Assembly: GCA_036785375.1 (NCBI GenBank)
Contig: JAWMAR010000603.1
Location: 434,001 to 498,000 of the forward strand
Direction of reading: 5' to 3'
DNA length: 64,000 nucleotides
Source of the DNA: Leucoraja ocellata
Lineage: Eukaryota
A model generated the notes under the pieces. It did no database searches. It was not told where the DNA came from and was given only the letters and a program-made list of their open reading frames with translations. Below are positions 1 to 64,000 of the stretch, piece after piece (positions within the stretch are counted from its first letter, which is position 1; each line of letters starts with the position of its first letter). A program made the position numbers and the translations under genes.

Positions 1-63
1 AAATTAGGGTTTTTTTGACAACTCCTGTAAGTGTTTTTTTTCTCCCCAACACTGTAGCGTTCG

Positions 64-228
64 GAAGATAGACACATAAACAAGTCAGCGGGACCCTTCT
101 TCAGGTCTCGACCCGAAACGCCACCCATTCCTTCTCTCCAGAGATGCTGCTGCCTGTCCCACTGAGTTACTCCAGCATTTTGTGTCTATCTCCGCTTTAA
201 ACCAGCATCTGCAGTTCCTTTCTGCACA
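64..228. mobile_element. Penelope terminal-repeat-derived short element, inverted composite
   Basis: Partial minus arm (gatagacaca...cccttcttcag) fused to a plus arm (ggtctcgacccgaaacg...ctgagttactccagcattttgtgtctatc...cagcatctgcagttcc). Confidence 0.8.
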
Positions 229-739
229 GTTCAGGATTGTGCAGTGTTCTCCTAATCCCACTCCTCCCTCCGTACCCGTGGCCCCCACATCTTCACCAGT
301 CGGCACCGACCTCTGATGTGAAGACACACCGACACCACATCTCAACGCGGGCGTTTCGTTTCCTCTCACTATTTACATTTTAGATTCTGTCTAAATGGAG
401 CCGTATTTATATTATATTGTGCTCGCTCCGTATCTCCAACCCCGGCCCAAAAATACAAAGTGATGAAGTAACTCAACGGGTCAGACAGGTATCATCTGCA
501 TTTCCTTGCAAATTAATCAACTTCGCCAAGAAATCCCGGTTAAAACAACTCCTTTCAAAATATAAACGAGCGCAAGTTCCTTCCAATACATTAACATTAT
601 ATTCAATCTCACACTACCTTGAAAGATAGCGGGAAGGTCACTGAGGGAATCCTAGCCAATAACAAGCAAAGACCTTTTCTGCATTATGTACATAACCGAG
701 TAAATAAATCCAATGATTATTCCAAAACACTGCTCCTGT

Positions 740-1110
740 CTGCACGACTCACCACAGGCAGAATAAATGCCGGAGCTCCCTCGACAGGCACTGCCCGCCC
801 GCAGTCTCATCAGCTCCGGCGGCTCAAGAGTCGGCAGCGACTAAACTCAAGCGAAGTGCAACAAGTTGCAGAGAACCAGGGCCGAGCGGCTGCCCCCTCC
901 TTCTCCCTCCCTCCCTCCCTCCCTCTTCCCCTCCCGCGGGCGGGGCGACTCTCTCTGCAAAGTCCCGGGGAAGCTGCACTACTCACCTGCCCGTCCGTCA
1001 CACACACTCGCCGCAGAGCGCGTCCCATTGCCGGGAGCGCGCAGGGCGCGTGCCCGCGGGGGGTGGGGGGGGGGGGGGGGGCAGAACTGCGGGGAGCGCG
1101 CATTAGATGC
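740..1110 (-). promoter_or_regulatory. GC/CpG-rich promoter and probable non-coding first exon(s) of the next gene, transcribed leftwards (CGNL1 expected from human synteny, not shown here)
   Basis: Dense CpG, GC boxes and a poly-G tract. Consensus donor CAG|GTGAGT with exon end at 987 and a second donor GTG|GTGAGT at 753, both on the minus strand. Confidence 0.6.
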
Positions 1111-1169
1111 TTGATAGGTGGGGTGATGGGGGGAGATGGGTGAGGGGCGATGCGGGGGAAATTGCTGGC

Positions 1170-1770
1170 GGAGGAGGCCATTCGGCCCTTCGAGCCATTC
1201 ATTGTGATCATGGCTGATCATCCATAATCAATAACCCGTGCCTGCCTTTTCCCCATACCCCTTGATTCCGCTAGCCCCAAGAGCTCTATCTAACTTTTAA
1301 ATGAATCCAGCCTTCTGTGGCAGAGAATTCCACAAATTCACAACTCTCTGGGTGAAAAAGTTTTTTTCTCATCTCAGTTTCAAATGGCCTCGTCTTTATT
1401 CCTAGACTGTGCTCCCTGGTTCTGGACTCCCCCAATATTGGGAATATTTTTCCTGCATCTAGCTTGTCCAGTCCTTTTACAATTTTATATGTTTCTACCA
1501 TCTGATTCCCTCTCATCCTTCTAAATTCCAGTGAATACAAGCCTCAGTCTTTCCAATTATGACAGTCCCGCCATCCCGGGGGTTAACCTCGTGAACCTAC
1601 GCTGCACTCCCTCAATAGCAAGGATGTCTTTCCTCAAATTAGGAGACCAAAACTGCACACAATATTCCAGATGTGGTCTCACCAGGACCCTGTGCAACTG
1701 CAGAAGGACCTCTTTACTCCTATACTCAAATCCTCTTGTTATGAAGGCCAACATGCCATTAGCTTTCTTC
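1170..1770 (-). mobile_element. CR1 LINE 3' fragment
   Basis: ORFs with LVRPHLEYCVQFWSP...VQRRFTRL and YSLEFRRMRG; CR1 3' tail ggccattcggcccttcgagcc. Confidence 0.9.
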
Positions 1771-1789
1771 AATTGGCTCCTAAATTGTC

Positions 1790-2990
1790 TTGCAAATAGC
1801 AGGCAAAGGGTGATGAAGGTGGTTATTTTGTGATTGGAAGTCTGTGACCAACTGTGTACTATAGGGATCAGTGCTTGACCAATGTGTAGGAAGGAACTTT
1901 GAATGCTGGTTTAAACCGAAGATAGACACAAAATGTTGGAGTAACTCAGCGGGACAGGCAGCATCTCTGGAGAGAAGGAATGGGTGATTTTTTGGGACTC
2001 TTCTTCGGACTCTTGACCAAGTGCTTGACCAATGCTATTTGTTCTTCTTTTTATCGCGTCCACACACAAGACTAGATGTTGTTCAGCCAGTGCAACTTCT
2101 CGGCATCTGCATACAATAGTGTCTGTCTTGAGCTTCTTGTGCGTGGTGGTGGAAATATTGGTGAACACAGGGCCGCGATGTGAATGCTCTTTCCTTGACC
2201 CCATGCTATGTACATTAATGACTTGGATGTCAATGTAGGGATAATGATCAGTAAATTTGGAGATGAGTTGAAAATTGGTATTGAAAGTGAGATGAATAGT
2301 CCTTGACCACAGAATGACATTGATCAGCTGGTAAATTAAGCAAAGCAACTGATGGTGGAATTTAATCCATGTAAGCATGAGGTGATGCACTCTGAGCAGT
2401 TCCATACAGGTCAGATTTATGCCATCAATGGTAGAGCCCTCTTCTTAACAGAAAACGTAAACATTGGTGTGCAAATACTACGCTCCCTGAAAGAGGTGGC
2501 GCAGGTAGACATGACGGTGAAGAGACAATGCTTCACTTTATCAGCTGATGTGTAAAATGGAAGTGAAAGGAAGTTTGGATACAGGTTTATAAAATCTTCT
2601 TCAGACGACAGTGGGAGTTCTAGGGGCAGTTCTGATCACCACACACTTGAAGGATGTGATTGTACTGGGGACTCACCAGGATCGAAGTTTTACACGTATA
2701 CACAATTACAAGAGGCATCACTAGGGTAGTAATCAATGTTTTACCATAACAGGTTATGTCCAAGACCAGAGTGCATCGGTATAAGGTGAGTAAGAGGGTT
2801 AAAGAGGATTGAAGAATTGTTTTCACCCATAGTGTGGTTGTAATCTGGAAGACACTGCCTGAAGACTATGGTTGCAGGTACCCTCACAACATTTAAGAAA
2901 CCTCTGGACAAGTAGTTGAATGGTCAAGGCATAGAAGAAGACAGAACAAATGCTGATAATTGAGATTCAGTCAAATAGTTACTTGCTGGT
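1790..2990 (+). mobile_element. Old degenerate CR1 LINE with nested insertions
   Basis: Decayed QGSVLGP, YINDLD, MEFNPCK.EVMH and FWSP motifs. Confidence 0.75.
1885..2019 (-). mobile_element. Penelope terminal-repeat-derived short element nested in a CR1
   Basis: Same repeat family. 15-bp TSD agtgcttgaccaatg at 1870-1884 and 2020-2034. Confidence 0.85.
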
Positions 2991-3223
2991 GGCTGAGGTA
3001 GATGCAAAAATCTCCACCAGGGCTCTTTGCTTCCCACAATGACCTAGGATGTACCTGGTCAGGCCCTGGGAATCTATCCATCTTTGTGTGCTTCAAGACC
3101 TTCAATAATGTGGATATTTTTCAGGTTGTACATTTGAAGCAAGCTTGGTGATCACTGGAGGCAGAGAGAACACATGCGATGGGTTCAGCATCAGAGGGGT
3201 TGAAGGAGAGTGAGAGAAGCGAT

Positions 3224-3308
3224 AATAGACACAAAATGCTGGAGTAACTCAGCGGGTCAGGCAGCATCTCTGAAGAAAAGGAATAGGTGACATTTTGGGT
3301 AGGAGCCC
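3224..3308 (-). mobile_element. Penelope terminal-repeat-derived short element
   Basis: agacacaaaatgctggagtaactcagcgggtcaggcagcatctct... family sequence. Confidence 0.8.
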
Positions 3309-4548
3309 GAATATTATGTGGTGACTGTACCGGTGATTGTTTGGATACGGAGTAAAACATGACACCCAACAGTGCTCTGATTTCAGTTTCTTGACAGCGG
3401 CAGGAAAGGAAGCACTTGCCGTTTTTCTAAATAAACATGAAACAAAACCAGTAATGGAGACTCCTTGCAGAACATTTGCCCTGCTGCACTCATAGAATTT
3501 AACATCCAGTTAATAGGACTTGTAATAATGAATGCAGCTTTGGCACATACTGCATATGTGAAACGCTCACAGAAAGAACTGCAGTTAGTCTCTTAACATG
3601 AGTCATATACTATATAAAGATGTGAATATTTTTCACCAGCGATCTGATCATCCTGCTGACAGGGTATAAATGTTATCCAGTCTCTGGGTTTGTGAAGATG
3701 AAGAATTGCCAGGATTTTACTGCATTGACAGATAATTAAATACAGCTTTAAATATCTTGTACAACTCCAGGAATAATCAATTAGAATGCCATTTCAATTA
3801 TGCACTGTTAATTAAAACTTTAACTGAATGTCTCAAAGTGTTGTTTCTAAAGCTGTAAAACCTGCCATGGACCATTTCCTACCTTCCAGACTGGTACAAC
3901 TTGATTGAAAGTGGTGCCTGGAGTCCTGAGATTTATATATTCTCAGACTGTGGGTGGTTTAGTACCTTCAATGCACAGCTCTGAACCAAAGCTGTAATTT
4001 TATTAAATGTGAAGATCTGAGAACTTTAAAGCATATGCACATAAAGTGAAAAAGGTAACTGTCTTTCTGAAGTCGTGGAGGCTTGAGTCTTGCTGGTGCC
4101 ACCCTGCAGCGCCCTCTTGTGTTTCAAATGGAACAAATATCAAGTCCTGAAATACAGACTATTTTCACAACACAGATTATTTTCTGCATTTATTCAGGGA
4201 GAGAAATCAGTTCAGGCCAATAATTTATCGTTTTTAATTGCTATGAGAAGCATTCCTATCAAACACAACAGACGCCACATGCATCGCTGGATTGTAATAT
4301 CTTATAATTCCAGAGTTTGTTTGTCCTCAAATTAATTTCTTTACTTTTTTTCTATTTCCACACAAGCCAGTTTTGCAGCCATGGTAGGGGAGCCATTGTC
4401 ATTCCTTTTAAATTGTGCTTAATTCTGATCAAAGTCCATTCTGTGATCCCCCACATCTATCTGGAACAGAAATCGCTCCTGGAGATCGGCCCCTTGCATT
4501 AAGTTGATAATTCCAGATTCCACACCAGCCACCTACACCTCACCTATA

Positions 4549-4642
4549 CCCGAAGAAGGGTCTTGACCCAAAACATCACCCATTCCTTCTCTCCACAGAT
4601 GCTGCCTGGCCCGCTGAGTTACTCCAGCATTTTGAGTTTACC
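4549..4642 (+). mobile_element. Penelope terminal-repeat-derived short element
   Basis: gaagaagggtcttgacccaaaacatcacccattcc...ctgagttactccagcatttt (decayed core). Confidence 0.8.
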
Positions 4643-6010
4643 GACACTTGACCTGTTTTTCAAAATTTCAAATGCCCAAGCAGAACTTGCTGAAAATACT
4701 CAGCAGGTCAAGCAGCATCTTTGGAGACAGAAACAGAAGCTGCCGTGGTGTTGAATATTTTCCACATTTTGGGTGATTTTCAACATTTGAATTTTTTTTT
4801 GGTTGGCAGTTTGTTCACTGATGCAGCAATCTGTTTCATGCTAAATTATGAAAGCTTACTGTTTATTTTGTTGGTTCACATGCTTGATCAATGGTGTTTT
4901 ATCATTAATGTTTTATTATTATTAATGTTGTCTTTTCTGAGTCATTTGTAACTGTCACTGTATGTCATGTTGTTACTTGTGGGCAGAGCACCAAGGCAAA
5001 TGCCTTGTATGTGAATACTTGGCCAATAAACGTACTTACTTACCGTTTATGTTTGTCTACAATGATATGCAGTCCTGGTCTTTAGATCATCTATCTTCCA
5101 GGCAAAGTACTTCCATTACCAATTTCCTTAATGATTTAAAACAATCGGACCACGTATATCCTTAAGTTTAATTTCAGCATCATGATTAGTGCTGTTACCT
5201 TGCAACTCATGGACTGGACACAATGCTTATTGCCTTTTCTAAAAACCTTCCTAGTTTCCATTAATTGTTTTGAGAATTCAATGAAAACACAGAATACAGT
5301 ACAATTTGTTCTCAACAATTTGAAACTGAATTATCAGGTTGCTCAAGTTAAAGATAAGAAACAAGAAATTTAGCCTGAACTAATTGCTTATGAATAAAGA
5401 GCAAAATGTATCCTGGTTGATCTCAACTGTGGCAAATCCCCAGTGGGTTACAGACTGCCTATTAGGATCATGTTCGGTGAATCTATTTGTAGCCCTATTA
5501 TTATTACATCTGATGTTAACAGTTATTGCCCAGCAATATGATAACGCTTTCAAAGTTCAGTTAAGTGTCTTTTTTTCTCTGCTTCACTTTAATAATATGC
5601 TCTTCCATGTGTAATTACCTTGCCAAAGTTAAGTATTGTTTTCAGGTAGGCAGTCAGCTTCCATCTAGTTGCTGACAACACCAAACTCCAGCATAATCAT
5701 CCAATGCCTGATATCAAGCAGTTTCTACCCCTTAGAAAGAAATAACTTTATTTTTTTTTCTAACACCTTTCGTTACTTCAAAATATCTCAGAAATGGTTA
5801 TTAGAGTAAACCAAGAAAATACCATTATTAATTTGTGTGAGCAAGTTCTCTCGAAACAGCAATGGAGTTAATGAACTATGTTCAGTTTTAGCTAAGTTGG
5901 GTGAAGGATAAGTATTCTTTGAGGAAAAGCTGTTGAGCATTGTATCCAAAATATATCAACACTTCCCACTCCATCAACACTAAATTGTTCATCCATATTA
6001 TGTGTTTCAA

Positions 6011-6179
6011 TTGTAGAAAGGAACTGCAGTTGTTGGTTTAAATCGAAGATAGACACAAAAAGATGGAGTAACTAAGTGGGTCTGACAGCATCTCTGGAGA
6101 AAAGGAATAAGTGATGTTTTGGGTCAAGACCCTTTTTAGACTGAGCCGCAGAGTCACTCCAGCTTTTTGTGTCTATCTC
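6011..6179. mobile_element. Penelope terminal-repeat-derived short element, inverted composite
   Basis: Minus copy plus a short inverted tail. TSD tatgtg(t/c)ttcaa at 5999-6010 and 6180-6191 (11/12). Confidence 0.8.
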
Positions 6180-6719
6180 TATGTGCTTCAAATCTCTGGT
6201 TTAAATCCACAACCTTATGACATAGAGGAAGTGCTACCATTCAGCCAAGGCTGAACACATGGTCAAAGCAAAAAACATCTTGCCTGGTTTCTGCCAGAAG
6301 GCCTTTTTGGCCAAGTGCTAGATTCACTCTGCAATCCAGGTTGCCCATTTCAGTTCAATCACCAGAAAGACTCAGGAAATGCCCCTCCAGCCAGCCTAAA
6401 ACACAGGGAGCTGACCATAGCAAAAATACAAGATATGTAAGTGTCGGAGATGGATTGCCAAGAGGGAAGATGATTAACACTCAAAATGTATTTGCACTCG
6501 AGATTAACATCCTTCTATTCAACAGCTGCTCAGGTTGGCCAGTGTTTTTCACTGCTACAATAGTTCATTTTACATCCAATGAAAAATAAAAACTTCAATT
6601 TATCCATGATAAAACACAATTTTAATGTTAATAGGAGAAAAGGTATCCAAAAAACCTCACAAAAAAAGTGATATACGGAAATGCCACAAAATCCAAAAAC
6701 CTTGGTGTGTTTCCATGTG

Positions 6720-7760
6720 GTAAGCTGCTCTGGAAGGTTACATTGCATGGGATCAAGGAAGAGCTAGCCAACCGGATATAGAATTGCCTTCGTGGAAGGA
6801 AGCGGAGGTTTCTGGTGGAAGGTTATTTTTCAGACTACAGGTCTGTGATTTAGTGTGCCTCAGAGATTGGTCCTGTGCCCATTGCTGTCTGTGGTTTATT
6901 ATATATCAACTATTTGGATGAGAGTGTACAATACACGATTAGTAAATTTCAGATTATGCTAAAGTAGATGGTATCGTAGATAGTGAAGGTGGTTTTCAAA
7001 AAAATTACAACTGGATTTTGATCAGCTGGGCGAGTGGGCTGAAAACTGGCTAATGGAGTTTAGTGCAGATAAATGTGAGGTGTCAAACCAAGACAGGGTC
7101 TTCACAGTGAATGGGGAGTGTTGTAGAGTAAAGGGATCTAGCAGTGCAAGGACATAGTTCCCTAAAAGTTGCATTACATGTAGATAGGGTGGGGAGGAAG
7201 GCTTTCAGTAAGTTGGCCTTCATCAGCCATGGTATTTAGTATAGAAGTTGGGACGTTATGTTACAGTTGTAATAGTTGTTGCTTGTTCAGTTTTGGGCAC
7301 CATGCTATAGGAAGGATGTCATTAAGCTGGAAAGAGTGCAGAGAACATTTACGAGGATGTTGCTGGGACTCAAGGGCCTGCCCTATAGGGACAGGTGGGA
7401 GGCTTGGATTTGATTCCCTGGAGCGCAGGAGGCGATCTTAGAGGTGCATACAATCATGGAGGAATAGATCGGGTGAATGCAGGGCCTCTTACCTAGGATA
7501 GGTGAATCAAGAATCAGGTGTAAGGTGAGTGGAAGATTTATTGACAACTTGAGGGGCAACTTTTTCACTCAGATGATGGTGGATATATGGGACAAACTGC
7601 CAGAGTAGTTCAGGCAGGTACTATAACAGCATTTGACAGACACTTGGTCAGATGCATGGAGAGGTTTAGAGAGCTATGGGCCAAACGATAGGTTAGAGGG
7701 GGCATCTTGGGGTGCATGGACGAGTTGCGGCAAAGGGCCTGTTTCAATGCACTATGACAT
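6720..7760 (+). mobile_element. Degenerate CR1 LINE
   Basis: Decayed RT motifs (gtgcctcagag, atcaactatttggatg, gaaagagtgcagagaacatttac) and a 3' end aaagggcctgtttc. Confidence 0.8.
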
Positions 7761-7879
7761 ATATCTCTCCAACCACAAGACCAGAGGCAATGTTATATTG
7801 ATGAACCTGATCGTGACTACTCATCTGTCTTAATCTCACTGCTGCTTTTGACATTGTTGATCATATTCCACTGTTGATC

Positions 7880-8125
7880 ATGTTCCAGTTCACATTATGT
7901 GGCACGTTTGCAGTACCCTTTGATCCCCGTGCCAAAAGTGTTGCACATCCTGCAATGATTCCTCCACTCCCCACAAGTTCTGGCAAGTACACACAAGGGG
8001 CCTTTCCTCTTCATTGTCTGCCGGCCTCCCATGGTGATGGAATCTGGAAACCTGGGGAAAATCTACACCATAACAGGAAGAACATGCAAACTCCACATGG
8101 CACCGGGGGCTGCGATCAAACTGCT
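7880..8125 (-). mobile_element. Degenerate V-SINE-like fragment
   Basis: cctggggaaaatctacaccataacaggaagaacatgcaaactccaca core. Confidence 0.5.
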
Positions 8126-10717
8126 GAAGAACGTGCAAGTATTTTTAGTTTTTCTGGGATTGTAAAAGTGGTGTAGATGCAAGTCTTTCTTTTCTCATTT
8201 GAACATCAACCTGCCACTCAATATTTAACTAACTCACATGATGTAAAAAGGTTACTGCATGGCACTAATAGTGATCAAAGCATGAATAAACAACATTTAT
8301 ATAAAGTACATGACATACAGCTTTATAATAATAGCTAACGGATGGTTGATTATACAATGAAACCTTTCCATAACTAGGCACAGTGCAGTGAATATCCAAG
8401 CATAATTTCTTTGTTCATGTGCCCCTATATTAATATTCCTTCTTGGTTTCCTTCTCTTTCCTCACACCTCCCTACAGAACTGATCTTTTACTCAGACAAT
8501 TGAAACTCAATGCTTAGTGATTTTGCTATACTTCTGCTTCCATTATAAAAAGCAGATTTATATTCCCAGAATACTCAAAAATTATGAGCTTGATTTCAAG
8601 GCTACCCTCAGCATTTCTGAACACAGGTTTAGTCATGTCTCATACTGCACATTGACTGACTTCTGTCAACAATCAGCATCAGCCTTCAACACCCCATCCC
8701 TTCCCTGTACCTGTTAACAACAAGACATCATAATTGCACAAAACTAGAGATTATATTCAGATCAAGGTGTATTTTTTGTTTATTTCAAAGGGGGACAGGC
8801 TGTAAGAAGTATTTACATATATATGAAAACGTAAAGGTCAGCACTGTGACTTACAGGGAGCAGCCATGGAGATGTTTTGGGCTGCGGTGACCTGGAGCTT
8901 TCTCCAACATCCTCGCAGCTCAGACAGTTCCATAAATAACAAGAGACCCTGGGTCAAATCTGGAGAATTCCCACACATGCCTATACAAGTTCCTGCTCTG
9001 TGCCGAGCTGCTCTCAGTATGAGGTTCAGTCCCCTGGTGCTGAGTTGATGAGTGTTGCGTGATCCAGAGCAGCATTTCCTTTCTCGCATCTGTTCCATCT
9101 TCATCAAACCACTTCCTTACTCGGCCCCGCTAAAAGATACTTCTCAAAGTAATCAATGCTGATCAAATGTATTTAAAATGTTTTTGTCTTGCAACTGTCT
9201 TTTGGTAAATATTAACAGGCCTTTAGGTCACAATGTCATACAGCATGGAAGCTGGCCCTTCGGCCCACCAATTCTGCACTGTCCCAAGCATTCATTTACA
9301 CTAACCTTACCCTCACCCTTTTATTCTCCTCACACTACCATCAGCTTGCAAGGTCAAACATTGAAAATCATTTTCCCCTTAAATCTCAATCTTTTAGGTC
9401 CTCTTCTGGACCAAACATTTTCTCATCTGCCTTATTTCTCCCGACATGGCGCTATATTTTTTGTCAGCTAAAGTTCCTGTGGATCACCTTGACGTTTTCA
9501 TTAAGTTAAACATGCTATTTAAATGTAGGTAGTTGTTGATTGCATTTTTTGCCCACATTAGAAAACCTAGACTTTTAACCCAGCTTGTTGAGAGGGAATC
9601 CAAAGACATTGGATGGAGTATTGATATTAGATCCCATTCATTCCCCATTGATAAGAGGAAAAATGGTGGTGCGTAAAATCTATGTTGCCTCTATTTCTTT
9701 CCAATCTGCCTCAAGCCAAATAGGTTAAAATTGCACCCTTTGGGTCTGCAAAGCATGAAGAACAAAAGGAGACAGATGGGTAGATGAAAAGATAACAGAA
9801 GTGTGGACAGCATAAAGATGTGGAAATGTTGCGAGGGGAAGGTGACAAATATTAGAAAAAGTTGCAATTAGTAAATGAGAGTATTATTCTATACCATTCC
9901 AATGAACACTTTATTGCAAGTGAATTGGTATAAATGTAGTAAAGCTTTAATATCTTGAATCAATAATTATTCCAAATACTATGTTGTATTCTAACCCAAT
10001 GATCACGCCCAAGCTTGCAATCTGAAGATTAGCGCATAGCTAATCCCAACAGTTATTCAAAGATTCACCGGTAACTAGAACCTTATGCCTGAGCTGGATG
10101 CACACCATCAATTGTTTACCCTTATAAAACACACCCCTGGGCTTTATTGTGAGTAGTTATCTGAACTGAATGTAATGATGGAAATGACAGGACATCATAT
10201 TTGGTTAAGTGGTTTGATATTTGCATTAAAATTAGAAGCAAGTGTGCTATGTTAAGGCAATATATATTTAACTGTACAGGACTGTCTATTACAGGCTTGC
10301 TCCTGTGTGACCCACTGCTGCAATGTAGTAAGATGAGTAGACACATAACAGTCTCAACGTGGAGCCCCTCACAAAATAGTCGGTAACAAACCTTTAATCT
10401 AAAATGAATGTTCTAATAACGGCATTTATATAGCTCATTTAAAATGGCAAAACATTCCAAGGCTTTTCATGATACTGTCATCAAACGCAAGTTATGAACC
10501 ACATAGAAGAGTTATTGAAAGGTAAAGAGGTCAGATTTAAGGAGTACCTTAAATAGGAGAGAGCTCCAGGTTTGTGATGGCAATTATAAAGCTTAGGGCC
10601 CAGTCAGCAGTTAAAGTAACCTATAAATGGCTCACCATCTGTGAATTAAGTCACCCCTCCTAGATCCTGCTCTCATCAAACTCTGGCACAGATGCGGGCC
10701 CATGGGTTTCTAAAAGA

Positions 10718-11903
10718 TAGATATAGATATAGATAGATAGATAGATATGCCATTTATTGTCACTATACATGTACAGTGAAACTGAAAGCTGCTCGTACTC
10801 AGTGCATACATACAATTTAGCACAAAAAACAAGAAACAGAAAAAACAAAAAACAGAAGGGAGATGGGGGGGGGGGGGGGGGAATAGGTGCACAAATTCTG
10901 CGGCGCTACATACATATATACATATCTACAGATGGAAGTCCGTGTTGGGCGGTGTAGTCAGTGCATGTGTGAATTTGAATTTATAGTAGATATAATTCTC
11001 GGAAAGCAACTATTCCCGAGTCTGTTTGTCCTGGATTTGATGCACCTATAGCGCCTTCCAGAGGGCAGCAGGTCGAACAGTCCAAACGCAGGATGGGAGC
11101 TGTCTTTGATGATATTCTTTGCCCTGCTAAGGCAGCGGGAGGTGTAGATGTCCATCAGGGAGGGGAGAGGGCAGCCAATGATCCTCTGCGCTGTCCTGGT
11201 TACCCTCTGAAGCCTCTCCCTGTCTGCCATGGTGCAGCTGCCATACCATGCTGTAATGCAGTATGTCAGCAGGCTCTCGATGGACGAGCGGTAGAAGGTC
11301 AGCAGCAGGTTAGAGTCCAGGTTGTGCTTCCTGAGGACCCTCAGGAAGTGCAGCCGCTGCTGACCCTTCTTGATGACCGCTGTCGTGTTGTCCGTCCAGG
11401 AGATGTCAGCCGCGATATGGACGCCGAGAAACCGGAAGGTGTTGACCCTCTCCACACACTCGCCGTTGATGTGTAGGGGGGCTAAGTCGGTGCTGTGCCT
11501 CCTGAAGTCGACAATGAGCTCTTTTGTTTTCCTGGTGTTCAGAGCCAGATTGTTTTCTGAGCACCAGGTTGTCAACTTCAGGACTTCCTCTCTGTAGGCT
11601 GCCTCGTCTCCCTTCGAAATAAGTCCGACCACAGTAGTGTCGTCAGCAAATTTGACGATGCGGTTGTTGTTGTGGGCCGGACTACAGTCGTAGGTGTAGA
11701 GACAGTATAAGAGGGGGCTTAGCACACAGCCCTGTGGGGAACCGGTACTCAACCTGCGAGTGGAGGAGAGGTGGGGGCCGAGTCTCACAGTCTGGGGCCG
11801 GTTGGTGAGGAAATCCTTTATCCAGGCACATGTGACAGTGGGGAGGCCGAGAGTGACCAGTTTACCAATGAGAATGTCCGGAATGATTGTATTAAAGGCT
11901 GAA
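10718..11903 (-). mobile_element. Rex1/Babar-type non-LTR retrotransposon, 5'-truncated, young
   Basis: Uninterrupted RT frame FSSAFNTI...[13 protein letters not shown]...[12 protein letters not shown]...LLPSGRRYR to the stop at 10958, then a 3' UTR with a (TATC/TATATC)n tail. Candidate TSD ctaaaaga at 10710-10717 and 11904-11911. Confidence 0.88.
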
Positions 11904-12849
11904 CTAAAAGAGAGCCTTGGATGAGCATTTAATTGTCAAATTGAATGCAGCCTTGCTTATGTACCATATGCAAGCTCTGTGGTCACATTTTGTGATCGCT
12001 AAGTATTTTGTGTTGCCACTGGCCAATAATTAATTTTAAAACTTGTTTAATCTTCACCCTAACACATGTAGAGTCTCTAAATTTCCTGACGATATTTTGT
12101 TGTAAACATGATGTTTTATTAAGGAGAAGCATGTATTAACCCTAGATCTGCCTCTGCATCATTGAGAGCAGAACATCACACCATATTTGAGGGGCATTAC
12201 GGAGGCCATCAAGTACAATGGTTCCTTTTAACAATATTTCTTTGCAATATTTTACACATTGGATAGTTATTACAGGTTTGTTTAATAACCCTCATTCTAC
12301 TTATACAGGGGATTGATCATTCATGGTTGAGTACAAATTAGCGTGTAGGGAGCAGCACCAAGTAAATCTATAAATAAGATGCCAAACTAGTAGAGCTGGA
12401 CACAGGACATATTAAACAATAAAAAAACAAAATGCAACTGATATATACAAGATAAAACAGCCAAGGAATTAAATCAAAGCTCGGCAGACCTGCCACATCA
12501 CATGATGTGTAGTGGATAAAAGGATGGGATACAACACACGAGGGCTAAATACCAGGGTGTAAACATTCACAGCCACTGCCAGCTGGATGAACAGTACGAA
12601 CGTTCCATCACTGTTCCCCCCCAAGATCCCTGTCAACACCAAAGCCCATTTGCAACCAATTTGATTCCCTCCAAGTGATAGCAAGAAACGGCCAAGAACA
12701 CCAAACACAGCAAAGGCTATGGGATCGGGCACCTTATTATGTAATGACAGGAAGCGGCTATTTGGCCTTGGGGTCCTGTGAGAGCAATTCCAGAACAAAC
12801 TGCCCCTTTCCTTATTTTCCCGTAAATTATTCTCCCGCATGTGCCTATC

Positions 12850-13062
12850 AACTCACCTTTGATTGTCATTACCTACACTACAGTATAATGTACAGTAGCC
12901 AATTAAACCAGCAGCACGTCTTGGGAACATGGGAGGGAACCAAGCCTCTCGGAGGAAACCTTCATGGTCATGGAAAGTTGGTCCACAAGTCTCCGCAACG
13001 ACAGCAGTCAAGCTCAGGATTGTACCTGTGCTGATGAACTGCTCTGACTGCTGCAACACAGA
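12850..13062 (-). mobile_element. V-SINE/HE1-like tRNA-derived SINE, degenerate
   Basis: gggagggaacc..ggaggaaacc...caggattgtacctg pattern typical of shark/ray SINEs. Confidence 0.6.
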
Positions 13063-13429
13063 TTGTCTCCACCATCATCGCACCACTCCTGCAGTGTCCA
13101 CCATCTCCAAGATGTTCCACCGTTGCTTACTTCGGCAGTATGTCATCTTTGTTTCTGCAATAAGAATGCCTCAACCTCTCTGAAAACTAACATTTGATCA
13201 TCTTGTACTAATTAAATAATATTTTGCGTTTTAATTCCCAAAGCAGGTAATCTCACTTTTCCCCACATGAAATTCCTAATGGAGTTTTTCCCACACGTAA
13301 GCTACCAAAATTACTATACTCTCTTCACAACTTACATCCCACTTATCTTTGTACTATCTGCACAAAGCAGTAGAGAGTACAATGGTAGGGACTGGCAGCT
13401 TCACTATTAATCAAGGAGAAAGGTAGATC

Positions 13430-13650
13430 AGGAAAACCTCAACAAATCAGACAGCATCTGTGGAAAGTGAAACATTTCAGATCAATGGTGAATGTTTAGA
13501 TCAATTTTTTACTCTTCCCCTCAGATAAAGGGTCTCAGACCTGAAATGGTAACCGTTTCTCTTTCCACAGATGCTTTCTAACCTGCATCGTTTTTGCCAC
13601 CATTTCGTATTTATTTTAGATTTCCAGCATCTGTATATTTTTTTGATTTT
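13430..13650. mobile_element. Old diverged inverted pair of Penelope-type terminal repeats
   Basis: cagcatctgtggaaag...tttccacagatgct inverted pair, a decayed gataaagggtctcagacctgaaa core and a ttccagcatctg tail. Confidence 0.55.
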
Positions 13651-13919
13651 CAGAAAATAAAACCATCTTTATACCAGATGACTCAATTGAGATGGATTAA
13701 ACATTTCCCTCAACTCTATTTATCTTCTGATTTTATTTTCTTCATTTGGCACAATAACTAAATTTAGCTTTTGTGGTTGGGTTGCTAATTTTCCAAAAAT
13801 ATTAAAAGTGGCTAAAAATATTGATTAAAAAAAAACACAAAAAGGTTCATTTTCTCAGAACAAAATTATTTTGATTTATAAAATTAGCAACAATGATCCT
13901 TCACTTAAAGACTCAAACG

Positions 13920-16401
13920 AAAAGAACATACCAGCAGTTTTATTCAAAACAAGTGGAATGTTTTGAAATAAATAAACTAATAACTAAGTGAAGTCATCCC
14001 ACCAGTATTCCTGCAACGGGCAATTCCCATCACTGGGCAAAACTATGCAAAGATTTTTATATTTATTCTAAATTATTAATTCACAAAGAAACATTAAATC
14101 TCATTGGTCTTGTTAAAAAAGATGGCACATTTATTGCTATATAAATGTTATATATACATATTATGGTTTATGTTGTCACTAACAGAAATCTTTTTCTTCT
14201 TGCTGTTGTGTAGAAAGGTTCATCAACAATACCTTAAATTTGACACGGGTACAAATCTGCATCAACCAACAATGGAAACTGAAGAACAAGATGTGAAGCA
14301 ACTTATCTCAGACATTTAGCTTGGACAATACTCCAGAGGTACTACACAGTTTAGCTAGAACCTACAATGTTCTTAGGATGCTATTTTATTTTCTGATATT
14401 AATGGACAGGTTATGGTAAATAACCCTACACTTCTGCTACCTAATATAGTAAAATAAAGTAAGAAACTTTTTTTACNNNNNNNNNNNNNNNNNNNNNNNN
14501 NNNNNNNNNNNNNNNNNNNNNNNNNNNNNNNNNNNNNNNNNNNNNNNNNNNNNNNNNNNNNNNNNNNNNNNNNNNNNNNNNNNNNNNNNNNNNNNNNNNN
14601 NNNNNNNNNNNNNNNNNNNNNNNNNNNNNATGCATCTATTATAGCCAATGGGAAAGAAAGCTTAGAACCAGGCTTGGAAGAAAAGGCCAGAACGTGTCAC
14701 GAGATCACTTTAGCACGTTTTAAGCAGCTGTTAGCCCAAACAACAAACTGAACAAGGCCACAAATACAGAAAAATAGGTGTTAACTGGTTTTGAATTAGT
14801 CAACATGAATCAATTAGAATAACAAAATCATACATAATTTGTCAAAAAATAATAATTCTTGGCAAATCCTTCAAATTCAAGGGTTTGGCATTCCGTTTAG
14901 CCCACCATGGCAACTTACACGAATTTTGCTCTTCAGTTGCCTTAGTGCCCAGAACAAAGGAATGCATTTGTTAATTCTGTTGAACCAATTGCCAACATTC
15001 AGATAACAGTGAGAAACCTTGTCAGATACTTTCTCTTCTATATTCCTTTTCAATGGAAGACAGTTTACATGGAAGTTAAGGAACTTGAATCCACACAGAA
15101 AAAAAAATGGAGACCAGCCAAAAGGAAACGCAAAGAAATTCCAAGTGGTTTAAAACAACTCATAGGAGTCTGTCATGATGGCTTCAAAAGGGCAGTTGCA
15201 TTTCTGGCTGCATCAGTCTCCGGATCTCTAGCCACTGACTAGCCATGCAGATAAGGAGATATCAAAAACAAAGTATGGTCTCAGAAAGCTGCTGACCATT
15301 GCTCTTCGTTCCCTCTAGATATTTTGTTAAGCTGACAGCACTTTGTTCTATGTCAGCACTACTGGCCCTGGTGATCCAAGGATTTTATCAGCTCCAACAC
15401 TTTTTGAGCCTGAAACCTTTGTTTTACACCTGTGCTTAATTACAGCAAACACTTTCACATGTACTAAATGTAGTATTAAATGCTTGAAAAGACAAAGCAA
15501 TTCTAAAATTAGTATTTTTCTAATTTACACTTCGCGTTACAAGTTTTACTATGAAGCCTAGAAGCTTAAAAGTTTGTATAATTACAAATAAAACAGATAA
15601 GCATGGGTATTTACTTGAAAGAATAAAGGAAGCTAACCTTATTTCAAGCTAAGTGATGCTGTGATCAGACCTGCCCTTTTTCAATAAAAACACATTCTGC
15701 TATTATAGCACACTGCTCATGACACAGGCATTGAACATAATTTAGGGAAATAATAATTGTGACCATAACTGTTCAGATAACCAGAGAACAAAAAATAAAT
15801 AAACACACTAACAAGGAATTTTCTGATACATGGAAAATGCTATTGGTGTGGCAAAAAGAATGGCGAAGACAACTAAGACTTCCCCTCCTTTTCTTAAGAC
15901 ACTAATAGGTTCTGGGAATGCTGGGGGTTAGTTAGAGGTCATTCCTGTTTTGTTCTCTGTATGTGAACAGGTTTAACAGATACAAGCATCAGCCCAGCTG
16001 AAAGTGAAAAATCAGATTTTAACATTTCCCTTTCAAAGTAGACCTTATAGTTCAGTAGCAATAAATAATTTTTGTTTTAAATGCATTCATCAACCAACAA
16101 GTTTAGGCACAAGGCAACTTCCACGAAAATTGGGATAATTGCAACAGTCTCTGATTGTGTGGAAGCAATACCGCTTGCAACAGATTGATATGTACTGTGG
16201 ACCAAAATTCAGATTCGGGTCAATTAAGTTTTCAGCGGGCTGAATATGATGCCATATTGATCAAGAGATTGCTTCTGGGTTTCTGTTTCAAGTGCGTTAA
16301 GTATTCCAACTGTGACTTTATGAAAGAAAGTTAGTTGGCTGGGTCCTTGTATGGAAAGATGACTCATTTGCAATTTTACAAAACCAATCCAGACTTTTGA
16401 C
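13920..16401 (-). other. TCF12: Probable TCF12 non-coding terminal exon (3' UTR); 3' end uncertain
   Basis: Strong acceptor ttttttcttgcag|G at 16401, followed by a repeat-free AU-rich stretch. Minus-strand AATAAA at 14130-14135, 14062-14067 and 13939-13944. Matches the known TCF12 layout with an intron just after the stop codon. Confidence 0.7.
14477..14629. other. Assembly gap (153 N)
   Basis: Run of N inside the putative 3' UTR. Confidence 1.
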
Positions 16402-16496
16402 CTGCAAGAAAAAAATTAAAGAATCAGTAACTTTGTAATCAAACCCAAGAAAAATGACATTGATTATGAACATGAATAAACATTGGAGTTAAACCC

Positions 16497-16706
16497 TAAA
16501 GGGCCTGTCAAATGTACTTGATTATTTCAGCGACTTGCCAGCACCCGTCATCGTCGCAGCAGGTCGCCGAACATTTTCAACATGTTGAAAATCCAGAGGC
16601 GACCAGAAAAAGGTACGACTCTTTGGGACACTATAAACGACCATACAGGAGTCACGTCCATAGGGAAGTCGCCGAAAAAAATCGCGTAAGTGGGACGGCC
16701 CCCTAA
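16497..16706. mobile_element. MITE with decayed TIRs
   Basis: taaagggcctgtc...gtgggacggccccctaa ends related to the 39890 TIR; central palindrome ttttcaacatgttgaaaa. Confidence 0.7.
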
Positions 16707-17767
16707 GTATGCTCAATTTATATCTCACACTTTGTTTAGTATGTTAAACTTTGAAATGGGTTACATAGCTCATGTTCAATAATCCTTGGATTTTTGTGAG
16801 CCTCTTCAAAATCTTTGTATCTATCCTGCATAGTTTTCATGTGAAAACTGATCAATGGATTCAATGCTTTTTTTCATTTGTTTAATAATTTAAACAAATG
16901 AAACTTAAAAACAAAAAATTTAAATATCAGCTAGAACTGCTCATATTTCATTTCATAATTTCTTCTGGAATTGGTTTGTTGCTTGTAAACACAGAACTGT
17001 TAAATGCACATATCTTCATGAATCAAATTATTGCAGAGTTCACAGACCAAAGTGCCAATGTTTTCATTCTGCTGTGAATTCATTCAATTTAATTCTGCAA
17101 GTTCTTGCACTTAATTCACGCCAAATTTCTGGAAGAATATTTTTTGTAGCTATAATACTTTCCCATCAGAACATGGGGAATTCCACCCTTTCCATTCGTT
17201 CTGGAACTGAAACCCAACAACTGCAGCACACCACATAATATCGATAATGTTCATTAAACATTCCATGCACATTACTTAGAACACTTTGTAAAACTAAACC
17301 TCACTAGTTTTCATATGTCCATATAAACGTCATAGCTTTCATATGCCCAAAGGAAGCCCAAGTTGCTACATATGCAAGTATTTTTAGGGCAATGTCAGGC
17401 TCATTTTTCAAAATTACATAAGCTTGAAGGAGCAGTGATTTAAAGAGACCATAAAATATCTAGATATCTGCTGATGGAATCTGTTACTGGATTGCATGGA
17501 TACATCAATTAACCACTGCCCATGTTCATTTTACAAATCTACACAGTTAAAATACTGGATCATGCATGTAATTCATTTATTTAGTGAATGCAAAAAGAGC
17601 CAAGCAACAGGCTGACTTGCAATGTTCAATCTTGTAACTGCACACACATTTGGTAAGGACATTCACATACTGCTCTGCCTCATCATTACTATAAGGAGGA
17701 TTAACAACAAACTCCATACTGATGGAAGCTGTAGTCTTTGGATAATTCTGAAAATGTGTTCAGCATA

Positions 17768-17996
17768 CCATAATAATAATAATAATAATAACTTTATTTA
17801 TAAAGCACTTTTAGGCAACATCAGTTACCACAAAGTGCTGTACAAGGGAAATCAACAAAAAGTTATCACAAAACTAAAACCATTAAGACGACAGGACTAT
17901 AAAAACAGTAAAAAATTAAAAGACATTAAAAGCACTAAAACAGGAACAATGTCTCAGCCAGTGTCGAAAGCCAGTGAATAAAAGTGCGTTTTTAAT
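17768..17996 (-). repeat. LINE (L2-like) 3' end with (AAT)n tail
   Basis: (aat)7 followed by ctttatttataaagcacttt...aaagtgctgtac. Confidence 0.55.
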
Positions 17997-18321
17997 CTAA
18001 GTGCATCTAATTATATACTACATCTCTATACCTTGAGCACCACTGAAGGGGCAAAATATAAAACGTATTCTAAAGTGCCTTGATTAATGTTTTGAAACAT
18101 TTAAAGCTAATGAGGAATGCAGAATAATCACTACAACATTTTACACAATGTTATAAATGTATTTTACACTTGGTATGAGCTTTTTAAACTAAGCGAGAGC
18201 TCCTTAGTTTCAATATTTTCCCCTCACGATTACACAATGAAAATTATTGCAAAAAAGGGGAGAAAAAGGTGAAGCAAAAGTGTGATTTTAGCTTTAACAG
18301 TTTGTTGGAGTACCTGGCAGT

Positions 18322-18464
18322 TTACATATGACCCATAGGGTTGGTAGTGTCACTGAGTCCAGAGTGAACTGCAGGATGTGCTGCTGGTGCCTCTGCCGAT
18401 GCGGCAGATGCCTTCTCCTCTTCTCTCCTTTTAAGGCAGGCTGCTTTTGGGTTCAAGTTTCTCT
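18322..18464 (-). CDS. TCF12: TCF12 last coding exon, (E)[46 protein letters not shown]; exon continues to a donor at 18314
   Basis: Conserved C-domain [18 protein letters not shown] and TCF12-type C-terminus NPMGHM. TAA at 18324-18322, acceptor gtgcag, donor CAG|gtactc 8 nt after the stop. Confidence 0.97.
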
Positions 18465-20348
18465 CTGCACGTTGAAAATAATAAGTACATGCACACTAAA
18501 TAGATGCCAAAATAATTCACGGTTGTTACAAGGTAAAGGCGCATAAACCTCCAAGTGCATAGTTTACTAACACAATCTGAACACTGGAGCCATTACATAT
18601 CAGTGATATCTCTTATTTATCTGAGGGACAAATTCTTAAAGCCAGGTAAAATTTCCAATGAGACAGCCTGCAAAACGTTGGTTTCTCCAACCGAGAGTCT
18701 TTGATGTGAGAAATGATCACGACGCCTCAATTAATTTATATGGAATGAAATGAAAATGTGGAACAGCAGCAGGCCATTGAACCCCTCAAATCAGATCCAG
18801 CATTCAACAAGATCATGGCAGATCTGTCACCACGAGCTCACCTTTGTCCCACATTCATTTTCCCCCCTTCTTATTCGATACAGAAAAATAATACACAACA
18901 AACACTACTTTGAAGTGGTGTCACAGTTGCAATATATGACATGTAACAGCCAGTTTGCTTACGGCAAATTTCACACAAACACCAATAGGTTACTGACCAT
19001 TTCATCTGCCAGGGGTGCTAGTTTATTTTCAAGTATTTTCAAAGCATGAGAGAAATCTCCTCCGTTCTCATTTGAAATAAATGCCAAGATACTTTTTTTT
19101 AATTAAATGTGCTTATGAGGGCATCAAGGATTTTTATTTTGATATCTCAGCTGAAGGATTTGTATTTTGATATCTCAGCAGAACCCCTTGGTTCTGTTTG
19201 AATTATTTGCACAGGATTTATCGAGTCTCTGGCCAGGACAAACTGATAACTAATTCTCCAGCACAAGAGTAAAGAGCAACACCAATGAAGCCACGCTTCA
19301 TACTTTTCTGAGAATACGGTAGCTAAAGGAGAGTATCACAAATTGAAGAGTATCACATTACCAAGGTCAACAACAGGCAGCATAGAGGGCCCTATTTAAA
19401 GATATACTATGAAAGATTACTGCAACAGGGATAAGTGAGTCAGGAATAAATCTCCCAGTCACAGAGAAAATGAACCTGAGATTTGCAAAGAAACTGATGG
19501 TCACTTGCCCAGCAGGTCACTCTTGGGTACTGAGTGAGTGTGTCTCATTAGGTATCTCAACCAGTTGTCAGATCCATAAAAGGTTGTTTGCATTCCTAAC
19601 AACAGAGGTACCAGTCTAGCTTCAATAATGGATATAAATAATAGGGGTTAAGTTATTTATTGGAGTACCCATTACTGCATCAAAAGCCCCCACATCATAG
19701 AAAGGGTCATTGCAATTGTGGAACAATTGGGAGAAGATGCATTTAAAAAGCTCTATGCAATGTTCTCTCATCTAACGCTGGTTTATATAATTACCACTCC
19801 TTCAGATTACAGGTTACCCCCCTGCATTGCATAGAGATTGCATTTCTTGAAAATGGTCCAAATCACAATATTCCGCGATGGGAAGCCATGTTACCTGCAC
19901 ACTCGTCAGGAAACGGCAGTTAACATTTTTGCATTAATTTACTTTTTCACATAGAAACCCTGAGAACGAATTCTGCATCTTAAATATTTGGGGAGTGATT
20001 GTGAGTTCTGTCAGAATGAATATCCATTACCCAAAAGACAGTAGCACAATGTTCACCTGCATATGGTTGGACAGGAAGCGTGCGCAGTTTAGTTCCTTCC
20101 TCAAACATGTCTCCTATACAGCAGGGAAGTTGACAATCAACATTATCCTATCTTAGACATGCAAAGGCTATTGCTGGGTGGAAAATCTGGGCAGGGGAGG
20201 GTATTTTGAGTACAATTTAGTTATCCATTACTGCCAGCAGATGAGATGATGATCATGTCTGAACATGTAACTTTAAATGTAAACAGCTCTGACGATGCTG
20301 ATAAATTACTGATCATGAAATTTAATAGTAAACCAAAGGCCTACTGAC

Positions 20349-20578
20349 CTCGAACTTGATGTTCCAAGTTAAGGATGACGGTAACTGCCTGATGAAGAAT
20401 AAGTAGTTTGGTTTGGGGTTTTTCACTTTTCAAGTGAAGTTGACACATTCGTCCAAGCTCTTTAAATGCTTCATTGATGTCTCTAACACGGAGACGCTCT
20501 CTGGCATTATTTGCCATTCTCCTATCACGCTCTCTTTCTGCTTTTTGCTCAGGATTAAGGTCCTCATCTTCATGTTGA
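20349..20578 (-). CDS. TCF12: TCF12 bHLH exon, [76 protein letters not shown]
   Basis: Class I bHLH domain; [18 protein letters not shown] is the HEB-type sequence. Acceptor ttacag, donor gtcagt, 230 nt, phase 2 to 1. Confidence 0.99.
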
Positions 20579-20692
20579 CTGTAAGTAATCAGTAAGAGGT
20601 TGGAGTAAGTGCTAGTAATGTATGACATTCAAGTGAAACCAGGATACACATCTACTACTGCCAAAAGGTAATTACGCATATCATAGACTTAC

Positions 20693-20855
20693 CTTGACCT
20701 TCCTCTAGATGGCATCTTGGGATCATTTTTGCATCCTTCATCATCTGACCTCTTATCGTCGGATGAGAAGGAATCGTTTGTGTTCTCATCTTTCTCTTCT
20801 GTTTTGACTTCTGGAGGACCCAAGACAGCAGAGTGACTTTGTAAACTTGACAGAC
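20693..20855 (-). CDS. TCF12: TCF12 coding exon, (G)LSSLQSHSAVLGPPEVKTEEKDENTNDSFSSDDKRSDDEGCKNDPKMPSRGRS(S)
   Basis: ORF track 20689..20892 with E-protein IK/VKTE..KDEN and SDD motifs. Acceptor cacag, donor gtaagt, 163 nt, phase 1 to 2. Confidence 0.95.
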
Positions 20856-20974
20856 CTGTGCAAAAAATATATTCATCCCAAGATAAAAACACTTTCTAAT
20901 TGTAAACTAAAAATAATTAGGGAGTTAGAATTCATAAAATATAATTTTGAATTATATTGCCATAAAAAAAATAC

Positions 20975-21089
20975 CTCTGTAGTTATCCTGTGCCTGGTTA
21001 TTTATTTCTGCACTTGAAGGGGGGGCTGTATTGGGGAGGATCGAATGGTTGCTATGGAGACCGACAGTTTCATCCCGATGAGAACCAAC
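20975..21089 (-). CDS. TCF12: TCF12 coding exon, VGSHRDETVGLHSNHSILPNTAPPSSAEINNQAQDNYR(G)
   Basis: Homologous to HEB VGTHREDSVSLNGNHS...QENYRG. Acceptor ttttgtag, donor gtattt, 115 nt, phase 0 to 1. Confidence 0.93.
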
Positions 21090-21660
21090 CTACAAAAGAT
21101 GACAGTTTAAGCCTTTAAGCCATAATCCAATTAATTTAAGCATAAAAATATCAACAAGAGAATCAATATTCCGCTGCTTAGATATAAATTGTTTAATAAA
21201 TGTATACAGAAATGTACAAAAACTAAATTGAATACAGCCAATTTTATATAATTATTAGCTGGGCACAGTGAAGGAGACTTGAGATAATGCAAAAGTACAA
21301 CATTTCTACTGCTTTCCCAGCTCACATTATGTATAACTGTAATCAAATAAAAAGACAATATGAATATCCTATTCCAGTGTTTTCTTATTCAATTCTTATA
21401 CCTATTTAACTTAATTTTCTCTATTTTCGCAAGTTGAACTCCACCCTCCACAATATCCTCTTCAGTTTGGCCTACAGACTTCAAAAGTTTTGAAATGTTC
21501 AATTGAGATCAGAAAGTTTGAAAAGTGTAATTGAACAGAGCTAAAACAGAGAAATTCAACACGAAGTACAAATGCAGGCTACCAACCTACATGTAGAACT
21601 GAATCTCAAATTTAGAAGTTGAATACTGAAACTACACATAATGCAACTAAAAACTCCTTA

Positions 21661-23256
21661 ATCCTAGGATATTCCCTAGGACATTGAGGGAAGTAAGTGT
21701 AGAAATAGCAGGGGCTATGACAGAAATATTTCAAATGTCATTAGAAACGGGAATAGTGCCGGAGGATTGGCGTACTGCGCATGTTGTTCCATTGTTTAAA
21801 AAGGGGTCTAAGAGTAAACCTAGCAATTATAGACCTGTTAGTTTGACGTCAGTGGTTGGCAAAGTAATGGAAAGGATACTTAGAGATAATATATATAAGC
21901 ATCTGGATAAACAGGGTCTGATTAGGAACAGTCAACATGGATTTGTGCCTGGAAGGTCATGTTTGACTAATCTTCTTGAATTTTTTGAAGAGGTTACTCG
22001 GGAGATTGATGAGGGTAAAGCAGTGGATGGTGTATATATGGACTTCAGTAAGGCCTTTGACAAGGTTCCTCACGGAAGGTTGGTTAAGAAGGTTTAATTG
22101 TTGGGTATTAATGGTGGAGTAGCAAGATGGATTCAACAGTGGCTGAATGGGAGATGCCAGAGAGTAATGGTGGATGGTTGTTTGTCAGGTTGGAGGCCAA
22201 TGACTAGTGGGGTGCCACAGGGATCTGTGTTGGGTCCACTGTTGTTTGTCATGTACATCAATGATCTGGATGATGGTGTGGTAAATTGGATTAGTAAGTA
22301 TGCAGATGATACTAAGATAGGTGGGGTTGTGGATAATGAAGTCGATTTTCAAAGTCTACAGAGAGATTTATGCCAGTTGGAAGAGTGGGCTGAAATATCG
22401 CAGATGGAGTTTAATGCTGATATGTGTGAGGTGCTACATCTTGGCAGGACAAATCAAAATAGGACGTACATGGTAAATGGTAAGGAATTGAAGAATGCAT
22501 GTGAACAGAGGGATCTGGGAATAACTGTGCACAGTTCCCTGAAAGTGGAATCTCATGTAGATAGGGTGGTAAAGAAAGTTTTTGGTGTGCTGGCCTTTAT
22601 AAATCAGAGCATTGAGTATAGAAGTTGGGATGTAATGTTAAAATTGTACAAGGCATTGGTGAGGCCAATTCTGGAGTATGGTGTACAATTTTGGTCGCCT
22701 AATTATAGGATGTCAACAAAAATAGAGAGAGTACTGATGAGTGTGCAGGTAACATGGCTTCCCATTGCGGAATATTGTGATTTGGACCCCTTACTAGAAT
22801 GCTGCCTGGGTTTCAGCAACTAAGTTACAGAGAAAGGTTGAACAAGTTAGGGCTTTATTCTTTGGAGCGCAGAAGGTTAAGGGGGGACTTGATAGAGGTC
22901 TTTAAAATGATGAGAGGGATAAACAGAGTTGACGTGATAAGCCTTTCCCACTGAGAATAGGGAAGATTCAAAAAAGGGGACATGACGAGAATTAAGGGAC
23001 AGAAGTTTAGGGGTAACATGAGGGGGAACTTCTTTACTCAGAGAGTGGTGGCTGTGTGGAATGAGCTTCCAGTGAAGGTGGTGGAGGCAGGTACGTTTTT
23101 ATAATTTAAAAATAAATTGGATAGTTATATGGACGGGAAAGGAATGGAGGGTTATGGTCTGAGCGCAGGTATATGGGACTAGGGGAGAATACGTGTTCGG
23201 CACAGACTAGAAGGGTCGAGATGGCCTGTTTCCGTGCTGTAATTGTTATATGGTTA
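21661..23256 (+). mobile_element. CR1 (HER1-like) LINE, 5'-truncated, RT region plus 3' UTR
   Basis: ORFs 21684..22097 and 22098..22823: NYRPVSLTS, DFSKAFDKVPH, SGVPQGSVLGP, KYADDTK, LVRPILEYGVQFWSP. One in-frame stop, a small deletion and a 55-bp foreign insert. 3' end ggcctgtttccgtgctgta. Confidence 0.95.
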
Positions 23257-23835
23257 AAGGCAGAAGTACAACTAATATTCTATTACAATCTGCTCCTGTT
23301 GTACAATCAGGATCTGATGGGCTGATTTAATATATTTTAGCAAAATATTAATATTGATTTATGCACCACAGCTGTTACAGTGTGATACAAATTACATTTT
23401 CGAAAGGTTCCAAAGTATTTTAAATGAAAACTAATCTAACTAGGTTAGAGCATATTTTAATACACAAGAAAATCTAACTATACAGAAAAACTTTCAAATG
23501 TACGATGAAAGGGGCAGGAGCAGGTTTCCAAATACTTTGTTGCTAATTATAAAGGAAGATGAAAAACAACAAATTCCATGAAGAGTTCACAGTTGTGTCA
23601 TTGTATCATGTTTTTGACTGCAGCGTTACAACGTTATCCTTTCTCCACACACAAAGGATAGTAAATTGACAAACACACTCCTGCACAATGTTGAAAATAA
23701 TTCAATGATTTTCAAATCAAGACAGATACGTTTCTGCTGACCAAGAAAGTCAATGGATATGGAGCCAAGACAGAGAGGATTTATTCAGATCCAAAGCCAG
23801 TTGGCTAGTTATAACCAGGGAAGCTGTCTCTGCAA

Positions 23836-24742
23836 GGTTACACAAAAAAGCTGGAGAAACTCAGCGGGTGCAGCAGCATCTATGGAGCGAAGGAAATAGG
23901 CAACGTTTCGGGCCGAAACCCTTCTTCAGACTGATCGGGGGCGAGGGTGGGTGGGGACAAGAAAGGGAAAAGGAGGAGTAGCCCGAAGGCTGGGGGATGG
24001 GAGGAGACAGCAGGGGGGCTGAGGAAGGGGAGGAGACAGCAAGGACTAACAAAATTGGGAGAATTCGATGTTCATGCCCCCGGGGTGCAGACTCCCCAAA
24101 CGGAATATGAGGTGCTGTTCCTCCAATTTCCGGTGCTGCTCGCTGTGGCCATGGAGGAGACCCAGGACAGAGAGGTCGGAGACGGAGTGGGAGGGGGAGT
24201 TGAAGTGCTGAACCACCGGGAGGTCAGCTTGGTTATTGCGGACCGAGCGGAGGTGTTTGGCGAAACGATCGCCCAACCTCCGCTTGGTCTCACCGATATA
24301 GATCTGCTGACATCTAGAGCAGCGGACGCAATAGATGAGGTTGGAAGAGATGCAGGTAAACCTCTGTCGCACCTGGAACGATTGCTTGGGTCCTTGAACG
24401 GAGTCGAGGGGGGAGGTAAAGGGACAAGTGTTGCATCTCTTGCGGTTGCAAGGGAAAGTGCCCGGGGAGGGGGTGGACCGAGAGGGAAGGGAAGAATTGA
24501 CAAGGGAGTTATGGAGGGAGCGGTCTTTGCGGAAGGCAGATATGGGGGGAGATGGGAAGATGTGGCGAGTAGTGGGGTCACGTTGGAGGTGGTGAAACTG
24601 ACGGAGGATTACTTTTTGTATGTGACGGCTGGTGGGGTGAAAGGTGAGGACTAGGGGGACTCGGCCCTTGTTGCGAGTGCGGGGATGGGGAGAGAGAGCA
24701 GTGTTGCGGGGTATGGAAGAGACCCTGGTGCGAGCCTCATTT
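23836..24742 (-). mobile_element. 5'-truncated Penelope-like element (Neptune-type): Cys-rich linker, GIY-YIG endonuclease, 3' UTR and terminal repeat with hammerhead-like motif
   Basis: ORF 24046..24828 contains VPLVLTFHP, CNRKRCNTC, LIYCVRCSRCQQIYIGET..RF.KH and GMN, an intact reading frame. Perfect 15-bp TSD aagctgtctctgcaa at 23821-23835 and 24743-24757. Confidence 0.92.
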
Positions 24743-24917
24743 AAGCTGTCTCTGCAATCTCCAGACAGCTTTCTCCTGCAATAAAGAGCCCAGCAAATCA
24801 TGGTTTCACTGTATTTGTTGAAAGGCACATGTATTAAAAAATGACTAAAGTCAGCGGATCACCAATTTAGGTTTAAATTAATTCCACCATTACTCATTTT
24901 CAGCTTGATCACACAGA

Positions 24918-25272
24918 TAATAATAATAATAATACATTTTATTTGTGGGCGCCTTTCAAAAGTCTCAAACACACCTTACAGAATTTAACAAGAGTAAAAA
25001 ACATATAATCAGAGTAAAATAAATAATAAAGACATAACCAATACACAAATTAAAGACAAAATTCAATCCAAAGACAAAAAAAAATCAAAAACATAATGTG
25101 AAGAGAGAGCAGCGGCAGCTAAACCGCGCCAGCGTACACTCTCCCTTCCGACAGCCATCTTGGACACAAACTAAAATAATCACTTATACACAAAAATCAT
25201 CCCCCCACAATGGTTACCACTGTGGGGGAAGACACAATGTCCAGTCCCCATCCCCAGTTCTCCCAAAGTCAG
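24918..25272 (-). repeat. Retroposon 3' end with (AAT)n tail, unclassified
   Basis: (aat)5 acattttatttgtgggcgcctttc followed by an A-rich and then a GC-richer block. Confidence 0.5.
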
Positions 25273-25779
25273 ATGTCATCAAAAGTTTAAAAGGCACAAA
25301 TTAAAAGGTCTGTATTTCATAGGAAAATATGATATATTTCATAGACATGTACTACTTTTAATTATGTACTTTAAATAGAATTATGCACTTCAGAAAGGAT
25401 TGTTTTAAATGCAAAATATCTTTTTACAAGTACTTGCATTGCGAACATCCATTCACGCTGGTCACCATAATCAACTGAGATGAAGTCTAACAAATCTATT
25501 GCTTTTGCTTCACTATAATAATTGCTTGGAATTTACTGGTCCTACCATTGTCTCCTGTAATTAAGCACACATCACTGCATGACAGAAAGTCAAAGGTATA
25601 TCAATATCATGGTTGATTTGGATTTCCAAATGTATGGGGGGTATTGGAGGGATTGTCAAACCAGGTATGTTGTTTGTCATAGCAATGCACATAATATTCC
25701 AAAACAACTAGGAAAGCACAAGATCAATTTCAATAGATTTTCTGAAGTTAATACCTTATGCAGTGTGTAAATCATTATT

Positions 25780-27100
25780 CAGGAGTCAAGAGTGAAGTGT
25801 GTTTAATTGTGGCATGTACCAGCAATTGAATAATGAAATTGTTCTTTGCAGCAGCATAACGGGCCCAAAATTGCGACACACCAATAAAAAGTAATTATAT
25901 AAGCTAATAACCGTAATACTAGGTAGCCATAACAGTACAAAACAGAAGTCTGTAGTGCAACCATAGCTCCAATCCACAGAAGTATATAGTTGCTGAGATG
26001 AGTGTTGTGTTGTATTTAAAAGCCTAATAATTGCTAGGAAGCAATTCTTGAACCTGGTTATCATGGTTTTCAGGCTCCTGTACCTTCTTCTCAATGGTAG
26101 GAACGATATGAGAGCATGGCCGGGTTGGCGTGGGTCTTTGATGATATTGGCTGCCTTTTTGAGGCGGTGCCTCCTTCAGATTCTTTGGATGGTGGGATGG
26201 TCATAACTTGTGATGGACTTAGCAGTGTCTACCACTCTGTAATCTCCTTCAGTCCTTGGCATTCGAGATGTCAAACCAGGCGTGCAGTTTTATCTCTCTA
26301 CCATACACCTGTAGTTCAATGGAGTATCCATCAACAGACCATATCTTCGCAATCTTCTAGGGAAGCAGAGACACTGATGAGCTTTCTTTGTCATTCGTCA
26401 ATATGCACACTGGGGAACTTGAAGATCATTAGATGGGAGCAGAATTAGCCCTTTCATGTCTACTCTGCTATTCAAACATTGCTCATCTATGTCTCCTTCC
26501 TAACCCCATTCTCCTGCCTTCTCCCCATAACCTCTGACACCCATAGTAATCAAGAATCTATCTCTGCCTTACTTTGCCTCCACAGCCTTCTGTGGCAAAG
26601 AATGTCACAGATTCACCATCAAGAAGTTGACTCTTTCCACCCCCGTCCATCAATGAAAACAGGCTTGTGGGTCTTCTCCTTTCCCCTCCTGATGTCAACA
26701 ATCAGCTCCTTGGTCCAGCTGATAAGAGATCAAGATTGTTGTTCTGGAACCATTCAATCAGATTTTCAGTCTCCCTTCTGTACTCTGACTTATTATTGCC
26801 GAATATTCGTCCAACAATGGTGGAATTGTCGGCAAATTTAAAGATGGCATAGGAACTGGAGAACGTGGAAAGTAGAACAGGAGACGGAGTACACAGCCTT
26901 GAGGTGTTCCTCTGTTGACATTTATCGAGGAGGAAGTGTTGTCAATTAATACTGATTGTGGTCTGTCAATGAGGAAATTGAGGATCCAGTTATGGAAATT
27001 GGATGAGCAGGGACCAGTATTCTGAGTCTGATATGTTTGGAGTTGATGATGGTGTTGAATGCTGAGCTGCAGGCGATGAAGAACAATCTGGCGTACATGG
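25780..27100 (-). mobile_element. Degenerate Rex1/Babar-type element with an internal CR1 3'-tail fragment (about 26430-26620)
   Basis: ORF fragments [18 protein letters not shown] and RRRYRSLKTMITRFKNCF, with many frameshifts. Confidence 0.75.
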
Positions 27101-29139
27101 TCTTAAGTGGTCCAGTGATTAGTAAAGGGCTATTGAGCTTGGAATAAGAAATAAGGAAAGACAAAGGCTTATAATATTTAAAACAAAATCAGAGTAGTTT
27201 GTGAGGCTAGGAAATTATGAAAGGAAGTTTAGATATATTCCCAATAAAGATTCAAGCCATCAAACTATAGCTTCTGGGACTGAACCTACAGTATTTGGAC
27301 TCACATAATCTAATATCTACCAAGGTAAAAATCTCAAGTCTTCCCTCGTAGGCAATAAATGAGAAATTGTGTCTTCCTCGGACAAAAGTTCTGCTTGCTC
27401 ATGTACAGTGCCAGAAACTCTCAGTTATTGACAAGCAGCTGGTCTTTAATACAAGTTCAGGAAAACGTCATCGGATAGTTGAGTTAGAGATATTTAGCCA
27501 AATGTGTGCTTACATTACACTTGTCATGTCCTACATTACATTTCAAACAGTGATGGCATTTTAAAAAGCTTGCCAGTGCCTTTAAAAAGCGCTATGGGAT
27601 GGGCTGTGTAAAAATAAACATATTTTTCCCATGCAAACAATTCGGCATCATTCAGGAACTCGGACCCCCCTCCCCCTACAGACTATTCCTTCGTTCGTGA
27701 GAAAAAAAAAATCTCATATATATTTAAAACGATACGAGATTTAAACAAAGGAGCATTACTCTCAACCAGTTCTAATTTTGACAAGCCCATTTGTGAGGAT
27801 ACATTTTTGGAGATGCATTCAGGCTCCAAGCATTAATCATATTTATAAATAAGAATTACATAATTCCCTCAGTATTAGGGCAAGATGAGCATAATTACCA
27901 TCAATTTCCAATCAGTATACATGAGATATATTTGCCTTCCATAATCCAATAAAAAGGCAATTATGCTCTAATCCTAGATAGCAGCAAAAAACTGCCAACA
28001 CAGTACATTTATTAAGGCATGTAAACAGTACAGATTCAATTTGCTCAATCCCAATAAATCACATAATCCCTATTTCTGTACAAAATCCTTTTCTAACCCA
28101 CATAAGTAAACGCTAGGTAACCTGGTCTCACAGGGACTTCAAACTCAATTAGTGGTCATTGTTAACGGTAGCAGCAGCCTCCAGTAAGGAAATTTATGGA
28201 ACAAATTTCAGTTTCTTTGTTCTCTAATTTTCTTTAAAATGGAATTTTGATGAAGATTTTGTTTTGCACATGATCTGTCCCATCTTTTTTTACCATGGCT
28301 CAAGAGAATATGATTTAATTTTTTAAGGTTGTTTTGCATTGCAACCACCAACTGATAGATTCAGTTCAGATTCCACATTAATAAAATTCTGTATCTGATG
28401 TTTTCTTTATGGCTGAAATTAAAAAAAGTTTATAAAAATGTATTGATAGTTCTCTTTGCAAAGGGTGATATATTAAACTCCAGCATTTAAAATTATCCCC
28501 TCTGAAGCCATTCTTTGATGACTCATCGCTCTTAATAACTAAAGGCTGCTTATTTCAGCCAGTCTGGGTGATAATCACATCATGAAAGTAAATGCGGTTA
28601 AAAATATAATTGAATCAATTCCACAATATAACTTGTATCCTGTTATATAATTGTGATTTATAATAAGAATCTGTATCGGCTGGTTCTCTGTTTGAATGGC
28701 GACTTGATCACAATTGAAAGCAGGAAAGAGCAGTCACGGCAATATAAACATGTCTTAAATCAATACACAACCGAGACCCATTCAAATGTTTTTTTAAAGA
28801 GAACAGTAGTTAAGATGGTTTACAGATTTTAACTTTTATGCAGACCAGATTATGATAGAAGAGTGCGGGGAGGAACAATGCTTTTTGATCATTCAGTATT
28901 TCCATCTGGTTTGACACAGATGCACACACATTTTCCATCTTCTCCAATTTTTATCCAACAATTAATTCATTTGCAATTCACCATTCCCCAAGAATATTCT
29001 CATCAACAAAATATGAAATAAGTGAACTGCTTTAAATATTAAAACATAATTTACTTTAAGAAAGAAAAATAGGGTTTAAAAAAAATGATACCTCCAAGGG
29101 CAGCTTTTCATTTTAATACTGCTTACAGCAAATGGCTAA

Positions 29140-30610
29140 CTGACCTAGATAGAGTGGATGTAGGGAAGATGTTTTAACTAGAAAGAGATTCGAGGACCAG
29201 AAGGCACAGCCTCAGTATAAAAGAACATATCTTTAGAATGGAGATGAGAAGGTATTGCTTTAGCCAAATGGTGGTGAATATGTGGAATCCATTGCCACAG
29301 ACAGCAGAGGCTAGCCACAGGCAGCAGAGGCTAATTCATCGGGTATTTTTAAAGCAGAGATTGATAGGTTCTTGATTACTAGAAGGGTGTCACAGGCTAT
29401 GGGAGAAGGCAGGAGAATGGGGTTGAGTGAGAAAAAAAAAGACTATGGTCCAAATTATCTAATTCTGCTCCTACTGTATTTTTTATGAACTTCAATCTTT
29501 TTGTTTTTCAGTTTTTGTAAAAATATACAACGTATTTTTTTAAAAAGAGCCAAAACTGGGTCCAAAGACTGAGAGGGCATATGTTATATGAAACAAGCTG
29601 CCATAAATAGCCGAGGCAGATATAATTACGTTTGGATACATGGATAGGGAAGAAGTAGATTGATGCAGGTCAATGCAGACATATGGGATTGGCGTAGAAA
29701 GGCATCATGGTAGGCATTGATGAGGTGGTTTGCAAGGGCCTGTTTCTGTGCAGTACAACTCTATAATTCTAACAATAATTCTTAATTAAAAATGAACACA
29801 AAAATTCTAATTGTTGGTCAGATGGTTTAACGTAAAACGCAGTTATAACATATGTCAGTTATTTGGATGAAGCAGCTAAATATAGTATCTCCAGATCTGC
29901 AGTCAGCACACGGCTGGGGGAAATGTAAGTTGTGAGGAGAATGCAGCGGCCATAATTTGATTTAGACTAGTTGGATGTGGCAAAATGTATGGCAGATGAC
30001 TGAAAGGTTATTTAACAGAAAAACATAACATGAATGGAAAGGGATAAGGTGCAAGGAAGGTGCCCTTGTGCACCAGTTGCTGGAAATAAGTATTTGGATT
30101 TGAGCACAGGAGCAAGGATACTTTGCTGTAAGCATACAGGACCTTGGTCAGACCACATCTCAAATACGTGCAGTTTTGGTCTCCTTCTCCGAGGAAGGAC
30201 GTTCTTGCCATGGGGGCAGTGCAACAAAAATTTACTGGAGTAATTCCTGCGACCGATGTATGATAGAAAATTGGAACAATTTGGCCTATATTCACTTGAC
30301 TTCAAAAGAATGAGTAGGATCTCAGAAACCTATAAAATTTGAATTTGAAATGGACTAGCCAGACTAAATGATAGAGGACCATCCAGAAAGTTCCGGAGTG
30401 TAGAATTCTGAGAGCCCCTGGATAATAGCTCTTCTATTTAGATTTGATATCAGGCAAACTTTCTCCACATGGATAAATATGTTGAATTCTCTACCACAGA
30501 AGGCAAAGACAGCCAAGTCATTATATATATTTAAAGAGGAGATAGGTATGAAACACAGAAGTGGAGCTTTGACCATGATCATATTAAATGGAGGAGCTGG
30601 CCTCCACCTC
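29140..30610 (+). mobile_element. Cluster of degenerate CR1 3' fragments
   Basis: gaggaccagaaggcacagcctcag, ttggtcagaccacatctcaaatac..cagttttggtctcc and aagggcctgtttctgtg. Confidence 0.7.
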
Positions 30611-31925
30611 CTATTTTCCGTCTGCAGATGGAACTCAAATGCATCTTTAGAAAATGTTGATATAATCATAGTTGCACAACGTAGGAAATCATAAATATTA
30701 AGCAGAAAGGAAAAAAATCATCAAGCCAGCAAAAAACAAATATTAGCACTTCTACAGCAGATTTGACAGTGTTAATATTTAGTAGATTAATTTAATCAGT
30801 TAGAATTGTGCATCATTAACATTTTGTAAGATCAGCTATGCTTTGGAAGCTGATAGATGCTCAAAGGGGAATTGAACTATTTAATTTGAACATTTCAACA
30901 CCACCAATTTGCATCTGGTAAGCTTTCTTACTTGAAAATGGTTCTAAGTACATGGCAAAAACCTATAAGCTGACACCCAGGCTTCTGGTTAAAAATCCTG
31001 GAATATTATCTCAGCAAAAAATGAAAGAGCAACGTATCAATCAATACTATTACACAAGAGAACAGTTGCATTTGCCTACAGTTATTATGCTATAAAACAG
31101 CCGGTGCACTTATAAACAAAAACGTTTTTTTACGTGCTTAAGTAATGTGGACAGCGTGGCATCAGTTACAAACAAAAGCAAAGAGATATGAATTAAAATA
31201 CTATGATTCACCACTTCATTCACTATCATTATTTCACAAGGACAAGCACAAGTCATCAATATTATTTTTTAACAATTATCCGTTCCAGTCGACACACTAA
31301 AATGTGGTTGGGTCTACATCAACATAACAGGTGTGCAAACTATTCACTGCCTTTGAGCAGTAGTCTGTTCTGCAAGGCGAGAAAGTTCAATTCATTAGCA
31401 TACAGCTGACAGTCTGCAGTTTAGGAGAGAACTAGAACACTCTATGCATCATTATCTACATTCAATGTTTGAACAAATTTTTCTTCATGAAGAAATATCA
31501 AAGCCTGCAAATCAACAGAAGACATTGTCCAGAAACAATATAACCACACAAATTCTACATCACTTATTCTTTGTATGCTGAAAAAAAGTAATGACAACAG
31601 GTCTTAAAATAAAAGCCCTTAACATTTTTACCAGCTTTCCCTCTGCTTTTTTGTATTGACTTATTATTTGCTGTGTACCATTTTGATCCATACCATTCCA
31701 AGAACAAGTTAAAACACCTGTAATCTCAGAACATCTAGGAAATCTTCTGAACACATTTTCAGTTAATTTTGCTTGATTGATAACAGAGCAATTGTGTTTA
31801 GTAGCAAGACAATTGTATTTATAAGCCATATTGCCTCTTGGTATCATTTTAAAAGTGAACAGCACTGACTTTTTACTTGAAGGATATCTATTTGCGACTG
31901 TAGTGGCCATTTGGCTTCTTTTGTG

Positions 31926-32310
31926 TGTCATTAATTGCGGTGTTTGTCTTTAAATTTTAGACTGCCCGTTATTATGTGGGTGGGATTTATTAAGTAATCA
32001 AGGGCGTGTTTGGTGCTGGGTTTCTTGCGCAGAAGCTTAGTTTTTAGTTCAGCTTGGAGCTACATGAGGAAGGAACACCCTTCGACCATGTGAAGTTTAA
32101 CCGAGACACGAGGAGTTTTCTAACGTTTAAAGTGATATGTTGGAGTTTGACGAAGGTTAAAGTGTACGAGTCAGAGTATCAGATCGGATGAATATCTTAT
32201 TGTCTTTCTTCAACAATAAAGAAACTATCAATCAAAAGAATGTGTTATGAAGATTTACTTGTGAAGAAGATCTGAAGGTTTCACGCAGAGCTCACATGCG
32301 TATTACGACA
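31926..32310 (+). mobile_element. Possible solo LTR
   Basis: TGTCAT...ACGACA imperfect inverted termini, internal AATAAA at about 32215, CpG-richer than flanks. No TSD found. Confidence 0.3.
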
Positions 32311-32679
32311 TTCTCCTACAGCCATGTAGTCTCTTTAGTGGCTAGAGGGAGTAATCTCTTGAACGATATAAAAATCTGCCACTTCAGCTAATGCATTCAG
32401 ATCATGAACAAACCCTAATATCTTCAAATAACTGAAATACTCCATTTGCAATTTGCAGTATTTTTAAATAATTACTCTGTATAAAGTCTAATTATGCTTT
32501 CCTTCCCTCCATCCCATCCCACACAATTAAATAATGAATCCAAGGGAACTGAACTGAAATGCTTAAGACTAGTCATTAAGATACAGACTACAAAAAGCAA
32601 TCAATTGAGCTTCATGGTGGGAAAAAGGGCATTGCCTTTCTTGGGCTCAAGAATCTTGAGCAAAAAACAAAGTGCTAGT

Positions 32680-33175
32680 GGAACTCTTACTTGAGCCTTA
32701 CTCTGACAGAACGGTGGGTATAGGAATTGGAATCAAAATGGTTAGCAACTGGAAGGTCCAGCAGGCCTTGACAGACAGTTCGGCAAAATGGTTCCTTGTC
32801 TGCGCTCGGTCTCACCAATGTAAAGGGAGCCACAATGGAAGCACCAAATGGAATAGAAGAGGTTAGAGGAGGTGCACATGAACCCTATCTCACTTGTTAG
32901 GGCTGCTGGGATCTCTGGATGGAAGTGAGAGAGGAGGTATTACATCTGAAGAGATTGCAGAGGAAACTGCTCAACGAGGAGGCAGGTTGAGACAGATAAG
33001 CAAATCAACATATTGCAGAGACAGCGATCTCTATAGAAAGCAGAAAGGGGATGGATGGGTAGATGTAAATGGCATTGGTTCCATGGTTTCTTTCCAATTG
33101 TATGTTGTGCTAACGTTGTTTTTTGTCATGTCTACCTTCAATTTAAATCAGCATCTGCAGTTCTTTCCTACACAT
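32680..33175 (-). mobile_element. Degenerate Penelope-like GIY-YIG remnant with an adjacent terminal-repeat fragment
   Basis: Minus-strand reading LFYSIWCFHCGSLYIGETERRQ around 32790-32860. Terminal-repeat-type sequence tgtctaccttc...cagcatctgcagttc at about 33130-33175. Confidence 0.7.
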
Positions 33176-33739
33176 TAGTTCAAGTGAACCATGGTGCGCA
33201 GTAGGTGAAATAAGTTAAGTGCAGTAAAAGGCAAGTTAATATTCAAAATAAACAGCAGACACTAAGGTTTCCACTGAATACTGAACATGTAAGAACTCAA
33301 TCACCAAAACAGTGGCAAAAGAACTCAGGATGGCAAATTCACTAAAAACATAATTAAATTCACATCTTCGGTTGGGTAAGCTTACAGATTGCGGAACTAA
33401 AAACCTAACGTTTTACCAATTTTCTAAACATTTCCCTGGGTACCAAAGAACAGATATTGATTTTAAAAGCCGGTGCACAAAAAAAAAACATTTTAAAATT
33501 CACTATATTCTATTATATTCACTGGCAAATTATATATATGGGTAAACATTAGTTTTAACCCAGACATATATGCAGAACAGTAATTATAGCTCTAAACACT
33601 CACCTAACCTCCTTGTAACGAATGGCAGGATTTTCTAGGGTATTCTACACAAGGTAACTTACATTCATGGTTAGTTCCAGGTAATTTACTTTAATTGCGG
33701 TGCAGAAGGCTATAAGCAGTATCACTGGTATTCCGCAGA

Positions 33740-34100
33740 GCACAAGAAATTGAGGTGTGATCTTATAGACTGAGGTATACAAAATCACAAGGGCCATATG
33801 CAGTCTTTTTCCCGAGGGTTGGGAAAACAAGAACTTGAGGATGTAAGAGGTGAAAGAAGAAAGATTGAACAGGAACCAGAGAAGGAGCTTCTTCATACAG
33901 AAGGTTAATGGGTATATGTAATGAGCTGTCTCATGTAGTTGAGGCAATACAATAACAACATTAAAAAAAAATACATTTGAACAGGTCCATGGATAGGAAA
34001 GGTTTAAGGGATTTGGGCCAAGTGGGACTAGTTTGGATTTGGGCATCTTGGTTGGCATGGATGAGTTGGGCAGGATGGCCTGTTTCCATGCTCTATGACT
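33740..34100 (+). mobile_element. CR1 3' fragment
   Basis: gtgatcttatagac..ggtatacaaaatc...ggcctgtttccatgctctatgact. Confidence 0.75.
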
Positions 34101-34235
34101 TCAGTCTGAAGAAGGGTCCCAACCCAAAACATTACCTATCCATGTTCTCCAGAGTTGCTGACTGACCCACTGAGTTGCTCTAGCACTTTGTGCCTTTTCT
34201 TGTAAACCAGCATCTGTAGTTACTTATTTCTACAC
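34101..34235 (+). mobile_element. Penelope terminal-repeat-derived short element abutting a CR1 3' end
   Basis: tcagtctgaagaagggtcccaacccaaaac...ctgagttgctctagc...cagcatctgtagtt. Confidence 0.8.
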
Positions 34236-36727
34236 TCTAATGCTATATGGAGGTTGAAACACCATCTTTAAATTTTAGTTTGTTTGTGGGGCATTTCACG
34301 CTATGCATCCCACAAAAATTCAAACAGAAAATCTTCAAACAAAACCATACCAACTCTTCATAAATGGAGATATATTTGGAAATCAATCTGCCCTGACACC
34401 AGAAAATAAAACAAAACAGGAGAAAAAAAGTATATCCAACCTTGAAGTTTGCCAACTCAGTATTTTTTTAGCCTTTTATGTTTTAGACCAAAATTTAGAA
34501 ATACAAAATAGAAAATTGACATTCTGCCAGATATGCGTTTCTCAGCGATCTTAAACCCTTTGATGTTTACTGCTATAGAATAAATTGTTGCCAAATGTGG
34601 GAATGAGACTGGAAACAGTTCAGATGAAATCAAGTTTTTACAGCAATGAATCCAACACGTTAAAAAGGTGAGACTTCATAACTTTGAGAAAAGAGAAAGT
34701 CATAGTAATGAAAAATATTTTCATAATTTCTCTTCAATGAGGTTCAACTACAGTGACCTTCTAAAAGAACCAAAAGAAAATCTGCAAACAATAATATCAG
34801 CCGTGAGAATAAAACGCAGGCAGACTGCAAATGGCTGTCCACTTTCATGCTGAAAGTGAGTCACACACAACGAAGGGTCGGGGGGGGGGGGGGGGGGGGG
34901 GTAAAAAAAACCCACCAGCATACATGGGAGGAGGGGAACCAGTTGGTATGCAGGTCCCCTCTCTGCAAAGCAAAGTTATAAAAGGGTCTGGCAAAGCTCT
35001 CCAGGAACAGATATAACTGGCAACAGAGAGAGATGACGAAAAAGAAAAAGGTCAAGGAGCAAATAGTCTAGTGTCTGCCATATGTTACGACCAACTTTAT
35101 CCTCTGTTGCTGGAAGCAAATATTCTGAGTTTTTGCTCTAAACTTGCTGAAAACAGCCAATTTTATTTTAAATGGGTATCTATTTTTGTTTTACTGGACA
35201 ACAGCAATGAAAATCTGATATTTGAACATTTTCAAGCTGCACAGCTTTGTTCTGACTTTTCTTAAATATGTCAATGGTTCCCACATTTTGAAGACAAGAT
35301 GGTTTTGATTAATTGGTTCCATCTAGGGACAAATCTATAAATTGTTTGCCTCAGTAAATTACTCCGACTACAGCTGTGCCCAAATCCCTTTCATTAAAAA
35401 GCTCAGTTGCTCAACCACAAATTAAACATTACATTCCATCAGCTCTCGACTCTGCTCGTGTCCTCTTGGCTGCTGCAATCCTTCAAAGTGATTCCCTTAG
35501 CTTCTGCAACGCAGATCATCTTGCCTGCTTTATCTGTGTGCTCCAAAACATTTTACAGAAAACTAATGTGGAAGTTGTTACACATCTGGAAAAAATGTGA
35601 GCATAAACTCTCTATGGAGAATCTGGTTTCTCCATACTGACTACATTTCGCATGACGTTAACACCAACTCTTGAGCATGGGAGAGAAGGCAGTCATTTCG
35701 TTAACAAAAACAAGCTACAGGTGCAGTTTATCACCAGCATTCTATTCATCAGGATGAGCTGCTACAACAAGCATATCTTTTTCCACACAAACTACTTAAA
35801 AGAACATGATTTTCTTTTTTAATATAAGGTTTAATTGGAACCACGGCCATAAATGAATGTTTGAAATTGCATCAGCACTTAAACCACATTGCAAAGTAGA
35901 TCCTTCTGATTAATCAGTTTTGGGCATGCAACAGGATCCACTCATAGTAGAATAAACAGATTCACAAGACTGCACTTTATACTTCAATCGCTAAAATCAT
36001 TAATGACATCTGCAAGTGGCTTCAAAAGGCAGTATCCTTATGCATTTAATACTGACATCAGCAGAGAAGGAACAAAAAAGAGAATGTAAATGAAAATACC
36101 AGTTAGTACATAATTTTAATATCACATTTGGCTCACAGAGTCATTAGAATTACATCTGGCACTGGTATCTAATGTTACTGGACGGCAGTTATTGAGATAG
36201 TAGTCGTGTTCAAAAATATTAAAAACTGCAAGGATATCTCATGAACGTATCAGAAATACATTAACTCTATACTTCCAGGTGTCGATAAACCACTTAAAAA
36301 AACTTGTTTCAGAGGAAGATTACAAGATCACAACGTTGAAACCAACAAATAAAATGTACCAATTCATCGTTGCTTCAGTAAACTGATAAAATTGTAGATA
36401 AGCTTGTTTTCAAATGGCAAGAGTCTTAACTGAGCAGTACCTGTTAAAACAGCTCCAGATTCTGAATATATTCAGTCATCCAGGAAAAGCCAATTAGCTA
36501 ACTTCCGCCCTGTCTATTCATAATCATCAACAAAATGAAAGGTTGGTGTGAACAGTGCAATCAAACAGCACTTACTTGCCATAACCTACTCACCAGTGCC
36601 CAGTTTGAGTTTGGGGGTCCAAAGTTTTTCCATAGCCTTGGTATATTATTCACCAGAGCCGAGTTTAGATTGACTAACCATGACATCAAGGTAGCATCAA
36701 AAATACTGTCGCATAGCTCAAACCAAT

Positions 36728-36795
36728 ACCCGCTGAGTTTCTCCAGCATTTTTGTCTACCTTCGATTTTCCAGCATCTGCAGTTCCTTCTTAAAA
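36728..36795 (+). mobile_element. Penelope terminal-repeat fragment (3' part)
   Basis: acccgctgagtttctccagcatttttgtctaccttcgattttccagcatctgcagttccttcttaaa, which matches the 63646-63710 arm in reverse. Confidence 0.8.
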
Positions 36796-36977
36796 ACTCT
36801 GGAGAGTTCAGGAGCATACTGAGCACCAACACAGACTGACACAGACTGGTGAATGCTGGGACCATCAACTCAGAACCTGGACATAACTGCACTAGTTATT
36901 TTTGGGCAGTGTCCTCAAGCAAGGCCATCTTCAATTGAATCGGTGACCTTCCTACCATCACATGGTCAGCAACACTC

Positions 36978-37212
36978 TCATAGAATCATAGGAAATAGGT
37001 GCAGGAGTACGCCATTCGGCCCTTCGACCCAGCACTGCCATTCAATATGATCATGGTTGATCATCCAAAATCAGTACGCCGTTCCTGCTTTCTCCCCATA
37101 TCCCTTGATTCCGTTAGCCATAAGAGCTATATATATATATAGCGCTCTTGGAAACATCCATTGAATTGGCCTCCACTGCCTTCTGTGGCAGAGAATTCCA
37201 CAACACTCTGGG
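36978..37212 (-). mobile_element. CR1 3' tail fragment
   Basis: gccattcggcccttcg...gccttctgtggcagagaattccac, shared with 1170-1340. Confidence 0.8.
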
Positions 37213-38708
37213 TCTCGATAGCACCAAGTACCTACAAGACAGACTCTTGCAGTCCAACTGATCTTAACTGATTTTCCACATCTTAACTGTGCATTGTGCT
37301 GTTTGATGCTGTAACAACTGTGTGAGCACTATACCTGCACAAACATTGAACAGCTTGATTTAGCAAATTATTAAAATTCCAAAATAAATCCAGAAACACA
37401 AGGACATTTTCACGTAATTCCGACACAGTTCGATACTTCCTAGAAATTAATCGTGAATTGTTTCTCACTAAATTTGACAAAGCTGCGATCTTTCCGCAAA
37501 TATTAAGCAGATGACTACCCAGGAAAGGACATAAATTCACCTGAATAAATAAAGTTCATTCTCTTCAATGATTTCACAGCAGAGAATTAATCTTATTTAA
37601 TTAAAAACTCGTACCAGTTTTGTGATTTATGCATTCCAATTATTTATGTACATGCACAATATTTCCTTATACTTAGATTAGGATCAATTTTGATACAGAA
37701 GTGAATAATATGTTTCGCTGAACAACTTGGCAATGATAAAATTATTTCAGAGTAGCTGCTTTAAATGATCTGAACCCATGAGTTAAAGCACCCACAGTCC
37801 AGATGGGATTTTCCAAAATGATTTACACATAAAGTGCCACATACTGCAGACTCTCTTAAAAGTCAGCTGAGAGCCAATTTCACTGAGTAGTTTAAGGTGA
37901 CAATAGATTAACTGGGCAAACAAATGATTAGCGTACATTTAAGCCGTTCAGAGAAATTTTAGCTAATGTTGGTCCAGTTGACCAGAAACAGCAAATAGTA
38001 ATCACCAAATTTTAATCAACACCATTCAAATTCAATCTGTCAATTTACTTCAATATTTGTAACAAAGTAAACAATACTGAACAAGTAACCGGCAGATAAA
38101 TTGTTTGAAGCTGAAAACTAACCGTTTTTAAAACCATATTTCTCCCCAATTGGAAAGCAACTGATGTAAAATATTACATAAGAACATTTACCACAAGGAT
38201 AGAGGTTTGATGAATTGGGGAGTAAAACAGATGTGGCTTAATGCAAGTTTGAAAGCACTAACTCAACAAGAACATATATTACATTTTCTACAGCAACATT
38301 GCAGCCAAAGATTACCATCTTCGATTCAGAAGCAGATTTTAAAAAAAAATGAAATCAATCATGACACATTGGAATTTCAATGTAAGATGACATCATGAAC
38401 TTCACCTGCAGCAGAAACATCTTCATGCACAACAGTGTATCAAACTTTGTAGTTATAATTTTGGATGAGGTTAGTCATAATCATTTACTGAACTAAATCT
38501 TAACATTTAATAACTTAACCAATACAAAGAATCTTTACAAAGCAACTGATTTTTCCAACATTTGGAAAGTTGGTGGGTATACCTCGTTCACATGTCATAT
38601 TTTTGTTTTAGGTTTAAATCAAGCATAAAAGTTATGAGAATAATTTCTCACCTATTAACTGTACTTTTCAACCACATTAAAATGAAACTCGTGATAATAC
38701 AAAATTAC

Positions 38709-38915
38709 CATTGATGCTTGCCGACTGGATGTTACCAGTGCAGATGCTCCAAAGTTTGAATTCAGTCCACCAATTGGCCCATTTTGGGATGGTCCCAGTA
38801 AACTATGCATGTCGCTATGGCCACCAGACATGCTGGTTGAAGGCCCAACAGCGTGGTTTCTGAGAACGTGGATGGCATCATCCAGTCTGTCTAGACGATC
38901 CTCCATTCGGGTTTG
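38709..38915 (-). CDS. TCF12: TCF12 coding exon, [69 protein letters not shown]
   Basis: ORF track 38655..38906 shows the conserved [20 protein letters not shown] activation-domain helix. Acceptor ttgacag, donor gtaatt, 207 nt, phase 0-0. Confidence 0.97.
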
Positions 38916-39352
38916 CTGTCAAGAAAAAAATATGCTGAATAAAGACATTTGCAAAGGCAACAATTCTGCTGAGGTAAACTCGCAGCTGACTGCTTAATAT
39001 AATAGGTCATGAATAAGAAATGAAAGGGATAGAAGCTAAACAAATGGTTTCAACAGCAGCCACAGGCATTTGGAATATGTTTCAAATTATAAGTAGGATA
39101 TCTGAGGAAAGGAAATTTTCAAAAAACTGCACATTAAAGGGGACCATTTATTTTGTGGAGGCAATTTGACCAGTTCTAATTTTCTCAACAAAAGAAAGAA
39201 ATATTAAGATGGTATTTCTGCTCTTTGACATGCTCCTTTTTTGGATAACCATCTATAAATAAATCAAAATTATTAAAACAGAAAACGTGGATCTAAGCCA
39301 GAAGGGAAAAAAAAATGTTTGGCACATTGTTGTAATTCATGCAGATGGTCTA

Positions 39353-39511
<159 letters not shown>

Positions 39512-39889
39512 TTAATAGGAACACCACAAAAGTGAAGCAAATCCAAAAGCTCCAGTAAATTAATACTGAGGTTATAACTTTATTGAACAGAGGAGAAATT
39601 TAGTTGGCAATTATTATCTCTCTGGTTGTGCTCAATTGAAAAATGACTTTCATCCCCTATTTTTGTAATAACTCAAAAAGCATATACTAGAAGCAAAGAG
39701 TAGGATGGGCGGCAGGCAGCTTCAAATTTACTTTTGATTAATAATTACTTTGGATCTTATTCGTTCTTTGCTCAAATATGGCTATCTCACAACCACTGCA
39801 TGAAGTGTAATATCCAAATATTCTGGCCAGCTTGAAGTAGTCTTGCGATAAAATGTTCACTGACCTTCCTCAACTGTTGTTTAACAGAG

Positions 39890-40109
39890 TAATGCCCCTG
39901 TCCCACTTAGGAAACCTCTGGAGACTTTGCGCCCCACCCAAGGTTTCCGTGCGGTTCCCGGAGGTTGCAGGTGGTTGCTGGAGGTTGCAGGTAGTGGAAG
40001 CGGGTAGGGAGACTGACAAAAACCTCCGGGAACCACACAGAAACCTTGGGTGGGGTGCAAAGTCTCCAGAGGTTTCCGTTCAGGTTTCCTAAGTGGGACA
40101 GGGGCATTA
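39890..40109. mobile_element. MITE (non-autonomous DNA transposon) with long inverted arms
   Basis: TIR (ta)atgcccctgtcccacttaggaaacct...aggtttcctaagtgggacaggggcat(ta), plus roughly 55 bp of further internal inverted repeat, flanked by TA. Confidence 0.88.
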
Positions 40110-40264
40110 GCAACTAAAATTCATTCTCCAGAAAGCCAAATGTATTAAAAACCCAGACGATTAGTGCTCAACTGGGTTTGCAGCAGCATCTGCCACTCCA
40201 GGACATCCGACTGCTAAAAGCGGTGAACTCAGCCCCATCCACCGCGAGCATTACTAACCCCCCC

Positions 40265-40710
40265 CCCATTGAAAACATCCATGAGGCTTTGCCTCAAGAA
40301 GGTGGCAACTAACATCAAGGATGTCCACCATCTGGGCCATGCACCATTCTTGCTGCTACGATCGGGCAGGAGGTACAGAGGATTGAAGTCCCACACCATC
40401 AGATTCAATATCATCTACTTTCCTACAACTGTACTTTCCTATATCTATTCCTGCCTCAAGAACTGAGCACTACAATCCAGTTCATGCACTTATATACTTA
40501 TTTTTGTCAAGAGTGTTTTGCACAAATGTCTTGCTTTTATGCACATTTGTCTTTCTTTCTAAAATTTTACATGAAATTTAAATTAAAATTGTGCTTTTGT
40601 GTTTGTCTGAGTCTATGTACTTGCGATGTTATCACAAGCAAGCAAGATTTGTATTGTAATTGAACCTCACCATACTTGTGCATGTGACAAGAAACGCGGC
40701 TTGACTTGAT
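40265..40710 (+). mobile_element. Rex1/Babar-type 3' fragment
   Basis: ORF CLKKVATNIKDVHHLGHAPFLLLRSGRRYRGLKSHTIRF, ending in gtgacaag...cttgacttga. Confidence 0.7.
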
Positions 40711-41589
40711 CAATAAGGTCGTAATAACCCCTAGAGTACTCATGAATTTTATATCAGAGAGAAAGTAAGCTTCTTAAAATTGCCAAAGTAGTACTAATTA
40801 TACCACCAAATATCAACTTTGGTAGCTAAATTGCTACACAAAGTAAAGTTACAGTTCAATAGTTGCCTACGGCGATCCTCCAGTGTTGCCATTTATACAT
40901 TTATGATCCCACTAGCTCCTTGTCTTCCCTAAAAGGTTATATTACAGTAAATTTGGGAAATATCCTGCTACTTTGAAATTAAGAAACCATAGGTAGAGAG
41001 AAAAAAACATCAAATTTCCAGCTCCACTGCCATTAAAACCAATAAGAGCTTATTAAACACTTTAATGGCAATGCCTTTTTTAAGTATAGAAAAAATATGA
41101 ATATCTGAATAAATTAAGTCATTCACCCATCATTCACCCCTCTAGTTTAATTCACCCCCAAAAAATGTAATTCGCCCTTGGGTGAACCATTCACCAGTTA
41201 AAGAAGCACTGGTCTAGGTGTGCACTGGTACAATATACCAATGTTCAATCTAATTCACCACTAGTGCAATTCAAAATGCACCTTTTCAACCAGGCTTCTG
41301 GTTCGATGCCTCACATCTCTCTCAACTCAAAATGTATTCCCTCACCCCAGGCTACAAATGATTGCCTTTGAAAACATGTGTTAAGTATGCTCTATCAACA
41401 CCAACTTCAAGGTGTTATACATGCCAGAAGTTAAAAAAAACATGCTGAAATTTCAATTAGAGTCAACTGTCCTTAATTATCCAACTATTGAACATAATGA
41501 GTTTTAGCTGGATTTTATACTGCCAGATCATATAGGTTAACATTTGAAAAACATGAAGCAGCTCATGAATGCACTTAACATCACTTCAG

Positions 41590-42312
41590 GTTGTTAGTAT
41601 GGGCAGATGGATATGTACAAATGAGAATACGACTGTCAAGTTGCCGACAGTCGCCTGGAAAAACCAGCAACTGGAACAGCGACTGTCAGAGTGGAACACA
41701 CACAAACACATCGCTTCTTTCACCAGCCTGTTATGCAGGCGGGGAACAGGGCAAGCAGGGCAGCGCTGTCTAAAAAATTCTCACGGTGAAAAGCCAAGGT
41801 GATACAGACACACACCGCGATGAACAGGAAGATTGGCACTGTAATTAAGACAGCAAAACCACAGTGTACCGTAAGTCCTTAAAAAGAGTGGGGGAGAGGG
41901 GAGAAGGAATGGAGACAACTTTTAAGAAGCCAGAGATAAACTGTGAAGTTCGGGAGACATTTAACATTACCGGTTGGTTCCTTGGTTCTGAAAACTACTG
42001 CTTAACTTTTTTTCTCCCCAATGTGCCAATTAATTTTTCCGGTCAGCACCGGCTCCTACCTGCGATAATCTCCGAGAACTTTCGACCTCCTGGCACGTGA
42101 ATCCTCGCTACTCTTCATGGCGGCTTAATTCTAGTCACCATTAATTTTTCAACATGTTGAAAAATTTGCCGCTACCATAATGAGGCTGCGACCAGTTCCC
42201 AGAATGCGGGAACACTTCGCGACCATGAAGGCGACTCCCCGGCAACTACCCGCGAACATGTGGGGCTTCGGAGGCTTCGGCCGCAGGCCCTGTGGACGGT
42301 AAAATCGGGAGC
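41590..42312. mobile_element. Internal fragment of a related non-autonomous DNA transposon
   Basis: CpG-richer block sharing the ttttcaacatgttgaaaa palindrome and gtcgcc/gcgacc motifs with the 16497 MITE. TIRs not seen. Confidence 0.5.
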
Positions 42313-42315
42313 TCC

Positions 42316-42822
42316 CACTTTACTATCATCTGCAAACTTGCTAGCCATGCCTTCTACCCTCTCATTCAAATCATTGATATAAACCACAAACTGTAATGGG
42401 CCCAGCACTGATCTTTGTGGCACAGCACCAATCACAGACCTTCATTCCGAAAAACAACCTTCCAACATCACCCTACATGAAGCCAATTCTATATCTAGTT
42501 AGCTAGCTCTTCCTGGATCCCATGCGATCCAACCTTCCAGAGCAGCCTACCATGCGGAACCTTATTAAATGCATTGCTGAAATGCACATAGACAACATCT
42601 ACAAATTTGCCCTCATCAACCTTTTTGATTACTTCTTCAAAAATCTCAATCAGATCTGAGACACACGATCTCCCACATACAACTCAGCTTGACTATCCCT
42701 AATCATCCTGTCTATCCAAATGCAATATATTTTAATATTTAGTCTATATTCCCCAGGCTTTTCCTTGCAGCCCTTTTAAAATAGAGGCACAACATTAGCC
42801 ACTTTAAAACTCTTCCGGCACC
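42316..42822 (-). mobile_element. CR1 RT fragment
   Basis: ORF 42172..42435: VPQRSVLGPLQFVVYINDLNERVEGMASKFADDSKVG. Confidence 0.85.
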
Positions 42823-43165
42823 TCCTTCTTCTCGGAGAAAGCTCAAACCATCATTGGTTCGTCAGGGCTGACATGTTTTAATCTCAACTTTGTTCAATTT
42901 TTTTAATTTTTTTTTAAAAAGGGGTTTAAAGACCAATTTCTTGTGATGGATAAGTAAACAAGCCCAAAGTTATTTAGATATTAGATTTCAGAATTCCCTT
43001 CCTGAGAATTGATGAAGAATACAAAAAATATAGCTACTACCGCCTCTTTATACCCCTCAAGCAAGATCCCAGCAAAAAAAAAATGCATTTATCAGTTCAA
43101 GAACATCCGAATTACAATCACAGTACAACATTGCCAAACATTTTAGAATATCTGGTCTGCCTCAC

Positions 43166-43236
43166 CAGTGAATGAAGAGAGTTTTCATAACTCGGAGATG
43201 ATGGAGTTCCTCCTGGTCTTGACCACTGATTAGCAC
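43166..43236 (-). CDS. TCF12: TCF12 coding exon, (G)[23 protein letters not shown]
   Basis: Matches [26 protein letters not shown]. Acceptor acacag, donor gtgagg, 71 nt, phase 1 to 0. Confidence 0.96.
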
Positions 43237-43505
43237 CTGTGTAAATTAAGACCCAAAGTAAGCCATAAACTTAATATGCAGTTGAGCGAATCAGATACAA
43301 CAAATAAAAGTTTTTAGCATCCTTACCTAGTTTGGCCTACACAGGCCAATGTTGTTTACTCTAAAATGGCCTCGGAACTGGAGTTTCAAACAACTTGCAA
43401 TAGGAACAATATTTTGAAACTGAGAAAGAAGAAAAACACCTAGACAACTACCCATCAATGCACGCACCAAACTGTAAAGTTACACCAGCCCAGTTGAACT
43501 TGAAC

Positions 43506-43600
43506 AGTCTGAAGAAGGGTTTTGGCCCGAAACGTTGCCTATTTCCTTCGCTCCATAGATGCTGCCGCACCCGCTGAGTTTCTCCAGCACTTTTGTCTAC
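43506..43600 (+). mobile_element. Penelope terminal-repeat-derived short element with intact hammerhead-like core
   Basis: agtCTGAAGAagggttttggcccGAAAcgtt... TSD cttgaac at 43499-43505 and 43601-43607. Confidence 0.88.
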
Positions 43601-44964
43601 CTTGAACTTACAAAGTCCTCTTTGTAAATATCTGCAGTCCACTGACTACATTGGTAGAGCTTTAGCACAAACTAATCAAGCAAAAGACAGATATGGCTGT
43701 ACTCACAAAATCATACCACTCAATGTCTATTACAATTCCTAGGTTTGTCCTGTCCCATCAGCAGGACAGGCCCACAGTAAAAAACAAGCAGGATGCAGAA
43801 GCTCTGGAAATGCTCAGCATTGATTAGACCCCCATAAAGCTCCATGGATTCAGGTCAAATATGAACAAGGAAATCACCTCCCTCAGTTGATGAATCAGTG
43901 TTCTCCACATGGAAGAACATTTAAAATAAATAACAGAATATCAATGTCACAGGTTGTACCCTGGGTGGGGGACTTCAAGAACGACTTGGTTGCACCTCCA
44001 CTAACAATCAACCAAAGACTGAAAAATGGAGCTGCCAGACCAGCTCGGTGGCAGTTGGTGAGTGAACCAATGGAAGGATGCTTCTTGCCCATCTACCTGT
44101 GAGACGCATCTGTCCAAGAAATGGGTCTGCACAGCCTTGGTGGAGACAAAGACCCAGCTTAAGTGCATGGACACACTCTATTGTGTTGTGTGAACACTGT
44201 AATTGTGTTAAATACAGACTCAAAACAGATTTGCCCATTCACAACTGAGTATCTTTGTTGTAATATGTACCTGAGCAGCATCAGAAATACTCATCACAAC
44301 TGAATTGCCCACAATATCACTCACTCTCCCACTCCCACCAAGCCTGGGGCTGCCATTGATTCAAATAGAAATGCAGAAAGTTAAAAATAATGATCAAACC
44401 TAAAGAAGGCGACAATGTGAAGCTGCAACACGGGACAGCTAAACAAAGAGTATGAAATAAGAGGTAAGCAACCGACAGATCAGATATGCAATTGTCACAT
44501 ATACACGCAGTCCTACATGAATTGTGATGGAGAATTAAACAGAAATGGTGGCTTCAAGAAAATTCCAATCCCCAATGACAGCAGGGCCTACCTAATGATT
44601 GCTAAAAAGACTGATGCATTCTCACCAATGCAGAAATGGGTGATTTATTTCAAGTTCTGCCAGAGGTCCTTATCATCACAGAAGCCAGCCTATGCAATTG
44701 GACATAGCAAAAGTAATGGAACCACATGGATTCCTGTTGAGCAAGGGGTGAGAGGATACAACAGATAGATGGGAATGCAGAGCGGTTCATGATCAGATCA
44801 AAGTCGTGTTGAATGATGCAGGCTCAAAGGGCTGAGAGGTTAACTCCTTTTGATTAATTTGATGTTCAATAGGTAAATTCATTAATTTTGTAAACCATAA
44901 ACACACATAGAACTAATTAAGCCTTCAGCTCCAATGACTATCTTAAAAATTACAAAAATAGTCA

Positions 44965-45084
<120 letters not shown>

Positions 45085-47484
45085 TCAAAATTGCCCTTTA
45101 TTTTTGTTATTACTTTGAAATGATGATTGGAGTAATTATCTCCATAACTCTTGCTGGCATAACTTCCAAGAAGCTAAAATACTCAAGGGATTCCGCCTAT
45201 TTAATATTCTAAAATCTATTTGCTAAAGAGCCATTAATCACAAAATATCCAGTCTTTTAATCTTTCCAATTCAGGTTGCATTTGAAGGATACCAAAGTTG
45301 AATCCTTGCAACATAATCCTACATTTATCTGGGCTTTTACCACCAATTCCTCTGTATACATTGAAAAATTTAGTTCTAAACACATGCATGAAACATATTA
45401 ATATTTGACATAATTGGAGCTCACATACCACAGTATAGAGACTATTTTGTGTATATGGTTAAAGCACATTGCACGAAGTAAGCATTGTTGGCAAACATAA
45501 TTCTTGTCAAACATAAATCAGTGCATTTCCAGCACAGAAATATACTTAGCGGTTTTCAGCAGATCGCCAGTTTACATTTGGGAGTAACAATAAATGGATG
45601 TCTGACATCCACTCCCTCAAGGTCAACGAGTTGGAAAATAAATTAAGTTTACAAAAATGTTAAAGATGGAAGATATATTTAAGGATAACATTGCAATATC
45701 TAACAGAAGTACAGGTTTTTATTTGTTACTAAAATGTCATATACAATTAACATTCATTGTTACGAGTGAAGGTGGAAAGAGAATTGCGCAAGCTATAATT
45801 ATCTTCAGCAAATTCCCATCACTTGCTCAGTCACTTTGATTACATGATCCTCTCTATTCTGCTCTATGCAGATTTAATTCCAGAATACAATGTTTCTTTT
45901 GACCAAGGGCAAGGGATCCCAATGGCAAAGAAAAACAAGACAACAGCAAAGAGAAAAATGTAAAAATAAATAATTGTTTCATTTTATTTTAAAAGATAAT
46001 TACACATAATTTTACAGTAAAAAGCAATATGATATTGCCAACTAAATATCTGCTTAGGCTCAAGGTTACACCCAAGTAAAACAGAGATAGCAATGGGAGA
46101 CTAAAAACCACAATGCTCAAGTGACCACATCAAATAACTCCAGAGATTCTAGGCAATTGCCTTGGAGAAAGCCCGAAGAGAAATTACATTCAAACACAAA
46201 GGATCAAAGATACCACCATATGTTGCAACTTTATTTTTTCCCATCTCAGTAAACTTCCTGCATTTCTTTTCAAAATTATGATGAGCAAAGGATTTTTATA
46301 AGGAATCTATGAACTTCTCAATTAACCTTAATATCTCCTACAGCAGTTAACTTTCCAGGTCCATTTTACAAAATTGTTTTCTAGATGTATTTTATTCCAG
46401 AAGAAAACAGGAATCTCAGTCAATCTGCAAGACCACCAATTGAAAGCTAAGTGCATGAGTCATTCAGGTGCATACCACTGCAACATTTTATTTTCATCTA
46501 CATAGCTCACTTGTTTCTCAGTCAACCAAAGGTAACAGACAGGTTCCACCAAGATGCAGGACAGAACACCACAGGAGATCCTTCTTCCCTGTGGCTATCA
46601 AACTGTACAATTCCTCCCCCTTCTGTAGTGGGGTAGACTGAGACTGACACCCCCCCCCCCCCCACCAAAAAAAAGAATAAAAGGTATTTTATTGGCACAA
46701 GTACCAATAAAGGTACAGTGTAATACGATTTAAACCTCAAATTATGACAGTTCTGCCTTCTTAACTGGTCATCAACTAGGCACAGCATGGAAGATGTCAT
46801 TAGTCAAACAAATCATGTAGCATTCTTGGTCAGAAAGATTGTGCAGATTACTTGCTTAAGCACCTCATTGTCATTATGTAATTTTAAACTTTTTCTCCCA
46901 TTCCTTCATTGTGAATTTTTAGCTGGTCGATCACTCACAGAAATGAGCTATAATATCTTGCAGCTTCTGCACTTGCTTTACAAGGTAAACAAGCAAACTG
47001 GAAAAAAAGGCAAATTTTCCCAGGGAAGCTAATGGAAATGGAATTAACACTAACTTCAAGTAAACCGTTTTTATTCCTCAAGAAGCCATGGACTATCTCA
47101 GGCTTACAATAAATTGTAAATGTATTGCAATTTACTAAACACTGACCAGGTGAAAATAATAGATTTATTTTGCAAAGGTAAATGTATAACTAGCTTGTGA
47201 CATTAAAAACAAAGTTCCTGGCTGCACCTTAAATTGATACCTCAGAAATACTGCTGCTGTATCAAAGTTATAAAATTAGTATGTTTGGAAAATACTGGCC
47301 ACTGCACATTGAAAACAAAATCAAACATTCATGATGTGGAATGAGAGACCAAGTATCCTTTTCAAAATCCTTACTGAGTATAAATTAATAACACTGCCAA
47401 CAGATCAGGTAACAAAGTTCATTTTTTGTTAGAGTGCTTACAAAACAAAATGCAATCAATTATACTTGATTTTTTAAAATCATG

Positions 47485-48205
47485 ATTGTTCCATACACCC
47501 ACCACCCTTTGTGTGAAAAAGTTACCCCTCGGATTCCTATTAAACCTTTTCCCCTTCACCTTGAACCTATGTCCTCTGGTCATCGATTCCCCTACTCTGG
47601 GCAAGAGACTCTGTGCATCTGATCTGTGAATTCCTCTCATGATTTTGTACATATCTATAAGATCACCCCTCATCCTCCTGCACTCCAAGGAACAGAGACC
47701 CAGCCTACTGAACCTCTCCCTATACCTCACATCCTCTAGTCCTGGCGACAACCCCATAAATCTTTTCTGAACTCTTTCAAGCTCGACAATATCTTTCCTA
47801 TAACATGGCGCCCAGAACTGAACACAGTATTCTAAAGGTAGACAAAATGCTGTAGTAACTCAGTGAGTCAGCCAGCATCTCTGGAGAGAAGGAATGGGTA
47901 ACGTTTCGGGTCGAGACCCCTCTCCAGATATTCACAATATTCTAAATACGGACTCACCAACATCTTATACAACTGCAACATGACTTCCCGATGTCTATAC
48001 TCAATACTATGACTGATGAAGGTCAATGGCCCATATTCCCCCAAACATTCATGTTCATGTACCTATCCAAGTGTTGTAATTGTACCTGCCTTCATTACCT
48101 CATTCTACATAGCCGACAACCTGTGAAACAATTGACCCTCAGGTCCCTTTTAAATCTTTCACTTTCACCTTAAAAATGCACCCCCTAATTTTAGACTTTC
48201 CTGCC
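47485..48205 (-). mobile_element. CR1 3' fragments with a nested Penelope-type short element
   Basis: ORF 47419..47757: RLGLCSLECRRMRGDLI...TRGHRFKV...FFTQRVVGVWN. Confidence 0.85.
47837..47932 (-). mobile_element. Penelope terminal-repeat-derived short element nested in a CR1
   Basis: Family sequence. TSD caca(g/a)tattctaaa at 47823-47836 and 47933-47946. Confidence 0.85.
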
Positions 48206-51200
48206 TTGTCCCCATTTTATATTATAATTCTGATTCAGAAATGGTGATTAAACTACTGAGTTACTCCAGCACTTTGTCTCCATCTTTGATATAAACCAGC
48301 ATCGGCTGCTCTTTGTTTCTACACAAAGATGAGAGTCTGCCATGCAAGTGATCTCCGTCTCCAATACACGTCATACCCAGTCTGGGCATCTCGAATAACT
48401 GTAAATGGCTGCAAAGTTGTTTCCACAAATTCCTCCAAATCCACTGGCAGAGTTAGTCAACCACAACCAGCTTCCTTCCTATATCTCATGTAGAAAATGC
48501 AACAGCCTTGAAGACTTCATTGAATCTCATGGCCGTGATAGCTCATGATGAAAATCAGCATACGGAAAATCAGCATTAATGATTGGAAAAAAATGTACCA
48601 CAAAGCACCCACCTGCCCTATTAACACTATTAACTACTAACCCACTTGTGGCAGAGTGACAGTTCCAACATCGGCCTCAGCCACCTTCAAATCCAGACAA
48701 ATGGACCAGAAACAAGTTGTCCTCATTACCAAGAATATCAAATGAAAATGTGAACCACACTAATTTGGTTGAATAAATCCACAATAAGCTATGAGAATGG
48801 AGTTCAATACTTTCTCTTCATCATTGGAGTAATGTGCTTTGCTTTCTTCCTTATACCGAGGACTTGGTCTTACATGAAACGCTGTAGCTTGAATTATACC
48901 AAAACAAATTCCTCAACAAAAATGGCCTGGTCTCAATAAATCATTAAGGATTCCAAATGCTTATGTGCCACAATACAACGTAGAGGGAAGGGGGGTGAGG
49001 AATACCTGACCAAAGTACAGAAACATGTCAAGAACAAATTTTAAAAGCCGACACACAACATAAATTTTTATATCAATGGAAACTTCAAAAATTAACTCAA
49101 ATAATACACTCCAATAGATAAACTAAAAATATTCATCAGAACACATTATTTCTTTAGCTAGCAAAAATATTATCAGTAATGATTCTGCCACAGGAGAATT
49201 AAAATATTAGTGCACAATTTGGAAGGAATGATGATATCTGTCCAATGGTCTGTCTGAAACCCATTATTGGTGTTTACATGTACTGATATTATTTAATTTT
49301 TACAGAACATAATGTAAATGCTGATTTTATTGAAATGATAACTGAATTTGAGCATTATTATATTGGATTAATAAATAAACATAGAACATGGTATCCAAAG
49401 CACCAAGGCTATTAAACATAATTAAGAACAGAAACAGACTTGCCAGCTCTTTGAAACTGTTGTGCCATTCATCAAGACTACAAAACCTCCACCTCAGTGC
49501 CATTTTCTTGCATTATCCTTACAAGCCTCAAATAATTTCATTTCCAGAAAACTATCAACCTCTTTTATGAAGGCAATCAACAACAGAACCTCTAAGACTC
49601 TGTGGTACAGAACTCCACATTCTCACCACCTAAGTTTTGGTCAAATTTCTCTTCATTTTAGTTGTAAGAAACCTTTAAATACAATCTACTTTAGAACCAT
49701 CATTGTTACATGAAGATGCCATACGTGAAAAACGTGAAAAACTCTTTTGTTAAGAATCCAAGTATTTTGATTTAGCACTGAATGTTGAAATAAAACAGAT
49801 GTTTTTGAATGATTCAGTGCAATATTGTGGGCAAAACTTGAAAGAAAAACTTCTTGGCAAATGTTCAGGAAAATACATGAGAAATTTTAATCTGGGGTTT
49901 GACTATAATCTACAGAATTTGACTGCTTTCCAAAAATGTTTTACACAAAACTGTTTTTAGCTTATAAAATATATTGTGTTTCTTGCTGAATGGTGATTGT
50001 CCACTGGAATATTTTTGCTATCAGGGATTCCTCTTCAATAGATAGCATCAAGGTATAAAAATAGAAATTTCTGGAAATATTCGGGTCAGACTGTATCCAC
50101 AGATGGATGAAAAAAGCTAATGCTCTTAGTCAACCATTTATCATCAGGATTAAAAAAAATTAGTAACAAAATATTTGTTGCACAGAAAGGGTCGAAGGGA
50201 AAAGAGAACAACAGGCAAGCCACTGAGACAAAGAGATCACGGGAGGTTCAGTAAATCAAGTGGTGGCGATGGTGCTGGCTAAAAGGTGGTAGAGGTTCCT
50301 AAATAACAAAATGGTGTATCTGCGGAACGTGCAAATCGGAGATGACAATATTATCGGGAAAGAAAAATTAAACACTGGAAATATGCACTACCAGTCTGGA
50401 ATGGCTGATTTTCTAAAATGGTTGAATTTCTAATATGGAATCAAGGAAACTATTGCATGACAAATTGGAAGATAACATACTGATTCTCAAGCCTGCATTG
50501 AACAGGAGGTCAAAGGGCCAAATTTTGCATGTCCTGCTGTTGTACAAGGCAATGACATGCAACTGGATGAATGTATGTGTGGACGTGGATCCAAAGCATC
50601 TGGGGGGGGCGGGGAATTTATCCTGTTGGAATGCTTAAGGGAAGCGGAGGAGAACCCAAAACCTTGATCTGGGTGAGAGAAGAGGGGATGAGAGCTGGTC
50701 TCATTAACTAGTGGAGGGCAAAATCATACTTAACGATGATAGTCTCAGCAGGACCTTGCCCTCATTTCATTTGGAGATCTATCAGGCACAACACACCTCC
50801 TTTACCTCCTCCATAAAGATCCAAAAGGATAATTAGTCAGTTAAAATCATGCAGCGTGGAAACAGACTTTTAAGCTTTCTGAGGTCCCTCTAAAGCCTTT
50901 ATTAACTTCATTCACCGAGTTTAGAATATGAAATATGATATTAGTTCTGCCGGCGAAAATGTTGATAAAGAATGTGAATAGCCAAGACACTCCTTGCTAT
51001 CCCACCAGGCACTGACTGCCAACCCAAAAGGATTTGCTTATTCCTAATCTTTGCTTTGTTTCGATAACTATTTCTTGATCCATGGTAATTCCAGGGTGGC
51101 AGATTATGGAAGAGGAGGTTAGACGTCAATCTGAATTAAAGTTCAAAGGTAAAGCAGACAGAAGATAAGGTACGACAGAAGTGGGTGATGTGAAGTGGAA

Positions 51201-51549
51201 ATAGGTAGACTTAGTGATACATGGTTCAAAATATAGATCTCTCAAAAATAGCACCAGCGTTGCACAATCTGATTCTATTTTGGACATTGAAAGGAAAGAG
51301 GTGAAGGAACAACATTTACTAAAGATACATAACTTTGGTTTTGCTGATATTCATTTGGAAAACTCTGGAGTTATCAGCATAGATTGAGGAAAAGGGTGTG
51401 CGTTTTTGGCTGTTGCTATGGGAGGTAAGATGGGAGCTTGCAGATCACAACGTAAGGCGTGTGCACAGGCCCCAAGGATATAGCATAAGTAACAATGTGA
51501 TCAGAGAAGTGCTGGTCATTCTCTGACAATTGCATTGTAAAATAATAAA

Positions 51550-52055
51550 TGTTTTTTCCCCCGACAGAATAGCCAGAGTAGCCACAGGAAGTTCCTGGCG
51601 AGCGCCGTGGTGCCGCAAGAGTGGATCCGGCAGCTGGCCAAGAACAAAGACCCGGGCCTGGTTTCCGTTGCAAAGACAGGCCCGGCAGACCACTGCCTGC
51701 AGGGGGAAGCTCAGCAGCTCGGAAGACCAGACAGTCAAGAAGGAGCCATTGGCAGTGACAGAGGCGAGGAGTGGGCTAGTAGGAGAGGGACCAGGGCATT
51801 GCCTACAAGGTTGGCTGCTGGAGGCGTCCCCCTGGACAGAGGCAAACAGGCGAGGACCTGGCAGGACCTGCAGCTGCCGAGATAGTACTAGAAATCCTGT
51901 CAGGTGTGCTCCAGTACTTCCAACAAGTGGACTGGACTTTGGACTGTTTCTTTTTCCTTTGCAAACCACGTCAAAATATGACGACTGTGCATTTGTGAGT
52001 TGTGCAAAAGAATTTCACTGTGCTGACCAGACGTGACAATGAAGAACCATTGAAT
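51550..52055 (+). repeat. GC-rich unclassified repeat with Rex-like 3' end
   Basis: GC-rich block ending in gaatttcactgtgc...gtgacaatgaagaaccattga. Confidence 0.5.
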
Positions 52056-53079
52056 GATTACCAAAGCAACATTCAAAAATATTAAAATCAAGATGATAAA
52101 TGGGTTGAACATTCCTCAACTGATTTATAAATATACCACCTTTAGTTTCCATATGAGATAGTTGCTTTAATTGCATAAATTGTAATACATTGTGAATTTT
52201 TCGCAAATACTTAAGCCAAATATGTTGTATCAGTGTCTTACTGTAATAAACAACATTTTAATGAACATTTCTTTCTGCAGAAAGATATTGCAATATGCGT
52301 GTACTTGCATCATATCCTGGAATTCACAGGAAATCATTAATTTAAAATTTCCAGCATTGCCTATTGTATGAGAAACATCCGGTAATAAGTTAAAGGCTGT
52401 AACCTGATCTTCTGGTGCAAATGAAGATTAGCTTCCAGCCTTCTATCTCACTGGCATGATGCCTTGAGTTATGGATTATTCCTTCCATCAAATTACTTAT
52501 AGTTATTGGAAAATGTATCAACGCCAAGTTCAAACTAAAAATCCATTTACCTACATGGCTAAGTAGCCAATCACAAATTCTCAATGAACAGCAAACAAAG
52601 GTTTAAAAGGCACAATGTAACATTTCCATACTTTACAAAATAGACACGATTAAAGCACAGAATCTCTTTTAAAGCTCATTTTGACACTGCCCATCAAATT
52701 TTAAGCTTTTTGCGGTGTACAATTAAACTCAATTGTTAATACTAGAAATCTTCATCTACTCCCTTGATTAGAAAGAAGGCTGCCAACAATGCAAAGGATC
52801 AAATCATTGTGAGCAACTTCAGATTTCACCACTAATTCACTTGGTTGACAATCCCAAGGTTGCTTATATATTATAGTGTCATGACAAAAATGACGATAGT
52901 TTTATCATTACAACAGCAAAGTCCCGGCTACTGCCTAATTTTTTTTGTTCAAAAGTTCACAAGGGAATTACATTAGATTAATCAGATCCACAAAACTGGC
53001 TTGGAAGCAAGTTATCATTTATCCTAAAGGTTTCGAAACAAAAATGATATAATATGAACAATCACAGTCATCTTTCATT

Positions 53080-53735
53080 AAAGGACAAAGGACAAAGGAC
53101 ATTTATTGTCACATACACCATTTCTAGTGAAATTTGAGTTGCCATTTGCAGCACACCAATAAAAGTAAGACACCACATTAAAAAAAGAACATAAAGTCCA
53201 GTCCTCTTCCCCTTCGTTCACCCATGGCCGGGCCTATTGAGGCCTCCGCAGTCGCTGCAATGGCGGACCGATGTTCAGGCCCTCTCGCCGGATGATGGGG
53301 TTTCAGCCTCGGGAGAGCACTCTTCAGCGGCTTGGAGCGTCTGGAACGGCCGCTTGCTGCCAGAGAACGTGGCTCCCAAAGTCCACAGGGCACGCTGGTC
53401 GGAGCTCCGACACTGTCGATCTCGGCGAGAGATCCCAGGCTCCGCGGTGTTCAGAGTCAGCGCCGCCGCGACTGGAAGCTCCACAACAACAGCTCCGCGA
53501 TGTTGGGAGTCGGCGGTCTCAGCACTCCGGAGCCCACCGCACGGCGACTCGGGCAAGGCATCGCCCACTCCGCGATGGCGCCCCAGCGCTGTGCCGCCGC
53601 CGAAGTCGAAATTCTAGCCGGCCCCGGCAGGAAATGCCGCTCCAGTCCCGGTGGTAGGCCGCGAGGAAGGGGCGAAGATACGGCCCAGAGAAAAGCCGCA
53701 TCTCCGACCAGGTAGGGACTGAAAAAAATAGTTTT
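53080..53735 (-). repeat. GC/CpG-rich non-LTR-type repeat, unclassified, with (AAAGGAC)3 tail
   Basis: Sharp GC-rich block in an AT-rich intron; tail aaaggacaaaggacaaaggac-atttattgtcac resembles the Rex-type 3' end at about 10750. Confidence 0.6.
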
Positions 53736-54099
53736 CAAAGGGCCCATTTCACACTGTACAACCATGAACTGTTATTATATCATTCATCATGATGATGAAT
53801 TGCAATTTTATATGTTTTTTAAAACAACAGACCCACCCTCCAAATTAATTAATCTAAAATATTAAGGTGGAAATTAGGTGGAAATGCGCAAATCATCAAA
53901 CATACAAAGGGATTGCCTGTAAAGACGGTTGTGATTATAAACTCAGTAGAAAAAACTTGGGATTGGAAATCAACCTGCAATGCAAATAACCCCCCTGAAA
54001 TGTACAAATCTGTCTGAGACTAAATTGAAAAATTGCATCCTAGCATCCTAATTCACAAAGCCAACCTTATAAATTGGCTTTCTTACATTGGTAGATTAG

Positions 54100-54400
54100 T
54101 TAGAGTTATACAGCACAGAGGTATGCGCGAGTGTGATCGAGTATCCATTTACACTATCCTAAGCCCATTTTATTCTCCCCACATTCCAAGTTCCAATCAC
54201 TCACCTTCACATTCTGGGTAATTTATAGTAGCCAATTAGCCTGCCAATGCATTTGCCTTTAGGATGTAGCAGGAAACCATCGCACTCTGGAAACCAATGC
54301 CATCACAAAGAGAAAACTTCATACATACAGCAATGGAGGTCAGAAATGTACTGAGGTCACTGGAGCTGTGGGGCAGGGGGTTTACCAGGCACTGCACCCC
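54100..54400 (-). mobile_element. V-SINE/HE1-like SINE with CR1-like tail, degenerate
   Basis: aatttatagtagccaattagcctgcc...ggaaacc...tcactggagctgtggggcag. Confidence 0.6.
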
Positions 54401-55412
54401 AAATATTTTTAACTTAACATTTTCGATATTAAATTCAGACTCCAAGTGCATTGCACCCTAAAGTAAATATTTTTAATTTAACATTTACAATATTAAATTC
54501 AGATGCTCCTTTAAATTTCGTTGTACATGGCTCATGTTACAATGACAATAAAGAAACTATTCTATATTCTATTCTATTCCAAGTAAACAATATGCACTTT
54601 CTCTAGTCATTTTAAAGCTTGGTTCACAAACTAATTATGTACAAAATTAACAGGAATCATATTTCACTATCGGTTGACACGAATGAAATATTTAAAACAT
54701 TTATCCTCCTTTATCCGATGCCCCTGCTGTACAGAATTAGCAAAACAAAAGTGTAAGTAATTTCCAAAATCCTCTAAAAAATTATATATTAGACTATTTT
54801 TGCAATATAAAAATCGAATCAATTCTGTTCAGTATTCTGTTTTACAGCTAGATGCAAAACATGTTTGACTTAGTTGGTAATTTAAAACATATGCTTTCTC
54901 TTTCACAGAAAACTTCAGTGTTACAAATTTAATGTTGAAACAATTGCAAGTCAGGAAGAACAGATGGACTGAAACAAGGGATTTATAGTCTGCAGTGTGG
55001 TATGTAATGATGGAGCAGATGGAATGCATCATCATCAGCTACAACAAGAATGATTTAAGGAATAACCTGGCTTCTCTTGCCAAGTAAAATGGGATGACAG
55101 AATCAAGTTACTGTAGCAACCCAGGTCCACCTATCAGTGAAATTCTACTTTTCCATTCTGACCTTCCCTCCTTAAACAATGCATTTAAAAACATATTTTC
55201 AATTTATTCACTCAACAATCTGGTGATAAGTTACTTTGGTTTTGAAGCAGGTGACAAATTATTTTGATGTCACATTCTTTCAAATGCACGCAAGCATGTA
55301 TTAAAAAAATAAGATGAAAAAATGCAAAGTGATAGGGCCTGGTTGGTGTACTGAGTTAGCACACTGCCCTTCTATCTCTGTTCAAAGATAATCCAGCCTA
55401 CTGAGATGACAG

Positions 55413-55507
55413 GTACACAAAAATGCTGGAGAAACTCAGTGGGTGCAGCAGCATCTATGGAGCGAAGGAAATAGGCAACGTTTCGGGCCGAAACCCATCT
55501 TCAGACA
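55413..55507 (-). mobile_element. Penelope terminal-repeat-derived short element
   Basis: Near-identical to 23836-23932. TSD atgacag at 55406-55412 and 55508-55514. Confidence 0.88.
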
Positions 55508-56820
55508 ATGACAGTTTCTTCTCATTGACAATCAATGTTCACCAGGAACTAACAGGGAAGGGTTTCAATTTGAAACTGTACACAAGGATCTAAACTGCTT
55601 CCTCATTGAGAGCGGGGAAAAACATGTATTAACAAGAAGGGACAACATGAGTGGTGGGCAGAGAGCACGAAGGAAGGGGGCAAAATCAGTAACCAGAACC
55701 AAGTTGTTGATAGCAACTCAAACTGATACTGGAGGGGTACATAGATCTTATAAAAATAGGCTGATAAATCAGCTTTGCTTTGCACCTCGTGCTTAGACAC
55801 ATAAAAATGGATAACATATTGCTGCACCAGTTCTAACCTCTTATTCATCTGTACATCATACCTGACCCGAAACATGATCTTCCACAAATATTTTAATCAA
55901 CACACAAGTATAAGATATATTTCCATCACAAAGCAATAGAAAGCTAACTCTTTTACTTTTGATAACAGCAAAACAACTCAAAGAGCAATCAAGACAAACA
56001 AAGAGACCCACAAGTAACTACGTTTGAAAATATACTGTGATGGTTCAAATTGGGATATTTATTGCGATAAAAACCTCCACCCCATCTAAGGATTTGATAA
56101 CTATTCTGAATGGACGTTGAGATTGACGTGCCACTGCCAAATGGTACACAATGGATAATATAGACCATTCAAGATTGCACTACCTTCTAACAACCTATTA
56201 TTTCTATCATTTTCATTAAATTGTGTAAACGTTTGTTGGTACTTCCATGTTATACAAGATTTAAACCTAGGGCTGTGAATAGTTAAGGAATTGGGAAAGG
56301 AAGAAAGGTAGTTAATCCTCAAAATTCATTAAGCCGTGTTTACAATATTATATATGGTACACTATTATATATGGCAGCAACACTTATTTAGAAGCACAAT
56401 TTAAAATCTTTGTTTCTTTATCATTTGTCCAACTGTGAATTACCATTAAATAGCATGACAAAAGAGTGTAGAAAATTATTAAATTTCCAGCATTATTAAT
56501 ATGTTAAATACAAATAAAATACAACCCTGTTGGTTTTGTCCATAAATACTAATTTTCTCGTTTCCCAGAAAACATGCAAAAACAGATAGAGTCATGTATA
56601 AACGAAATGAGCCAATATTGAATCATGACACTTCAATCAAGGACAATATTGGGAAAATAAGAATCAACTTCTCAACTCCCTAATCAAAAAGGGGAATTTG
56701 TTTATTGTTCTCACTCTTGATCATCATTCTCGAGTCCATACATGAGACAACAATTAGGAAATTCAATCTTGGTCATCCGTTAGCATTCCAAAACCCAGCA
56801 CTCAACTATCAGTAGGAGAC

Positions 56821-56909
56821 GGTCTGAAGAAGGGTCTTGACTCGAAACGTCACCCAATCCTTCTCCAGATACTGCCTGTCCTGCTGAGTTACTCCAGCAT
56901 TTTGTGTTT
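56821..56909 (+). mobile_element. Penelope terminal-repeat-derived short element (89 bp)
   Basis: ggtCTGAAGAagggtcttgactcGAAAcgtc... Perfect 17-bp TSD aactatcagtaggagac at 56804-56820 and 56910-56926. Confidence 0.9.
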
Positions 56910-57934
56910 AACTATCAGTAGGAGACATTCAGGTAAGGTATGAGATAATAGTCAGTGACCCAGCAGGAAGAGAAATGTATATCAACCATACAGAAATGGA
57001 TAGTATCAATTTTCAATTTTGCATCTTGTTTCAAGATTCTTAATCTCATCCATTTACCAAACTTTAAATATAGAATATAGGTTTATAACAATAGCAGTGG
57101 TCACCTTGAAATTCTCACATACCATTACTTCTTGTCCTGAAAATGTAATCAGTGTGTAATATAATGTGGGCCTCTAGACTTCATCATTCCATCAAACTAA
57201 AGGCCAGGTATTCTTGTTCTCCCCTCCCTAAAGAAACCCCTTCAAACGTTGTGCTTTACCTTGCATCTTTATCTATTCACATTCACCTATGCTCAGTTAC
57301 ACTACATTCCAGTTAAGAATTCAAGAAGGAGCAGAGCTAACCCTTTAAGGCCAGCCATGTCCACTCCACCAAGTCTGCTTCACAAATGTAATAAAAACAA
57401 GGTAACAGTAAAACAATAATCGACCACACCACACAAATATTGATTGTTCGGCATCTGGTTCACTGGAGCTCCTCTTCCCCATGCTGACTTTATATGCACC
57501 ATTTCTCATGCTTTCTTCAAACACAATAGCTTCACCGAAACTAATATTTATTATGAAATTGGACAATGTGCAAACAAATTGAATTAAAAGCACGTTGGCA
57601 TATTAATAGGATTAATATACAATTTTTCAGAAACTGCCAGTCTAGCATCACTAAAATATCCTGCAATTTACTGCATATCCTTTACTCATTCACTCGCCCA
57701 TGTATCAGCCTCCCCCCCCCCCATCCCACTTTAGCCCCAAATCTTTTGATCTCAATCTTGAATGTGCTGAATAAAAAAATCAACCACACCCCTCGAGAGC
57801 AGAAAAAAATGTAGATTCATGCCTATTTGAGCTTCCCCTTATTCTGAGGCTGCACAGTGGGTTCCAACCTCTAGAAGTTATAGATGAAAATATTTTCCAC
57901 GGATTCCATCCTCCCAATTACACTCAGAATATTG

Positions 57935-58200
57935 TTAGAATGAGATTCAGCATTCCATTCCCATTATATTCCCATCGATTATATAGGCCCATCCTATTCA
58001 GTCCCATAAGGCGATACCCCCATCCCTGGAATCTGCACATACTGGTTCTACAGCAAACATATCCTTTCTTGGGTTCAAAAAACAAAACTGCACTCAACAC
58101 TCTTGGTGTGGTCTCACCAAAGCCATGTACAATTTGCAGCAAAGTTTGCACTCCATTCCTCTTGCATAAGACCAAAATATAATTTGCTTTCAAAATTGCT
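57935..58200 (-). mobile_element. Degenerate CR1 fragment
   Basis: aaaactgcactcaacactcttggtgtggtctcacca, the reverse of the LVRPH.EYCVQF region. Confidence 0.6.
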
Positions 58201-60721
58201 TGTTGCACAATTATATGTAAAAGGATTTTTAAATTCTCTAAATTCAAAAATGGTTCCAATTCTTTTAACCCGTTTGCTTCATGACTCGCTTTCAGGACAC
58301 CGTGCGAATGTTATACAGCTTTAGTTTTAACCAGCTTTAAATTATCAGTTTGCACACTATTCCTTCATCTGGATCGTTAACAGAGAATGAGGACTGATGC
58401 TTGAAGCACTCCAACAGCAAATTCACCAACCAGAAAATTGTCTACTTATTCCAATATTTTCTGATGGCCATGCCAATTCTGCAGACACTAATGCTGTTGA
58501 ACAATATATATTCTTTATTGATCCAAACTACATCTTCAAAACCCTAAGTACATTTATAAAATGTTATTTCTTTTCCACAGATCTGCATATTCTTAATTAG
58601 ATGTTAAAATTTCTTGTCATCATTTTCATCATGAATTTCGGCCTTTCCTACACATTATGTTAAGCTAACAAAACTGAAGTTCCCATTATCTATGATTTTT
58701 TTTGTGCTGCATAGGTTATCTTCTAATCTTCTGGGGTCACTCGCGAATGCAGAACATTTTGCAAAAAAACTTCAATTGTATTCTCAATCAAAGTGGGTAA
58801 ATAAACCTCATGTACAAGTAATATGTTGGCCTTTGGCCCTATTAAATTCCGCAGAAACATTCATTAATATTAATGATCAATTTCTCATTCATATGACCCA
58901 TAGTTCTCTATATATAATTTATTGTCATCTACTTTTACAAAATATTTGCCAAATGCCAGAGTCAGTTATTCCCCGATTATCTTTCTATCCTGTCTCTTGC
59001 AGGGACTTATTTTAACTTTTTCTTTCTTTCCATTAAACAAAGAATGTAGAAGCTTCACAAATATTTCTTGCTTGATTACTTGCATAGTCATTCTTACTTA
59101 ATTTTGGTTTCAATGACCGAATTGCAAATATTTGCCATTCTTCATACTTTCAAAATTTTAATATTACTTACAGAAACCAGCTCCTCACACCAAGGTTTAA
59201 TGACTTTCAAATGTAGCATTAGAACTGCAATTTGTCATTTTGGAACTCAACACTCAACAATGTTTCATTAAAAAAATTCTCAACCAATTCTCCCATGAAC
59301 TCACCTTAATGTAACTCCATAAATGCCTATAGCTCTCAAAGAACTTTATTTTTGAGTAAATCCAATTTTAGTTAATCCACTCCTGATGATTGTGCCTTCA
59401 GCTATTGATCCCTAAGTTCAGGAATTATTTTGCTAATGCCTTCGTCTCTTAACACCTTTTTCCTCTCAGATCTTTGACAAAACTTTAATCCATATCCCCT
59501 AATCCCCTTATGTGGCTCGGAATCAAATATTGGTTGATGGCATTTCTGTGATACATTTTTTTTCAATGTTAAAGACAAATATAAATCATTACTCTTCTAG
59601 ATAATCACTAAACTATTACTATTTGACAATTTGAATCCAGCAGGATTTAAATCTCAAGTTCAGTTCCAAAATGAAAATCTGTCTCCATTGAAGTAATACT
59701 ATAAACACAAAAACGATATAATCTTCAACTTGATTCAGTCAATAATGTCATACTGTGCAGTGGAAAAACTGTCCTGCCAACGTTTTCAATCGCTTTACTC
59801 ATATACAACATTTTTAATAACTCAATTCCCCATAAAGATGTTCACAATTGTCGTCAGCACCTCATGTGTCCAAATCAAAAAATAGATATAGTTATCATTA
59901 ACACTATGATTATGATGTGCATATCCATTATTTGTGAATACTACAATTTCAACCAAATACCCAAAAGCTTGCTGAAATGGCAACCCACTTGCCTCCAGCC
60001 TCTGTCATAACTTTCAAAATGTCACTCTTCATTCTTTCGGGAGAACTTCAAAGCTTAGTACATAATCGAATAGGAAGACTTCCCAGACAACAGAAGCGGG
60101 TTAAACGTCAAAACTGACATCAGAAAATTCTACTTTCAGCATTCCACTTACTAGCATTTTGGATTATTTATAGCTTAGTATTTGAACTTGCAAGTTCAAC
60201 AGCCTAAAAATCAGAAGGAATTTATTGTACTTATTTTTTTAATATTACTTCTTTTGAACAAAGGTGATGCTCTGGAAAATAAATTGAAAACTTTACTAAA
60301 TTGTGATCTACCAACATGCAACTTTTAAGATGTGAAATTGTTAAATTAGTGCAAATATAAAATCAAAATTAAAAAAACATAGGATAATATTACACTGGAA
60401 ATGTTAGTTAACCCTTTGAGTACTGAACGCCCCTTGCAGCTTTCAAAATGTGTGCATTTTCCATCATTCTTGCAAATGCCGTTTTATTTTAAAGGTTCTG
60501 ATTTATGAAAATAAATATTATTGTTCTCAAAGGGTTAAATCAGCACACATTAGTGTTGTTGATGAATGTCCTTGAGGTCAGTATTTTGGTTAAAAATCAA
60601 ACATGAGGGTCTTTTTTTGCTCCCCTGTGAAATTATGCTACTTGTCAAATAATTTTTGTAAACTAGTTTGGGTAATTAAGTTTTTTTTTAAAGATGCTAA
60701 AAGGTTTGATTCAGTACTCAC

Positions 60722-60786
60722 AGATGCCAAAGCTTTTCCAAGTGCATCACCTGTCTGTGCACCCCAAGCTGCATTTCCTCTGTTCC
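60722..60786 (-). CDS. TCF12: TCF12 coding exon, (G)NRGNAAWGAQTGDALGKALAS
   Basis: Contains the E-protein motif QTGDALGKALAS. Acceptor tatatag, donor gtgagt, 65 nt, phase 1 to 0. Confidence 0.96.
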
Positions 60787-61037
60787 CTATATACAATATA
60801 ATTGGAGCATAAAACACTTGGATTATTCAAAGGATCAACATTGTTTTTTGCACTTGAATGAAAATTTTGTTCCATATATCTTCAATTAATTGCATAAGCT
60901 GGATTTTTTTTTTAAATTAAGGAACAAAATTGCAATTTAGCAGTTGCAAGTAATGCAACTTCATTTTTTTTTTTAATCAATTAGCTGATTATTACTTTCC
61001 ACTTGGGCGTGGAAGTGAACATTTTTTTGTAACATAC

Positions 61038-61179
61038 CCAAAAGGTTTTCTGATCCATTGACTGGTGGTGTGTGTGAGGCTGCAGCATAATGGGAGCTGG
61101 TACTTCCTCGATGGAAGCTAGACATTGGGGGAAGACTGGGGATGATGTCTGTAGGTGAAACTGAATGTGGTGGATAGTT
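61038..61179 (-). CDS. TCF12: TCF12/HEB coding exon (approx. human exon 11), [47 protein letters not shown](G)
   Basis: Manual translation of the reverse complement matches the HEB segment [26 protein letters not shown]. Acceptor tttatag, donor gtatgt, 142 nt, phase 0 to 1. Upstream exons lie beyond the window. Confidence 0.96.
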
Positions 61180-62209
61180 CTATAAAAATAAAAACACCAA
61201 GTAACAACCCTGGATGAGAACAGTCAAATAATTACAGTAGAACCTGCTTAACAGCCATCCTATTTGACAGAGAAGACTTCCGTGAAACCGCACTAAATCG
61301 GAATGGAACTGCTTGGTTTGTACCACAAGAACATGCTTACAAACACCCTTCTTTTTGAAAAATAACTGATTAGATGTATTAGTCAAACATGTTAAAGACA
61401 CATAATCAAAGTAAAATTAAAACTTCACCAACCCTTTACGTTACTGGTGGATTTTGATTTACAAACAACAAATCTACAACATAATAATAAGGAACACATT
61501 ACTTTGACATGGTCAGATTTTATTATGTCATTTTATATGGGGGGGGGGGGGGACTATGTATAAACACAGCTGTAATTTCTACATGGTGAAACCAAAATGT
61601 ATAAAAATACCTTTTACTAAAATCTGACAATGTGCACCACAATCACATGTGATTTTTTCTATTACAAATCTCAAATTGTGGAGTACAGAGGCAAATAAAT
61701 AAATGATGGGTCTTTGTGCCAAACATTATGGAGGGCACTGTACATGACTTCATAACTATCAGTCCAGCAACTCAAGATGATCAAACACCATAAGCACTAA
61801 AGTCTCGCACTTCCTCGACCATGCCTCTTACAAAAAAATGTTTTTTGCTCAAATGAAATGAACTGGATTTTAAATATTATTTAAAATATATACACAGTTC
61901 TTAAAATATCCATTGCAACATCCCTATTTGAAATAAGATTCAATCAAACGTTTAAACTAGTTTTTTTTTTAAAGAAGTCAAAAGCATATGGTATTTTCTT
62001 GAATTAGAAATTTCAAAATGAACTGAAAATGGTGACACTAAAATGCTAATTTATCCATAGTAATCAAAAACATGCCTCATCATAATAGGAGCTTGTGTGC
62101 AAGTGATAGTGTTATTAAACACACTTCCTTAATCCACCTCTTGGCGATCTAACTACAGATTGGCTTCACTGGAAATAAATATGGGGATAGGGAGAAAGAG
62201 AGATATGGT

Positions 62210-62562
62210 GATTTTTTAGAGATATTATATAAAATCTTGAGGGGAATGGATGTTGAACTCACAGAATCTGTTCACCCATTATAGGGGAACCAAGACAGGA
62301 GGGTGTAGATTGCAGGTAAGAAACAACCCAAGAGGCAACTTTTTCCACACAAAGAGTGGTATCTTTATGGAAGAAGCTGTCAGAGGAAATCTTGAAGGCA
62401 GGTACAATAACACCATTTAAAAGACATTTGGCCACACACATGGTTAAGAACGATTTGGAGGGGTATGAACCAAACATGGACAAATGGGACTAGCTTAGAT
62501 GAGACACTTTGGTCGGCACAGAGGAATTGGATCATAGAGCCCGTTTCCATGCTGTATGACTC
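62210..62562 (+). mobile_element. CR1 3' fragment
   Basis: gcaactttttccacacaaagagtggt...cccgtttccatgctgtatgactcta. Confidence 0.75.
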
Positions 62563-63645
62563 TAAAAGAAAAGGTGCCACTTAACCAAAAGAAAATAACC
62601 AACTTTCTCAAAGAAATAACTTGAAGCCAAAAAATACATAAACCATGAATTAGTTAAACAGACAATTGATATATCCAAAATAGTGTATCAGAGGGAGGAA
62701 ATAAGAATATCAAATAAAGGTTTGGAGCTAACATGTTTACGAGTCAAACAGAAGCTTTCAGTGCTAAAATTCATGATTCTACATCTGTATAAACTAACCT
62801 CGTGGAATTCACTGCAATATCAAGAGATACACATTTATAAACCCAGAGCAGTTTGCTAAATACATTTGCATATATAATCACAACAGTGATAAACTGCATT
62901 TCAGAGCCACCCCCATGATTAAATTGATAATTCCATCTTCTCATTCGTCCAAACTAATTAAAAACAAGTTGTCAAATATTTCATTAATGGCATAATGAAA
63001 TTGGTGCTCTTTAACAATTGAATGCATCCTTAATAAATTAAGTTTACAATGCAATTAAAAACCAAATCTTTATCAAAAAATATTTCATTCTGATTTTCAT
63101 GAGTTGTAAATTAATATAATTCAAATAACTTCAGGTCAACATACTCAATACAAATATGACTCTACTCAACTCTAAAAAAGACTTTGTTTCCATTGTTGTT
63201 CTAAACAAAATTTGTTAAGAATTAGCCAGAAAAGGTTTGTGCTTCCCAATTGATCTTTCCATTCCAACTACAGCTGCCATTGAATGTAATGCTGATTAAA
63301 CTCAGCTGCAAATTGACAAAATGCAACTGTTACCTTAGTAACTTGTGCCTTTGCTCCAAACATGAGCTGAAGCACTTGATTTTTTATTTTATTAATGTAC
63401 CTTCTGCTTTGAACATCAAAGCTACTTATTGGAAAACAAAACTTGACATAAATTTACATGATCTCCTTTGCATTTCCCAGATTAAACCCCACAGAACCAA
63501 CTCGACTGACTTATATCTCTAAGTATCCTTATCCAATGTATCATATTTAAAATTCTTGGTGTCATGTCAAAATCCCTTCACTGCCTCACCACTCCCCTTA
63601 CTCCACTACTACCAACCACTCTCTTACAATTTCTGAATCGTGCAT

Positions 63646-63847
63646 TTAAGAAGGAACTGCAGATGCTGGAAAATCGAAGGTAGACAAAAATGCCGGAGAA
63701 ACGCAGCGGGTGTAGCAGCATCTATGGAGCGAAGGAAATAGGCAACGTTTCAGGCTGAAGAAGGGTTTCGGCCAGAAACGTTGCCTATTTCCTTCGCTCC
63801 ATAGATGCTGCTGCACCCGCTGAGTTTCTCCAGCATTTTTGTCTACC
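63646..63847. mobile_element. Head-to-head inverted pair of Penelope terminal repeats (fold-back element)
   Basis: Arms at about 63676-63750 and 63776-63850 are reverse complements around a CTGAAGAagggtttcggccaGAAAcgtt core. TSD ttctgaatc(g/a)tgcat at 63631-63645 and 63848-63862. Confidence 0.9.
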
Positions 63848-64000
63848 TTCTGAATCATGCATCTTTTAAAGTTTATGTCCCCTGATATGAAAACATTCAC
63901 TGGAGGGATTAGTTTCTTATCACTGATCAAATTCCACAATCACCTAAGACACCTTGAAAAGATTATCCCTTAAATATTCTGTATTTGGCTGAACATAGGT

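Follow-up and report, generated by a model that had tools for sequence, protein, structure and literature searches.

A 55-nt segment of an intron of an E-protein gene in the skate Leucoraja ocellata is present a second time, in inverted orientation, within a CR1-type LINE that lies two exons away in the same gene; this is a real, single-copy, locally templated inverted insertion. The evidence inclines us, by a small measure, towards its origin in a template switch during integration of the CR1, followed by a return of synthesis to the CR1 template. The donor segment (19855–19909, minus strand) and its inverted copy (22734–22788, plus strand) were both located in the window, i.e. the whole stretch of 64,000 nt that was analysed, and are separated by 2,824 nt.

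The host gene is encoded on the minus strand, and two of its exons, each delimited by splice sites, lie between the arms of the inverted pair: a coding exon of 162 nt (20854–20693) and, following it, an exon of 230 nt (20578–20349) that encodes a bHLH domain (Pfam HLH), for which the closest solved structures are chains of E2A and TCF4. We provisionally take the gene to be TCF12, a name for which an Atlas search provided a weak lead (score 0.77). The donor lies beyond the bHLH exon in the direction of transcription, in intron sequence that is single-copy. The LINE (21666–23253, plus strand) is 5'-truncated and antisense to the gene within its intron; it has a match to RVT_1 (Pfam) in which the reverse transcriptase (RT) domain is broken, and terminates in a tail of 8-nt repeats. 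A short tandem 3' tail of this type marks CR1 elements, and the CR1 label of this LINE is taken from the first-pass annotation. TTAA flanks the element at both ends (21658–21661 and 23254–23257). Four bases at the 5' junction (21662–21665, plus strand) do not belong to the family sequence, nine family copies differing at these positions; they form part of a 10-bp palindrome (21661–21670), also repeat bases of the flank, and were probably templated.

Short-read data from related samples separated the history of the donor from that of the LINE. In sequencing run X18 a single contig joins 21661 to 23255, which corresponds to an empty CR1 site, and the donor is present; contigs of runs X1, X3 and X15 enter the element at both ends. 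All four of these runs contain the donor, X18 without the CR1 among them. Since the donor is found with an empty site, it is older than the LINE and the direction of copying was from intron to LINE. The same direction had been proposed in the first-pass annotation and it holds, with the X18 donor and the insert-free copies of the CR1 family as its grounds.

Re-alignment bore out the inverted match as first described, with 22734–22788 being the reverse complement of 19855–19909 at 53 of 55 positions (blastn E value of 3e-19 for a 66-nt extension). When the donor was used as a query against its own genome, in a search that skips very common words, four matches were obtained, namely the pair in the window and an equivalent pair on contig C391; the 55-mer is therefore single-copy per haplotype in the sense anticipated, with one donor and one insert on each. 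C391 aligns collinearly with the window contig across 413,051 bases, 4,755 of them mismatched, and is most likely an unpurged second haplotype. Both haplotypes carry the CR1 and the insert, each with different private changes, and an error of assembly is accordingly very improbable. When contigs of four runs, out of 23 listed, were aligned to the donor, no insert junction was seen in any of them, even in X15, which has donor alleles in common with C391 and probably carries the insert; since assembled contigs drop such paths, this weighs neither for an artefact nor for a CR1 that is free of the insert. With only four matches in the genome, family copies that are free of the insert and zero Rfam matches at either arm (one weak, chance-level match was returned elsewhere), it is extremely improbable that the insert is an assembly artefact, a shared repeat or part of the CR1 subfamily.

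The two mismatches between the arms had both been interpreted as CG to TG changes in the CR1 copy. This is correct for 22738, where C391 retains the CpG, but not for 19877, where it is the window donor that has the changed base; C391, four of four runs and the insert all have A. As an argument for the direction of copying, the CpG pattern was thus half right. On C391 the insert equals the donor (with A at 19877) over 59 of 59 bases (19851–19909). The extent of the replacement was also revised: about 10 nt of CR1 sequence had been described as replaced, and by comparison with 28 family copies the event instead added a net 47 nt (22742–22788), with the first eight inserted bases (22734–22741) standing for eight similar CR1 bases, so that at most seven bases were replaced and the net loss of CR1 sequence is zero.

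The insert was absent from all 84 other family copies (78 of which span the site), as had been expected for members of the subfamily; 56 of the 84 were chosen on regions away from the insert site. The genome search and the family copies together ruled out a source element that already carried the insert. No other internal non-repeat insert was present in the 84 copies (116.7 kb of CR1), the inserts that do occur in them being nested repeats; internal switching with return is therefore no habit of this family.

At the right junction (22789–22799, plus strand) CR1-type bases were kept, and these match the donor flank (19844–19854, minus strand) at 9 of 11 positions with the last four bases of the flank exact; this 4-nt microhomology is intact in C391 and in the family. 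In the window haplotype its first two bases are altered, with CC at 22789–22790 where AT is found in C391 and in 27 of 28 family copies (AC in the remaining one), and this CC is a later private change of that haplotype. At the left junction (22734–22741, plus strand) the donor-type bases were kept; if 22735 carried the allele that 75 of 79 copies have, the similarity is 6 of 8 with one exact base, and for the allele found in 3 of 79 it rises to 7 of 8 with four exact bases. The latter, a T at 22735 before insertion, was suggested by L028 and was set aside as the main reading, with only 3 of 79 copies having it and the nearest copies mostly having A; it is retained as a minor option. One in 2,000,000 random pairings equalled the observed match at both ends, by criteria that were set after the junctions had been viewed. 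The 55-nt insert has neither a target-site duplication nor a poly(A) of its own.

In this LINE the cDNA corresponds to the bottom strand, and the donor's minus strand has the sense of the pre-mRNA; the insert lies in gene-sense orientation within the CR1 sense strand, as originally noted. The simplest reading of the junctions would be that a primer on the bottom strand was extended leftwards along the donor minus strand and then annealed again to CR1 sequence at the base that comes next. The stronger primer is at the right junction, with only one exact base at the left for the allele of 75 of 79 copies, which makes synthesis on the cDNA strand likely; re-entry onto an RNA template would leave donor-type bases on the left, matching what is observed. 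We infer from this that the gene-sense strand of the donor served as template, a start on the top strand from a trimmed end being a conceivable alternative. In the 12–33 kb interval of the window, ten sites are equal for priming and five of them also allow re-entry; three of these five would yield a direct copy, so the inverted orientation was not forced by the sequence.

To place the event in time, the two haplotypes were compared with the family. Of 1,520 sites, 17 carry a non-majority base in both haplotypes, four of these occurring in no other copy and four in one other, and each haplotype has nine private changes; four shared unique changes against nine private changes per haplotype indicates that the haplotypes split soon after integration. 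On this comparison, the insert would have arisen at integration or within a short interval afterwards. Zero insert–donor differences on the stem are expected under either timing (P 0.56–0.75), which leaves divergence without power to date the insert.

A self-search of C391 (1,229,701 bases) gave 13 low-copy pairs between 50 bp and 20 kb apart, of which 11 were kept after removal of the CR1 event and two short-spaced inverted pairs (terminal repeats, by eye) and the addition of one pair. A repeat edge was found within 12 bp of 7 of the 11 local copies and of 19 of 150 random low-copy segments; a null taken through the same procedure gave an expectation of 0.24 for each pair (p 0.006, rising to 0.015 when a probable low-copy LINE tail is omitted and to 0.04 when a case whose boundary was extended by eye is left out), with the caveat that a repeat edge can also arise when an element inserts later into an older duplicate. 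A first null, which returned p 5e-5, was dropped as too lenient. A 123-bp inverted local match in L249 proved to be a common LINE tail, and the second inverted pair of the window (26502–26562 and 29363–29424) is repeat sequence that failed the low-copy filter. Most of the remaining local copies are in direct orientation and lie at the ends of elements. One 475-bp copy, specific to C391 and with its source 5.6 kb away, lies inside a TA-flanked inverted-repeat element, an element type that probably involves no RNA step; it suggests that DNA-templated copying over kilobases, without an RNA step, occurs in this genome.

In the reading that we favour, target-primed reverse transcription would have produced a cDNA of about 465 nt that left the CR1 RNA and paired through its 3' end with the donor, at a distance of 1.75 kb from the target site (9 of 11 positions, including an exact run of four); the cDNA would then have been extended by 55 nt on the gene-sense strand until its end resembled the next eight CR1 bases, at which point it could re-pair at the next CR1 base and synthesis could continue. 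The four palindromic 5' junction bases are consistent with templated end joining as part of that integration. This reading is favoured by the polarity of the junctions and by the repeat-edge pattern of the other local copies, and is supported by the short interval from integration to haplotype split and by the probably templated 5' junction bases. It is weakened by the distance of the donor, 1.75 kb compared with templates typically within 15 bp for L1, by the lack of any internal non-repeat insert in the 84 other family copies, by the other local copies being mostly direct and at edges, and by the size, distance and orientation of the event, which match those of human inverted duplications. 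These last properties belong to an account that we regard as a strong competitor, though on balance less probable, in which the LINE was a bystander: a later break or stalled fork at about 22741/22789 would have triggered repair through a template switch on DNA (MMBIR-, SDSA- or polymerase-theta-like), in which one end used the donor, at 2.8 kb, as template for priming and 55 nt of extension before it was rejoined to the other end. The event resembles both the human inverted duplications of less than 1 kb within 5 kb (PMC4617611) and the inverted templated insertions with flanking microhomology (PMC8421209); a blunt break without loss accounts for both junctions, 4 of the 11 other local copies have no detectable repeat edge adjoining them, and the 475-bp copy on C391 makes copying from DNA over this range appear to occur here. 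Against this, such repair must strike a target of 1.6 kb within a short interval, for which the rough expectation of an independent event is 0.00007–0.0006 per CR1 copy, compared with about 0.005 per repeat segment for local captures at edges (a crude figure from few events, with internal returns a minority of them); further, repair gives no reason to expect the polarity or the gene-sense orientation, and under it the bases at the left junction would be coincidental. The prior expectations for a switch at integration and for later repair are similar in size, and polarity and orientation tip the balance modestly.

Both of the mechanisms offered by the first-pass annotation, a switch by the LINE RT and a locally templated repair, are therefore still live, though for the former the nascent TCF12 pre-mRNA that it named is only one of two candidate templates. 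Under a switch during integration the template would be the nascent host pre-mRNA or the same strand as exposed single-stranded DNA, with about even chances. As claims of their own, exposed DNA as template during integration and copying specifically of nascent TCF12 pre-mRNA by the CR1 RT are each rather doubtful, to nearly the same degree. The template strand is gene-sense and intronic, the insert is sense to the CR1 as switching between RNAs predicts, resection of the left flank would bare the opposite strand, and a single human precedent is described (PMC10191854). Agreement of strand is, however, a one-in-two chance, and the displaced strand of an R-loop or fork has the identical sequence; the 55 intronic bases are identical to the ancestral donor and have no RNA-specific mark, and published local L1 templates are mostly interpreted as DNA (10.1101/2024.08.27.596794 and PMC11702581). 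The donor also lies downstream of the target in transcription, which would be awkward for a nascent RNA held on a stalled polymerase.

The arms are predicted to form a duplex of 55 bp in the pre-mRNA (-99.7 kcal/mol) around the two exons, which total 392 nt, include the bHLH exon and would be out of frame if skipped. Four private substitutions have occurred in the arms compared with 1.3 expected (P 0.045), two of them at CpG; with substitutions above expectation there is no sign of conserved pairing, and the predicted duplex shows no sign of a function. The product of the insertion is likely to be a neutral scar.

The copying is of a known kind, with precedents in human LINE-1 and in DNA repair, and is represented here by a single case. 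Somatic L1 integration yielded 22 templated insertions, typically of less than 250 bp with templates within 15 bp of the site (10.1101/2024.08.27.596794), and engineered L1 gave three insertions with nearby genomic templates (PMC11702581); the skate event shares with these a host segment of less than 250 bp duplicated into the element, and differs in a template at 1.75 kb rather than about 15 bp, a position mid-element with exact return, a CR1 element, inheritance and a timing that is inferred. Co-insertion of a nearby precursor mRNA with L1 is described for one somatic case (PMC10191854); local intronic sequence and an orientation that allows RT strand switching are common to both, but that case is somatic and in the CR1 case an RNA template is only a candidate. 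RT switching is described as predicting same-sense chimeras, and the skate insert, sense-strand intron of its host gene, is sense to the LINE. Germline inverted duplications in the 1000 Genomes data are mostly shorter than 1 kb, lie within 5 kb of their source and are usually not linked to retrotransposition (PMC4617611); ours agrees in size, inversion, distance and germline transmission and differs in lying inside a young LINE. MMB-TI events are inverted and microhomology-flanked and include germline variants (PMC8421209); microhomology is found at both junctions here, although the template is outside the 100 bp by which that class is defined. A Class 1 TSIP (PMC5110952) has its own target-site duplication and poly(A), which the skate insert lacks, and a Class 2 TSIP has a patch from a distant region, whereas our donor is local. 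The extra 5' nucleotides of zebrafish L2-clade LINEs derive from the immediate flanks (PMC4245944), a parallel to the four extra 5' bases of our element, but they sit at the junction, unlike the internal 55-nt insert. The element itself has the RT domain and short tandem 3' tail of a CR1-clade LINE, and is provisionally placed in that clade. Our literature searches found no CR1 or shark precedent, which does not prove that there is none.

A single event proves no mechanism, and the value of this one is as a clean and datable example with an empty-site relative. It is unlikely, in our estimation, that the whole of a broader proposition applies, in which the CR1 RT jumped mid-element to the nascent pre-mRNA of the invaded gene and back to the adjacent base of its own RNA, the product was inherited and short local captures during element insertion are the chief origin of small non-tandem duplications in skate genomes. 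If the reading as pre-mRNA or local capture is true, events of this type would constitute a natural dataset for distinguishing RNA from DNA templating. If the switch occurred during integration, a mid-element switch and return over kilobases would extend the findings on human L1 to a non-L1 LINE in the germline, and would show that a LINE, while integrating, can draw on host sequence far outside its target site.

Direct local copies were found beside a LINE fragment and a Penelope-like element (L-numbers are handles for genome stretches, with coordinates internal to each). At L184:8017-8091 a 78-bp direct copy, whose source lies 1.3 kb off at L184:6636-6713, sits precisely where the LINE fragment is truncated on its 5' side. 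An 81-bp direct copy (L152:97-176) is 97.5% identical to its source, L151:9560-9640, 457 bp off; the element that adjoins it, which we take to be a Penelope-like element, possibly contains this copy rather than merely lying next to it.

In the CR1 copy of the window (21666-23253, + strand), a 10-bp palindrome at the 5' junction (21661-21670) is produced by four non-family bases. Directly left of the insert (22734-22788), a run at about 22718-22722 has an additional A that is common to both haplotypes and was present in none of the 28 aligned family copies. On the donor side, a contig in short-read runs X15, X1 and X3 represents a second locus matching window positions 19838-19873 at 32 of 36 bases; a search of the skate's own genome did not find this locus, which is perhaps an old repeat remnant. 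Downstream of the CR1, the window carries an insertion of about 900 bp (23835-24743) into a fold-back element, and C391, the contig taken as the second haplotype, lacks it.

Local copies were also found beside fold-back elements or interrupted by one. A 447-bp direct copy carried by both haplotypes (L081:8172-8618; source L082:4311-4755, 5.7 kb off; 94%) is flanked on both sides by a common fold-back element, which is reduced to a partial arm at one end and complete at the other. The 107-bp direct copy at L166:9785-9891, with its source 2.1 kb off, has a fold-back element on one flank; the other flank is a GC-rich stretch resembling the beginning of a gene or retrocopy. At L186:7848-8461 an inverted copy of more than 360 bp (source L186:6891-7324, 0.5 kb off) has its terminus at a repeat tail and is split by a later fold-back element.

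An insertion found only in C391 (L067:4980-6520; G000:C391 about 656281-657818) is a TA-flanked inverted-repeat element, in which a short left-end fragment is followed by a 475-bp direct copy and then by a whole element. The direct copy is 97.5% identical to its source in unique DNA 5.6 kb off (L066:8923-9397), and the arrangement resembles composite insertions of DNA transposons.

Follow-up and report, generated by a model that had tools for sequence, protein, structure and literature searches.

Single minimal hammerhead motifs are dispersed by the thousands and have been described as 'probably related to truncated PLEs' (Penelope-like elements), with close opposite-strand pairs also noted (PMC4209133, 2014; this and the other published sources are represented here by excerpts). 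These dispersed hammerheads, which later reviews have also covered, possess an unpaired base between positions 9 and 10.1, a G10.1-C11.1 pair, a palindromic helix III and a short helix I, all of which recur in the skate repeats reported below. The excerpts do not map the ends of single motifs, and one of the two supplementary files contains no shark or skate term. Solo terminal repeats (pLTRs), head-to-head inversions, an optional tail of 30-40 bp at one end and variable target-site duplications (TSDs) are known from Penelope of the rotifer Adineta vaga (PMC3846280) and from PLEs generally (Craig et al., 2021; PMC8557442), and are likewise found in the skate. However, rotifer Penelope has a very low copy number and pLTRs of ~200 bp, whereas the skate window holds 18 insertions in 64 kb, 16 of them non-coding.

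The insertion of PLEs has been studied with PAc, a Poseidon element of the anole Anolis carolinensis (Frangieh et al., 2024; PMC11167929). PAc has two internal priming sites, with the optional tail lying between them, and it cuts and extends both strands. Cleavage by its hammerhead is protein-dependent and dispensable for insertion: hammerhead mutants insert unaffected, and the main template is uncleaved RNA. The skate repeats appear to resemble PAc in the two priming sites, the optional tail, the use of both strands and an insertion route that does not need the hammerhead. PAc differs in belonging to the Poseidon clade and in having an ORF that starts inside the hammerhead, whereas the skate protein carries a Neptune/Nematis linker. 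Non-LTR retrozymes (PMC7229834; Li, Clavereau and Pollet, 2026, 10.64898/2026.07.22.740005) are also non-coding and pLTR-related, bear a type I hammerhead and may occur as dispersed monomers, and PLE enzymes have been proposed to mobilise them. What defines them is a tandem-repeat organisation with two or more hammerheads, together with circular RNA, whereas the skate window has neither tandem arrays nor cleavage-defined ends. As far as these excerpts go, dispersed minimal hammerheads, solo pLTRs, short non-autonomous Penelope elements and pLTR-related retrozyme monomers are already in print. The excerpts of the PAc paper do not describe a pile-up of genomic 5' ends, those of the killifish Neptune paper contain nothing on short copies, and a search of the openly accessible literature yielded no account of 5' ends piling up at the edge of the hammerhead. 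PLE replication and the role of the hammerhead are still treated as open questions (PMC11167929 among other sources).

The window, a 64,000-nucleotide stretch from the skate Leucoraja ocellata (contig JAWMAR010000603.1, positions 434,001 to 498,000), was searched by BLAST with the unit at 43506-43600, which matches 15 other sites at E < 1e-3. An initial annotation had listed 12 copies resembling the 3' end of a coding element at 23836-24742, and all 12 positions match either the 95-bp unit or that end. A profile built from 12 arms added weak pieces at 452, 4682, 13431/13523 and 48236, all at E < 0.03, whereas a control on the reversed window returned a single match at E = 3.8. Grouping the pieces left 18 insertions, which cover 3,201 bp (5.0% of the window) at a density of 0.28 per kb. 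Sixteen are non-coding; the other two, the element at 23836-24742 and the old remnant at 32663-33174, include coding sequence, and no full-length PLE is among the 18. A motif scan of bacterial and archaeal genome contigs gave 0 matches. The window also contains an assembly gap of 153 N (14477-14629), LINE-type reverse transcriptase fragments (Pfam RVT_1; 10961-11935 on the minus strand, 21651-22820 on the plus strand) and repeats related to these fragments (1603-1769, 6718-7758, 33935-34099, 42317-42734 and 47486-48026).

Twelve differences over 90 positions separate the two subfamilies A and B, which are accompanied by a third, older set (subfamily C), in agreement with the earlier proposal of at least two subfamilies. 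Short arms of subfamily A diverge by 0-5.5% from the majority sequence of A, to which the coding copy also contributes. With C3 of the hammerhead numbered 0, a variant at +88 is common to the coding copy and the 55413 copy and absent from four other A arms; judged by this one site, the short copies are therefore not a clade apart from the coding copy, and no short-specific variant is present among six A arms. A B-like tail arm is attached to the second coding remnant. Judged by sequence, the short repeats are the terminal repeat of a Neptune-type PLE.

The coding copy at 23836-24742 (minus strand, 907 bp) is a 5'-truncated PLE comprising the end of an ORF (24049-24741), a pyrimidine-rich 3' UTR and a subfamily A pLTR (23836-23932). 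It encodes 231 residues ending in a GIY-YIG domain, and the truncation falls inside the ORF. The domain scores below the Pfam cut-off (E = 0.0012) and has two cysteines inside the motif in translation. Upstream, the linker motif CNRKRCNTC fits CX2-5CxxC, a pattern that in the published excerpts marks Neptune and Nematis PLEs and is absent in Poseidon; the PLE clades reported for vertebrates are Neptune and Poseidon (10.64898/2026.07.22.740005). Every named homologue of the protein belongs to a shark or a ray; identity is 56-64% across the full fragment and, for the skates Leucoraja and Rhinoraja, 70-85% over parts. Longer homologues (about 60% identity) carry RVT_1 upstream, whereas the copies in the window end before the reverse transcriptase. 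One of 50 proteins scanned, a zebra-shark gene model (P0003), reads from GIY-YIG through the 3' UTR into a hammerhead-region peptide in the same frame. A PDB sequence search with the endonuclease fragment returned 0 matches. The features of the partner (GIY-YIG, linker, pLTR with a putative hammerhead, tail, inversions and variable TSDs), together with its elasmobranch homologues, support its assignment as an EN+ PLE of Neptune type, the link that had been suggested at the outset.

The second coding copy, at 32663-33174, is an old remnant with an endonuclease fragment on the minus strand (32706-33079), a mostly deleted pLTR and an inverted B-like tail arm on the plus strand (33118-33174), and is supported by tblastn (E about 1e-8) and nhmmer (E = 3.5e-20). 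Most of its UTR is deleted along with the pLTR, and the remnant was absent from the initial annotation. An ATG in the pLTR of subfamily A starts a frame that continues across the tail (63581-63721, minus strand), whereas the tail of the B copies contains a stop; searching proteins with this frame gave eight candidates, none at E <= 10.

The 43506 copy contains a predicted minimal type I hammerhead motif at 43507-43538 (plus strand). CUGAAGA (43509-43515) is followed by an extra A (43516), stem II (43517-43528) and GAAA (43529-43532); an ACGU palindrome occupies 43532-43535, the predicted cut lies after 43536, and stem I would form between 43507-43508 and 43537-43538. The CUGANGA, GAAA and UH core, the extra base after A9, the G10.1-C11.1 pair and the palindromic helix III are thus all present, as first described, and the motif is the known minimal PLE-type hammerhead, a putative ribozyme. 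Stem I has 2-3 bp and helix II has 4 bp, in contrast to the longer helices of the schistosome hammerhead consensus as excerpted. The core sequence originally given for the best-preserved copies was found, but the loop at 43506 is UUUG, not UUCG, and core, stem II and stem I are kept together in the long copy and in 3 of 16 short insertions (43506, 55413 and 56821). The arm at 63752 keeps the core, but its stem I is gone and its stem II is one pair short; 3224 retains at most the 3' half of the motif, and the motif is wholly absent from 36728, 48255 and 452.

In 13 short arms the core has changed at 10 of 113 positions, against 69 of 931 elsewhere (p = 0.57; one CpG-decayed majority base of subfamily B was reset to G beforehand). 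The core decays neutrally in the short copies, as fast as neighbouring bases, and shows no excess conservation over the flanks, which is one half of a refuting condition named in the initial annotation. Between subfamilies A and B, 0 of 11 core positions and 12 of 79 others differ, which would fit selection on the source elements but is not significant (p = 0.35); both A/B stem differences preserve pairing (U-G vs U-A). Helix II is paired in 91% and helix I in 68% of cases (11 copies), with no two-sided changes and no excess over shuffles. The predicted fold of a monomer has stem II only, and the predicted two-copy cofold differs from a hammerhead dimer. No hammerhead family was among 12 Rfam matches at E <= 10, so the suggested Rfam check came out negative. 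The microRNA-like Rfam matches at 63703-63823 stem from an inverted pair, and a sub-threshold match to the CPEB3 ribozyme (2151-2214, minus strand; 26 bits against a cut-off of 35, E = 0.011) is probably due to chance. An alternative hairpin between GAAGG and CCUUC was rejected as a conserved structure, being not above shuffle or covariation controls.

The insertion status of the copies was assessed with an anchored TSD test over 18 boundaries against 2,000 random flank pairs (strong, p < 0.005), which gave six strong TSDs (five short copies and the long element), three marginal and nine negative results. Strong TSDs flank (i) the tailed B copy at 1885-2019 (minus strand; 15 bp, 1870-1884 and 2020-2034), which has a decayed core and eight target-like bases at its 5' junction; (ii) the B copy at 47837-47932 (minus strand; 14 bp, one mismatch); (iii) the body-ended B copy at 56821-56909 (plus strand; 17 bp, exact), with an intact core and a 3-bp stem I; (iv) the pairs at 6011-6179 (12 bp, one mismatch) and 63646-63850 (15 bp, one mismatch); and (v) the coding 907-bp copy (perfect 15 bp, 23821-23835 and 24743-24757). 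The 47837 copy sits inside a host repeat, which we take to be CR1-like. Its insertion is true because uninterrupted paralogues of that repeat (1624-1729 and 7213-7363) hold the target once.

The marginal TSDs belong to three further direct copies. The solo pLTR at 43506-43601 (plus strand) is a body-ended, tailless member of subfamily A that shares 95% identity with the 3' terminus of the coding element, and is flanked by the 8-bp repeat TTGAACTT (43494-43501 and 43602-43609, p = 0.02), with 4 nt (43502-43505) between TSD and element. The body-ended A copy at 55412-55507 (minus strand) has an intact core and a 7-bp TSD (p = 0.08), and the tailed B copy at 34101-34235 (plus strand; p = 0.02) adjoins the end of another repeat and has lost G12. 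A decayed B copy at 4550-4641 (plus strand) has no TSD and may reach upstream into UTR-like sequence (13 of 23 upstream matches, p = 0.07). The remaining direct pieces are a partial B copy without CUGAAGA (3225-3300, minus strand), the 3' third of an A copy with tail (36728-36794, plus strand), a 3' part with tail (48255-48324, plus strand), a 3' fragment (452-496, minus strand) and an old fragment of subfamily C (4682-4727, minus strand). No distant TSD within 1.5 kb upstream of the TSD-less copies was significant.

In place of the seven short copies originally credited with TSDs of 7-17 bp, the test gives five with strong TSDs and two or three with weak ones. The evidence nevertheless supports the claim that the short copies are separate insertion events, with strong TSDs on five and paralogous empty sites for 47837. 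Since the coding 907-bp copy also has a TSD, TSDs cannot separate a SINE-like family from truncated insertions. In four direct copies, 3-8 bases that repeat part of the copy's own target lie between TSD and 5' end (2012-2019, 47928-47932, 43502-43505 and 55505-55507), which suggests template jumping or microhomology joining at second-strand synthesis. Read in element orientation, the TSDs at 43494, 47946, 24757 and 6191 have TT as their first bases. TT also comes next after the body or tail end of the element, which leaves a microhomology of 1-3 nt at the junction.

At the other end, the nine arms measured stop at +85 to +95 or at +123 to +129, the extra ~35 nt being the optional tail. The unit of ~90-200 bp first proposed is real in its short form, and the copies of ~200 bp are head-to-head inverted pairs. 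Such pairs lie at 63646-63850 (subfamily A; a full plus-strand arm from C3 at 63755 and a partial minus-strand arm with tail), at 6011-6179 (B; a full tailed arm on the minus strand and a short arm on the plus strand), at 62-228 (B; an internally deleted minus-strand arm from C3 and a tailed plus-strand arm from stem II, no TSD found) and at 13431-13636 (old and diverged, subfamily C). In all three well-preserved pairs the tail is on one arm only, as described for PLEs (PMC8557442). The tailed arm at 63646 does not contain the 5' sequence of the other arm, so a simple fold-back of one cDNA would not yield this pair; priming from both nicked strands could. At the inversion junctions 104-105 and 63754-63755, C3 is joined exactly to a site in or next to stem II of the other arm. 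The two 3' ends and the head-to-head pairs are textbook PLE features.

The 5' ends are more distinctive. Eight of 19 arms start inside the unit, corresponding to a loss rate of 0.0048 per nt, and nine of the 13 arms that reach C3 stop at -7 to 0, whereas the rate of truncation further downstream predicts 3.8% per arm (p = 1e-10; 1e-8 when multiplied by 120 for the post hoc interval; 3e-4 at a six-fold higher rate). These ends were assigned by hand, spread over 8 nt and come from one 64-kb window; among TSD-bounded direct copies alone, five of six stop at the boundary (p = 4e-7). The discrete short class claimed in the initial annotation is therefore real in the window: nine arms end within 7 nt upstream of the hammerhead. 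At least one and up to four of the 13 arms pass the boundary, counting the long copy and the doubtful 4549, 13523 and 32663; the upstream UTR used for comparison is that of subfamily A, so that longer B copies that have no TSD may have escaped notice.

A class of this size might be set by the ribozyme itself, if hammerhead cleavage freed monomers that were circularised and then reverse transcribed, as in a true retrozyme. The motif is present, its 11 core positions are spared between A and B (0/11 vs 12/79, p = 0.35), and pLTR-related retrozymes have been reported in vertebrates including one chondrichthyan (10.64898/2026.07.22.740005). However, cleavage does not define the class: the predicted cut product would begin at +28, and none of the 19 arms has its start at +26 to +30. 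Tandem arrays are absent from the window (TRF, 32 rows, longest period 28), intact same-strand copies are separated by kilobases, and the two arms of an inverted pair occupy opposite strands, where they cannot dimerise in one RNA; no dimer can therefore form within a short insertion. The published minimal monomer shows no cleavage in vitro and dimers cleave at a low level (PMC4209133), and one of nine Xenopus dimers was active (10.64898/2026.07.22.740005). With a stem I of 2-3 bp and a core that decays neutrally, a true retrozyme is highly improbable. The SINE side of the original 'retrozyme/SINE-like parasite' fares no better: the window has 0 tRNA genes, no Rfam match covers the 5' ends of the direct copies, and 0-13 nt separate TSD from PLE sequence. 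Given the missing cleavage-site starts, tandem arrays and tRNA-like head, both the retrozyme and the SINE tests fail.

The short repeats are best explained as solo pLTRs that arise by internal priming in the 5' pLTR of PLE RNA and run-off at the RNA 5' end, an explanation to which we assign an even chance. The element's own GIY-YIG endonuclease and reverse transcriptase would insert the short copies. The protein would nick the target and prime cDNA inside the RNA at ~92 or ~128 nt downstream of C3; where priming fell in the 5'-most pLTR of the transcript, ~95-135 nt would be copied before run-off. The RNA would end a few bases upstream of the hammerhead core, probably at a transcription start in the initiator-like TC-A-GT. 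The product would resemble a retroviral strong-stop DNA that integrates, that is, a solo pLTR with or without tail. Priming of both nicked strands would give head-to-head pairs with the tail on one arm, and the hammerhead would be carried along, neither setting the ends nor escaping decay after insertion. The parts of this mechanism (two-site internal priming, extension of both strands, a promoter in the pLTR) are taken from other PLEs. The match of the 3' ends at +85 to +95 and +123 to +129 to the two PAc priming sites counts for internal priming. We infer that the 5' cluster corresponds to the RNA 5' end, that transcription starts there and that coding elements supply the templates.

The start point of the short copies coincides with a pyrimidine tract, a CAG and an initiator-like TCAGTCT upstream of the long-copy hammerhead (23930-23965, minus strand; 27 of 34 bases pyrimidine). 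Compared with the initiator and 3' splice-acceptor consensus motifs, the match to the initiator is weak (0.013 per nt) and overlaps the ribozyme core by two bases, while the same bases fit the rarer splice acceptor (0.0008 per nt), which speaks against the run-off reading. In favour of that reading, an initiator-like TCACT is known from the rotifer pLTR (PMC3846280), and the pLTR of Penelope contains an internal promoter (PMC2377424). Against it, an intron of D. virilis Penelope ends at helix I (PMC4209133), and transcription begins at a site upstream of that point (PMC2377424). The skate sequence at 23930-23965 (minus strand) is likewise strongly acceptor-like before the hammerhead, and UTR-bearing copies could be spliced into host transcripts.

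The same boundary would also arise if reverse transcription from the 3' pLTR of a long RNA aborted just past the hammerhead, through cDNA fold-back or stalling at the C-rich UTR edge, in which case the short copies would be ordinary 5'-truncated PLEs. PLE insertions are heavily 5'-truncated (PMC8557442), and some arms, as counted above, pass the boundary. GAAGG of the core could pair with a downstream CCUUC in 91% of the cells of the comparison. In some B copies (z = -4.3 and -2.0) the long hairpin that would result has its base at the 5' boundary. However, this hairpin is no better than shuffles in four of six folded copies, including all three of subfamily A, and its covariation is not above control. 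Polymerases, moreover, usually stall where they run into the 3' strand of a stem, not once its 5' strand has been copied. A truncation hot spot of this kind is thus doubtful.

Recombination between the two pLTRs of full-length insertions, as in the origin of solo LTRs, would likewise yield a discrete unit with a TSD, but 95-bp repeats are short recombination substrates. The eight arms that start inside the unit would be left unexplained, and 0 of the 18 insertions are full-length elements. Although solo pLTRs have been reported with recombination or deletion as the suggested cause (PMC3846280), this origin is very improbable for the skate repeats.

A further possibility, which we consider unlikely, is a self-propagating non-autonomous family, in which short copies with an internal promoter and a protein-binding site are mobilised in trans; its transcripts might be RNAs of 95-135 nt or the 5' part of longer RNAs, and it is compatible with a run-off origin. 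The discrete 5' end, the excess of 16 short over two coding insertions and the presence of both priming sites in tailed short copies point in this direction. In rotifers pLTRs suffice for mobilisation in trans (PMC3846280), and non-autonomous PLE derivatives have been reported in Chlamydomonas and butterflies (PMC8557442 among other sources). Conversely, the short copies have no 5' sequence of their own (0-13 nt, mostly target-like), A arms lack short-specific variants, subfamilies A and B are each tied to a coding piece (B by its tail only), and body-ended copies contain no sequence downstream of the first priming site. There is accordingly only a limited chance that the skate repeats form a headless and very abundant class of 95-135-nt retroelements, each a module of PLE promoter, ribozyme and priming sequence. 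It is similarly a tentative idea that such elements are born as strong-stop-like cDNA, transcribed from their own internal start and re-copied by the PLE protein.

If the 5' boundary is the end of the template RNA, the short copies would map an RNA start and two priming sites in vivo, and internal priming as proposed in the run-off reading, known in vitro from a single Poseidon element, would, if true, apply to a Neptune-type element as well. Should the window be typical in its insertion density, very large copy numbers would follow genome-wide. Counts of single genomic hammerheads call for caution, as they would reflect mostly decaying PLE ends and not working ribozymes. The headless class, if true, would be among the smallest self-propagating retroelements and would represent a SINE-like route without a Pol III head.
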